A DNA stretch of 16,885 nt from a virus. Taxonomy: Duplodnaviria; Heunggongvirae; Uroviricota; Caudoviricetes. Positions 1-16,885 of this stretch are shown in pieces. The notes beneath the pieces were generated by a model, which did no database searches, was not told the DNA's origin, and saw nothing but the letters and a program-made list of their open reading frames with translations. Each line of letters opens with the position of its first letter. Positions within the stretch are counted from its first letter, which is position 1. Location of the stretch: IMG/VR virus record IMGVR_UViG_2531839454_000016. The stretch is one strand, 5' to 3'. The position numbers were made by a program, and so were the translations under genes.

Positions 1-233
1 GCACATCCGATGGCAAGAGGCCCGAAGGTCCCCCTCTTTGGTCTTGCGACGTTATGCGGTATTAGCTACCGTTTCCAGTAGTTATCCCCCTCCATCAGGC
101 AGTTTCCCAGACATTACTCACCCGTCCGCCACTCGTCAGCGAAGCAGCAAGCTGCTTCCTGTTACCGTTCGACTTGCATGTGTTAGGCCTGCCGCCAGCG
201 TTCAATCTGAGCCATGATCAAACTCTTCAATTT
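1..233 (-). rRNA. rrsG: 16S ribosomal RNA, 5' portion only (gene continues past the window start); mature 5' end at about 233
   Basis: Reverse complement of 170-233 reads AAATTGAAGAGTTTGATCATGGCTCAGATTGAACGCTGGCGGCAGGCCTAACACATGCAAGTCGAACGG, the canonical enterobacterial 16S 5' end. The rrsG assignment is inferred from the adjacent clpB, as in E. coli K-12. Confidence 0.9.
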
Positions 234-357
234 AAAAGTTTGATGCTCAAAGAATTAAACTTCGTAATGAATTACGTGTTCACTCTTGAGACTTGGTATT
301 CATTTTTCGTCTTGCGACGTTAAGAATCCGTATCTTCGAGTGCCCACACAGATTGTC

Positions 358-378
358 TGATAAATTGTTAAAGAGCAG
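358..378 (-). promoter_or_regulatory. rrn leader boxA antitermination element
   Basis: Minus strand reads TGCTCTTTAACAATTTATCA, the rrn boxA consensus, between the promoters and the 16S 5' end. Confidence 0.75.
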
Positions 379-414
379 TGCCGCTTCGCTTTTTCTCAGC
401 GGCGCGGGGTGTGC

Positions 415-442
415 ATAATACGCTTTCCCGCTACAGAGTCAA
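415..442 (-). promoter_or_regulatory. rrn P2 promoter
   Basis: Minus strand reads TTGACTCTGTAGCGGGAAAGCGTATTATGCACACC, with -35 TTGACT (437-442) and -10 TATTAT (415-420); matches the recalled rrn P2 architecture. Confidence 0.7.
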
Positions 443-534
443 GCATTTATTTTTGCTTTCTCTGCCGGAATTCTCAGGAGAACCCCGCTGACCCGGCGGC
501 GTGTTTGCCGTTGTTCCGTGTCAGTGGTGGCGCA

Positions 535-590
535 TTATAGGGAGTTATTCCGGCCTGACAAGCGAAAAATATAAAAACTTTATCGTTCGC
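535..590 (-). promoter_or_regulatory. rrn P1 promoter with upstream A/T-rich UP element
   Basis: Minus strand reads TTGTCAGGCCGGAATAACTCCCTATAATGCGCCACCACTG, with -35 TTGTCA (556-561) and -10 TATAAT (535-540), preceded by an A/T-rich tract at 562-590. Confidence 0.75.
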
Positions 591-644
591 TCATTTTTCA
601 GGCAAAACATCTTAAATATAGTCTTTTCCGTCTAACTTATAGAC

Positions 645-672
645 AAAAACGAGCCCCGAAGGGCTCGTTTTA
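645..672 (-). terminator. Rho-independent terminator downstream of clpB (hairpin with A and T tracts on both sides, possibly bidirectional)
   Basis: AAAACGAGCCCC-GAA-GGGGCTCGTTTT inverted repeat immediately after the clpB stop at 677-679. Confidence 0.7.
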
Positions 673-676
673 TCAT

Positions 677-3250
677 TTACTGGACGGCGACAATCCGGTC
701 TTCATTAACTTCCAGGCGAATCACTTTACCCGGAACCAATTCACCAGACAGTATTTGCTGTGCCAGCGGGTTTTCGATCTGCTGCTGGATAGCACGTTTC
801 AAAGGACGTGCACCATAGACTGGATCGTAACCGTTCTCGCTCAGCAGTTTCAGCGCCTCGTCAGAAATGTGGATTTCATAACCACGTTCTTCCAGACGTT
901 TGTACAGACGTTTCAACTGAATCTGCGCAATCGAGGCAATGTGCTGTTCACCCAGCGGATGGAAGACCACCACTTCATCAATACGGTTAATGAATTCCGG
1001 ACGGAAGTTATGGCTTACCACACCGAGCACCAGCTCTTTCATGTGCGCATAATCCAGTTCACCGAAGCGTTCCTGAATCAAATCGGAACCGAGGTTAGAG
1101 GTCATAATGACAACCGTATTACGGAAGTCGACCGTTCTCCCCTGCCCGTCAGTCAGACGACCATCATCCAGTACCTGCAACAGAATGTTGAAGACATCCG
1201 GATGCGCTTTTTCCACTTCATCCAGCAGGATGACGGAATACGGACGACGACGCACAGCTTCGGTCAGGTAGCCACCTTCTTCATAACCGACATATCCCGG
1301 AGGCGCACCAACCAGACGAGACACCGAGTGTTTCTCCATAAACTCGGACATATCGATACGGACCATCGCCTCGTCGCTATCAAACATAAAGTTCGCCAGC
1401 GCCTTACAAAGCTCAGTTTTCCCCACACCCGTTGGGCCGAGGAACAGGAATGAACCAATCGGGCGATTTGGATCCGCCAACCCCGCACGGCTACGGCGAA
1501 TAGCGTTAGATACCGCATCAACCGCTTCGTTCTGACCAATGACGCGATGGTGCAGTTCTTGCTCCATACGCAGCAGTTTTTCGCGCTCGCTTTCCATCAT
1601 GCGAGAAACCGGAATCCCCGTCCAACGCGCCAGCACTTCAGCAATTTCGGCGTCGGTCACTTTATTACGCAACAGACGCATAGTTTTGCCTTCGAGCTGC
1701 GTTGCGGCTTCCAGTTGCTTTTCCAGTTCCGGGATTTTGCCGTATTGCAGTTCAGACATCCGCGCCAGGTCCCCCACACGGCGAGCCTGTTCAATAGCGA
1801 TTTTCGCCTGTTCCAGTTCCGCTTTAATGGTCTGCGTACCAGAAAGCGATGCCTTCTCTGCTTTCCACTCTTCTTCTAACTCGGAGTACTGACGTTCTTT
1901 GTCGCTCAGTTCTTCGTTGAGCATATCCAGGCGTTTTTTACTGGCTTCATCAGACTCTTTCATTAACGCCTGTTGTTCCAGTTTGAGCTGGATGATACGA
2001 CGATCGAGTCGGTCGAGTTCTTCTGGTTTTGAGTCAATCTGCATACGAATGCTGGATGCTGCTTCATCGATCAGGTCGATGGCTTTATCCGGCAGCTGAC
2101 GGTCAGCAATGTAGCGATGAGACAACGTCGCCGCTGCAACAATTGCCGGGTCAGTAATTTGCACATGGTGGTGCAATTCGTAACGTTCTTTCAGGCCACG
2201 CAGAATCGCAATGGTATCTTCAACAGAAGGCTCGGCAACAAACACTTTCTGGAAACGACGTTCCAGCGCAGCATCTTTTTCGATGTACTGGCGATATTCG
2301 TCAAGCGTCGTGGCACCTACGCAGTGCAATTCACCACGCGCCAGCGCCGGTTTCAGCATGTTTCCGGCGTCCATTGCGCCATCGGCTTTACCCGCGCCGA
2401 CCATGGTATGTAATTCGTCGATAAACAGGATGACGTTGCCTTCCTGTTTGGCAAGATCGTTAAGCACGCCTTTTAAACGTTCTTCAAACTCACCGCGATA
2501 TTTCGCCCCAGCCCCCAGCGCGCCCATATCCAGCGCCAGTACGCGGCGGCCTTTCAATCCTTCCGGCACTTCGCCGTTGATAATACGCTGCGCCAGACCT
2601 TCAACGATGGCAGTTTTACCGACGCCGGGTTCACCAATCAGTACCGGGTTATTTTTAGTACGACGTTGCAGCACCTGAATGGTACGGCGAATTTCTTCAT
2701 CACGACCAATCACCGGATCGAGTTTGCCCTGTTCGGCTCGTTCGGTAAGGTCGATGGTATATTTTTTCAAAGCCTGACGTTGGTCTTCAGCACCTTGATC
2801 GTTCACGCTTTCACCTCCACGCATTTGTTCAATCGCTTGAGTAATGTTGGCGGTGGTCGCCCCTGCTGCTTTCAGGATGTCGGCCAGCGTGCCGCGAGAC
2901 TCAAGTGCCGCCAGAACGAACAGTTCTGACGAGATAAAGTTATCACCACGTTTTTGCGCCAGCTTGTCGCAAAGATTAAGAACGCGCACCAGATCCTGTG
3001 ATGGCTGGACATCACCACCAGTACCTTCAACCTGCGGTAAACGATTTAATGCCTGATTGATATCTGTGCGCAACTGGCCAGCATTTATGCCAGCGGATGT
3101 TAATAAAGGACTAACCGAACCCCCTTCCTGATTCAGCAGGGCGCTCATTAAATGAAGTGGTTCGATAAATTGGTTGTCGTGCCCGAGTGCAAGTGATTGG
3201 GCATCGGCAAGAGCAAGCTGGAATTTATTAGTAAGACGATCCAGACGCAT
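677..3250 (-). CDS. clpB: ClpB disaggregase (Hsp100 AAA+ chaperone), 857 aa
   Basis: ORF 677..3262; translation from [20 protein letters not shown] to NEDRIVAVQ matches ClpB, with two AAA+ modules (GEPGVGKT and GPTGVGKT Walker A) and a coiled-coil middle domain. Start placed at the MRLDR ATG, preceded by GGGAGGAG. Confidence 0.95.
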
Positions 3251-3287
3251 AACTCCTCCCATAACGGATCAAAGTTGCTACTGGAGA

Positions 3288-3320
3288 TTAAATGAGGTCA
3301 TCCCTCAATTATTCAAGGTT
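3288..3320 (-). promoter_or_regulatory. Putative sigma32 heat-shock promoter of clpB
   Basis: Minus strand reads CTTGAATAATTGAGGGATGACCTCATTTAATC, with CTTGAA as -35 and CCTCATTTA as a sigma32-like -10 about 14 nt downstream. Confidence 0.55.
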
Positions 3321-3379
3321 ATTGACCAGATTAATGTGAAAAGAAAATCACGCGTACCGGATCGTCTTGATTCTTTAGG

Positions 3380-4111
3380 TTATATCAGCCAAATGAAACT
3401 TGCCATACGACCGGTGGTCTTGTCGCGACGATAAGAGAAGAAAGTCTCATTTTCCGTATATGTACAACGGTCGCCGCCGAAAATTTGCTCAACACCCACG
3501 TTCGCCAGACGCTGCCGGGCAAGCTGATAAATATCCGCCAGATACTTATCACCATGCTGAATGAAAGCTGCACTTGCTTTAGCGTCTACTGCCATAAACG
3601 CCTCGCGAACCTCCACCCCCACTTCGAACGCGCGTGGACCAATTGCCGGCCCTAACCAGGCGAGAATATTTTCCGGATTATCAGCAAAACAGGAAACCGT
3701 CTCTTCCAGCACGCCTGCGCACAGTCCACGCCAGCCAGCATGAGCGGCGGCGACTTCCGTTCCCGCTCGATTGCAAAACAGCACAGGGAGGCAGTCGGCA
3801 GTCATCACTGCGCAAACCGTGCCGGGCGTATTGCTATAAGAGGCATCTGCTCGTTTTGAGGCATAAGGTTCGCCAGTAAGCTTAAGCACATCTTTGCCGT
3901 GTACCTGCTCAAGCCAGACCGGTTTAGAAGGCAAATTGCCCGCAGCAAAAAGTCGCTTGCGATTCTCCTCAACGTGATCCGGGTTATCGCCACAATGGGC
4001 ACCGAGGTTGAGCGAGTCATACGGGGGCAAGCTCACGCCGCCGATACGAGAAGAGCTACAGGCCGCAACACCTTTTGGTAGCGGCCACTGCGGGACAATC
4101 AGCTTACTCAT
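3380..4111 (-). CDS. pgeF: PgeF/YfiH family protein (purine nucleoside phosphorylase / peptidoglycan editing factor), 243 aa
   Basis: ORF 3380..4111; length and gene order (clpB-yfiH-rluD) match enterobacterial yfiH; overlaps rluD by 4 nt (ATGA). Confidence 0.88.
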   Translation of the reverse strand: MSKLIVPQWPLPKGVAACSSSRIGGVSLPPYDSLNLGAHCGDNPDHVEENRKRLFAAGNLPSKPVWLEQVHGKDVLKLTGEPYASKRADASYSNTPGTVCAVMTADCLPVLFCNRAGTEVAAAHAGWRGLCAGVLEETVSCFADNPENILAWLGPAIGPRAFEVGVEVREAFMAVDAKASAAFIQHGDKYLADIYQLARQRLANVGVEQIFGGDRCTYTENETFFSYRRDKTTGRMASFIWLI

Positions 4112-5088
4112 AACCAGTCCACTTCATCCTTATGCTCTTCGAAATCGGCGCGCATCACCTCAATCAGCTCCACCATATCTTGTGGAATAGGCGCATGCCA
4201 TTCCATTTCGATGCCGGAGATCGGGTGATAAAGACGCAGCATGGTTGCATGAAGCGCCTGGCGGTCAAACTTACGCAGCATGGAGATAAATGCTTCCGAA
4301 GCACCTTTTGGCGGACGCGGACGGCCACCATAAACCGGATCGCCCACCAGCGGATGAGTGATATGGGCCATATGCACGCGGATCTGGTGCGTACGTCCAG
4401 TTTCCAGACGCAACCGCAGACGCGTGTGCACACGGAAGTGTTCCATGATGCGATAGTGAGTCACCGCCGGTTTGCCCATCGGATGCACCGCCATGTGAGT
4501 ACGTTTGGTCGGGTGGCGGCTGATGGGTTCATCTACTGTACCGCCAGCGGTCATATGACCAATCGCCACCGCTTCATACTCACGAGTAATTTCACGCCGT
4601 TGCAAAGATTCGACTAAACGCGTCTGAGCCGGAACGGTTTTTGCCACAACCATCAGGCCAGTGGTGTCTTTATCCAGACGATGGACGATGCCCGCACGTG
4701 GTACATCGGCAATGGGCGGATAGTAATGAAGCAACGCATTCAGTACCGTGCCATCCGGGTTACCCGCGCCAGGATGTACCACCAGGTCGCGCGGTTTATT
4801 AATGACGATGATATCTTCATCTTCATAGACGATATCCAGCGGGATATCCTGCGGTTCAAAACGCGCTTCTTCTTCAATCTCAGCGTTGATGGCAACCTGC
4901 TCGCCACCCAATACTTTTTCTTTCGGCTTATCACAAACTTTGCCGTTTACCAGCACGCGCTGGTCGAGGATCCATTCTTTTATTCGCGAACGTGAATAAT
5001 CCGGGAACATTTCGGCCAAAGCCTGATCTAAGCGTTGACCGAGTTGGTTTTCGGACACCGTTGCAGTGAGCTGTACTCGTTGTGCCAT
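4108..5088 (-). CDS. rluD: 23S rRNA pseudouridine synthase RluD, 326 aa
   Basis: ORF 4108..5088; RluA-family pseudouridine synthase core motif HRLDKDTTGLMVVAK with an N-terminal S4-like domain; position divergent from bamD as in E. coli. Confidence 0.9.
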   Translation of the reverse strand: MAQRVQLTATVSENQLGQRLDQALAEMFPDYSRSRIKEWILDQRVLVNGKVCDKPKEKVLGGEQVAINAEIEEEARFEPQDIPLDIVYEDEDIIVINKPRDLVVHPGAGNPDGTVLNALLHYYPPIADVPRAGIVHRLDKDTTGLMVVAKTVPAQTRLVESLQRREITREYEAVAIGHMTAGGTVDEPISRHPTKRTHMAVHPMGKPAVTHYRIMEHFRVHTRLRLRLETGRTHQIRVHMAHITHPLVGDPVYGGRPRPPKGASEAFISMLRKFDRQALHATMLRLYHPISGIEMEWHAPIPQDMVELIEVMRADFEEHKDEVDWL

Positions 5089-5222
5089 ATATACTGCTTC
5101 TTCGTTTATCGTTGGGGTTTTACGGCTTTGCCGTTTAATATAGTGTGCTATTGTAGCTGGTCTTAACCGGGAGCAGGAACAGAGAATCTCCCGTATTACA
5201 TTTTGAGGAAAGTCAAAACGTC

Positions 5223-5960
5223 ATGACGCGCATGAAATATCTGGTGGCAGCCGCCACACTAAGCCTGTTTTTGGCGGGTTGCTCGGGGTCAAAGGAAGAA
5301 GTACCTGATAATCCGCCAAATGAAATTTACGCGACTGCACAACAAAAGCTGCAGGACGGTAACTGGAGACAGGCAATAACGCAACTGGAAGCGTTAGATA
5401 ATCGCTATCCGTTTGGTCCGTATTCGCAGCAGGTGCAGCTGGATCTCATCTACGCCTACTATAAAAACGCCGATTTGCCGTTAGCGCAGGCTGCCATCGA
5501 TCGTTTTATTCGCCTTAACCCGACCCATCCGAATATCGATTATGTCATGTACATGCGTGGCCTGACCAATATGGCGCTGGATGACAGTGCGCTGCAAGGG
5601 TTCTTTGGCGTTGACCGTAGCGATCGCGATCCTCAACATGCACGAGCTGCGTTTAGTGACTTTTCCAAACTGGTACGCGGCTATCCAAACAGTCAGTACA
5701 CCACCGATGCCACCAAACGTCTGGTATTCCTGAAAGATCGTCTGGCGAAATATGAATACTCCGTGGCCGAGTACTATACAGAACGTGGCGCATGGGTTGC
5801 CGTCGTTAACCGCGTAGAAGGAATGTTGCGCGACTACCCGGATACCCAGGCTACGCGTGATGCGCTGCCGCTGATGGAAAATGCATACCGTCAGATGCAG
5901 ATGAATGCGCAAGCTGAAAAAGTAGCGAAAATCATCGCCGCAAACAGCAGCAATACATAA
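5223..5960 (+). CDS. bamD: Outer membrane protein assembly factor BamD (lipoprotein, TPR-like), 245 aa
   Basis: ORF 5223..5960; signal peptide with lipobox LAGC ([22 protein letters not shown]); matches BamD/YfiO. Confidence 0.92.
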
Positions 5961-5977
5961 CAGAAACCTGAAATACA

Positions 5978-6010
5978 AAACGGCAGCCCTTGAGCTGCCG
6001 TTTTTTTATT
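5978..6010 (+). terminator. Rho-independent terminator after bamD
   Basis: AAAACGGCAGC-CCTTGA-GCTGCCGTTTTTTTATT hairpin plus T tract. Confidence 0.75.
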
Positions 6011-6130
6011 CTGTTAGTTGTGAAACTGAAGCGATTTAGTCACTATCGATCTCATCAAATATGGCTCGCTTTGAGATATTCCTCAAGTAAAAAAACACCT
6101 CTTCCTGCGATTTCTCACAAAAAAGATTCG

Positions 6131-6160
6131 TTGACAAAAAGTGACAAAATTATGAGATTC
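6131..6160 (+). promoter_or_regulatory. Candidate raiA promoter (-35 TTGACA)
   Basis: TTGACAAAAAGTGACAAAATTATGAGATTC about 70 nt upstream of the raiA ATG; the -10 assignment is ambiguous. Confidence 0.35.
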
Positions 6161-6176
6161 CCATCACACATTTTGA

Positions 6177-6572
<396 letters not shown>

Positions 6573-6595
6573 TCCTTTATATTGAGTGTATCGCC

Positions 6596-6620
6596 AACGC
6601 GCCTTCGGGCGCGTTTTTTG
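6596..6620 (+). terminator. Rho-independent terminator after raiA
   Basis: AACGCGCC-TTCG-GGCGCGTT followed by TTTTTG. Confidence 0.75.
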
Positions 6621-6696
6621 TAAAGCTAACAAATTGTTTCTATTAGCTTATTTCTTATAAACATCCACAAACTGTCCACATCAGTAATGATATACA

Positions 6697-6722
6697 AGCC
6701 CGCAAAAAATGCGGGCTTTGTC
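6697..6722 (-). terminator. Terminator hairpin downstream of the methyltransferase gene
   Basis: AGCCCGC-AAAAAAT-GCGGGCT hairpin directly after the stop at 6723; T-rich on the minus-strand transcript. Confidence 0.6.
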
Positions 6723-7529
6723 TTATGTAGCCGAAATGGTTGTGGTAATAGTCCCCCGAAGCCGCTGCGCTGCTACCTCAAAATAATGATCACTGGTTTC
6801 TATACCAATAAATTTTCGCCCTGCTTTCAGTGCAGCCACACCCGTTGTCCCTGACCCCATAAAAGGATCAAGGACTGTTCCGCCACTATTCACAGTCCTG
6901 ACCAGTTCCGCCATTAGTTCTTCTGGTTTTCCGGTCGGGTGCATTTTCTTTGACGGGATAACCGGGTACGTCATGCAGCCGTCGAACGGCCCCGAAGGCG
7001 ATTTATCTAAATGGCCTTTGCTGCCCCAGACGATGTATTCACACTGATGCCTGAAATACCCCGTATGGGGTGTTCGTGACCCCCTCCCCTTGTTCCACGC
7101 AATGATGCCGCGCCATGTAAAGCCGCTGGCCTGAAACGCATCGGTTAAAGCTGGTAGTTGTCGCCAGTCAGTAAATACCAGGGCATAACCGCCCGGCCTG
7201 ACTGCGCGGTGTGCCTGTGCCATCCATAATTGTGTCCAGTAAGCCCACGAACGGGCGTCCATGTTTTCACCCGCGAACCCATCAAAGCGGTGAAGGTTCT
7301 CGCTGTTCAGATATTTTGCATGGCTGCCCTGGTTGGTGCGTCCGGCTTTGTGTGTCGCCCCCGAACTGTAAGGCGGGTCAGTGATTAAGGCATCAATGCT
7401 TTCTGGCTCAATCAGCGGCAATATTTCCAGCGCATTCCCACGACAGAGCGTGGCATTGTCAGTCTGATAAACCTTAGTGTGTTCCGGTGTATGTGCTGGT
7501 TGGTGCTGGATTGCGATCCCCACGGTCAT
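6723..7529 (-). CDS. DNA methyltransferase, amino-methyltransferase type (N6-adenine or N4-cytosine), 268 aa
   Basis: ORF 6723..7529; DPPY catalytic motif near the N-terminus (LITDPPYSSG) and AdoMet-binding FxGxG near the C-terminus (DPFMGSGTTG); ATG preceded by SD GAGGAG. Confidence 0.8.
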   Translation of the reverse strand: MTVGIAIQHQPAHTPEHTKVYQTDNATLCRGNALEILPLIEPESIDALITDPPYSSGATHKAGRTNQGSHAKYLNSENLHRFDGFAGENMDARSWAYWTQLWMAQAHRAVRPGGYALVFTDWRQLPALTDAFQASGFTWRGIIAWNKGRGSRTPHTGYFRHQCEYIVWGSKGHLDKSPSGPFDGCMTYPVIPSKKMHPTGKPEELMAELVRTVNSGGTVLDPFMGSGTTGVAALKAGRKFIGIETSDHYFEVAAQRLRGTITTTISAT

Positions 7530-7671
7530 AACTCCTCATGTGTGTGGGGTGCTCGATGGCTCTCGTTATCTGGTTAAGTGTTTTGCAGCGCGGACATTTT
7601 ATTTCAATGTAGTGAAATGAGGCGCGGGCAAGTAGTTTGTTGCAATTTTTGCATCGTACATTTTGCGTCAT
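7474..7671 (-). CDS. Com-like zinc-finger protein (phage Mu Com family translational activator), about 65 aa
   Basis: ORF 7474..7680; RCKNCNKLLA...HYIEIKCPRCKTLNQI closely resembles Mu Com (C-x2-C...C-x2-C). Its 3' end overlaps the methyltransferase start by 56 nt. ATG at 7671 preceded by AAGAGG; alternative GTG start at 7680. Confidence 0.7.
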   Translation of the reverse strand: MTQNVRCKNCNKLLARASFHYIEIKCPRCKTLNQITRAIEHPTHMRSYDRGDRNPAPTSTYTGTH

Positions 7672-7710
7672 TTGCGGCACCTCTTGTGTGGTTACTGCTG
7701 CCGATATGAT

Positions 7711-7760
7711 AACAAATCGATCGCTTTTATCGATCGGATTTATTGCATCGATCTGTTATG
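7711..7760 (-). promoter_or_regulatory. Cluster of three GATC (Dam) sites in repeated TCGATC motifs upstream of com; candidate methylation-sensitive operator/promoter
   Basis: GATC at 7719-7722, 7732-7735 and 7750-7753 within 35 bp, each inside TCGATCG/TCGATCT, 40-80 bp upstream of the com start. Confidence 0.45.
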
Positions 7761-7810
7761 CCTATTACTTATGAATGGTGTTACCCTCATTTATGAGGGC
7801 AACAAAAAGA

Positions 7811-7838
7811 AAACCCGCAGTTTTTACGCTGCGGGTTT
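7811..7838 (-). terminator. Rho-independent terminator after the zinc-ribbon/TM2 gene
   Basis: Minus transcript reads ACCCGCAG-CGTAAAAA-CTGCGGGT followed by TTTCTTTTTGTTG. Confidence 0.7.
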
Positions 7839-7863
7839 GTCATTCTGATTCGCCCACTAGGCA

Positions 7864-8160
7864 TTAGCCATATTTGCGGGCAAAGTCTTCATCAGAGGTG
7901 CATAGATAGATAAAAAACTCAATAAATGCCACGATTGCCGGAATGAATGTCCAGCAAAAAATAAGGTAAAGGAATCCTTGCCCCACTTTACCTAAATAAA
8001 ATTTGTGTGCACCAAGACCACCTAAAAAGAAAGCCAGTAGTGCGGCTGTCATTCTGCTTTTTGAACTTGCTGTTCTTTGAGGTGCTCCACAATTGGGGCA
8101 GGATGTGGCATCTTTATGTATTTCCTTGCCGCATCCGCGACAAAATACCATTTCACTCAT
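7864..8160 (-). CDS. Small membrane protein with N-terminal zinc ribbon and C-terminal TM2 domain, 98 aa, function unknown
   Basis: ORF 7864..8160; CRGCGKEIHKDATSCPNCG zinc ribbon; TM2 signature LLAFFLGGLGAHKFYLGKVGQGFLYL with two predicted TM helices; SD AAGGAA upstream. Confidence 0.7.
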   Translation of the reverse strand: MSEMVFCRGCGKEIHKDATSCPNCGAPQRTASSKSRMTAALLAFFLGGLGAHKFYLGKVGQGFLYLIFCWTFIPAIVAFIEFFIYLCTSDEDFARKYG

Positions 8161-8295
8161 AAAGAGTTCCTTTCAAATTTAAATAAGCGTTAAGCCCACC
8201 ACTCTTACTGGTGGGCCTCAATTTAAATTTGGGTGCCACTTCGACCATACCCTGGCAACCGATTGACGGGGGATTGCTCCCCCGTCGCGGTTTCC

Positions 8296-8436
8296 TTACT
8301 GCTTACACTGTAAGAACGCCGCAAACTCCGCTCCCCAGAAGCTCATCCGTATTTCACACAGCGAACCGTGCAGCATCCAGATGATGAGGATTACCGTCAC
8401 GCAGAACGTGATGGCCGTAAGCGATTTTTGCGACAT
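8296..8436 (-). CDS. Hok/Gef-family small membrane toxin homologue, 46 aa
   Basis: Hand translation of the minus strand gives MSQKSLTAITFCVTVILIIWMLHGSLCEIRMSFWGAEFAAFLQCKQ: a hydrophobic TM helix followed by the Hok signature SLCEIR...E.AAFL.CK. SD AAGGAG lies 8 nt upstream. Below the 60-aa cut-off of the ORF track. Confidence 0.75.
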   Translation of the reverse strand: MSQKSLTAITFCVTVILIIWMLHGSLCEIRMSFWGAEFAAFLQCKQ

Positions 8437-8627
8437 AGCGCTTGCTCCTTTGTTGGAGAGGCGCTAACCTATCACTTGCTTAAGGTAGATATGTTAGGGC
8501 CTCGGTTAAACAGAAATGTTTTCCGGGGCCTTTCCACATCTGGCCTTCGGGTATTCCCTCCGACCATCAGCCGAAAGGCACCCGCGCGTAATCTATCGCT
8601 TTTTTGTTACTCCGGCAATTCTGCCTG

Positions 8628-8888
8628 TTAATTCTGAGATAAAGGCAAACTCATCTGATTGTTTCCCCTGTGTGAAGCTGGCAGCTCATGCCACGGGATA
8701 CCTTCTGAAGAGTGAACGCCGGAGGCGTGTTTTGATGTGAATTTATGGAAAGCTTCCAGTGTTGAGAAGCATACGCCGCATTCCAGATTGTTACACTGGT
8801 AATACTTTTGCCGCACGGTGTTTGAATCATTTTCCGGACGACTGGTGCGGATACGGGCAGATGCGCCACAAAGCGGACAACGGAACAT
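8628..8888 (-). CDS. ogr: Ogr/Delta-family zinc-finger late transcription activator, 86 aa
   Basis: ORF 8628..8888; MFRCPLCGASARIRTSR...YYQCNNLECGVCF matches the P2 Ogr C-x2-C...C-x4-C motif; strong SD GGGAGG; located directly downstream of gpD as in P2. Confidence 0.85.
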   Translation of the reverse strand: MFRCPLCGASARIRTSRPENDSNTVRQKYYQCNNLECGVCFSTLEAFHKFTSKHASGVHSSEGIPWHELPASHRGNNQMSLPLSQN

Positions 8889-8930
8889 AGCGACCTCCCT
8901 TAACGTGGTGCTGCCGCTATTCTAAGTTGC

Positions 8931-10040
8931 TCACTCTGTTTCCGCTATCCATTCCGGGATTTTTGCCTCAAGCTCAAGCTGCGTGGTAAAGCCGCTGTTA
9001 TCAATGGTGTGCTCGGCTTTTGCAATAATCCAGTCCTGATTATCAATCTCGCTTTTAAATCCTGTTACCGTGCCATGCATTTCGGGGTAGAGTTCTGCTC
9101 GTCCACGTGCCAGCGTGATGGAGAATGATGCGGCTCCGCGTTGTAGTTGTTGCCACTTTGCCGCCGCTGCGCGTCTTGCTGCCTGCTCGTTCTGATAAGT
9201 CTTGCGTAACACAAACACATTGCCTTCCGCGCCTTCCATATAATCACCTTCACGGCTGCTGCTTTTCTCCTTTTTGGGTTTTGGCGGTTTGCGGCGTTTC
9301 ACGCTGACTTTTTTCTTTTTCCCGTAATTAAGATCAAGCCAGTAGGCGCGTACCCCCGTATACGCCTCGCGGTCAGCAATGCGGAACTGATGGCGATCGC
9401 CGCTGCTGCGTGTAATGGCGAACGAGGGCAACGGCTGGCCCTGTGCGTTCACGCCACCGCCTGGCATAATGAATAACAGATTGCCGCTTTTTACCGTGGT
9501 GATTGCGCCCAGCATTTCCGCCATGCGCGTAAGGAAGGACATGTCGCTTTCTTCGGTCTGGTCGGCGTGGTCGATTTCGATATCCATCAGCATTTCGCTG
9601 ATTTGCGGTTTCAGACCGTACCGATGAGCGATGGCGGATACCACGCGCTCAACGGTCACATCATGCCAGGACACCTCACGTTTAACGTTAAATTCATCCC
9701 GAAAATCTGCGCTTCTGGCTGAAACAGTCAGCCTGTCCGGCGGTCCTTCGTGAGCGATTTCATCAACAATGTAAGTGCCTTTTTCTGTCAGCGGTTCTCC
9801 TTTCCAGCCAATGAGAACCGTCAGGCGCGCGCCCCGTGGCGGTAGCTGCAACTGACCATCCGCATCATCCAGCGTGATGGTGAGCTGGTCCGCCTCAAAT
9901 CCCCGGTTGTCGGTCAGTGACAGGCTCATCAGGCGCTCTGCCACGCCTGACAGCGTTTTACCCTCCGCGAGAATATCAAAATCCGGCATTTTCACGGGGT
10001 CTGTGCCCTGACTGAGCAATTGCATGGTGGTGTCGGTCAT
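8931..10040 (-). CDS. Phage tail protein D (P2 gpD, late control D family), about 370 aa
   Basis: ORF 8931..10172; start placed at MTDTTMQLL (ATG 10040-10038) preceded by GGGAGGGAG; size and sequence character match P2 gpD. Confidence 0.85.
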   Translation of the reverse strand: MTDTTMQLLSQGTDPVKMPDFDILAEGKTLSGVAERLMSLSLTDNRGFEADQLTITLDDADGQLQLPPRGARLTVLIGWKGEPLTEKGTYIVDEIAHEGPPDRLTVSARSADFRDEFNVKREVSWHDVTVERVVSAIAHRYGLKPQISEMLMDIEIDHADQTEESDMSFLTRMAEMLGAITTVKSGNLLFIMPGGGVNAQGQPLPSFAITRSSGDRHQFRIADREAYTGVRAYWLDLNYGKKKKVSVKRRKPPKPKKEKSSSREGDYMEGAEGNVFVLRKTYQNEQAARRAAAAKWQQLQRGAASFSITLARGRAELYPEMHGTVTGFKSEIDNQDWIIAKAEHTIDNSGFTTQLELEAKIPEWIAETE

Positions 10041-10197
10041 CTGCTCCCTCCCTGTGTGGCATGGTCGCATGTGCGTGCGGAGGGGGTTACTGCTTTTTGT
10101 TGTCGCCGTGGCGGGAGAATGGCGCAGGGGTGAGATTACGCGCGTGGTGGGTGATGATTGTTGCCGAATCATTTAACGGATACAAGGGGCTGAAGCT

Positions 10198-11382
10198 ATG
10201 AGTGAAACTCGTTTTCATGGTGCCCGTGTTACGGAAAATACCGACCTGGTAACAGCGATTAACGATGTTGATTCCAGCGTTATCGGTATCGTGGCAACGG
10301 CGGATGATGCGGACGCGAAGCTGTTCCCGCTGAACAAGCCCACACTGCTGACCCGCGTCAATGACGTGCTGGGAAAATGCGGGACAACGGGGACGCTTTA
10401 TCGTGCGCTTAAGGCCATCGCAGACCAGGTGAGCACAAAGGTGATCGTCGTTCGCGTGGCTGAACACAAAGAAGAAGACGAAAAGACGCAGGATCAACTG
10501 GTTATCGGTGGTTCTGAGGATGACGGCAGCTATACGGGGATGTATGCGCTGCTTGTTGCAGAGCAGGATGAAAGCATCGGATACCGTCCGCGTATTCTGG
10601 CCGCGCCGGAGCTGGACACGGAGGCTGTAACAAAATCCCTGTGCGTGATTGCAGGTAAACTGCGCGCGTTTGTGTATGCCTCATGTCACGGCTGTAATAC
10701 GATGGCTGAGGCGATTACCTACCGCCAGAAATTCAACGAACGTGAGGGGATGCTCCTATGGCCGGACTTCATCGCCTACAACCCGAAAAGTGGCAAAAAC
10801 GAAACGTTCCCCGCGCCTGCCTATGCGTGCGGCCTTCGTGCGTACATTGACCATGAGCAGGGATGGCACAAATCACTGTCCAACGTTCCGGTTAAAAATG
10901 TGCTGGGGATGTCGAGGCATGTGTTCTGGTCGTTGCAGGCCGAAGACAGCGATGCCAACAGCCTCAACAACAAAGAAATCACGACCATTATTCGTCGCAA
11001 CGGGTTCCGATTCTGGGGCAACCGCACACCGGAAACGAACGCCTACATCTTTGAGGTGTATACCCGAACCGCACAGGTGCTGGCTGATTCAATTGCGGAA
11101 GCGCAGTTTGAAACCATCGACAGTCCACTGACGCCTGCGAACGTGAAGGATGTTATCAGTGCCATCAGGGCAAAACTGGATTCACTGGTTACTGCCGGGA
11201 AACTGATTGGCGCGGAGTGCTGGTATGACGTGGTGGATAATAGCACCACGGATTTACGTCAGGGGCGTGTGCGTATTCGCTACAAATATACGCCCGTTCC
11301 GCCACTGGAAGACATGGAGCTTTACCAGACGTTTACTGATGAATACTTTGAACCCGCATTTGCGGTGCTGGGAGGTGCCTGA
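10198..11382 (+). CDS. Contractile tail sheath protein (P2 FI-like), 394 aa
   Basis: ORF 10198..11382; size and position (before tube and E/T/U) match P2 FI; C-terminus overlaps the next start (TGATG). Confidence 0.9.
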   Translation: MSETRFHGARVTENTDLVTAINDVDSSVIGIVATADDADAKLFPLNKPTLLTRVNDVLGKCGTTGTLYRALKAIADQVSTKVIVVRVAEHKEEDEKTQDQLVIGGSEDDGSYTGMYALLVAEQDESIGYRPRILAAPELDTEAVTKSLCVIAGKLRAFVYASCHGCNTMAEAITYRQKFNEREGMLLWPDFIAYNPKSGKNETFPAPAYACGLRAYIDHEQGWHKSLSNVPVKNVLGMSRHVFWSLQAEDSDANSLNNKEITTIIRRNGFRFWGNRTPETNAYIFEVYTRTAQVLADSIAEAQFETIDSPLTPANVKDVISAIRAKLDSLVTAGKLIGAECWYDVVDNSTTDLRQGRVRIRYKYTPVPPLEDMELYQTFTDEYFEPAFAVLGGA

Positions 11383-11894
11383 TGGCTGTGCCAAAACATC
11401 TTCGCTTTTTTACGCTGTTTGTGGATGGTGAAAACGAAGTGGGTAAGGTGACGTCCGTCACTCTACCTAAGCTGACGCGCAAAACCGACAGCTACCGGGG
11501 TGGTGGCATGATGGGTGCGGTAAGTATTGATCTCGGTCTGGACGACTCCGCGCTTGATGCGAGCTTTGTCATGGGGGGCGCAGTTCGTGAGCTGTTCCTT
11601 AAGTATGGCGGCACGATTGACGGCACGCTGCTGCGTTTTGCGGGTGAATACTACACCGATGCAGAAAGCGACCTGTATGAAGTCGAAATGCGCGGACGTG
11701 TGACGGAAATTGATATGGGGGAAGCCAAACAGGGCGAAGCCACATCACACACTTACGCCATTAAAAACACCTACTACAAGCTGAGTGTTAACGATCGCCC
11801 GTTGTGGGAGATTGACCTGCTGAACTTCATTTACCGGAAGGACGGCAAGGACATTGTGCCTGACCGTATCCGTTCCGCGCTCGGGCTTGGCTGA
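11382..11894 (+). CDS. Tail tube protein (P2 FII-like), 170 aa
   Basis: ORF 11382..11894; size and position match P2 FII; SD GGGAGGTG. Confidence 0.9.
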   Translation: MAVPKHLRFFTLFVDGENEVGKVTSVTLPKLTRKTDSYRGGGMMGAVSIDLGLDDSALDASFVMGGAVRELFLKYGGTIDGTLLRFAGEYYTDAESDLYEVEMRGRVTEIDMGEAKQGEATSHTYAIKNTYYKLSVNDRPLWEIDLLNFIYRKDGKDIVPDRIRSALGLG

Positions 11895-11949
11895 TAAGTA
11901 ATATGCAGGCGGCGCAGTGCGTCGCCTCTGACTGAAAAGGAGAAAACTG

Positions 11950-12324
11950 ATGAAAGACATCGATACTGAAACCCGGAATAACACCGTGGCGGATGATGTG
12001 ACGGCAGGTGAGGATATGGCTGTCGAACGTGGCGTAAAACTGACCCGACCAATTGAGCGTGGTGGCGAAAAAATCACGTATGTGGAGATCACCGGGGCTA
12101 TTGAACAGGCTGGATCCCTGCGTGGTCTGTCGCTGTCTGATGTGCTGAATCTGAAAGCGGATACCATGTTCACGCTGTTGCCTCGCGTGACCTCGCCACG
12201 ACTGGATGAAGTGATGATTAAAAAAATGTCGTCACGCGATTTTATTCAGTTGTGCGCTGTGGCTGTAAATTTTATGAGCGAGCCAGACTCTGGCGCGAAG
12301 AGCGCGCAGGAGACGGCAGCGTAA
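11950..12324 (+). CDS. Tail assembly chaperone (P2 gpE-like), 124 aa
   Basis: ORF 11950..12324 between tube and tape-measure genes; SD AAGGAG; gpE-like pattern (L..PI.RGG..I..V.I...G.LRG.SL.D). Confidence 0.75.
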   Translation: MKDIDTETRNNTVADDVTAGEDMAVERGVKLTRPIERGGEKITYVEITGAIEQAGSLRGLSLSDVLNLKADTMFTLLPRVTSPRLDEVMIKKMSSRDFIQLCAVAVNFMSEPDSGAKSAQETAA

Positions 12325-12488
12325 TCACCCTGGTGTGCTTTGAGCACATCGAAGATCTGGTGGCAGATATCGCCGCCATTTTTAACTGGTCGCCCGCCGA
12401 AATCTTCATGATGACGCCCGGCGAAGTGGTTAGCTGGCGTGAGCGGGCGGCACTTCGCAGCGGGAATGCAGACAATGAAGACTCTTGA
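11950..12488 (+). CDS. Predicted E+E' fusion chaperone made by -1 programmed ribosomal frameshift near the end of E
   Basis: The -1 frame is open from 12222 to the stop at 12486-12488, overlapping the last 34 codons of E and ending at the tape-measure start. An A7 run (12220-12226) in the E frame is a candidate slippery site. Confidence 0.5.
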
Positions 12489-15282
12489 TATCCGGGTCGC
12501 TTTCAGCGCCGTTGACAGGCTGACCCGGCCTGCCGAAAACGCCCGCCGCCTGATGGGGCAGTTTGGTGACTCCATCCAGCGAACGCAGGGGGCGATCAAA
12601 AATCTCGAGCGTCAGGCGCGTTCATTTGAGCGCGCCCGTGACGCTGTCAGTAAAGCGGATGCGGGCATCGTGAAAGCACGACGCCAGCTTAACGCCCTTA
12701 ATCAGTTACAACGCACGGGTACAGTGCTCAGCGAAAAACAACAAAAGCTGATGCAGCAGTTAAGCACCCGGCTTGAACGCCTGAATGAATCGCGCACACG
12801 GGAAATTCAGAAAATGCGGGAACTTGGCGGAGAGCTGAAACGCCACGGCATTTCCCTGACAGGCAGCGATAACACCATCCAGCAGGCCATCAGACGCACC
12901 GAACAGTACAACAACCAGCTTGAACGCGAACGGCAGGCGCTTGCGCGTGTAACACGTGCGCGTGAGCGGTATTCGCGCGCGCAGGAAACCGCGGGAAAAC
13001 TGAAAACAGGTGGTGCGCTGGCAATTGGTGCGGCAGCGGCTGGCAGCTATGCTGCCGGGCGTTTTTTGCAGCCTGCGATCGGGTTCGGGAAAGAGATGTC
13101 CCGCGTTCAGGCACTGACGCGAATCGACAAAAACAGCCCGCAGTTTAAGGCGCTGCGTGAGCAGGCGTTAAAACTTGGCTCTGAAACGCAGTTCACCGCA
13201 GGCGATGCCGCCAGTGGGCAGGCATTTCTTGCAATGGCTGGCTTCACACCGCAGGCCATTCAGGCTGCGCTTCCGGGCGTGCTGAGCATGGCAACGGCTG
13301 GCGGTATGGATCTCGGCGAGACGGCGGATATTGGCTCAAATATCCTGACGCAGTTCGGCCTTTCTGCTGACCAGATGGACCGGGTCGGTGACACACTTAC
13401 CGCAGCGTTTACCCGTACCAACACTGACCTTCGCGCACTGGGTGAAACCATGAAATATGCAGGTCCGGTGGCGGGTAAGCTGGGAATATCGCTGGAGCAG
13501 GCCGCAGCGATGGCGGGCGTGCTGGCGAATATGGGTATCAGGGGTAGTGATGCTGGTACGGCAATGCGTGCCAGCCTGGCTCGTCTGGCATCACCGCCAA
13601 AGGCGGCAGCAGAGGCGCTGAAAGAGCTTGGCGTGTCTGTCTCGGATGCCGGGGGCAAAATGCGCCCGATGGAGGATGTGCTGGCTGACCTTTATAAAGC
13701 CACCCGCAAATACGGGGAAGTTGACCGGGTATCGTTCTTTAAGGACATTGCCGGAGAAGAGGCTTTCACATCATTTATGGCCCTCGTTGATGCGGCAGGT
13801 GACGGCTCCTTACCCAAACTGAGAAAAGAACTTGAAGGTGCGCGCGGTGAGGCTGAACGCACGGCAAAGGTTATGGCCAATAACCTTGATGGCGACCTGA
13901 AATCACTCGGCAGTGCATGGGAAGGGCTGCGTATCCGCATTGCAGATCTGATTGATGGTCCGCTGCGTTCTGTCACGCAGTGGCTCACGCGGGTGGTCTC
14001 AAAGGTGACGGCGCTGGCACAGGCCCATCCGGTACTGACGCGCCAGTTACTGATAGCAGGCGGTGCGCTGCTGGCAATGACTGCAACGGTTGGCTCGTTG
14101 TCGCTGGTTATTGGAGTGCTTCACGGGAAGCTGGCCACGTTGCGTCTTGGTTTTTCTCTCCTGACCGGATCAATGAATGCTGTCAGGGTTCTGCCTGCAT
14201 TATGGGGAATGGTGACAGGCTCCATCTCGTTACTGGGAGGCGCTGTCGGGGCGCTGTTCAGTCCGGTCGGGTTGATTGCTGCAGCGTTTGTCGCTGCGGC
14301 GGTTCTCATCTGGAAATACTGGGAACCCATCAAGGCGTTTTATGCCGGGGTGTTCAGTGGGATTATGGAAAGGCTGACCCCGTTGCGCGAAACCTTTGAA
14401 CGGTTTAGTCCTGTTTTTGACGCAATCGGGAGTGGGATCAGCCAGGTGTTTAACTGGTTTAAATCGCTGCTGTCACCGATGGAGTCCAGCAAGGAAACTC
14501 TGGATAAATGTACCAGTGCTGGCGAGATATTCGGTAACGTTCTTGGCGGTGCGTTACAACTTGTTCTGACACCTGCAAAAATGTTGCTGGATACGCTGGC
14601 GTGGATACTTGAAAAGCTTGGTGTGCTTCCGGATGAAGCGGAAAGGGCGCGCAAGAAAATCGAAGACGCACAGCGTGCGGCCATTCTTCAGGACAAGGTT
14701 GCCTTGCTTCAGGGGGACCTGGCGAAAATCAATCCGCCGAAGCCTGTGGAAAATGGCAATGGCACCGGAGGTGATAACCCCAAAGACAATAAACCGCTCA
14801 CAGACAGCAATACCGGTACGCTGCGCAGACTCAGCAAAATTGCTGATAACACAGGTAAGCTGGTTGAGGAGACGAAAAAACGCATTGGCCCCGGCGATAT
14901 TGTCTTTAAAAACCTGCCCCGGGCACTTGCTGTTCGTGGGGAGTGGCAGGAGCGGAAGATTGCGCAGGTCAGTAAGCCTGCCCCCGCAATTAATATCACA
15001 CCCGTGGTCCCGGCTCCGCTGCCTCCGGCGCTGGTCACTGTTGTTGCGGCCAGCTCCCGCCCGGTGGCGGAGGCTATACGATCTCCAGTGGCATCAGTTC
15101 CTGTAACTTCCCGTAACCGGGAGCCTGTTGCCTCCGAATTTGGTGGTGAAATTCATGTTCATCTGCATAACGTTGTTACGCAGAATCCCCGCGAACTGGC
15201 GAAACTGGTCGGTGAAATGGTCAGGGCAGAAATGGAACGGCGCGCCCGTGCCGGGCGTGGCAGTTTTTACGATAAAGATTGA
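12466..15282 (+). CDS. Tail tape measure protein (P2 gpT-like), about 939 aa
   Basis: ORF 12439..15282; long alpha-helical protein with a central hydrophobic segment and Gly/Ala-rich stretches typical of tape-measure proteins; sits between the E/E' chaperone and gpU. Start ambiguous (GTG 12439, ATG 12466 or ATG 12475). Confidence 0.85.
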   Translation: MQTMKTLDIRVAFSAVDRLTRPAENARRLMGQFGDSIQRTQGAIKNLERQARSFERARDAVSKADAGIVKARRQLNALNQLQRTGTVLSEKQQKLMQQLSTRLERLNESRTREIQKMRELGGELKRHGISLTGSDNTIQQAIRRTEQYNNQLERERQALARVTRARERYSRAQETAGKLKTGGALAIGAAAAGSYAAGRFLQPAIGFGKEMSRVQALTRIDKNSPQFKALREQALKLGSETQFTAGDAASGQAFLAMAGFTPQAIQAALPGVLSMATAGGMDLGETADIGSNILTQFGLSADQMDRVGDTLTAAFTRTNTDLRALGETMKYAGPVAGKLGISLEQAAAMAGVLANMGIRGSDAGTAMRASLARLASPPKAAAEALKELGVSVSDAGGKMRPMEDVLADLYKATRKYGEVDRVSFFKDIAGEEAFTSFMALVDAAGDGSLPKLRKELEGARGEAERTAKVMANNLDGDLKSLGSAWEGLRIRIADLIDGPLRSVTQWLTRVVSKVTALAQAHPVLTRQLLIAGGALLAMTATVGSLSLVIGVLHGKLATLRLGFSLLTGSMNAVRVLPALWGMVTGSISLLGGAVGALFSPVGLIAAAFVAAAVLIWKYWEPIKAFYAGVFSGIMERLTPLRETFERFSPVFDAIGSGISQVFNWFKSLLSPMESSKETLDKCTSAGEIFGNVLGGALQLVLTPAKMLLDTLAWILEKLGVLPDEAERARKKIEDAQRAAILQDKVALLQGDLAKINPPKPVENGNGTGGDNPKDNKPLTDSNTGTLRRLSKIADNTGKLVEETKKRIGPGDIVFKNLPRALAVRGEWQERKIAQVSKPAPAINITPVVPAPLPPALVTVVAASSRPVAEAIRSPVASVPVTSRNREPVASEFGGEIHVHLHNVVTQNPRELAKLVGEMVRAEMERRARAGRGSFYDKD

Positions 15283-15294
15283 GGAGTCATGGCC

Positions 15295-15783
15295 ATGATG
15301 ATGATCTACGGCATGTTTGTTTTTGAGCTGCGCACGCTGCCGCATCAGCAGTTACAGCAAAACAAAAGCTGGCGGCATGTGAAAAATGAACGCATTAACC
15401 GTTCAGCAAGCTGGCAGTATATCGGTGCAGGTGATGATCGCATCGTTCTTTCTGGTGTGCTTTATCCTGAAATTACAGGTGGCGAAGTGTCGCTGTCGCT
15501 GCTGACCACGCAGGCTTATACAGGACGACCCTGGCCTTTGATTGATGGCGTCGGGCAGATTTACGGCATGTATGTCCTGACTGGAACGAATACGACCCGT
15601 TCCGAGTTTGATCGCTACGGTAAGGCGAAAAAGATAGAATTTTCACTGACCCTTGAACGCTGTGATGAGGATTTGCGGGAGCGCCTGCAATCCTCATCGT
15701 TCAGTGATATGCTGTCCGGCTTCAAAGATAAGGTCACATCATCCCTTAACAGCGCGGCCAGCTCCGTTAAAGGGCTGTTTTGA
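15295..15783 (+). CDS. Tail protein U (P2 gpU-like), about 162 aa
   Basis: ORF 15289..15783; MMIYGMFVFELRTLP... resembles the P2 gpU N-terminus; SD GAGGAG at 15281-15286 favours the ATG at 15295. Confidence 0.85.
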   Translation: MMMIYGMFVFELRTLPHQQLQQNKSWRHVKNERINRSASWQYIGAGDDRIVLSGVLYPEITGGEVSLSLLTTQAYTGRPWPLIDGVGQIYGMYVLTGTNTTRSEFDRYGKAKKIEFSLTLERCDEDLRERLQSSSFSDMLSGFKDKVTSSLNSAASSVKGLF

Positions 15784-15790
15784 TTAACGC

Positions 15791-15820
15791 AAAACCGCTA
15801 ATGGTCAGATTAGCGGTTTT
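15791..15820. terminator. Perfect 12-bp hairpin between the convergent gpU and invertase genes (likely bidirectional terminator)
   Basis: AAAACCGCTAAT-GGTCAG-ATTAGCGGTTTT followed by CATTTTCC on the plus strand; overlaps the last codons of the invertase. Confidence 0.6.
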
Positions 15821-16409
15821 CATTTTCCTGAGTCTGCCTGGTTGTTTCTTCAGCCTGTATATCGCCTACAGGGTGATAACGATAAATCGTCGATATGCCG
15901 ATGTCGTAAATGATCGCCAGTTGTTTCCTGTCATGACCGTTTTTAATCAGCCTCGCTATTTGCTCGTGTTGTTCTTTTGTCAACTTCGGGCGACGTCCGC
16001 CAATGCGTCCTTGTGCGCGTGCTGCTGCCAGCCCGGCCAGGGTACGCTCTACAATTAATTCACGTTCCATTTCGGCTAAAGCCCCCATGACGTGAAAAAA
16101 GAAACGCCCCATGGGTGTTGATGTGTCAATGCTGTCCGTCAGACTACGGAAATTAACACCTTTTTCCCGCAATTCCTCAATAAGCGTGATCAGGTGTTTC
16201 ATACTTCTGCCCAGTCTGTCCAGCTTCCAGACAACCAGCGTATCTCCTTCTGATAGCGTTCTGATCAGTTTTTTCAATCCCGGTCTGGCTGATTTCGTTC
16301 CGCTGATTTTATCTTCAAAAATTAGTTCACATCCTGCGCACTCCAGCGCGTTACGCTGCAATTCTGTATTCTGGTCATTTGTTGATACGCGGACATAGCC
16401 AATAAGCAT
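15810..16409 (-). CDS. Serine-recombinase DNA invertase (Hin/Gin/Pin/Cin family), 199 aa
   Basis: ORF 15810..16409; MLIGYVRVSTNDQNTELQRNAL...VVWKLDRLGRSMKHL...GRRPKL is near-identical in pattern to e14 Pin and Mu Gin, including the catalytic serine and C-terminal HTH. Confidence 0.92.
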   Translation of the reverse strand: MLIGYVRVSTNDQNTELQRNALECAGCELIFEDKISGTKSARPGLKKLIRTLSEGDTLVVWKLDRLGRSMKHLITLIEELREKGVNFRSLTDSIDTSTPMGRFFFHVMGALAEMERELIVERTLAGLAAARAQGRIGGRRPKLTKEQHEQIARLIKNGHDRKQLAIIYDIGISTIYRYHPVGDIQAEETTRQTQENENR

Positions 16410-16465
16410 GATGGATCCCCTGAATAAAAACCGGGGATGATGCCAGTTAGCCGTAATCTCTGCAT

Positions 16466-16491
16466 TTTCTTAAACGTTGGTTTGGGAGAAG
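16466..16491. other. hix/gix/cix-type 26-bp invertase crossover site
   Basis: Reverse complement TTCTCCCAAACCAACGTTTAAGAAAA matches hixL TTCTTGAAAACCAAGGTTTTTGATAA at about 20 of 26 positions (AAACC..GTTT core); about 57 bp upstream of the invertase start. Confidence 0.7.
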
Positions 16492-16650
16492 CGGCGAAAA
16501 GGGATGTGGGCACAGGAGAAAATCAGATACCGGATATGTCAGCCTGGAAAAGAAATCCGAGTTCTAATCGCTGGAGAAAATTGCCTGATGGAACCATCAT
16601 TCAAATGGGAATATCAGCATCAGGGCCATTAGGCTCACCCGACCAATAAA

Positions 16651-16885
16651 TTGCCTGATTTACGCGGTGAATTTATTCGTGGCTGGGATGACGGTCGCGG
16701 GATTGATACTGGTCGCGCTTTGCTTAATTGGCAGCCACACACAATTTTGGACCATGCACACTATATGGAATTATGGACAGGGGACGGACTCGCCGCAGGA
16801 AGTGCACGGGAAGGAGTAAACCCAGGAATACTGGCTACATACGGTGACGGGGGAATAGTTAAAACGGACGAACCCGGTCTTAAGG
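16651..16885 (+). CDS. Partial tail-fibre variable C-terminal segment (tail-collar-like domain), truncated by the window end; probably the unexpressed alternative segment of the invertible region
   Basis: Frame 1 translation LPDLRGEFIRGWDDGRGIDTGRALLNWQPHTILDHAHYMELW... resembles the phage tail-collar/tail-fibre motif. A different frame (16437..16649) is the one open across the crossover site, so there is a frame break near 16630-16650. Confidence 0.5.
   Translation, partial: MPDLRGEFIRGWDDGRGIDTGRALLNWQPHTILDHAHYMELWTGDGLAAGSAREGVNPGILATYGDGGIVKTDEPGLK

Follow-up and report, generated by a model that had tools for sequence, protein, structure and literature searches.

The 2006 bp of phage DNA that lie between the host junction and ogr (6622-8627) in this 16,885-nucleotide stretch of DNA (the window) are the att-proximal accessory arm of a P88-like prophage; the arm is real, and its parts are mostly of known kinds. 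The explanation that we favor, and regard as quite probable, is that three modules, each with its own history, make up this arm: a hok/sok-type backbone, a ZnR-TM2 gene nested within it, and a Com-gated anti-restriction DNA methyltransferase (MTase). The features on which the argument draws are the following.

6231-6572: raiA, a host gene
6596-6621, + strand: attL core, the raiA/RaiZ intrinsic terminator (from comparison with K-12 and the far prophage end in strain E2855)
6622-6722, no strand assigned: attP arm of the phage; its hairpin at 6696-6718 looks like a terminator only on the + strand
6723-7529, - strand: orphan beta-class N6/N4 DNA methyltransferase, 268 aa (PF01555, 116 bits, E 2.3e-33; phrog_67; PADLOC MTase_II)
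7474-7680, - strand: com, 68 aa, a zinc-ribbon activator of translation of the Mu Com type (PF10122, 44.5 bits, E 1.1e-11)
7511-7564, - strand: predicted translational control region of the MTase, the Com target followed by a hairpin over the Shine-Dalgarno sequence (SD) and AUG
7564-7548, - strand: candidate Com target, GAGAGCCAUCGAGCACC, a SELEX motif match 35 nt before the AUG
7706-7753, - strand: com-MTase promoter region, with a promoter-like site at 7733-7706 that includes a TG
7811-7838, - strand: intrinsic terminator, ancestrally that of hok and now behind TM2 (10-bp stem and T-run)
7840-8230, - strand: ZnR-TM2 module, a 391-bp insert (limits from relatives; GC 0.41 vs ~0.53 in the flanks)
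7864-8160, - strand: ZnR-TM2 ORF, 98 aa (PF05154, 68.6 bits against a cut-off of 27.9; PF13240)
8174-8231: palindrome (inverted repeat) upstream of the TM2 ORF
8226-8620 (about), - strand: hok/sok-type type I toxin locus (PF01848, Rfam sok model, folding, conserved promoter)
8232-8226, - strand: 3' fbi element, GGCACCC
8296-8436, - strand: hok ORF (PF01848, 30.1 bits against a cut-off of 22; phrog_251, E 2.5e-23)
8567-8472, - strand: leader ORF of 31 codons
about 8583, - strand: 5' end of the hok mRNA
8618-8590, - strand: hok promoter TTGCCG-17-TAGATT (hexamers conserved in Stx-phage hok)
8628-8888, - strand: ogr, activator of the late genes, which borders the cargo arm and is conserved (PF04606, E 5e-14)

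The window comprises the E. coli rrnG-clpB-bamD-raiA segment followed by a P88-like (Xuanwuvirus) prophage. E. coli E2855 is 100% identical to it, with the same five genes annotated by RefSeq; the prophage (Xuanwuvirus, Peduoviridae) is ~38 kb long and complete, with a full gene set that includes the integrase, and its site is the raiA terminator between raiA and pheL. The att core at 6596-6621 reads AACGCGCCTTCGGGCGCGTTTTTTGT; its 26 nt are duplicated with 1 mismatch as attR beside pheL, and a terminator scan places a terminator-like site at 6596-6615 within the attL copy. Identity with K-12 stops at 6621 and phage-specific DNA begins at 6622. The original prediction, made with P2 as its comparator, had proposed about 2.2 kb of extra DNA between ogr and raiA. 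The extra DNA is there, phage-borne and accessory at the att-proximal end as had been supposed, but it measures 2006 bp from a junction at 6621/6622, and P2 is the wrong relative: the usual layout in P88-like phages is int-attP-(cargo)-hok-ogr-D. The five genes (MTase, Com, ZnR-TM2, Hok and Ogr) are where they had been placed, all on the - strand and above curated HMM thresholds; the HMM matches bore out the Hok, ZnR-TM2, Com, beta-class MTase and Ogr families. That strand had been called the late-gene strand, which is correct for D and ogr, but FI-FII-E-T-U lie on the strand opposite to D, ogr and the interval genes in the P88-like lineage. None of the interval genes has a morphogenetic role, as expected.

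The conserved and the variable parts of the arm can be told apart by comparison with relatives. ogr is 98-100% identical in 80 IMG/VR loci, and hok stands beside it in 76 of the 78 loci that could be evaluated; the ogr-hok block is present in 1179 of 5426 E. coli genomes. The hok locus is lineage backbone, not variable cargo. What lies downstream of it falls into at least 10 classes among 51 IMG/VR loci, from 0 to at least 4 genes, toxin-antitoxin pairs included, while the flanks, ogr-hok at one end and attP/int at the other, are conserved, and this multiplicity of alternative contents identifies the DNA downstream of hok as a cargo hotspot. The alternatives include YafO, RES and WapI-like toxin or immunity modules, and some relatives, such as L043, have IS insertions here. 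The MTase occurs without TM2 in 15 loci, TM2 occurs without the MTase in another (L013), and hok is nearly always present; the interval therefore consists of three independently inherited modules, hok, ZnR-TM2 and com-MTase, and is not a single island; the earlier notion of variable cargo survives only for the DNA downstream of hok. P2-like phages are known to carry defence hotspots (PMC9122126, PMC13586616). The hotspot described here resembles published ones (PMC9122126, PMC13586616, 10.1101/2024.10.15.618418) in combining conserved flanks with variable content in close relatives; unlike them, it holds a mom-like operon, small membrane proteins, type II toxins and an immunity-like gene, and no recognized defence systems. 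PMC9122126, PMC13586616 and the iLund4u preprint make no mention of ogr, hok, TM2 or methyltransferases at this position, and the P88 genome paper yields no hits for ogr, hok or methyltransferase.

The hok locus has the architecture of hok/sok of plasmid R1 (parB) and of chromosomal and Stx-phage hok: a Hok/Gef ORF in a structured mRNA of ~360-400 nt with tac-fbi (5'-3') closure. Its nucleotide sequence is 84.6% identical to that of the Stx2-phage hok locus. The mRNA folds with a minimum free energy of -177 kcal/mol (z -7.2) and is closed by pairing of GGGUGCC with GGCACCC; the closing pairs do not vary among 10 divergent loci, of which one is a hok allele of 48% identity and another a Stx-phage hok, and 6 further pairs show compensatory change in the same set. 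The leader shows homology to the Rfam sok/hok model; the match, at 47.9 bits (E 4.8e-9), falls short of the gathering score of 59. A site scan found no promoter-like site for Sok on the + strand at 8440-8600; neither the Sok promoter nor its RNA was located at the locus. Frames of at least 20 codons overlapping hok in the manner of mok are absent: the sole upstream ORF stops 36 nt before the hok AUG, whereas R1 mok overlaps hok. The other departure from known hok loci is the foreign TM2 gene between fbi element and terminator. By analogy with plasmid R1, a constitutive promoter would generate a ~360-400-nt hok mRNA, base pairs between its 5' end and the 3' fbi element would keep this mRNA locked, an unstable antisense RNA would keep hok silent, and Hok would kill cells that lose the element or have their transcription shut off. 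The role of such a locus would be stabilization of the prophage, possibly with abortive infection as a side effect.

The ZnR-TM2 module sits inside the hok transcription unit. Relatives without TM2 have the same terminator hairpin ~25 nt after the hok fbi element, and comparison with them places the insert between that element and the ancestral hok terminator. Each cargo gene had been credited with a terminator of its own; one - strand terminator exists, at 7838-7811 after TM2, and it is this ancestral hok terminator. The - strand scan detects no terminator between hok and TM2, and the hairpin after the MTase (6696-6718) has its T-tract on the + strand only. Because the insert lies between the fbi element and the original terminator, transcripts that start at the hok promoter in the lysogen probably read through into TM2 and account for at least part of its expression; the basis for this is solely the lack of a canonical terminator, and the hairpin at 8190-8215 could terminate or stabilize the hok mRNA. 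The protein has a zinc ribbon ahead of its TM2 domain, as many bacterial members of the family do, two transmembrane helices (34-55 and 59-97 in a low-confidence model, pLDDT 66) and a conserved SDEDFARKYG tail. It shares with the TM2 family (PF05154; "NINE protein", "YozV-like") the two-helix domain and the GxxGxHKFYLG signature; G47, G50, H52, F54, Y55, L56 and G57 are invariant in the alignment. The module is found in 94 of 5426 E. coli genomes, and a dN/dS of 0.03-0.08 indicates strong purifying selection. At the flk site TM2 is the sole gene that follows hok (L013), and in a second P2-like lineage it stands immediately behind a different ogr; no earlier description exists of this recurrent position next to the ogr gene of P2-like prophages. 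A literature search found nothing on the function of bacterial TM2 proteins, and to that extent the earlier description of the cargo as mostly uncharacterized is apt for ZnR-TM2, though not for the other components. Our best guess is a small oligomeric membrane protein, made by the prophage, that changes envelope or inner-membrane properties, with superinfection exclusion or envelope fitness as its role.

The third module, present in 172 genomes, couples com to an MTase in the manner of the Mu com-mom operon. The MTase has motif IV, ITDPPYSS, at residues 49-56 (DPPY at 51-54), N-terminal to motif I, DPFMGSGTTG, at 217-226, the order that defines the beta class; its closest solved relatives are 5hek, "Adenine specific DNA methyltransferase (DpnA)", and CcrM (E about 1e-20). 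There is no restriction endonuclease beside it: from attL to ogr, none but the ORFs already named matches a family. Identification of the enzyme as Mom (acetamido-adenine) was considered and rejected, the match being to PF01555 (N6_N4_Mtase) and not to PF25680. The com product, 65 aa from the RefSeq start, matches phrog_13819 ("gpCom control of modification") and retains four Cys that are invariant in the alignment. As in Mu, the Com zinc-ribbon gene overlaps the start of the modification gene (here by 56 nt), the operon lies at the genome end, a stem-loop over the start codon directly follows the Com target on its 3' side, and GATC sites cluster at the promoter. The SELEX motif GAGNNCC(N3)GAGNNCC has a single exact match in the window against 0.03 expected; the match, GAGAGCC...GAGCACC, is identical to the Mu 19-mer at 14 of 19 positions (PMC6483171), and the target hairpins in RNA are GAGAGCCAUCGAGCACCCC here and GAAUGCCUGCGAGCAUCCC in Mu. 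The ensuing predicted hairpin, CCCCAC...GUGGGG, holds both the SD GAGGAG and the AUG at 7529; with a free energy of -17.5 to -20.7 kcal/mol it exceeds shuffled sequence only modestly in stability (z about -2; -1.9 to -2.0), and its stem is conserved in close relatives, not covarying. Com site and hairpin are arranged in the same way ahead of the genes for Mom, C5, D12 and N6_N4 enzymes in other phages. The promoter has an extended -10 element (TGtTATCAT) and the -35 element TCGATA. Three of the window's six GATCGAT heptamers (7753-7747, 7735-7729 and 7722-7716) fall here within 38 bp, overlap the -35 element and spacer, and are conserved in relatives; enterobacterial com operons, com-mom among them, have 2-3 GATC per 150 nt vs a background mostly <0.5. 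In Mu such a cluster serves OxyR/Dam control.

Com-gated methyltransferases replacing mom have published precedent (PMC3299994), and the Com-linked comparators include Hin1523, Nma1821 and Hia5, which are MTases of Mu-like prophages, as well as ORF47/48 of phage B3 (PMC6483171, PMC3299994). Unlike the Mu enzyme, that of the com-MTase module is a PF01555 beta-class MTase, neither Mom (PF25680) nor the Dam-like D12-class enzyme of FluMu/Pnm1; unlike Mu, which transposes, the phage is an integrating member of the P2 family; and where Mu has C the late activator would be Ogr, for which no site was identified. Judged by its sequence features, com-MTase is a functional analogue of the Mu com-mom operon and not a mom operon. 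Com would be translated first and would then bind the hairpin target upstream of the stem-loop that hides the SD and AUG of the MTase, opening it; the MTase would be made only once Com accumulates, presumably late in lytic growth, and would methylate progeny DNA against host restriction. The presence of the full Mu mom regulatory signature argues for a late, gated anti-restriction modification, probably protecting phage DNA and not defending the host, and thus for counter-defence in place of the defence or exclusion first suggested for this MTase.

Other readings of the single modules have to be set against these. An orphan MTase active in the lysogen, regulating epigenetically or immunizing chromosome and prophage against restriction, would suit a promoter that looks sigma-70-like with its extended -10 and that, on inspection by eye, has no recognizable Ogr-type dyad at the expected position. 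This is rather improbable: the Com target and start-codon hairpin imply a block to translation without Com, the promoter GATC cluster matches mom-type methylation-sensitive control, and for Mu and for the Com-linked Hin1523/Hia5 enzymes no activity was observed in uninduced cells (PMC3299994). For ZnR-TM2 there is the possibility, on the doubtful side but worth retaining, of a host-fitness moron that serves envelope or inner-membrane physiology (e.g., membrane stress) and is not a phage-conflict gene. Its homologues of 70-80% identity each stand alone in a stable core region of the chromosome, away from phage genes (between cpxP and fieF in Enterobacter, beside ihfA in Yersinia); there are 1567 homologues, with many Enterobacterales genera among the matches listed, and just one deposited phage has a full-length relative. 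The purifying selection points the same way. Against it, TM2 is ogr-proximal in two different P2-like lineages of E. coli, which suggests repeated selection in phages, and PHROGs phage families match it (phrog_10292, E 1e-43). Distinctly less likely is that TM2 embodies an unrecognized single-gene prophage function, whether a membrane-level factor for superinfection exclusion or abortive infection or a protein that modulates Hok, and that its insertion between fbi element and terminator made it part of the constitutive hok transcript; were it so, the hok 3' end would be a place where newly arriving morons gain expression in the lysogen.

For the arm as a whole, the original prediction of one defence or exclusion island, taken here as expressed in the lysogen (abortive infection by Hok, exclusion by TM2, defence by the MTase), is unlikely. 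R1 hok/sok reportedly excludes T4, the arm lies at a prophage end and varies between relatives, YafO, RES and WapI-like genes occupy the same place in some of these, and P2-like phages do have defence hotspots (PMC9122126, PMC13586616). However, PADLOC-DB v2 has 0 families for Com, TM2, Hok and Ogr and only generic models for the MTase (MTase_II/oMTase), which has no nuclease partner; nor do the alternative cargo proteins have real PADLOC hits. The modules are inherited separately, the com circuit is of the type that serves phage self-protection, and a TM2 dN/dS <0.1 in what is elsewhere a lone core-chromosome gene would be unusual for a fast-evolving defence gene. A decaying, non-functional remnant at the edge of a defective prophage might be suspected from the shortened gpD and adjacent pseudogene fragment that RefSeq annotates in E2855 and from the IS insertions at this spot in some relatives, but is barely credible: all the ORFs are intact with good SDs, no frameshifts or premature stops were observed in the module copies, conservation of the modules is 98-100% across 94-172 genomes, none of the regulatory RNA elements is broken, the prophage has its full gene set, integrase included, and the isolated phage Chuche carries hok-com-MTase. 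The mosaic of three separately inherited modules stands as the preferred explanation.

As ~1 in 5 E. coli genomes have the ogr-hok block, the hotspot that follows it is a convenient target in searches for accessory genes. ZnR-TM2 is strongly conserved and widespread, and its repeated capture beside ogr opens the bacterial TM2 domain to inexpensive experiments. The Mu mom control circuit emerges as a portable gate, found before four unrelated families of DNA-modifying enzymes in the surveyed loci and here in a P2-family phage; it matters for predicting which prophage MTases may be silent in lysogens and yet arm virions against restriction.

The genes named in the original prediction are all real, as open reading frames and family matches attest, and lie where it placed them. 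These and the other mapped features are:

3231-3369, minus strand: RyfD sRNA (RF02768, 125 bits), upstream of clpB, an ordinary host feature
6596-6621, plus strand: att core AACGCGCCTTCGGGCGCGTTTTTTGT, the raiA/RaiZ terminator
6723-7529, minus strand: MTase, a DNA methyltransferase (PF01555)
7474-7680, minus strand: Com (PF10122)
7564-7548, minus strand: Com target GAGAGCCAUCGAGCACC, ending 19 nt 5' of the MTase AUG
7864-8160, minus strand: ZnR-TM2, a 98-aa membrane protein (PF05154 plus zinc ribbon)
8296-8436, minus strand: Hok (PF01848; phrog_251 'MokW-like host killing')
8583, minus strand: hok mRNA 5' end GGGUGCC, downstream of its promoter
8618-8590, minus strand: hok promoter TTGCCG-17-TAGATT, both hexamers kept in Stx-phage hok
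8628-8888, minus strand: Ogr (PF04606)
15810-16409, minus strand: DNA invertase (recombinase family), adjoining tail-fibre genes

The host part of the window comprises the 5' end of the rrnG 16S rRNA, clpB with RyfD, yfiH, rluD, bamD and raiA, after which the prophage follows; identity with the host, by comparison with K-12, ends at 6621. Extra DNA is indeed present beyond ogr, but from attL to the ogr stop codon it measures 2006 bp, not ~2.2 kb. This interval is 100% identical to its counterpart in E. coli E2855 (NZ_AP018796), whose ~38 kb prophage extends from raiA to pheL, with a complete P2-family gene set and with the integrase adjoining pheL. The att core recurs with one mismatch at the other prophage end. 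The integration site is the raiA terminator, in K-12 also the 3' end of the RaiZ sRNA, and the terminator is regenerated at both prophage ends. At attR (15720-15760 of L003, the E2855 prophage locus) the terminator copy runs straight into the TTGACA that comes after the core, a short way upstream of pheL, and both host units, raiA and pheL, therefore appear to be kept after integration.

The closest deposited phages are P88, P884B11, 500465-2, PhiR44_2, Shae_phiSM and Chuche (P88 and P884B11 are classified as Xuanwuvirus, 500465-2 as Gemsvirus). The gene tables of four of them (Chuche, P884B11, 500465-2 and PhiR44_2) have the order (cargo)-hok-ogr-D, divergent from FI-FII-E-T-U; the integrase lies beyond the cargo, on its far side, in Chuche and P884B11, and the stretch of P88 that was read holds hok and D, with an ogr match that carries no annotation. 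Thus P2 itself, with which the region had been compared, is the wrong reference. In P2, D, ogr and FI-FII-E-T-U all run in one direction. In the window (8931-16058) D and ogr lie on the strand opposite to FI-FII-E-T-U, a lineage trait common to Chuche, P884B11 and PhiR44_2. The gpD reading frame (8931-10172) has 413 codons from its first ATG; RefSeq gives 266 aa plus a pseudogene fragment in E2855, 366-369 aa are called in related phages, and the true start is uncertain, though probably it is MTDTTMQLL at about 10040. A DNA invertase beside tail-fibre genes commonly serves P2-family phages as a host-range switch; the tail-fibre assembly gene next to it is frameshifted in E2855.

How much of the arm is variable can be read from 80 IMG/VR loci with an Ogr of 98-100% identity. 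The hok gene directly follows ogr in 76 of the 78 that extend far enough, and two hok alleles occupy this one position, one at 96-100% and the other at 48% protein identity. DNA identity to the window covers the first 400 nt after ogr (8630-8231) and then breaks; past the break there are 10 content classes.

Content past the break in the 51 IMG/VR loci that extend at least 1 kb beyond it, and outside the IMG/VR set
com-MTase directly: 13 loci
110-aa ZnR-membrane protein and VasI-like protein: 12 loci
131-aa secreted protein, then host genes: 8 loci
No cargo: serS directly (7 loci) or ihfA directly (1 locus)
TM2: 5 loci
YafO toxin pair: 2 loci
IS3 element: 1 locus
Remaining classes: other contents
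Outside the set, P884B11: RES-domain pair
Outside the set, comparison locus L099: WapI-like immunity pair ahead of com-MTase
Outside the set, P88: weak DUF4177 match

Thus hok belongs to the lineage backbone, and the hotspot is the stretch between the hok locus and attP; the proposal of variable cargo holds for that stretch but not for hok. Nor is the arm a single island: it is a mosaic whose modules assort independently. Counts in 5426 complete E. coli genomes are 1179 for the ogr-hok block, 94 for the TM2 module and 172 for the com-MTase module; TM2 occurs without the MTase at the flk site (L013), and the MTase without TM2 in 15 loci. The published P2-like hotspots are gpA-gpQ and Z/fun, with minor int-att and int-gpA sites (PMC9122126, PMC13586616). 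These two papers and the iLund4u preprint make no mention of ogr, hok, TM2 or methyltransferases at this position, and ogr, hok and methyltransferase were not found in the text of the P88 genome paper.

The commonest alternative cargo (598-1828 nt after ogr in L020; also in L006, L007 and L008) encodes a 110-aa zinc-ribbon protein with two predicted TM helices, similar in architecture to ZnR-TM2 but not matched by the TM2 domain, followed by a 297-aa VasI-like (PF11319) secreted protein. In L009 and L011 (1-5566) another phage backbone, with tail-fibre genes, an HP1_ORF34-like gene and no ogr called, is fused at window ~8595 to an identical hok-TM2-com-MTase-raiA array, a junction that points to recombination at the hok promoter. 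The 129-kb plasmid pCREC455-3 (L198, NZ_CP183151.1) of E. coli strain 455 likewise bears the entire D-ogr-hok-TM2-com-MTase array together with P88-like tail genes, and the strain has a chromosomal copy of the array besides.

In the hok locus, the 399-nt stretch 8583-8185 has a predicted fold of -177 kcal/mol (z -7.2), in which the 5' end GGGUGCC would pair with GGCACCC at 8232-8226. Such fbi-type 5'-3' closure defines hok mRNAs. The closure is unchanged in ten loci, the 48% allele and the Stx-phage locus among them, and RNAalifold finds compensatory change at six pairs elsewhere. The Rfam sok model matches the hok leader in E-value mode (E 4.8e-9), under its gathering score; at the gathering threshold Rfam reports nothing in the interval, and matches to MicC, Trp-leader and the like (E 0.1-3) were dismissed as terminator look-alikes. 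A mok-like overlap is absent, the 31-codon leader ORF stopping 36 nt before hok, and a scan of the window for promoter-like sites found no Sok promoter. The second hok allele stands at the same site, 190-335 nt after ogr, in L019, L022, L023, L032, L041, L057, L072, L082 and L094, and com-MTase comes after it in 9/9 loci. Around it the 5' and 3' untranslated regions hardly differ, but in the hairpin ahead of the hok start there are compensatory differences, and this allele may constitute a Sok specificity group of its own.

Relatives carry the terminator AAACCCGCAG...CTGCGGGTTTTCTTTTT ~25 nt beyond the hok fbi element. The window has 391 bp (8230-7840) inserted precisely between the two, which makes 7838-7811 the hok terminator in a displaced position. 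Each gene had been credited with a terminator of its own; on the minus strand the scan finds this single one after a gene of the interval, with none between hok and TM2, and the hairpin that follows the MTase carries its T-tract on the opposite strand. The inserted segment (41% GC, against ~53% in its flanks) opens with a palindrome (8174-8231) that has no T-tract. TM2 thus lies nested in the transcription unit of hok, and the hok promoter could plausibly drive it by read-through.

ZnR-TM2 has an N-terminal CxxC...CxxC ribbon, helices at 34-55 and 59-97, and an almost invariant tail, SDEDFARKYG; its AlphaFold2 model is of low confidence (pLDDT 66, pTM 0.34). Its homologues number 1567, with 65-86% identity and many Enterobacterales genera among the matches listed; a full-length relative occurs in only one deposited phage. 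It is a lone gene adjoining ihfA in Yersinia and a lone gene between cpxP and fieF in Enterobacter, with no phage DNA near; in another E. coli P2-like lineage it lies directly 3' of a different, 82-aa Ogr, without hok. Among the copies from these contexts dN/dS is 0.03-0.08, with synonymous sites saturated. That the Yersinia and Enterobacter genes are relics of decayed P88-like prophage ends was rejected, there being no flanking hok, ogr or other island DNA. The Enterobacter cpxP-side gene and the second P2-like lineage share a motif upstream of TM2 (TTTTTCTGnATTnTTTGTAAAAT, ~4950-4990; L109/L114), and the one GTAAA inside it could be a candidate CpxR-type half site. Nothing was found in the literature on bacterial TM2 function or on hok adjacent to ogr. 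The role of this protein may be exclusion at the level of the inner membrane or envelope fitness.

The MTase is an orphan enzyme of the beta class (DPPY first, FxGxG last) whose nearest solved relatives are 'Adenine specific DNA methyltransferase (DpnA)' (5hek) and CcrM. Its start overlaps com by 56 nt. The Com target is the sole window match to the SELEX-derived Mu Com motif GAGNNCC(N2-3)GAGNNCC (0.03 expected) and, extended by two bases, is identical at 14/19 positions to the native Mu target GAAUGCCUGCGAGCAUCCC (PMC6483171). Immediately 3' of this target, CCCCAC...GUGGGG is predicted to pair into a stem that encloses the SD GAGGAG and the AUG, the same arrangement as in the Mu translation-inhibition structure. 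In a survey of 80 IMG/VR com loci, this site, or one very like it, and a start-codon hairpin precede most adjoining downstream genes, including those of all enterobacterial loci; the exact motif was not found in every distant locus. Representatives of these genes fall into four unrelated enzyme families, Mom (PF25680), C5 methylase (PF00145), D12 m6A methylase (PF02086) and N6_N4 methylase (PF01555). Three GATCGAT heptamers, all inside 38 bp and kept in relatives, overlap the com promoter (extended -10 TGtTATCAT, -35 TCGATA). Enterobacterial com operons, Mu-like com-mom included, share such clusters, with two or three (C)GATCGAT each against a background of mostly <0.5 per 150 nt. In Mu, such GATC sites mediate Dam/OxyR control.

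Com-gated methyltransferases take the place of mom in FluMu, Pnm1 and B3 (PMC3299994), although their enzyme class differs from that of the window MTase. Membership in the non-specific Hia5/Hin1523 family was rejected, since that family is Dam-like and has its DPPY near residue 194, whereas the window MTase is PF01555 with DPPY near its N-terminus. (D12-class enzymes after com in other loci are PF02086.) The Com site, the start-codon stem, the GATC cluster and these precedents lead the module to be read as a mom-operon analogue; its circuit elements are evident in the DNA, and we infer its timing and function. The MTase would be toxic if made early, the translation gate would hold back its synthesis, and the enzyme would protect progeny DNA against restriction. 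A near-perfect 26-bp dyad (TGTTGCCCTCATAAATGAGGGTAACA, 7779-7804) lies between the terminator and the com promoter and is kept in most relatives, though not in Chuche; its candidacy as an Ogr-type late-promoter site was dismissed on that absence and on a spacing and position that misfit TGT-N12-ACA at -55.

The original prediction had also cast the methyltransferase as defence; the Com gate, the Mu-type target and the GATC cluster point instead to counter-defence, which is more likely. PADLOC made no defence assignment among the five window proteins, ZnR-TM2 included, or ten alternative cargo proteins. The hotspot, the hok locus and the Com gate are all of known kinds, and the sole unexplained elements are the uncharacterised ZnR-TM2 and its insertion within the hok transcript. 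As to hok itself, ParM and a partition protein are encoded in the same prophage (L003 5732-7007, in E2855, outside the window), so that this prophage has equivalents of both plasmid R1 stability systems, ParM/partition and hok/sok. This fits a role for hok in prophage maintenance, with abortive infection as a possible by-product, and hints that the prophage may pass through a plasmid-like maintenance stage.

Follow-up and report, generated by a model that had tools for sequence, protein, structure and literature searches.

How much of the control system of the mom gene of phage Mu governs a DNA methyltransferase gene that is not mom, and what would that system do at the end of a P2-like prophage? 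An earlier note on the 16,885-nucleotide stretch of viral DNA analyzed here (hereafter the window) had proposed that a small Com-like reading frame and a cluster of GATC sites place such a gene under both translational and epigenetic control. The reading that we favor, and that seems quite likely to be correct, is that the locus forms a self-contained accessory cassette of a P2-like prophage, consisting of a promoter with its operator, com, an RNA switch, and a beta-class methyltransferase of the N6-adenine type. As such it would be a moron, situated in a P2-like (Peduoviridae) E. coli prophage at its ogr-att end.

Identity of the two genes

The cassette holds two overlapping genes:

7671..7474, minus strand: com, a 65-aa CCCC zinc-ribbon protein of the translational activator family; ATG at 7671, Shine-Dalgarno sequence AAGAGG at 7686-7681
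6723..7529, minus strand: beta-class amino DNA methyltransferase; 268 aa from AUG 7529, 266 aa from GUG 7523

The small reading frame is listed as 7680..7474 with a GTG start, and the ATG at 7671 is the probable start that gives 65 aa. By its profile matches the product is a member of the Com family, as the earlier note had supposed: it matches Pfam PF10122 (Zn_ribbon_Com) with an E-value of 9.5e-12 and 44.6 bits, above the cut-off of 22.9, and PHROG 13819 “gpCom” at 2e-17. Cysteines 7, 10, 26, and 29 align to Cys 6, 9, 26, and 29 of Mu Com, to which the zinc ribbon is 59.5% identical over the finger (residues 3–43). The cassette is already annotated in RefSeq, where the identical protein WP_001353016.1 carries the misleading name “DNA-binding transcriptional regulator.” Counted from AUG 7529, the overlap between the genes comes to the 56 nt (7529 − 7474 + 1) that had been reported.

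The downstream gene had been described as a DPPY/FxGxG amino-methyltransferase rather than Mom, and this description holds: the protein matches PF01555 (N6_N4_Mtase) with an E-value of 2.3e-33 and 116.4 bits (cut-off 26.7), and the same profile search gave no match to the Mom profile PF25680, against which Mu Mom and the cargo of locus L012 score about 253 bits each. Since motif IV (DPPY, residues 51–54, 7379–7368) comes before motif I (FMGSG, residues 223–227, 6863–6849), the enzyme is of the beta class, and its relatives in the PDB are chains deposited as DpnA (5hek/5hfj), CcrM, and M.MboIIA. An N6-adenine type is favored by DPPY in place of SPPY and by matches that are better for adenine than for N4-cytosine enzymes; no NCBIfam equivalog threshold was reached by the protein.

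Translation of the methyltransferase probably starts at GUG 7523 in place of AUG 7529, to judge from related loci and spacing. GUG is the called or sole possible start in loci L089, L004, and L011, and the distance from the Shine-Dalgarno sequence is 8 nt to GUG 7523 vs. 2 nt to AUG 7529. With this start the overlap with com would be 7523..7474, or 50 nt, the same length as in Mu (1408..1457), where mom likewise starts with GUG (PMC6483171); the in-frame AUG two codons upstream of the GUG is an addition relative to Mu.

A predicted promoter overlapped by the GATC cluster

Transcription of the cassette would be set by the segment upstream of com, and the unit is bounded at both ends:

7811..7838, minus strand: intrinsic terminator (10-bp stem with 6 GC pairs, T-run) ending the TM2/hok/ogr genes upstream and insulating the cassette
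7716..7765, minus strand: Dam/OxyR-type operator with three GATCGAT repeats at 7753-7747, 7735-7729, and 7722-7716
7706..7733, minus strand: predicted sigma-70 promoter; -35 TCGATA at 7733-7728, 16-nt spacer, TGn at 7714-7712, -10 TATCAT at 7711-7706
6696..6718, no strand assigned: GC-rich hairpin directly after the methyltransferase stop, marking where both cassette and prophage end, with raiA beyond

The predicted promoter has near-consensus sigma-70 elements with an extended −10 and is the sole promoter-like site found in 6400–8300; its hexamers are identical in loci L089, L009, and L096–L101 and in Chuche. The operator overlaps it (about −57 to −21), with the GATCs at about −54, −36, and −23. 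The upstream terminator is conserved in relatives and is the only part common to about 470 further E. coli P2-like prophages that do without the cassette, and the hairpin at the far end is terminator-like on the plus strand with a weaker T-run on the minus strand.

This arrangement bears on when the genes would be expressed. The earlier note had expected expression to be restricted to the lytic cycle, an expectation left unsupported by a unit that is bounded by hairpin terminators, as expected of a moron, and has its operator lying across a near-consensus promoter, with no Mu C site and no Ogr box before com. The 28-nt Mu segment holding the C site and a poor −35/19-bp-spacer promoter is absent here, and the third GATC lies 51 nt from the com ATG vs. 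78 nt in Mu. The only TGT-N12-ACA match in the whole window, fewer than expected by chance, falls inside com (7579–7596) and was judged irrelevant as an Ogr box. A late, lytic-only function like that of Mu mom, which would need a phage activator (Ogr or C type) as well as Dam methylation, does have points in its favor, as Mu mom acts late and harms the host when expressed (PMC3299994), ogr is located about 1 kb upstream in the same orientation, and M.EcoGI and M.EcoGII of other prophages are silent in lysogens (PMC5778455). Set against the missing activator sites, the extended −10 promoter, and the strong terminator that precedes the unit, we regard it as unlikely. Since the operator, as at agn43, lies across the promoter, and the promoter predicted here is strong and needs no activator, an ON/OFF switch operating in lysogens becomes possible, and such an agn43-like switch and restriction to the lytic cycle are equally plausible.

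Resemblance of the GATC cluster to established OxyR/Dam operators

The three GATCs within 35 bp that the earlier note saw upstream are indeed present at 7719, 7732, and 7750 (minus-strand 7753, 7735, and 7722), each inside a GATCGAT repeat and spaced 18 and 13 nt apart. We rejected density alone as a measure of significance, since the 55 GATC sites of the window do not exceed the 63 expected and ~24% of random placements of that many sites in 17 kb contain some triple within 35 bp. What is beyond chance, on the sequences compared, is the combination of Mu's exact 18/13 spacing (a chance of roughly 1e-5 for each anchoring GATC, given the density observed), a site directly upstream of com, and conservation in relatives.

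The spacing is that of the Mu mom operator (L003, 1160/1178/1191), with which a 40-nt block is identical at 30 of 40 nt (75%), and it is close to the 19/13 of agn43 (flu), where three GATCs also lie in the OxyR site and the last repeat is again GATCGAT. Control by OxyR and Dam is experimentally established at both Mu mom and agn43, and both proteins are possessed by E. coli and enterobacterial hosts. For the OxyR tetramer, Toledano et al. reportedly described in 1994 the consensus ATAGnTnnnAnCTAT-N7-ATAGnTnnnAnCTAT; the promoter-proximal half of the operator reads ATCG-N7-CGAT, and the 37-mer consensus scores 15, 15, and 14 of 20 defined positions within the operator, compared to 13 and 14 for the established Mu and agn43 sites. 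The six best matches to this consensus in the whole window (both strands, about 33,700 positions) all fall in 7716–7765.

Conservation of the spacing, on which the earlier note had made its proposal depend, is found in part of the related loci. The 18/13 spacing is kept in phage Chuche, whose cassette is 95.6% identical, in Salmonella (L009), in 6/6 sampled E. coli genomes, and in E. coli locus L089, even though Com is only 76% identical there. Elsewhere the operator is missing: the close relatives L010 and L092 have lost it via a deletion between GATCGAT repeats and it is absent in L093 and L094, so the operator is dispensable for keeping the cassette. A two-GATC version (ATCG-N7-CGAT) occurs in L004, L011, and L090 with the distance to com unchanged. 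Among the E. coli relatives the cluster is invariant while the neighboring palindrome and other flanking bases vary, and no such cluster was found in com loci outside the enteric group, e.g., those of Neisseria, Acinetobacter, and Pseudomonas.

The cluster could instead be a non-functional relic or a product of chance, with a constitutive promoter and only the Com/RNA layer at work. The ease with which GATC triples arise within 35 bp would fit this, as would the natural variants L010, L092, and L093, which retain the −10 element, com, and the methyltransferase without the cluster. We consider it very unlikely, given a spacing that matches two experimentally established OxyR/Dam operators, OxyR-consensus scores that are the highest in the window, invariance amid varying flanks, and confinement to enterobacterial com loci. 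The spacing, the scores, and the enterobacterial conservation rather support the Dam/OxyR-type control, as in Mu, that was originally suggested.

Com recognition motif and start-codon hairpin

The second layer of control would act on the mRNA through two elements:

7548..7564, minus strand: Com recognition motif in the mRNA, GAGAGCCAUCGAGCACC, within the 3' part of com
7518..7549, minus strand: predicted translation-inhibition hairpin; outer stem CCCCAC 7549-7544 / GUGGGG 7523-7518, inner stem CAUGA 7540-7536 / UUAUG 7531-7527

For Mu, the Com site and a hairpin with the GUG start in its stem have been defined, and SELEX yielded a bipartite motif, GAGNNCC(N)2-3GAGNNCC, together with CC(N)2-3GAG as a loop motif (PMC6483171). 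The element at 7564–7548 fits both the bipartite and the loop motif, and, as in Mu, GCC-NNN-GAGCA is directly followed by a CCCAC/GUGGG hairpin holding the GUG start. More widely, 55 of 73 distinct com loci have GCC-N2-3-GAGC just past the zinc finger, with 0.02 expected per locus. The mini-hairpin that would present the Com motif is weaker than that of Mu, with a predicted 3-bp stem (CGA/UCG) and a different hexaloop.

The predicted hairpin buries AUG 7529 and the conserved GUG 7523 in a Mu-like manner. The earlier note had raised the question of whether the Shine-Dalgarno region at about 7532–7540 is sequestered; both candidate start codons lie in predicted stems, and the GGAG of the methyltransferase Shine-Dalgarno sequence (GAGGAG, 7537–7532) lies in the predicted tetraloop. 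The local hairpin has a minimum free energy (MFE) of −17.5 kcal/mol with a z of −2.26, and its helix recurs in the centroid structure of the 261-nt fold; this whole-transcript fold is not more stable than its shuffles (z −0.48), and the local hairpin alone is exceptional. Among enterobacterial loci with a located motif, 12/12 are predicted to have the helix, regardless of the cargo, and the same prediction is obtained for L093, which lies outside this set and was folded separately. In an alignment of 11 sequences, 93% of cells are paired vs. 31–55% with the partners slid. Covariation in the enterobacterial set amounts to one pair (C-G to U-A) in a stem that is otherwise almost invariant and whose 5' arm is also constrained by the coding of com (His-Pro-Thr). 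In many other clades, too, the GAGC motif is followed by hairpins that bury the Shine-Dalgarno sequence or the start, although their stems are of quite different sequence. Neither the Com site nor the hairpin is represented by an Rfam family, and the region 6400–9000 gave weak sub-threshold matches only.

Even in the absence of Com, the hairpin could be opened by the ribosomes that pass through it as they translate com.

The placement of both motif and hairpin as in Mu supports Com-dependent translational control of the enzyme, as the earlier note had proposed, insofar as the homology and the predicted fold can indicate. We give little credence to the alternative that methyltransferase translation is driven by coupling to com, with ribosomes unfolding the hairpin and Com serving another role, such as that of a DNA-binding regulator. 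The com frame is read through the entire hairpin and stops 50 nt beyond the GUG, and the RefSeq name of the protein would suit a different function, but the SELEX-defined motif occupies the homologous position here and in the 55 loci mentioned above. In the FluMu-type locus L067 the motif is intergenic, following a 39-aa com, where coupling cannot act, and Mu Com is an RNA-binding translational activator (PMC6483171, PMC3299994).

A model for control of the cassette

With the cassette controlled at both levels, the reading that we favor comprises the following sequence of events. While the GATCs are unmethylated, OxyR would bind and occlude the promoter; upon methylation by Dam, OxyR would be excluded, and com and the methyltransferase would be transcribed together. 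In the resulting mRNA, GUG 7523 and AUG 7529 would, by homology to Mu, be paired in the hairpin with the Shine-Dalgarno sequence in a small loop, and Com made from the same mRNA would bind the GAG..CC..GAG motif just 5' of the hairpin and open it. Since Com would have to open the hairpin, the enzyme would appear only after Com has accumulated. It may then methylate phage and host DNA, so that progeny genomes would be protected from restriction in the next host, by analogy with Mom and the Hia5-type enzymes. That the effect of the GATC cluster comes from SeqA, sequestering the hemimethylated DNA left by replication, and not from OxyR is hardly credible: three GATCs within 35 bp could bind SeqA if hemimethylated, but the flanks also fit the OxyR half-site ATCG-N7-CGAT, and the 40-nt block shares 75% identity with the OxyR site of Mu.

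Relation to known systems

The interpretation of the locus as a two-layer cassette is supported by comparison with related systems, the closest being com-mom of Mu. In addition to the shared elements described above, com and its cargo are co-transcribed in Mu and would be so here, and each of the two cassettes occupies an end of its phage genome. The differences lie in the cargo, which is a Rossmann-fold methyltransferase (PF01555) here and the acyltransferase-fold Mom (PF25680) in Mu; in the phage, P2-like here and transposable in the case of Mu; and in the promoter, as the Mu operator covers about −89 to −53 of a weak, activator-dependent promoter. In its overlap with the core promoter region the operator resembles that of agn43, where OxyR represses directly as a result of this overlap (PMC13076061). 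The agn43 system differs in its target, an autotransporter adhesin, and in lacking a Com layer, and phase variation is demonstrated there while it is a possibility here.

The association of com with a methyltransferase that replaces mom is already published for FluMu, Pnm1, B3, and Burkholderia KS5 (PMC3299994, PMC3091744), and com followed by an adenine methyltransferase acts as a mom substitute with an anti-restriction effect (Drozdz et al., 2012, PMC3299994). Hin1523 (FluMu), Nma1821 (Pnm1), and Hia5 are like the enzyme described here in that a Com homologue precedes a DPPY/FxGxG methyltransferase at the place of mom (PMC3299994), with a presumed anti-restriction role and a Com RNA motif upstream of the methyltransferase start (L067). 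We rejected membership of our enzyme in the Hia5/Hin1523 family because the motif order differs (IV then I): the Hia5 family is Dam-related with DPPY in the C-terminal half (catalytic Asp194, PMC3299994), and the H. influenzae locus L067 and Acinetobacter com loci (L026 and others) have the alpha order, with FxGxG before DPPY. In contrast to the present locus, Hia5-type loci have no GATC operator, and in Haemophilus com encodes 39 aa (ComHia, L067) and does not overlap the methyltransferase. Lack of sequence specificity has been experimentally shown for Hin1523, Nma1821, and Hia5 themselves (PMC3299994), to which the relation of our enzyme is one of functional analogy only.

Closer in phage type are KS5 gp21/gp20 of Burkholderia (PMC3091744) and Smp131 gp05/gp04 of Stenotrophomonas, both P2-like with com overlapping the start of a PF01555 methyltransferase; the com-linked Smp131 enzyme is 48% identical to the one described here. 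These cassettes differ in lying between tail genes (KS5) or adjoining the portal gene (Smp131) and in having no Mu-type GATC triple. Pseudomonas B3 also pairs com with a methylase (ORF47/48), and ORF48 was rejected as a relative of our enzyme, the two sequences being unrelated. M.EcoGII and M.EcoGI are likewise prophage-borne, beta-class enzymes with DPPY...FxGxG, non-specific adenine methyltransferases that are silent in lysogens and thought to act against restriction (PMC5778455). Identity with them was rejected on the published description: they comprise 349 aa vs. 268 aa and reside in lambdoid prophages, and com is not mentioned in that paper (0 matches in a whole-word search for “Com,” PMC5778455).

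The cargoes found in com loci include Mom (PF25680), C5 methyltransferases (PF00145), and PF01555 enzymes. As judged from these sequences, the com/hairpin/GUG-GGN unit behaves as a portable control module, the enterobacterial cargoes of which are Mom, C5-cytosine, and beta-class methyltransferases.

Implications

The arrangement has been described before in other phages, and the locus is a real, well-built example of it. The cassette is carried by about 3% of complete E. coli genomes; in the literature we found no description of an E. coli P2-like com-methyltransferase cassette or its operator, and the methylome papers that we checked make no mention of the cassette. On the reading favored here, the entire Mu mom control module (Dam/OxyR operator, com, Com RNA site, and start-codon hairpin) would have moved as a unit into P2-like prophages, where a Mu-type module is fused to a different class of DNA-modifying enzyme. 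The analysis also corrects the start codon, at the probable strength given above, and the misleading RefSeq protein name.

A further reading, which we put forward tentatively and as less probable than not, is that Dam and OxyR form a heritable ON/OFF switch in lysogens, giving rise to a prophage-borne phase-variable methylome, and that the com/hairpin/GUG-GGN unit is a portable module that swaps its cargo. If the module part is true, unrelated enzymes (Mom and C5, alpha, and beta methyltransferases) would have been swapped by recombination just past the start codon. If the switch is true, the result would be a “phasevarion” that operates by competition between Dam and OxyR and not by repeat slippage, with a sub-population expressing com and the methyltransferase and with host and prophage DNA methylated in advance of induction. 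If the adenine of GATC or ATCGAT is also among its targets, the enzyme would hold its own promoter locked in the ON state. Operator deletions of the L010/L092 type are natural variants that bear on such a switch.

Control of this kind would account for any silence or variability of such prophage methyltransferases in surveys of methylomes, and if the promoter is phase-variable in lysogens, the cassette would provide an unusual route to methylome heterogeneity in E. coli.

Setting and distribution of the cassette

The com gene and the methyltransferase gene that overlaps it lie where a P2-like prophage meets the E. coli chromosome, among the following features:

677-6572, clpB, yfiH, rluD, bamD and raiA of the E. 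coli chromosome
from about 6700, end of the P2-like prophage
6718..6696, GC-rich, terminator-like hairpin past the cassette, towards the attachment site
7838..7811, minus strand, strong terminator between the TM2/zinc-ribbon gene and the cassette
8160..7864, minus strand, TM2/zinc-ribbon gene
8436..8296, minus strand, hok
8888..8628, minus strand, ogr
10172..8931, minus strand, tail gene D

Read along the minus strand towards the attachment site, D is thus followed by ogr, hok, the TM2/zinc-ribbon gene, the terminator, the cassette and the GC-rich hairpin. Flanked by a terminator and a terminator-like hairpin, the cassette looks like an autonomous moron. The same 1.56 kb is carried at 99% identity or more by dozens of E. 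coli genomes, and both genes are already named in database annotation, as “Com family DNA-binding transcriptional regulator” and “DNA-methyltransferase” in RefSeq. The isolated phage Chuche has the cassette at 95.6% identity, annotated “gpCom control of modification” and “DNA methyltransferase.” When prevalence was assessed with a query restricted to com and its upstream region, 163 of the 5426 complete E. coli genomes covered at least 80% of the query, and about 470 further genomes had only the upstream terminator in common with it, which marks the cassette as an accessory insert in a prophage backbone that is itself common. The “DNA-binding transcriptional regulator” label of RefSeq WP_001353016.1 (7474-7671) is at odds with experiments that have established Com as an activator of translation that binds RNA.

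Several neighboring genes deserve mention in their own right. The hok-family toxin gene (NCBIfam HokA match, 6e-9) is overlapped by a sok-like antisense RNA region at 8426-8583 (Rfam RF01794, 47.9 bits, under the gathering score of 59), and together (8296-8583) they make up a moron of the type I toxin-antitoxin kind, placed between ogr and the cassette. The gene at 7864-8160 encodes a 98-aa protein that combines a zinc ribbon at its N terminus with a TM2 membrane domain (PF05154, 5.5e-19); some relatives have it and others lack it, and in the latter (L097-L100) the com cassette directly follows hok. The tail genes FI-FII-E-T-U (plus strand, 10198..15783) diverge from D-ogr on the minus strand (8931-15783 in the window), a layout also found in phage Chuche; in P2, FI-FII-E-T-U and D-ogr form one co-directional block. 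A Cin/Gin-type invertase gene (16409..15810) comes next after the tail genes.

The com and methyltransferase genes

An earlier note had described a Com-like zinc-finger gene overlapping by 56 nt a DPPY/FxGxG amino-methyltransferase in place of Mom, and this is borne out in each part. The 65-aa com product (ATG 7671 to 7474) matches Pfam Zn_ribbon_Com well over threshold as well as the PHROG gpCom family in profile searches, and is 59.5% identical to Mu Com over the zinc finger. The methyltransferase, read from ATG 7529 to 6723 (268 aa, PF01555), has DPPY at residues 51-54 and FMGSG at 223-227, the beta-class motif order, and counted from that ATG the overlap is indeed 56 nt. Its relatives include the com-linked methyltransferase of the P2-like Stenotrophomonas phage Smp131 (48% identity), enzymes of Burkholderia and Ralstonia P2-like phages and some actinophages (40–47%) and, among solved structures, chains deposited as DpnA (5hek/5hfj), CcrM and M.MboIIA. 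No equivalog threshold was reached in an NCBIfam search with the enzyme; the DPPY motif and the ranking of matches favor N6-adenine as the probable modification type.

A candidate GATC operator

Three GATC sites do stand at 7719, 7732 and 7750 just upstream of com, as previously noted, each inside GATCGAT. The cluster alone is statistically unremarkable: GATC is not enriched in the window, and random placement puts three sites within 35 bp of each other somewhere in about one case in four. What can argue for an operator is therefore how the sites are spaced, where they lie and how well they are conserved. At 18 and 13 nt, the spacing equals that of the GATCs upstream of com in Mu (L003 1160, 1178 and 1191), and 30 of 40 nt are identical to the Mu 40-nt block. 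In the regulatory region of agn43 of E. coli K-12, the other classical Dam/OxyR switch (PMC13076061; PMC2808357), the spacing is 19 and 13 and the final repeat is likewise GATCGAT. When the OxyR tetramer consensus (20 scored positions) was scanned over both strands of the whole window, the six top positions all fell in 7716-7765, with 15, 15 and 14 of 20 per strand, against at most 13 elsewhere; the known sites of Mu and agn43 score 13 and 14 on the same consensus. The promoter-proximal half is a perfect ATCG-N7-CGAT.

The 18/13 triple occurs in phage Chuche, a Salmonella locus, an E. coli locus with a Com of just 76% identity, and 6/6 E. coli genomes chosen to span the range of identity, in which the flanking palindrome varies or is deleted. 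Two other enterobacterial genomes have a triple (18/13 or 19/13) upstream of com-mom, and in three loci with other cargoes a pair of GATCs, 13 nt apart, stands equally far from com. The close relatives L093 and L094 have no operator at all, and two further loci, L010 (1480-1601) and L092 (1-117), carry natural deletions by recombination between GATCGAT repeats that leave one GATC and none, respectively, and put TAGGCA at the -35 position while retaining TGn-TATCAT. The operator is thus not indispensable, and the L010 and L092 variants are ready-made controls for OxyR/Dam regulation. Outside the enteric group, no such GATC cluster was found in about 55 com loci (Neisseria, Acinetobacter, Pseudomonas, Methylophaga and others).

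Between the upstream terminator and the operator lies a 26-bp near-perfect palindrome, TGTTGCCCTCATAAATGAGGGTAACA (7779-7804). Both arms vary among relatives with pairing mostly preserved (fully in L097, less so in L096), and L099, L100 and phage Chuche have lost the palindrome by deletion. It could form a second hairpin or serve as a protein site.

Predicted promoter and timing of expression

The sole sigma-70-like site predicted in 6400-8300 is TCGATA, a 16-nt spacer and TGn-TATCAT (7733-7706), and it is conserved among relatives. The GATCs stand at about -54, -36 and -23 of this predicted promoter, so that OxyR would cover the core promoter, resembling the occlusion seen at agn43. The Mu mom promoter is weak and depends on the phage C protein. 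The Mu operator differs in lying some 30 nt further upstream of its promoter, and the third GATC is 78 nt from the com ATG in Mu and 51 nt here.

The suggestion that expression is restricted to the lytic cycle finds no support in this anatomy. Neither the Mu C site, TTAT-N6-ATAA, nor an Ogr-type TGT-N12-ACA box precedes com, and the unit has a predicted sigma-70-like promoter and is bounded by a terminator and a terminator-like hairpin. Lytic-only expression is no more likely than constitutive expression in Dam+ cells or a heritable ON/OFF state of the agn43 type.

The predicted Com RNA site and start hairpin

In Mu, the Com RNA site is found directly 5' of the translation-inhibition hairpin that holds the GUG start of mom in its stem, within GAAUGCCUGCGAGCAUCCCACGGAG (PMC6483171). 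The motif of the window, GAGAGCCAUCGAGCACC (7564-7548), matches the bipartite motif in full, and directly after it CCCCAC (7549-7544) is predicted to pair with GUGGGG (7523-7518). An inner pairing of CAUGA with UUAUG places AUG 7529 in the predicted stem, and the Shine-Dalgarno GGAG falls in a tetraloop. Folded locally, the segment gives an MFE of −17.5 kcal/mol (z −2.26), and the centroid of a 261-nt fold contains the same helix.

The CCCAC/GUGGG helix is predicted in 12/12 enterobacterial loci in which the motif was located, regardless of the downstream gene; the motif search missed L093, for which separate folding gives the same helix. Across 11 distinct aligned sequences, 93% of cells are paired, compared with 31–55% when the partners are slid, and the closing pair shows covariation, C-G alternating with U-A. 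More widely, 55 of 73 distinct com loci have GCC-N2-3-GAGC at a characteristic position behind the zinc finger (0.02 expected per locus). After the motif, loci of other clades have hairpins with very dissimilar stem sequences in which the Shine-Dalgarno or the start is buried (GCGUCAC/GUGACGC, GCAUCC/GGAUGC and GCAUCG/CGAUGC, for example). The Com tail is otherwise disordered, and its conserved A-x-E-H-P-T is a protein-level shadow of this RNA element.

Probable start codon and possible cargo exchange

A second candidate start, GUG 7523, sits in the 3' arm of the hairpin. GUG is the called start in L089, a relative without the AUG; the C5-methyltransferase cargoes of L004 and L011 start at the equivalent codon, and the experimentally accepted start of mom is GUG (PMC6483171). 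Since GUG 7523 is also 8 nt from GAGGAG and AUG 7529 only 2 nt, we think that the main methyltransferase start is probably the former. If so, com and cargo overlap by 50 nt both here and in Mu (1408..1457). The GenBank mom CDS (Mu NC_000929; L003 1378-1410) begins with an ATG that lies 30 nt before the hairpin-stem GUG of the literature, so the annotated 80-nt overlap overstates the functional 50 nt.

Mom (PF25680), the C5 methyltransferases (PF00145) and the beta methyltransferase (PF01555) all begin Val-Gly after the shared hairpin, and this common start of unrelated enzymes suggests that cargoes have been swapped by recombination just downstream of it. L004 (1501-2750) and L011 (1601-2900), of which one belongs to a Mu-like phage that sits within an Stx2c phage and the other to Citrobacter braakii, have com, the same hairpin and a GUG-GGG start fused to C5-cytosine DNA methyltransferases (PF00145, 2e-42), a further cargo type of the Com module; both have a two-GATC operator. 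The cassette of L010 (NZ_JBQPOM010000071.1), with a Com 92% identical to that of E. coli, is labelled as from the Gram-positive Vagococcus sp. WN89Y; its flanks are enterobacterial in type, and the contig is probably contamination or mis-binned.

Relation to known systems

Mu-like prophages of Haemophilus and Neisseria are known in which com precedes adenine methyltransferases that replace mom, and these enzymes are non-specific and block many restriction enzymes (Drozdz et al., PMC3299994); phage B3, with Com ORF47 and methyltransferase ORF48, is cited there too. In the P2-like Burkholderia phage KS5, a “Com translational regulator” overlaps an “N-4/N-6 DNA methylase” (Lynch et al., PMC3091744). 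A literature search found no paper that treats the E. coli cassette or either of its control elements, the Mu-type operator and the compact promoter.

The comparative evidence supports the proposal of Mu-like dual control of the methyltransferase, transcriptional and translational, with the timing of expression and the start codon in need of revision; the mechanistic steps, namely OxyR binding, Com dependence, the specificity of the enzyme and an anti-restriction role, are inferences. What is moderately novel is a complete Mu control module in a P2-like prophage, a predicted OxyR operator over a strong promoter, and evidence of cargo exchange at the hairpin.

Follow-up and report, generated by a model that had tools for sequence, protein, structure and literature searches.

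The hok/sok locus is the textbook case of antisense control exerted through a leader peptide. In the plasmid R1 system (parB), a 70-codon mok frame is required for Hok synthesis, and toxicity is abolished when the mok start is lost or when stops fall before the hok ribosome-binding site (PMC9841398). To judge from a title cited in PMC1635323, hok mRNA's 3′ end competes with Sok for the mok initiation region. In the K-12 locus hokA/mokA/sokA, annotation places mokA in frame with hokA, as an N-terminal extension of it. The hokW-sokW locus of the Stx2 prophage Sp5, which aids release of that phage, is the sole experimental precedent in a prophage; its hokW encodes a 51-aa peptide (MKQQKAM...) and has an in-frame mokW with an ATG at −57 (PMC8621323). 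R1 hok/sok lowers the plating of T4, as quoted in the same paper. A published Hok catalogue covers coding sequences only; Mok was left out of that survey because its prediction "is not trivial," and neither native leaders, nor Sok, nor any absence of mok is described there (bioRxiv 10.1101/2025.08.07.668861).

The cassette described here lies in a 16,885-nucleotide stretch of Caudoviricetes DNA (IMG/VR record IMGVR_UViG_2531839454_000016), referred to below as the window. As a toxin gene it is known and ordinary, being already annotated and catalogued; the new aspect is a regulatory variant, a hok/sok scaffold minus the mok leader frame. A preliminary description, made from the sequence alone, had proposed a Hok-family toxin with a good ribosome-binding site and no overlapping mok frame, and had stated that the gene was missed by the open reading frame track. 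The toxin assignment is borne out by Pfam, in which HOK_GEF (PF01848) matches residues 7–44 of the peptide at 30.1 bits (cutoff 22, E 3.7e-7), and the ribosome-binding site is the AAGGAG at 8450–8445 on the minus strand, 8 nt upstream of the ATG. The gene was indeed missed, but by the first-stage track only: it already has a RefSeq/PGAP entry, WP_000078920.1 ("Hok/Gef family protein"), in E. coli E2855, whose chromosome is 100% identical to the window across 8180–8640 (461 bases) and agrees with it in gene order.

8296–8436, minus strand: hok coding region; the 46-aa product includes Cys12, Cys27 (in LCE) and Cys44

Read from the sequence, the 46-codon frame (8436 to 8296, minus strand) specifies MSQKSLTAITFCVTVILIIWMLHGSLCEIRMSFWGAEFAAFLQCKQ, in which a hydrophobic stretch, LTAITFCVTVILIIWML, is followed by GSLCEIR and AAFLQCKQ. 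This agrees with the Hok/Gef pattern, in which peptides of roughly 50 aa have a hydrophobic helix near the N-terminus, an (S/D)LCE motif and a periplasmic C-terminal tail bearing a second Cys or a Tyr. The peptide is shorter than the 52-aa Hok of R1. It shares with K-12 HokA a C-terminus of the ..LCE..ELAAFLAC type, both cysteines being encoded directly, and the nearest NCBIfam model is that of HokA (NF007290); the score of 35.8 bits is far below the equivalog cutoff of 89, however, and the peptide is therefore not a HokA equivalog. HokW, likewise, is a different paralogue. Homologous proteins were found in 68 protein clusters. The frame is conserved in homologues: all 46 codons stand uninterrupted in copies ranging from E. 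coli to Klebsiella, 14 residues are invariant, and G24, C27, E28, A36, E37 and C44 are unchanged across 25 relatives. A comparison of the Hok peptide and the neighboring TM2 protein with the defence-system models of PADLOC-DB 2.0 gave no match.

The exact window peptide appears in the published Hok catalogue (id 1628, 60%-identity cluster 72; bioRxiv 10.1101/2025.08.07.668861). In that study 42 of 45 Hok constructs were toxic, and the three non-toxic ones are named; neither of the cluster-72 constructs, 72_1621 (V15A relative to the window peptide) and 72_1589 (Stx-phage type), is among them. These constructs carried a synthetic ribosome-binding site and not the native leader. Some phage records label relatives of the window gene "MokW-like host killing," and these labels were considered as evidence for mok and rejected, the labeled product being the 46-aa Hok itself. 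The RefSeq designation "MokW-like" on relatives of the gene is likewise a propagated name only; the genes so named are Hok, without Mok.

In the window, one side of the prophage is occupied by rrsG, clpB, the RyfD sRNA, yfiH, rluD, bamD and raiA. From approximately position 6700 onward the window holds the right end of a prophage that is P2-like, of the P88/Xuanwuvirus type. This end carries a Com-like zinc ribbon and DNA methyltransferase, a TM2-domain protein, the hok cassette, ogr (8628–8888), gpD and tail genes. The R1 locus resides on a plasmid; this one, like hokW-sokW, is borne by a prophage. Sp5 itself hosts an unannotated copy of the window cassette, 81% identical and downstream of lom, whereas the published hokW primers and product map elsewhere in Sp5. 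A DNA search for the cassette gave matches in 1545 (28%) of 5426 complete E. coli genomes, with up to seven copies in a single genome. The homology common to all contexts, Stx-phage copies included, runs from promoter to fbi (8604–8231); directly beyond 8231 the sequence of most relatives ceases to match that of the window. That the shared block ends at fbi fits a mobile module of approximately 390 bp in the cargo slots of prophages and plasmids. The cassette is best read as self-contained cargo between ogr and the right end of the P2-like prophage, an interpretation held with the same slightly-better-than-even confidence as the overall explanation given below.

The RNA that would be transcribed across this cassette retains the architecture of a hok mRNA, with the following elements.

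8590–8618, minus strand: putative hok promoter; −35 TTGCCG (8618–8613), 17-nt spacer, −10 TAGATT (8595–8590), start at about 8583
8231–8583, minus strand: predicted hok mRNA body from tac to fbi, 353 nt, supported by the Rfam match and the consensus fold of 29 relatives
8569–8583, minus strand: tac-like 5′ element GGGUGCCUUUCGGCU, pairing with fbi in the full-length RNA
8498–8530, minus strand: Sok-target hairpin, complementary to the Sok terminator hairpin; helix 5 is 100% paired and includes one compensatory pair, GC to AU
8436–8466, minus strand: hairpin (helix 7) that closes off the hok ribosome-binding site together with the A of its AUG, 99.4% paired, −14.2 kcal/mol by RNAfold
8309–8331, minus strand: nucleotide-invariant block GCGGAGTTTGCGGCGTTCTTACA inside hok, resembling dcb and pairing with codons 1–5 (8434–8421)
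8264–8287, minus strand: hairpin after the hok stop, CGACGGGGGAGCAATCCCCCGTCA (helix 16), five pairs with compensatory changes
8231–8256, minus strand: 3′ fold-back region; fbi at 8246–8231, and GCCAGGG at 8256–8250 pairing with the Sok-recognition stretch
8192–8217, minus strand: hairpin downstream of fbi, GGCCCACCA...UGGUGGGCUU, in the window-specific flank; −24.2 kcal/mol for 8231–8165 by RNAfold

An Rfam search at gathering score found no hok or sok family. The preliminary description had looked to covariance models for both RNAs, and an E-value search does recover the hok leader: RF01794 ("sok") matches 8583–8426 on the minus strand at 47.9 bits (E 1.3e-9), a score that, unlike that of R1, falls below the gathering score of 59. 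The loci of R1, hokC and hokW score 89–118 bits and six other cluster-72 loci 33–57 bits. In K-12 this model matches the strand of hokC, while the annotated sokC lies on the other strand; the model therefore represents the hok-sense leader, whatever its name.

The consensus fold was derived from an alignment of a non-redundant set of 29 full-length RNAs, each less than 98.5% identical to the others; their sources were P2-like prophages of E. coli, Stx phages, E. albertii, Salmonella and Klebsiella oxytoca. It contains 89 pairs, with 98.2% of cells paired. Eighteen pairs are changed on both sides, as against 2–8 with slid partners, and 0 of 500 shuffles reached 18. As in R1, the two ends of the mRNA pair through tac and fbi: alignment columns 1–7 pair with 361–367 and columns 10–14 with 352–357 (100% and 98.6% paired), and four of the five pairs of the second helix covary, in seven sequences. 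The mRNA 3′ end also pairs with the Sok-recognition region, again as in R1 and in parallel with the competition for the mok initiation region named in the cited title; this helix (helix 6, formed with 8256–8250) has compensatory changes from CG to UA and from GC to AU. Across the 29 sequences, which represent four genera, the block at 8309–8331 does not vary, synonymous sites included, and its helix (helix 8, 12 pairs) is 100% paired. A 5′ hairpin is also among the helices supported by the consensus fold.

The post-stop hairpin and the AAGGAG are further features in common with R1. This hairpin, which a scanner flagged as terminator-like on the opposite strand, is the likely stop point of 3′ trimming in the model considered here. 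When the 3′ end is removed, RNAfold predicts that tac refolds onto 8549–8565 and that the Sok-recognition stretch becomes more open, its unpaired probability going from 0.25 to 0.41, with the ribosome-binding-site hairpin staying in place. The hairpin at 8192–8217 has no U-tract and was not called by the terminator scanner; it may act as a weak terminator.

A consensus promoter scan of 8100–8750 called no promoter, and neither strand's candidate was among its calls; both promoter assignments made here rest for this reason on homology and conservation. For hok, 8 of 12 consensus positions are matched (scanner threshold 9). In five upstream contexts that are unrelated to one another, a −10 box (TAGATT, TAAATT or TAGAAT) precedes GGGTGCC by 6 nt, and this conserved spacing places the probable mRNA start near 8583, directly after the stop codon of ogr.

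On the plus strand, the preliminary description had predicted an antisense RNA between approximately 8440 and 8560. Homology supports the prediction and narrows the candidate RNA to about 8478–8535, with a putative promoter at 8442–8470.

8442–8470, plus strand: Sok-like promoter; −35 TTGCTC (8442–8447), 17-nt spacer, −10 TAACCT (8465–8470)
8478–8535, plus strand: predicted Sok-like RNA (about 58 nt), with a 5′ tail of 18 nt that is single-stranded, followed by a long hairpin and UUUCC
8478–8497, minus strand: Sok-recognition stretch (sokT), hypervariable, at the position of the mok ATG in classic loci; it reads CTAACATATCTACCTTAAGC and includes no start codon

The Sok promoter of R1 consists of TTGCGC, 17 nt and TATCCT, a layout equal to that of the Sok-like promoter in the window. 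As in R1, the −35 box and the hok ribosome-binding site overlap on opposite strands, and the predicted RNA consists of a single-stranded 5′ tail and one long hairpin. Relatives carry promoter variants (TATCCT, TTTACT) with unchanged spacing. Both promoter and terminator hairpin are conserved and placed as in R1 and sokC, the consensus match itself being weak (6 of 12 positions, not called by the scanner). The predicted RNA spans −42 to −99 of hok, where the annotated sokC spans −49 to −107, and it is predicted to fold at −21.5 kcal/mol (z = −3.61). Nucleotide diversity in the Sok tail and its target reaches 0.305, versus 0.06 overall, among nearly identical E. coli P2-type copies. Such hypervariability, in genomes with up to seven copies, is as expected if the specificity of Sok for its target is under selection.

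What the cassette does not have is mok. The absence of a start codon frame overlapping the hok start, claimed in the preliminary description, was confirmed by a scan of seven start codons (ATG, GTG, TTG, CTG, ATT, ATC, ATA) in three frames over 8437–8640, in which none of them begins a frame extending beyond 8436. In this the locus differs from R1: it lacks the mok start codon, and each of the three frames closes ahead of the hok ATG. Run on the controls with a homologous leader, the same script does locate mok, with the ATG of R1 at −58 (frame −1, end at +155) and those of hokC and hokW at −57, in frame. A Klebsiella plasmid hok (L104) was tried as a further control and dropped, its leader being unrelated.

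8354–8479, minus strand: vestige of a frame homologous to mok, in frame −1 with respect to hok; it is open between −43 and +83, follows a TAA and includes no start codon
8472–8567, minus strand: 31-codon upstream ORF with ATG at 8567, not conserved
8539 (ATG) to 8480, minus strand: 19-codon upstream ORF, not conserved

The vestigial frame was assigned by sequence homology, through comparison of AGG UUA GCx with R1 and hokW. In R1, hokC and hokW the mok ATG follows a conserved GAGGC by 6–8 nt, and alignment with these leaders shows that the invariant GAGG in the Sok-target hairpin is the mok ribosome-binding site of classic loci. At the site homologous to the mok ATG, a start codon is present in 0 of 29 cluster-72 representatives; AUA occupies this position in the window, and most of the 29 alleles have neither a start nor a near-cognate codon after GAGG. 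In place of an in-frame extension such as that of hokA, there is an in-frame TAG at −30 of hok, invariant in relatives. A full-text literature search for hok loci without mok returned nothing relevant, and the T1TAdb paper makes no mention of mok. The branch is a consistent exception across a large group, one not described in the literature that could be searched. The absence is meaningful because of the R1 mutagenesis data (PMC9841398), which agree with the earlier statement that classic loci need a mok frame.

An improbable reading of these leaders is that a mok equivalent is hidden in them. A short upstream ORF (ATG at 8567 or 8539), or a non-canonical start near 8490, would bring ribosomes to the foot of the ribosome-binding-site hairpin and open it, and Sok would still act by blocking leader translation. 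Both ORFs cross the Sok target, and their stops, 36–44 nt short of the hok ATG, lie close to the hairpin's 5′ arm (8466); GAAGG stands 4 nt before the ATG at 8539; and the AUA at the mok-start-homologous position could be counted in the same direction. A wider sample of 83 distinct leader-plus-coding sequences, out of 225 loci, lends this idea something more, in that the same ATGs open hok-overlapping frames in 27 of them. A further 6 have only a GTG- or TTG-started overlapping frame, and 50 have none. However, the ATGs in these 27 stand a long way upstream, at −130 or −103 and within structural elements, and whether their frames reach hok is set by 1-nt indels and stops in the hypervariable stretch. 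The frame and length of the upstream ORFs shift with every allele of the Sok-recognition stretch. The ATG at 8567 has no ribosome-binding site and sits inside the 5′ stem. In Stx-phage copies the upstream ORFs have 4–8 codons; among seven distinct Salmonella loci, five leaders have no ATG at all and none has an ATG-started frame reaching hok. No conserved upstream ORF of any kind was found among the relatives' leaders, and the 31-aa ORF at 8472–8567 was rejected as a conserved replacement for mok, its length and presence varying in relatives. The scarcity of start or near-cognate codons after GAGG likewise argues against a non-canonical start.

If no leader frame is present, Hok would have to start directly at its own AAGGAG/AUG, and here the closed initiation region becomes important. 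In cluster-72 loci the hairpin that covers the ribosome-binding site and AUG (−12.6 to −19.9 kcal/mol) is no less stable than in the mok-dependent loci R1, hokC and hokW (−13.8 to −16.3 kcal/mol), and the sequence offers no evident entry route for a ribosome. This lends some weight to the view that the cassette is a silent relic, descended from a mok-dependent hok locus that lost mok and whose native transcript yields no Hok. Translation of mok up to the hok ribosome-binding site is mandatory in R1, as saturation mutagenesis has lately reaffirmed (PMC9841398), the hok initiation region in the window is closed by a hairpin of −14 kcal/mol, and the hok loci of K-12 have been reported inactive (PMC1635323). 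Such a relic could persist by hitch-hiking on successful prophages, or could be kept only for a Sok RNA that neutralizes incoming related hok mRNAs, an anti-addiction role. But Hok is under purifying selection: pairwise dN/dS between lineages without mok is 0.11–0.35, and the cassette therefore looks functional. Together with an intact frame, these values are unexpected for an untranslated ORF, although constraints on RNA structure also slow change. The absence of mok in every lineage sampled indicates, moreover, that this state is old and stable, and promoter, tac/fbi and ribosome-binding site are all conserved. A silent relic is accordingly considered unlikely, if less so than a hidden mok equivalent.

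The explanation preferred here, with a probability of roughly 0.55, is a hok/sok-type type I toxin–antitoxin cassette without mok, in which Hok is started at its own site. A weak promoter (8618–8590) would give rise to a stable hok mRNA, locked and inert through pairing of tac at its 5′ end with fbi at its 3′ end. Trimming of the 3′ end to the post-stop hairpin would free the 5′ end, and local refolding would expose the Sok-recognition stretch. The Sok-like RNA (8478–8535, plus strand) would pair there and keep the toxin off; on its decay, Hok would be made as a 46-aa membrane peptide. Sok would in this scheme bind 20–40 nt upstream of the hok start site, probably acting through RNase III cleavage of the duplex or through occupation of a standby site. 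The most economical model is that the single-stranded stretch just 5′ of the ribosome-binding-site hairpin serves as a ribosome standby site, which Sok occludes or RNase III removes.

A functional analogy, and nothing closer, exists in tisB/istR-1, whose sequence and fold are unrelated to those of the window cassette: the ribosome-binding site is structured, an antisense RNA binds a good distance upstream of it, and there is no leader peptide. In that system, RNase III cleavage and standby-site occlusion silence the toxin mRNA.

The preferred explanation as a whole is supported by the Pfam score and the toxicity reported for cluster-72 members on overexpression; by the RF01794 match and the covarying scaffold, tac/fbi included, with the predicted opening of the Sok-recognition stretch; by the conservation of the Sok promoter and hairpin and of the hok −10 box; and by the want of a mok start at the homologous site in all 29 representatives, the low dN/dS, the hypervariable target and the presence of the cassette in 28% of E. 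coli genomes. Against it stand the stability of the initiation hairpin, the need for mok in R1 (PMC9841398), the ATG-started overlapping frames in 27 of 83 relatives, the poor consensus match of both promoters, and the fact that the reported toxicity came from a synthetic ribosome-binding site and not from the native leader. The broader proposition falls a little short of even odds: that cluster 72, spanning P2-like and Stx prophages, Salmonella and Klebsiella, is a natural class of hok/sok systems working without any mok leader peptide, in which Sok acts by standby occlusion or cleavage and never touches the ribosome-binding site. In P2-like and Stx prophages the cassette may serve addiction, keep out other phages or assist lysis.

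These observations bear on annotation as well as on mechanism. The gathering threshold of RF01794 misses all loci of this branch that were tested, namely the window and six relatives, and some RefSeq genes of the branch are named "MokW-like" even though they encode Hok and are without Mok. A large, conserved and widespread branch that keeps the RNA scaffold without mok also constitutes a natural experiment, both on how a closed toxin start site is opened and on silencing by an antisense RNA that binds upstream of it. If the class does work without mok, the rule derived from R1, that mok is required, would not be general for the family.

Two segments of the cassette differ in variability among the relatives of this hok gene, and both are involved in pairing. 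The first, inside hok, is the partner of hok codons 1-5:

8309-8331: 23-nt block GCGGAGTTTGCGGCGTTCTTACA, inside hok, identical at all positions in 29 sequences

This block is unchanged even at synonymous sites across those 29 sequences, which span four genera, and an exact-match scan recovered it in at least 120 IMG/VR contigs. The second is the 20-nt stretch at window 8478-8497 (alignment columns 91-105), the pairing partner of the Sok 5' tail, which is hypervariable between otherwise near-identical copies (diversity 0.305 versus 0.06) and carries numerous 1-nt indels. Such hypervariability looks like the product of diversification in Sok specificity; because of it, and of the indels, overlapping reading frames are made or lost.

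Rfam lists its model RF01794 as "sok antitoxin"; the strand it matches is that of the hok-sense leader, both at the K-12 hokC locus (L102, 602-754), whose annotated sokC is encoded by the other strand, and in the window (8426-8583). The model is 157 nt long, beginning at the mRNA start and ending at the hok AUG. All cluster-72 loci tested (the 60%-identity cluster containing the window peptide) scored 33-57 bits against a gathering score of 59, and all were therefore missed.

Outside the cassette, the window contains the following features:

1-233 (-): 16S rRNA gene (5' end), at the window edge
3231-3369 (-): RyfD sRNA, 125 bits, upstream of clpB
6723-7529 (-): N6/N4 DNA methyltransferase (PADLOC: type II or orphan methyltransferase)
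7864-8160 (-): 98-aa protein, zinc ribbon at the N-terminus plus TM2 domain
8931-10172 (-): gpD ORF, 413 aa as read in the window

The zinc-ribbon/TM2 gene starts 70 nt past the hok fbi element. Since the window sequence diverges from most relatives immediately beyond 8231, this gene is rarer extra cargo that took the place of the usual hok terminator. Directly upstream of the methyltransferase is a small ORF, read in the retrieved locus L003:

L003 9970-10167: Mu Com-like zinc-ribbon protein

It overlaps the methyltransferase start, and the pair sits at the extreme prophage end, adjoining raiA. The layout is like that of com/mom, but the enzyme here is an ordinary methylase. For the gpD region, the PGAP annotation gives a "VgrG/Pvc8 family" protein of 266 aa and, next to it, a partial hypothetical; the long N-terminal extension of the 413-aa ORF is probably not real.

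Hok loci encoding a peptide 100% identical to that of E. coli occur on contigs assigned to Planococcaceae UBA3378 and to Vagococcus sp., and a 74% match on a Xanthomonas pisi contig; these assemblies (L005, L006, L009) likely reflect enterobacterial contamination.

Further cluster-72 cassettes, and one neighboring sRNA, were located in other genomes:

L092 (Salmonella contig) 1501-1641 and 1991-2131: tandem hok cassettes
L093 (Salmonella contig) 1501-1641 and 1995-2135: tandem hok cassettes
L010 (Salmonella diarizonae) 1809-1995 (-): STnc540 sRNA, strong match, 186 bits
L004 (phage VT2-Sakai/Sp5) 1169-1309: second hok cassette, downstream of lom

The tandem cassettes are spaced by ~490 bp, each with a separate leader, and the two cassettes of a contig differ in Sok-recognition sequence. 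The STnc540 match lies directly downstream of the S. diarizonae hok cassette. The Sp5 cassette, without annotation in AP000363, is not the published hokW; because Sp5 carries it besides hokW, a phage deleted only for hokW-sokW still has a second Hok toxin.

Follow-up and report, generated by a model that had tools for sequence, protein, structure and literature searches.

The window, meaning the whole stretch of 16,885 nt that was analyzed, contains the ogr-proximal end of a P88-like prophage (genus Xuanwuvirus, family Peduoviridae) lying downstream of raiA in Escherichia coli; it stops at 16885, within the tail-fiber region. Gene calls from the ORF listing and Pfam scans of the window delineate a P2-type tail module (FI, FII, E/E′, T, U, and D) and an Ogr/Delta zinc-finger activator, each gene with a Pfam match. 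From left to right, the region contains the following features:

8628-8888, minus strand: ogr-like late-gene activator (Ogr_Delta, E = 5e-14), with a zinc finger of the form CX2C-X24-CX4C
8931-10040, minus strand: gpD, late control D/baseplate hub protein, 369 aa (Phage_GPD, E = 4e-17)
10041-10197, no strand: divergent D/FI control region, 157 bp, a putative bidirectional Ogr-dependent late promoter
10198-11382, plus strand: FI, tail sheath (Phage_sheath_1, Gp18_domIII_N, and Phage_sheath_1C; 99% identical to P88)
11382-11894, plus strand: FII, tail tube (Phage_tube, E = 7.5e-47)
11950-12324, plus strand: E, tail assembly chaperone (weak Phage_TAC_7 match)
-1 frame, ending at 12488, plus strand: E′, tail assembly chaperone (ORF 12252-12488, overlapping the 3′ end of E)
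12439-15282 (ORF; probable ATG at 12475), plus strand: T, tape measure protein, intact (PhageMin_Tail, E = 3.7e-58)
15289-15783, plus strand: U, tail protein GpU (Phage_P2_GpU, E = 1.2e-38)
15791-15820, no strand: bidirectional intrinsic terminator found by a terminator scan, between the convergent U and invertase genes
15810-16409, minus strand: serine DNA invertase of the Gin/Hin/Cin type (Resolvase and HTH_7)
16467-16490, minus strand: gix/cix-like crossover site TTCTCCCAAACCAACGTTTAAGAA, bordering the invertible tail-fiber segment

The region's eight genes are all intact and show 97%–100% identity to their P88 counterparts, except for the more diverged E and invertase (75% and 86% amino-acid identity). 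The tail genes show 33%–49% amino-acid identity to P2 by tblastn, with gpD at 49%. The ogr gene follows D on the minus strand, and its product is 98%–99% identical to that of P88 and PhiSM, whether annotated there or not, versus 36% to P2 Ogr. The gpD reading frame spans 8931-10172 on the minus strand, but the true start is the ATG at 10040, which is preceded by GGGAGGGAG and agrees with the P88 gpD annotation and with 99% identity over the full length. The start of T, which is 97% identical to P88 T, was set at 12475 from the length of the P88 annotation. At the E/E′ position, a near-identical genome carries an annotated "GpE family phage tail protein," and a candidate slippery heptamer, A_AAT_TTT, can be read at 12267-12273; by analogy with P2 E/E′, E′ would be produced by frameshifting from E.

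In P2, a single strand carries FI, FII, E, E′, T, U, D, and ogr in that order, as the earlier note stated and as comparison with the P2 genome bears out. In the window, ogr and gpD are on the minus strand and FI-FII-E/E′-T-U (10198-15783) on the plus strand, so that the block is inverted relative to D-ogr, as that note had proposed. The distances it gave also hold: D and FI diverge across 157 bp (10041-10197), and 26 bp (15784-15809) separate U from the convergent invertase gene. The inverted segment is exactly FI to U; the flanks, V-W-J-I-H-G and D-ogr, keep the orientation of P2. The F operon of P2 comprises the same genes and is flanked in the same way, with V-W-J-I-H-G upstream and with ogr and att downstream. 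P2 also has an Ogr-type activator, overlapping E and E′ genes, and, upstream of FI, an element of the TGT-N12-ACA type. Its F operon differs in that all seven genes form a single operon on one strand, transcribed from pF, whereas in the window FI-U is inverted and D-ogr is divergent. P2 carries fun(Z) as cargo, and the window the invertase.

The inverted order is long established in the P88/Xuanwuvirus group, which is a large one. Eight Xuanwuvirus phages align with the window colinearly and in a single piece at 93%–96% identity; from 8600 to 16885 the identity to P884B11 is 95.9% over 94% of the length, and to P88 94.9%, in one piece each. P88, P884B11, and PhiSM share the order ogr-D-FI-FII-E-T-U-invertase, the strands, and the 157-bp length of the gap, and the full annotations of P88 and PhiSM give an order identical to that of the window. 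The relatives carry other cargo from ogr to the attachment site, a stretch in which the window has a DNA methyltransferase together with a Com-like regulator, a TM2 protein, and hok/gef; the match to P88 begins only at 8600. P88 is mitomycin inducible and plaque forming, with a burst size of ∼65 and contractile tails by electron microscopy, and phage DNA was the source of its genome sequence (PMC5285337). Citrobacter phage PhiSM likewise forms plaques and lysogenizes (PMC6456863).

The arrangement extends well beyond these phages. A 961 bp probe spanning the D/FI junction was run on 5,426 complete E. coli genomes, and the junction was colinear in 1,356 of them, about a quarter. These make up nearly all of the 1,380 genomes that matched, the other 24 being partial matches with <80% of the probe covered; none of the sampled E. 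coli matches had the block in the opposite orientation. Related prophages were also collected from ∼20 Enterobacterales genera, with gpD 65%–99% identical to that of the window. At every one of the 43 loci with both genes, FI (minus) and D (plus) diverge and V-W-J-I-H-G converges on U. Three further related loci (L127, L129, and L130) are truncated remnants with D-ogr and without FI. Novemvirus, Reginaelenavirus, and Reipivirus phages have the order of the window, and the inverted order is thus shared by four ICTV genera of Peduoviridae.

These comparisons make it very likely that P88-like phages normally have the inverted order throughout the clade; the order observed here is ordinary because it is standard in working P2-related phages of the P88/Xuanwuvirus group. 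Relative to P2, the orientation of the block is probably an old, fixed inversion that defines a clade, because P2 and Burkholderia phage KS5, the colinear controls in which the block is not inverted, retain the colinear order. We infer the polarity of the change, derived here and ancestral in P2, from these two colinear comparators only. The inversion would have divided the F operon of P2, leaving FI-FII-E/E′-T-U and D-ogr as two late transcription units that diverge and giving a subclade order with V-W-J-I-H-G on one strand, U-T-E′-E-FII-FI on the opposite strand, and D-ogr on the first. The FI-to-U unit would end at the bidirectional terminator after U. The 12-bp stem of this terminator is perfectly paired, with an A-run on one side and a T-run on the other, and the final 11 nt of the invertase ORF fall within the terminator. 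Its fold energy is −15.6 kcal/mol on the plus strand (z = −3.9) and −16.9 kcal/mol on the minus strand (z = −4.4).

The earlier note had reasoned that gpD might have acquired its own promoter in the divergent gap. Comparison favors this, since an alignment of 34 distinct homologous D/FI gaps contains conserved blocks, an Ogr-type dyad and −10-like elements, amid otherwise diverged sequence. The elements in the window are:

10101-10118 (center 10109.5), no strand: putative Ogr-binding dyad TGTCGCCGTGGCGGGAGA, from conservation in the 34 gaps
10153-10158, plus strand: −10-like hexamer GATGAT of the predicted pF, 46 bp from the dyad center
10061-10066, minus strand: −10-like hexamer GACCAT of the predicted pD, with TG-n before the hexamer (extended −10), 46 bp from the dyad center

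The dyad reads TGT-N12-AGA and, on the other strand, TCT-N12-ACA followed by ACAAAAA. Its conserved form is T[G/C]T-N12-ACAAC. T[G/C]T-N12-ACA is present at the aligned position in 32 of the 34 gaps, the exact TGT-N12-ACA in ∼12 of them, and the conservation of GACAACAAA is at least 90%. The dyad resembles the annotated activator sites of P2, where the consensus Ogr site is TGT-N12-ACA (PMC3931495). The same element recurs in the gap between P and O: TTTTGTTGT-N11-SAGAA is also found there in P88, PhiSM, phiT5282H, and 3LV2017, the version in the window gap being TTTTGTTGT-N11-GAGAA versus TTTTGTTGT-N11-CAGAA in the P/O gap of P88. Across three genera there is one copy in the P/O gap and one in the FI/D gap.

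The −10-like blocks are mirror symmetric, 46 bp either side of the dyad center. On the FI side, the block (the reverse complement of AT..TC) is conserved in the alignment and its position is equivalent to that of the −10 of pO/pP in P/O gaps; GGTGAT at 10150-10155 is an alternative −10 for pF. On the D side, the block C.CGCGCGC.TG..A..AT is conserved. With the 46-bp spacing, the dyad would sit at about −55 from each start point. In P2, a single annotated activator site serves both pO and pP, whose start points are 111 bp apart; there, likewise, two divergent late units lie ∼155–175 bp apart with a central dyad ∼55 bp from each start, and the P/O and FI/D gaps of P88-type phages share both motif and spacing. 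The start points and the activator site of pP/pO are annotated from P2 experiments, whereas Ogr binding and the start points in the FI/D gap are predicted from conservation and from this likeness.

It is fairly probable, on these grounds, that the D/FI gap is a bidirectional late promoter, with pD leftward and pF rightward through one shared Ogr site. FI-U and D-ogr would both be driven from the 157-bp gap by the central dyad-symmetric site, ∼55 bp upstream of each start point, much as P2 uses a single activator site for its divergent pP and pO promoters. Two features count against the model: one half of the window dyad is TCT/AGA versus TGT/ACA in the P2 consensus, and the predicted pD start leaves a leader of only ∼14 nt. 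A different arrangement, in which the gene order is normal but the dyad serves pF only and D has an independent promoter in the gap or inside FI, either constitutive or under some other control, is unlikely but has some claim to attention. The dyad is off-center, 88.5 nt from the FI ATG versus 69.5 nt from the D ATG, the pD −10 is a weak match, and no sigma-70 consensus promoter was found in the gap. Against this, the D-side block is strongly conserved at the mirror-image distance from the dyad and is similar to the sequence on the pP side in the P/O gap (CGCGCGCGGGTAAT), P2 provides the precedent of one site for two divergent promoters, and gpD is a structural tail protein, needed when the FI-U products are.

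If the shared-site model holds, a reason for the survival of the inversion suggests itself. The flip of FI-U would have placed D on the upstream side of the Ogr site, and only a −10 at the mirror distance would have been needed for Ogr dependence. With slightly less assurance than for the promoter itself, we lean toward the view that the inversion may have been tolerated, and may have become fixed, thanks to the dyad symmetry of the pF Ogr site, which would create a second bidirectional late promoter and a separate, self-activating D-ogr unit.

As an alternative, the earlier note raised a rearranged, possibly defective or tailocin-like remnant, which would be the product of a recent local inversion or other rearrangement. 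The order does depart from that of P2, real remnants exist among the relatives (the three loci without FI), and in 24 E. coli records the match extends over <80% of the probe. However, functional P88 and PhiSM share the divergent D/FI order, which refutes this reading on the note's own terms, and the same order recurs in the E. coli genomes and in relatives whose gpD is as little as 65% identical, with the eight genes of the region intact. In addition, a prophage of E. coli 504838, a different record that is 99.9% identical to the window and has the raiA site in common, is full length, with portal, terminase, capsid, lysis, baseplate, and replication genes; heads and replication genes in this prophage and in the phage relatives argue against a tailocin. 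A recent rearrangement is very improbable.

Even less credible is that the FI-U block (5.6 kb) is a giant invertible segment that the serine invertase turned around, or still turns around, through secondary gix-like sites. The invertase gene abuts U, and 60 bp past its start there is a genuine gix-like site. That site, 16467-16490, is the sole gix/hix-like site in the window (0 expected by chance) and lies outside both junctions, in keeping with the earlier observation that no hix-like site is present at either breakpoint. No gix-like site was found at 10041-10197 or 15784-15809 with mismatches allowed, and an inverted-repeat scan of both junctions found no repeat linking D/FI to U/invertase. 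The invertase adjoins U in only 7 of the 43 related loci, so that the other 36 share the order without it. The E. coli matches, as described above, are colinear across the D/FI junction, with no opposite orientation in the sample, and a flipped state would cost D its conserved divergent promoter region. The invertase serves a tail-fiber switch; it is an optional neighbor of the block and does not belong to the FI-U inversion. In the near-identical locus L131, the crossover site pairs as an inverted repeat with a partner 1,836 nt away inside the tail-fiber gene. Likewise, in the Mu G, P1 C, and e14 P segments (Gin, Cin, and Pin), a serine invertase lies beside a ∼1.8-kb segment with inverted crossover sites in tail-fiber genes. 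The system in the window acts on the tail-fiber segment, which lies right of the invertase gene, and is unrelated to the orientation of FI-U.

An assembly artefact, with the contig chimeric at 10041-10197 and 15784-15809, has nothing but the unusual order in its favor and can practically be dismissed, as the D/FI junction is colinear in 1,356 independent complete E. coli genomes, both junctions recur colinearly in numerous independent complete genomes as well as in phage genomes from different platforms, and there are no junction repeats able to mislead an assembler.

A P2-family prophage with FI-U inverted relative to D-ogr does not warrant flagging as rearranged, defective, or misassembled. 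The inverted order is the reference for Xuanwuvirus, Novemvirus, Reginaelenavirus, Reipivirus, and many unnamed Enterobacterales prophages, and the conserved motif T[G/C]T-N12-ACAACAAA could be used for late-promoter annotation in the P88-like clade. We found no description of the split Ogr-site architecture for P88-type phages in the literature searched. If the model is correct, these phages would have a second bidirectional late promoter built like pP/pO, and D-ogr could be set apart in dosage and timing from the sheath, tube, and tape-measure genes. The 157-bp D/FI gap thus offers a testable example of how a dyad-symmetric activator site may let an inversion split an operon while co-regulation is kept.

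In P2, whose gpD is 49% identical to that of the window, the genes FI, FII, E, E', T, U, D and ogr are colinear on one strand after V W J I H G. Set against this order, exactly the FI-to-U block of the window is inverted and both of its flanks keep the P2 orientation, as the earlier note had it. The coordinates in that note were all correct, including the gaps of 157 bp between D and FI and of 26 bp between U and the invertase gene.

Features of the window
3231-3369, minus strand: RyfD (Ysr155) sRNA (Rfam, 125 bits), between clpB and yfiH, its ordinary chromosomal context
6231-6572, plus strand: raiA, from an annotated relative; the P2-family prophage end starts after it
6723-7529, minus strand: DNA methyltransferase, prophage cargo
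7474-7680, minus strand: Com-like zinc-finger ORF, overlapping the methyltransferase ORF
7864-8160, minus strand: TM2-domain protein, prophage cargo
8296-8436, minus strand: hok/gef-type ORF, prophage cargo
8628-8888, minus strand: ogr
8931-10040, minus strand: gpD, ATG at 10040
10198-11382, plus strand: FI
11382-11894, plus strand: FII
11950-12324, plus strand: E, with the E' extension in the -1 frame to 12488
12475-15282, plus strand: T
15289-15783, plus strand: U
15810-16409, minus strand: serine invertase, convergent with U
16467-16885: invertible tail-fibre segment (29573-31444 in L131, the related locus of E. coli 504838)

The mechanical gpD ORF extends to 10172 (413 aa). This start was dropped for ATG 10040, which has a ribosome-binding site (GGGAGGGAG), agrees with the P88 annotation and coincides with the start conserved in the alignment of relatives; the D/FI gap (10041-10197) is therefore 157 bp. 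Likewise, U stops at 15783 and the stop codon of the invertase gene begins at 15810, leaving 26 bp. A candidate heptamer for -1 programmed frameshifting, A_AAT_TTT, was found at 12267-12273 within the E/E' overlap; the -1 frame is open to 12488 and overlaps the start of T at 12475, analogous to E/E' of P2. The left part of the window is chromosomal E. coli sequence (end of a 16S rRNA gene, clpB, RyfD, yfiH, rluD, bamD and raiA), and an ORF at 6150-6632 on the minus strand was rejected as a prophage gene, the true gene being raiA on the plus strand according to the annotated relative. The prophage is inserted immediately 3' of raiA (bamD-raiA-pheL region; 6231-6722), and the same phage type occurs at several other chromosomal positions in other E. 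coli genomes. The Rfam scan gave nothing useful within 8931-16409.

As one alternative, the earlier note proposed a rearranged, possibly defective or tailocin-like remnant, and it asked for an assembly artefact to be excluded. These readings are contradicted by close functional relatives in which divergent D and FI are the normal order, the very finding that the note had set as refuting its interpretation. Nucleotides 8600-16885 aligned colinearly, in one piece and with 93%-96% identity, to eight phages (Xuanwuvirus P884B11, P88, Citrobacter phage PhiSM, 520873, 500465-2, 503458, PhiR44_2 and Chuche). The full annotations of P88 and PhiSM place V W J I H G, an invertible G'/H' segment and the invertase first, then U T E' E FII FI on the other strand, and finally D (and ogr) back on the initial strand. 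P88 is induced by mitomycin C, forms plaques with a burst size of ∼65 and has contractile tails by electron microscopy, and its genome sequence was obtained from phage DNA (PMC5285337); PhiSM likewise forms plaques, is spontaneously released and lysogenises K-12 (PMC6456863). Of 5426 complete E. coli genomes, 1356 gave a colinear match to a 961-bp probe laid over the D/FI junction, and in 127 genomes at least 80% of the stretch between bamD and the end of the window was covered. At the same position next to raiA, E. coli 504838 has a prophage of 99.9% identity with the complete gene set for portal, terminase, capsid, lysis, baseplate, tail fibre and replication. A local rearrangement, defect or artefact is thus not supported; the gene order of the window is the ordinary, already deposited order of a common phage genus, and hence there is no novelty in the gene order. 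The 504838 record annotates a shortened gpD and frameshifted copies of T and one tail-fibre gene (22032-22885, 25576-28381 and 29581-30083), all of which are intact in the window, suggesting that this assembly has indel errors or that the genes decayed very recently in 504838.

Because a gpD scan of viral contigs returned only 99%-100% identical copies and was useless for judging the extent of the inversion, a collection with one genome per species was used instead. The gpD scan of this collection gave 47 loci, which were compared by local tblastn with the window proteins and the P88 baseplate and fibre proteins. All 43 loci with both FI and D showed U-T-E-FII-FI divergent from D-ogr on the other strand, with V-W-J-I-H-G converging on U, down to 65% gpD identity. 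The genera covered are Salmonella, Citrobacter, Enterobacter, Klebsiella, Raoultella, Kluyvera, Kosakonia, Yokenella, Trabulsiella, Edwardsiella, Serratia, Chania, Rouxiella, Erwinia, Pantoea, Mixta, Izhakiella, Pectobacterium, Brenneria and Symbiopectobacterium. The same order was found in three further ICTV genera, represented by Novemvirus phiT5282H, Reginaelenavirus 3LV2017 and Reipivirus ST16-OXA48phi5.4. In contrast, the distant Burkholderia phage KS5 has the colinear order of P2. The simplest history is one ancient inversion in a single branch of Enterobacterales-infecting Peduoviridae, the polarity of which we infer from two comparator genomes, P2 and KS5. Tail operon rearrangements are already known from P2-like phages such as Smp131 (PMC3931495). 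Literature searches turned up no account of the FI-U inversion or of P88-like late promoters, and the words "invert," "gene order," and "synteny" are absent from the P88 paper (PMC5285337).

Three loci (from Brenneria sp., Symbiopectobacterium sp. and Erwinia mallotivora) hold a truncated D and ogr alone, without FI-U, and are true remnants of this phage type. Two gpD-ogr regions with 98%-99% identity to those of the E. coli phage carry Firmicutes labels (a Vagococcus sp. WN89Y contig and Planococcaceae MAG UBA3378) and are most likely contamination or mis-binned enterobacterial contigs.

The neighboring invertase has no role in the FI-U inversion. It adjoins U in just 7 of 43 genome loci, and occupies the cargo slot that in P2 holds fun(Z). 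The sole gix/cix-like site in the window (TTCTCCCAAACCAACGTTTAAGAA, 16467-16490) is absent from both ends of the FI-U block; in L131 its partner is an inverted copy lying 1836 nt away within the tail-fibre gene. The enzyme is the usual Gin/Cin-type tail-fibre switch, and the right end of the window is the beginning of the invertible segment, stopping within the alternative C-terminal fibre exon (ORF 16437-16649 and beyond). Among inverted repeats between 8500 and 16885, only short pairs at chance level were seen, none of them joining the two ends of the FI-U block.

The region between raiA/att and ogr carries cargo. A methyltransferase (N6_N4_Mtase) with an overlapping upstream 68-aa zinc-ribbon ORF (6723-7680), annotated as a "Com family" regulator in a near-identical genome, looks like a mobile, translationally controlled modification cassette in the style of Mu com/mom; KS5 has a Com and N4/N6 methylase pair in another slot, flanked by the tail-fibre assembly gene and FI. 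The 98-aa TM2 membrane-domain protein has an N-terminal zinc ribbon. Between it and ogr lies a 46-aa hok/gef-family toxin ORF, with a hok/gef gene at the equivalent place in P88; no Rfam match to a sok-type antisense RNA rose above threshold in the window.

No co-directional gene lies upstream of D, and its promoter must therefore lie in or near the 157-bp gap. In the P2 record, one annotated activator-binding site (3057-3087) serves the divergent promoters pP and pO, whose start points (3016 and 3127) are 56 and 55 bp from its center. The exact P2 consensus TGT-N12-ACA (PMC3931495) is matched neither in the window's D/FI gap nor in the late gaps of P88. A generic sigma-70 scan detected no consensus promoter within the 157 bp, an uninformative result that is expected for activator-dependent promoters. 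The element became visible only when the P/O and FI/D gaps were compared with T[G/C]T allowed. The window has TTTTGTTGT-N11-GAGAA at 10095-10119, that is TGT-N12-AGA at 10101-10118, with a half-site TCT rather than TGT; the P/O gap of P88 and PhiSM has TTTTGTTGT-N11-CAGAA, and the P2 pV site starts with ATGTTGTC. P88, phiT5282H and 3LV2017 each have a single copy of the element in the P/O gap and a single copy in the FI/D gap, spaced similarly from the start codons on either side.

Across 34 distinct FI/D gaps from diverse loci, GACAACAAA was conserved at 90% or more, and T[G/C]T-N12-ACA stood at the same aligned position in 32, the exact P2 consensus being present in ∼12. Conserved blocks flank the dyad symmetrically: C.CGCGCGC.TG..A..AT on the D side (TG-C-GACCAT in the window, hexamer at 10061-10066, minus strand) and the reverse complement of AT..TC on the FI side (GATGAT, 10153-10158). 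Both hexamers are 46 bp from the dyad center (10109.5), placing the dyad near -55 in both directions, and the predicted D leader is short (∼14 nt). From the conserved dyad, the symmetric blocks and the likeness to the P/O gap, we infer that the gap is a putative bidirectional, Ogr-dependent pD/pF region; comparative evidence supports the proposal in the earlier note that D has its own promoter. Such a second bidirectional late promoter, of which no description was found in the searchable literature, would be the one modestly new element. Transcription of FI-U would end at a bidirectional hairpin at 15791-15820 (fold energies of -15.6 and -16.9 kcal/mol), and D-ogr would form a separate, self-reinforcing late unit.

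Follow-up and report, generated by a model that had tools for sequence, protein, structure and literature searches.

A Gin/Pin-type invertible tail-fibre segment in a P2-like prophage of Escherichia coli BCE034_MS-14 and a chimeric junction, probably of assembly origin, at its invertase-proximal end

The invertible G segment of bacteriophage Mu is about 3 kb long and the C segment of bacteriophage P1 measures about 4.2 kb. The invertases of these systems, Gin and Cin, act on 26-bp crossover sites with a 12-2-12 layout. The invertase gene abuts one of the sites and is transcribed away from the segment, which holds two opposed sets of genes, each made up of a variable fibre C-terminus and an assembly gene, and the constant part of the fibre gene stands outside the far site. 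The P region of e14 in E. coli K-12, with its invertase PinE, and P2-like loci of EPEC E2348/69 are likewise prophage-borne, Pin-type switches of tail-fibre tips. In P2-like prophages, multi-site tail-fibre inversion systems also occur, a locus with three repeats having been described in EPEC E2348/69, and P2-like tail-fibre segments occur in either orientation within clonal E. coli cultures (Goldberg et al., 2014; PMC4272514).

In this study, we report the analysis of a stretch of DNA of 16,885 bp (the window), which is the entire draft contig AQCY01000110.1 (assembly GCA_000354335.2) of E. coli BCE034_MS-14. Positions 16410-16885 cover one end of a Gin/Pin-type invertible tail-fibre segment, the one nearer the invertase. 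The locus resembles Mu G and P1 C in the layout of sites and genes given above, and its invertase is 73.5% identical to Gin over a gap-free alignment of 185 aa with the Mu Gin structures (PDB 4m6f/3uj3, E 1e-91). Unlike Mu G and P1 C, it resides in a P2-like prophage, its segment spans only about 1.86 kb, the central dinucleotide of its sites is TT and its cassettes are of gp53-like and Collar type. It has two sites, in contrast to the three of the EPEC E2348/69 P2-like locus, and at its invertase-side end there is a chimeric cassette, which the e14 and EPEC E2348/69 loci do not show. The features on which the analysis is based are the following.

1-233, minus strand: partial 16S rRNA gene at the contig start, a typical repeat-induced draft break
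15791-15820, no strand: hairpin AAAACCGCTAAT-GGTCAG-ATTAGCGGTTTT with a 12-pair stem followed by a T run, and A/T runs on both sides
15810-16409, minus strand: serine DNA invertase of the Gin/Hin/Cin/Pin family, 199 aa, with Pfam and PDB matches
16437-16649, plus strand: 70-aa ORF crossing the crossover site, from ATG at 16437 to the stop codon TAA at 16647-16649; a promoterless cassette frame and not a stand-alone gene
16465-16490, plus strand: invertase-proximal crossover site X1, 26 bp, TTTTCTTAAACG TT GGTTTGGGAGAA, with the central dinucleotide TT at 16477-16478
16492-16639, plus strand: start of the gp53-like cassette, its first ~148 nt, cut 21 residues into the Gp53-like_C domain
16631-16639, plus strand: junction microhomology AGGCT[C/T]ACC, 8/9 identical between the parental cassettes, with the exchange within ACC at 16637-16639
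16640-16885, plus strand: Collar-type cassette, distal part only (residue ~425 onward in the 546-aa form of H), in frame 2 and running off the contig end

Along the contig, the 16S rRNA gene is followed by clpB, yfiH, rluD, bamD and raiA and then by the ogr end of a P2-like prophage (Peduoviridae, Gemsvirus/Xuanwuvirus-type), which is integrated beside raiA in E. coli BCE034_MS-14. The contig stops on the right among the tail-fibre cassettes, and at either end the break is of the kind that repeats typically cause in short-read drafts. The same gene order as here (ogr, D, FI-FII-E-E'-T-U, invertase, cassette, tfa, tfa and H) is found in Escherichia phage 500465-2 (Gemsvirus) and in phages P88 and P884B11 (Xuanwuvirus), whose stretch from U to the invertase is 88-90% identical to that of the window at the DNA level. 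The cassette sequences in those records differ from those of the window and are intact.

The product of the invertase gene is a small serine recombinase of the invertase subfamily, with a Resolvase catalytic domain (PF00239, E 9e-52) and a C-terminal HTH (HTH_7, PF02796). The hairpin occupies the 26-bp gap that separates the stop codons of the convergent gpU and invertase genes, and it looks like a terminator, possibly a bidirectional one shared by both genes. X1 is located 56 bp upstream of the invertase start codon. When the whole window was searched with a generic 12-2-12 invertase-site pattern, X1 was the single match, with one mismatch, the chance expectation being ~0.09 matches at up to three mismatches in a window of 16.9 kb. 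The hix/gix-like 26-bp site announced in an earlier note on this DNA is therefore genuine, although it lies at 16465-16490, one base to the left of the position then given (16466-16491).

The nearest finished genome was that of E. coli 504838 (NZ_CP025856.1; loci L001 and L005), which differed from positions 1-16491 of the window by three substitutions and one 2-bp indel. In this genome, X1 is followed by a Collar-type cassette, by tfaE and, on the other strand, by a second assembly gene and by the tail-fibre gene H, which ends in a gp53-like domain. The opposite arrangement was found in CE0021a (NZ_CP119006.1; L002), in which the gp53-like cassette stands beside the invertase and H, of 546 aa, carries the Collar domain. 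The flanks of L001 and L002 were 100% identical and the 1,873-bp interior was reverse-complemented, with the breaks inside TTGGTTTGGGAGAAG. Judged by this alignment, the two loci are inversion isomers broken exactly at the crossover sites. The partner site X2 of the finished relatives, TTCTTGATTACC TT GGTTTGGGAGAA, lies inverted inside H, 1,864 bp from X1, and it also has TT as its central dinucleotide. The X1/X2 pair constituted the only inverted repeat of at least 14 nt in the finished segment, and the two tail-fibre assembly genes are located between both sites. Rightward extension through these relatives thus supplied what the earlier note had expected to lie beyond the window, namely an inverted second site, tail-fibre assembly genes and the rest of the segment, and their order of sites, cassettes and assembly genes bears out its comparison with the Mu G or e14 P region viewed from the invertase side.

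Ten further loci were retrieved via the identical tape-measure protein. All of them had X1, and X2 was also present in seven, that is, wherever the locus reached far enough. The gp53-like cassette adjoins the invertase in L002, L012, L013, L015, L016, L019 and L021, and the Collar cassette does so in L001/L005, L014 and L017. It must be noted that the two orientations were established by comparison across genomes. Depending on the relative, the ATG of the ORF at 16437 opens either a 133-aa gp53-like ORF or a 182-aa Collar ORF. In the intact 133-aa ORF, Pfam Gp53-like_C covers residues 48-132, and in the intact 546-aa H, Pfam Collar (PF07484) covers residues 389-436. The cassettes were intact in every relative examined, none of which had a hybrid junction, and each locus of sufficient length contained exactly two sites. 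In the otherwise near-identical prophage of CE0021a, the tail sheath gene FI is split by an IS4 element (L002 2270-3598), which makes that copy defective.

Sequence comparison thus demonstrates the crossover site and an enzyme resembling Gin and, in close relatives, the partner site and the two isomers of the segment. By homology to Gin, the invertase encoded on the minus strand at 15810-16409 would recombine X1 with the inverted X2 in H, about 1.86 kb to the right and past the contig end. The segment flipped in this way would carry two promoterless C-terminal cassettes, gp53-like and Collar, each with its own tail-fibre assembly gene, and H would thus end in either of two receptor-binding tips. 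The switch is of a known kind, is already annotated for these prophages in many genomes and belongs to the Gin/Pin-type tail-fibre switches of P2-like prophages, which are textbook knowledge.

The frame that is open across X1 stops at 16647-16649 and tail-fibre sequence resumes in another frame, as had been indicated from the letters alone; the +1 frame is open from 16633 up to the last base of the contig. In a three-way alignment, positions 16477-16639 of the window were 100% identical to the H-side arm of 504838 in reverse complement, and the gp53-like part was equally 100% identical to L002 9658-9860. Positions 16631-16885 matched the invertase-side Collar cassette of 504838 from its nt ~113 onward. 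Within this match, 16640-16885 were identical to nt 19612-19857 on the invertase side of 504838 save for the length of one G-run, and their translation equals residues 426-505 of H in L002. On this alignment, the frame break is a chimeric join of two alternative tips that normally lie on opposite strands, with the Collar part starting from nt ~122 of its cassette. Since ~148 nt of gp53-type sequence stand in place of 121 nt of Collar-type sequence, the frame is shifted by +1. The join is therefore out of frame. Of the 85 residues that Gp53-like_C matches it retains 21, and of the 48 that Collar matches roughly the last 11 (about 426-436). Because both domains are truncated at the junction, Pfam gave no match in either fragment of the window, 16633-16884 included, and assignment of this fragment to Collar (PF07484) was not obtained. 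The label tail-collar-like proposed in the earlier note holds for those last ~11 residues and not for a fragment that Pfam scores.

That note had offered two readings of the frame break, a frameshifted pseudogene of one fibre tip or an unusual junction. The homologues assign the two frames to different ORFs, those of the gp53-like and Collar-type cassettes of one invertible segment, and this, an outcome that the note had itself named as a refutation, disposes of the former. The latter was correct in that a gp53-like/Collar join is present, but the join is probably not biological. With respect to the surrounding sequence, a perfect 12-mer, AAATTGCCTGAT (K-L-P-D), occurs at 16578-16589 and again at 16648-16659, 70 nt apart, each parental cassette contributing one copy. 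The frame would have been kept had the exchange fallen on the 12-mer, yet the join lies at the 9-nt microhomology shortly before the second copy, which is a poorer match.

The junction was not found elsewhere. The exact 30-mer across it had no match in 5,426 finished E. coli genomes, the GTDB representative genomes, IMG/VR or the JGI metagenomes. The 70-aa product was a singleton among ~15 billion proteins, present on AQCY01000110.1 only, and the protein cluster around it contained many entries labelled as partial, derived from other drafts whose contigs break in these same 100-300 nt. A reciprocal hybrid of H, predicted at 424 aa, was not in the protein collection either; this counts for little, as H may be divided between contigs. 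In addition, the three substitutions that separate the window from 504838, at 2514, 7359 and 10748, are all GGT-to-GGG changes on the relevant strand. Two of them produce the variants ClpB V246G and sheath V184G, each of which was seen on this contig only among the ~15 billion proteins, and the ClpB version of 504838 is the canonical E. coli sequence, present on at least 1,000 contigs. As these two variants occur nowhere else, the draft consensus contains errors, and the GGT-to-GGG changes are most likely sequence-specific Illumina errors.

At 12974-12975, in the tape-measure gene, 504838 has (CG)3 vs (CG)4 in the window, and in the Collar cassette (L005 ~19820, window ~16848-16852) it has GGGG vs GGGGG. 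Both differences lead to genes annotated as frameshifted in 504838. Since the window versions are in frame, the (CG)3 and GGGG of 504838 are probably errors of its long-read assembly.

Two other lines were considered in relation to the assembly and discarded. Four contigs in drafts of other strains terminate at the position corresponding to 16638, one base from the junction, which might have been taken as support for an assembly fork; a SNP at 16511 together with k = 127 explains their ends, and the agreement is a coincidence. The representative of cluster P0017, on a Logan contig of 16,496 bp, had been considered as an independent assembly of the locus and turned out to be an unrelated gene. 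A search via the tape-measure and sheath proteins revealed no independent assemblies of the same reads.

In attention to these data, we consider that the junction is probably an assembly chimera derived from a culture mixed for both orientations. The sequenced culture would have held both forms, so that reads running from the invertase through X1 into gp53 and reads running from the invertase through X1 into Collar coexisted, and the contig end would have been patched from the two. Both types of read would coexist in one library because clonal E. coli cultures contain both orientations (PMC4272514). An artefact is most likely in view of the whole-contig draft nature of the window, the position of the junction 246 nt from the contig end, its absence elsewhere, the consensus errors and the break of other drafts at this place, and also because the nearest finished genome, 504838, is near-identical to the window and yet has a normal Collar cassette. 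Against it, an 8/9-base join is unlike an error of a de Bruijn graph; to produce it, overlaps must have been merged or a gap closed, or a read must have been chimeric. Moreover, a genuine template switch would leave a microhomology just as well, and BCE034_MS-14 and 504838 are different isolates, which leaves room for a real mutation private to the former. The junction would then be a private and recent rearrangement, the main rival reading and a less likely one, and it could have arisen by two routes. One is a non-reciprocal template switch: past X1, replication would have moved to the other inverted arm, that on the H side, copied ~150 nt of it and returned at the microhomology. The other is a reciprocal inversion between the cassettes at the microhomology, for which the view from the invertase side would be the same. 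Either route kills the invertase-proximal cassette and the reciprocal one kills both. In favour of this reading, the patch reproduces the opposite arm exactly, starting from the common crossover site, and the return point is an 8/9 microhomology, as in quasipalindrome template-switch mutations. Furthermore, a prophage cassette in a lysogen is under no selection. On the other hand, the junction is a singleton in every collection searched, less than 250 nt separate it from a draft contig end, drafts routinely fail in this stretch, and the one at issue has demonstrable consensus errors; the absence of the 424-aa reciprocal hybrid from the protein collection weighs little in the same sense. A genuine in vivo template switch between the arms of the segment, with ~150 nt of the opposite cassette copied across the crossover site, is the less likely alternative to the assembly chimera.

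It could also be proposed that GGCTNACC marks a second, cryptic crossover site in a multiple-inversion system such as Min of p15B or the three-repeat locus of EPEC E2348/69, the hybrid then being a product of the invertase acting at quasi-sites. Multi-site tail-fibre inversion is known in P2-like prophages (PMC4272514), and ACC is present in both parental cassettes where the exchange lies, which formally allows for a central dinucleotide in common. Nevertheless, the parental 26-mers centred on the junction scored 7-10 out of 24 against the bona fide half-sites, true sites scoring 24, and such values are background, corresponding to the 10th-63rd percentile of the segment. X1 and X2 are the sole inverted repeat of at least 14 nt in the finished segment, each examined locus that reaches far enough has the two sites and lacks the hybrid, and the product is out of frame with both domains truncated. 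No additional site-like sequence was found within the segment, and the locus does not qualify as a multiple-inversion system; the cryptic-site proposal is thus very improbable. An ordinary frameshifted pseudogene, in which a single-base indel had disabled one fibre tip, could account for the change of frame by +1 near 16640, and PGAP labels the equivalent cassette of 504838 as frameshifted. The lesion of 504838 is, however, a different one, a G-run of 4 instead of 5 located ~210 nt further on and probably a long-read assembly error. The three-way alignment refutes the single-indel reading for the window, given that the two sides of the break are not the same gene: each comes from its own cassette, the Pfam domains of the two cassettes are distinct, and 148 nt stand against 121 nt replaced. 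Such a pseudogene is accordingly next to inconceivable here.

The biological weight of the locus is small, given that the switch is known and annotated and that its sole unusual element, the junction, is probably not real. The methodological point is that draft contigs ending in invertible segments can carry chimeric ends that mimic frameshifted pseudogenes or odd junctions, and that such calls need checking against finished genomes or reads before they are interpreted. If a template switch had truly taken place, one fibre tip would be inactivated and the 18-nt inverted repeat would become a perfect one of ~163 nt, usable by RecA. It would then represent a route for the decay or reshuffling of tail-fibre switch cassettes, and a small example of template switching between inverted arms.

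With regard to the rest of the prophage, the gene order at 8628-15783 is unlike that of canonical P2, with ogr and D leftward and FI-FII-E-E'-T-U rightward, converging on the invertase. The possibility that the FI-U block is a large rearrangement, perhaps made by the invertase, was rejected, since the order is native to Gemsvirus and Xuanwuvirus phages and thus characterises the lineage rather than reflecting a lesion. The longest ORF of D (start at 10172) and FI (start at 10198) are divergent, with 25 bp between them. Finally, the raiA-ogr interval carries cargo at 6723-8500, consisting of an N6/N4 DNA methyltransferase gene and an overlapping Com-type zinc-ribbon gene, a gene for a TM2-domain protein and a hok/gef toxin gene.
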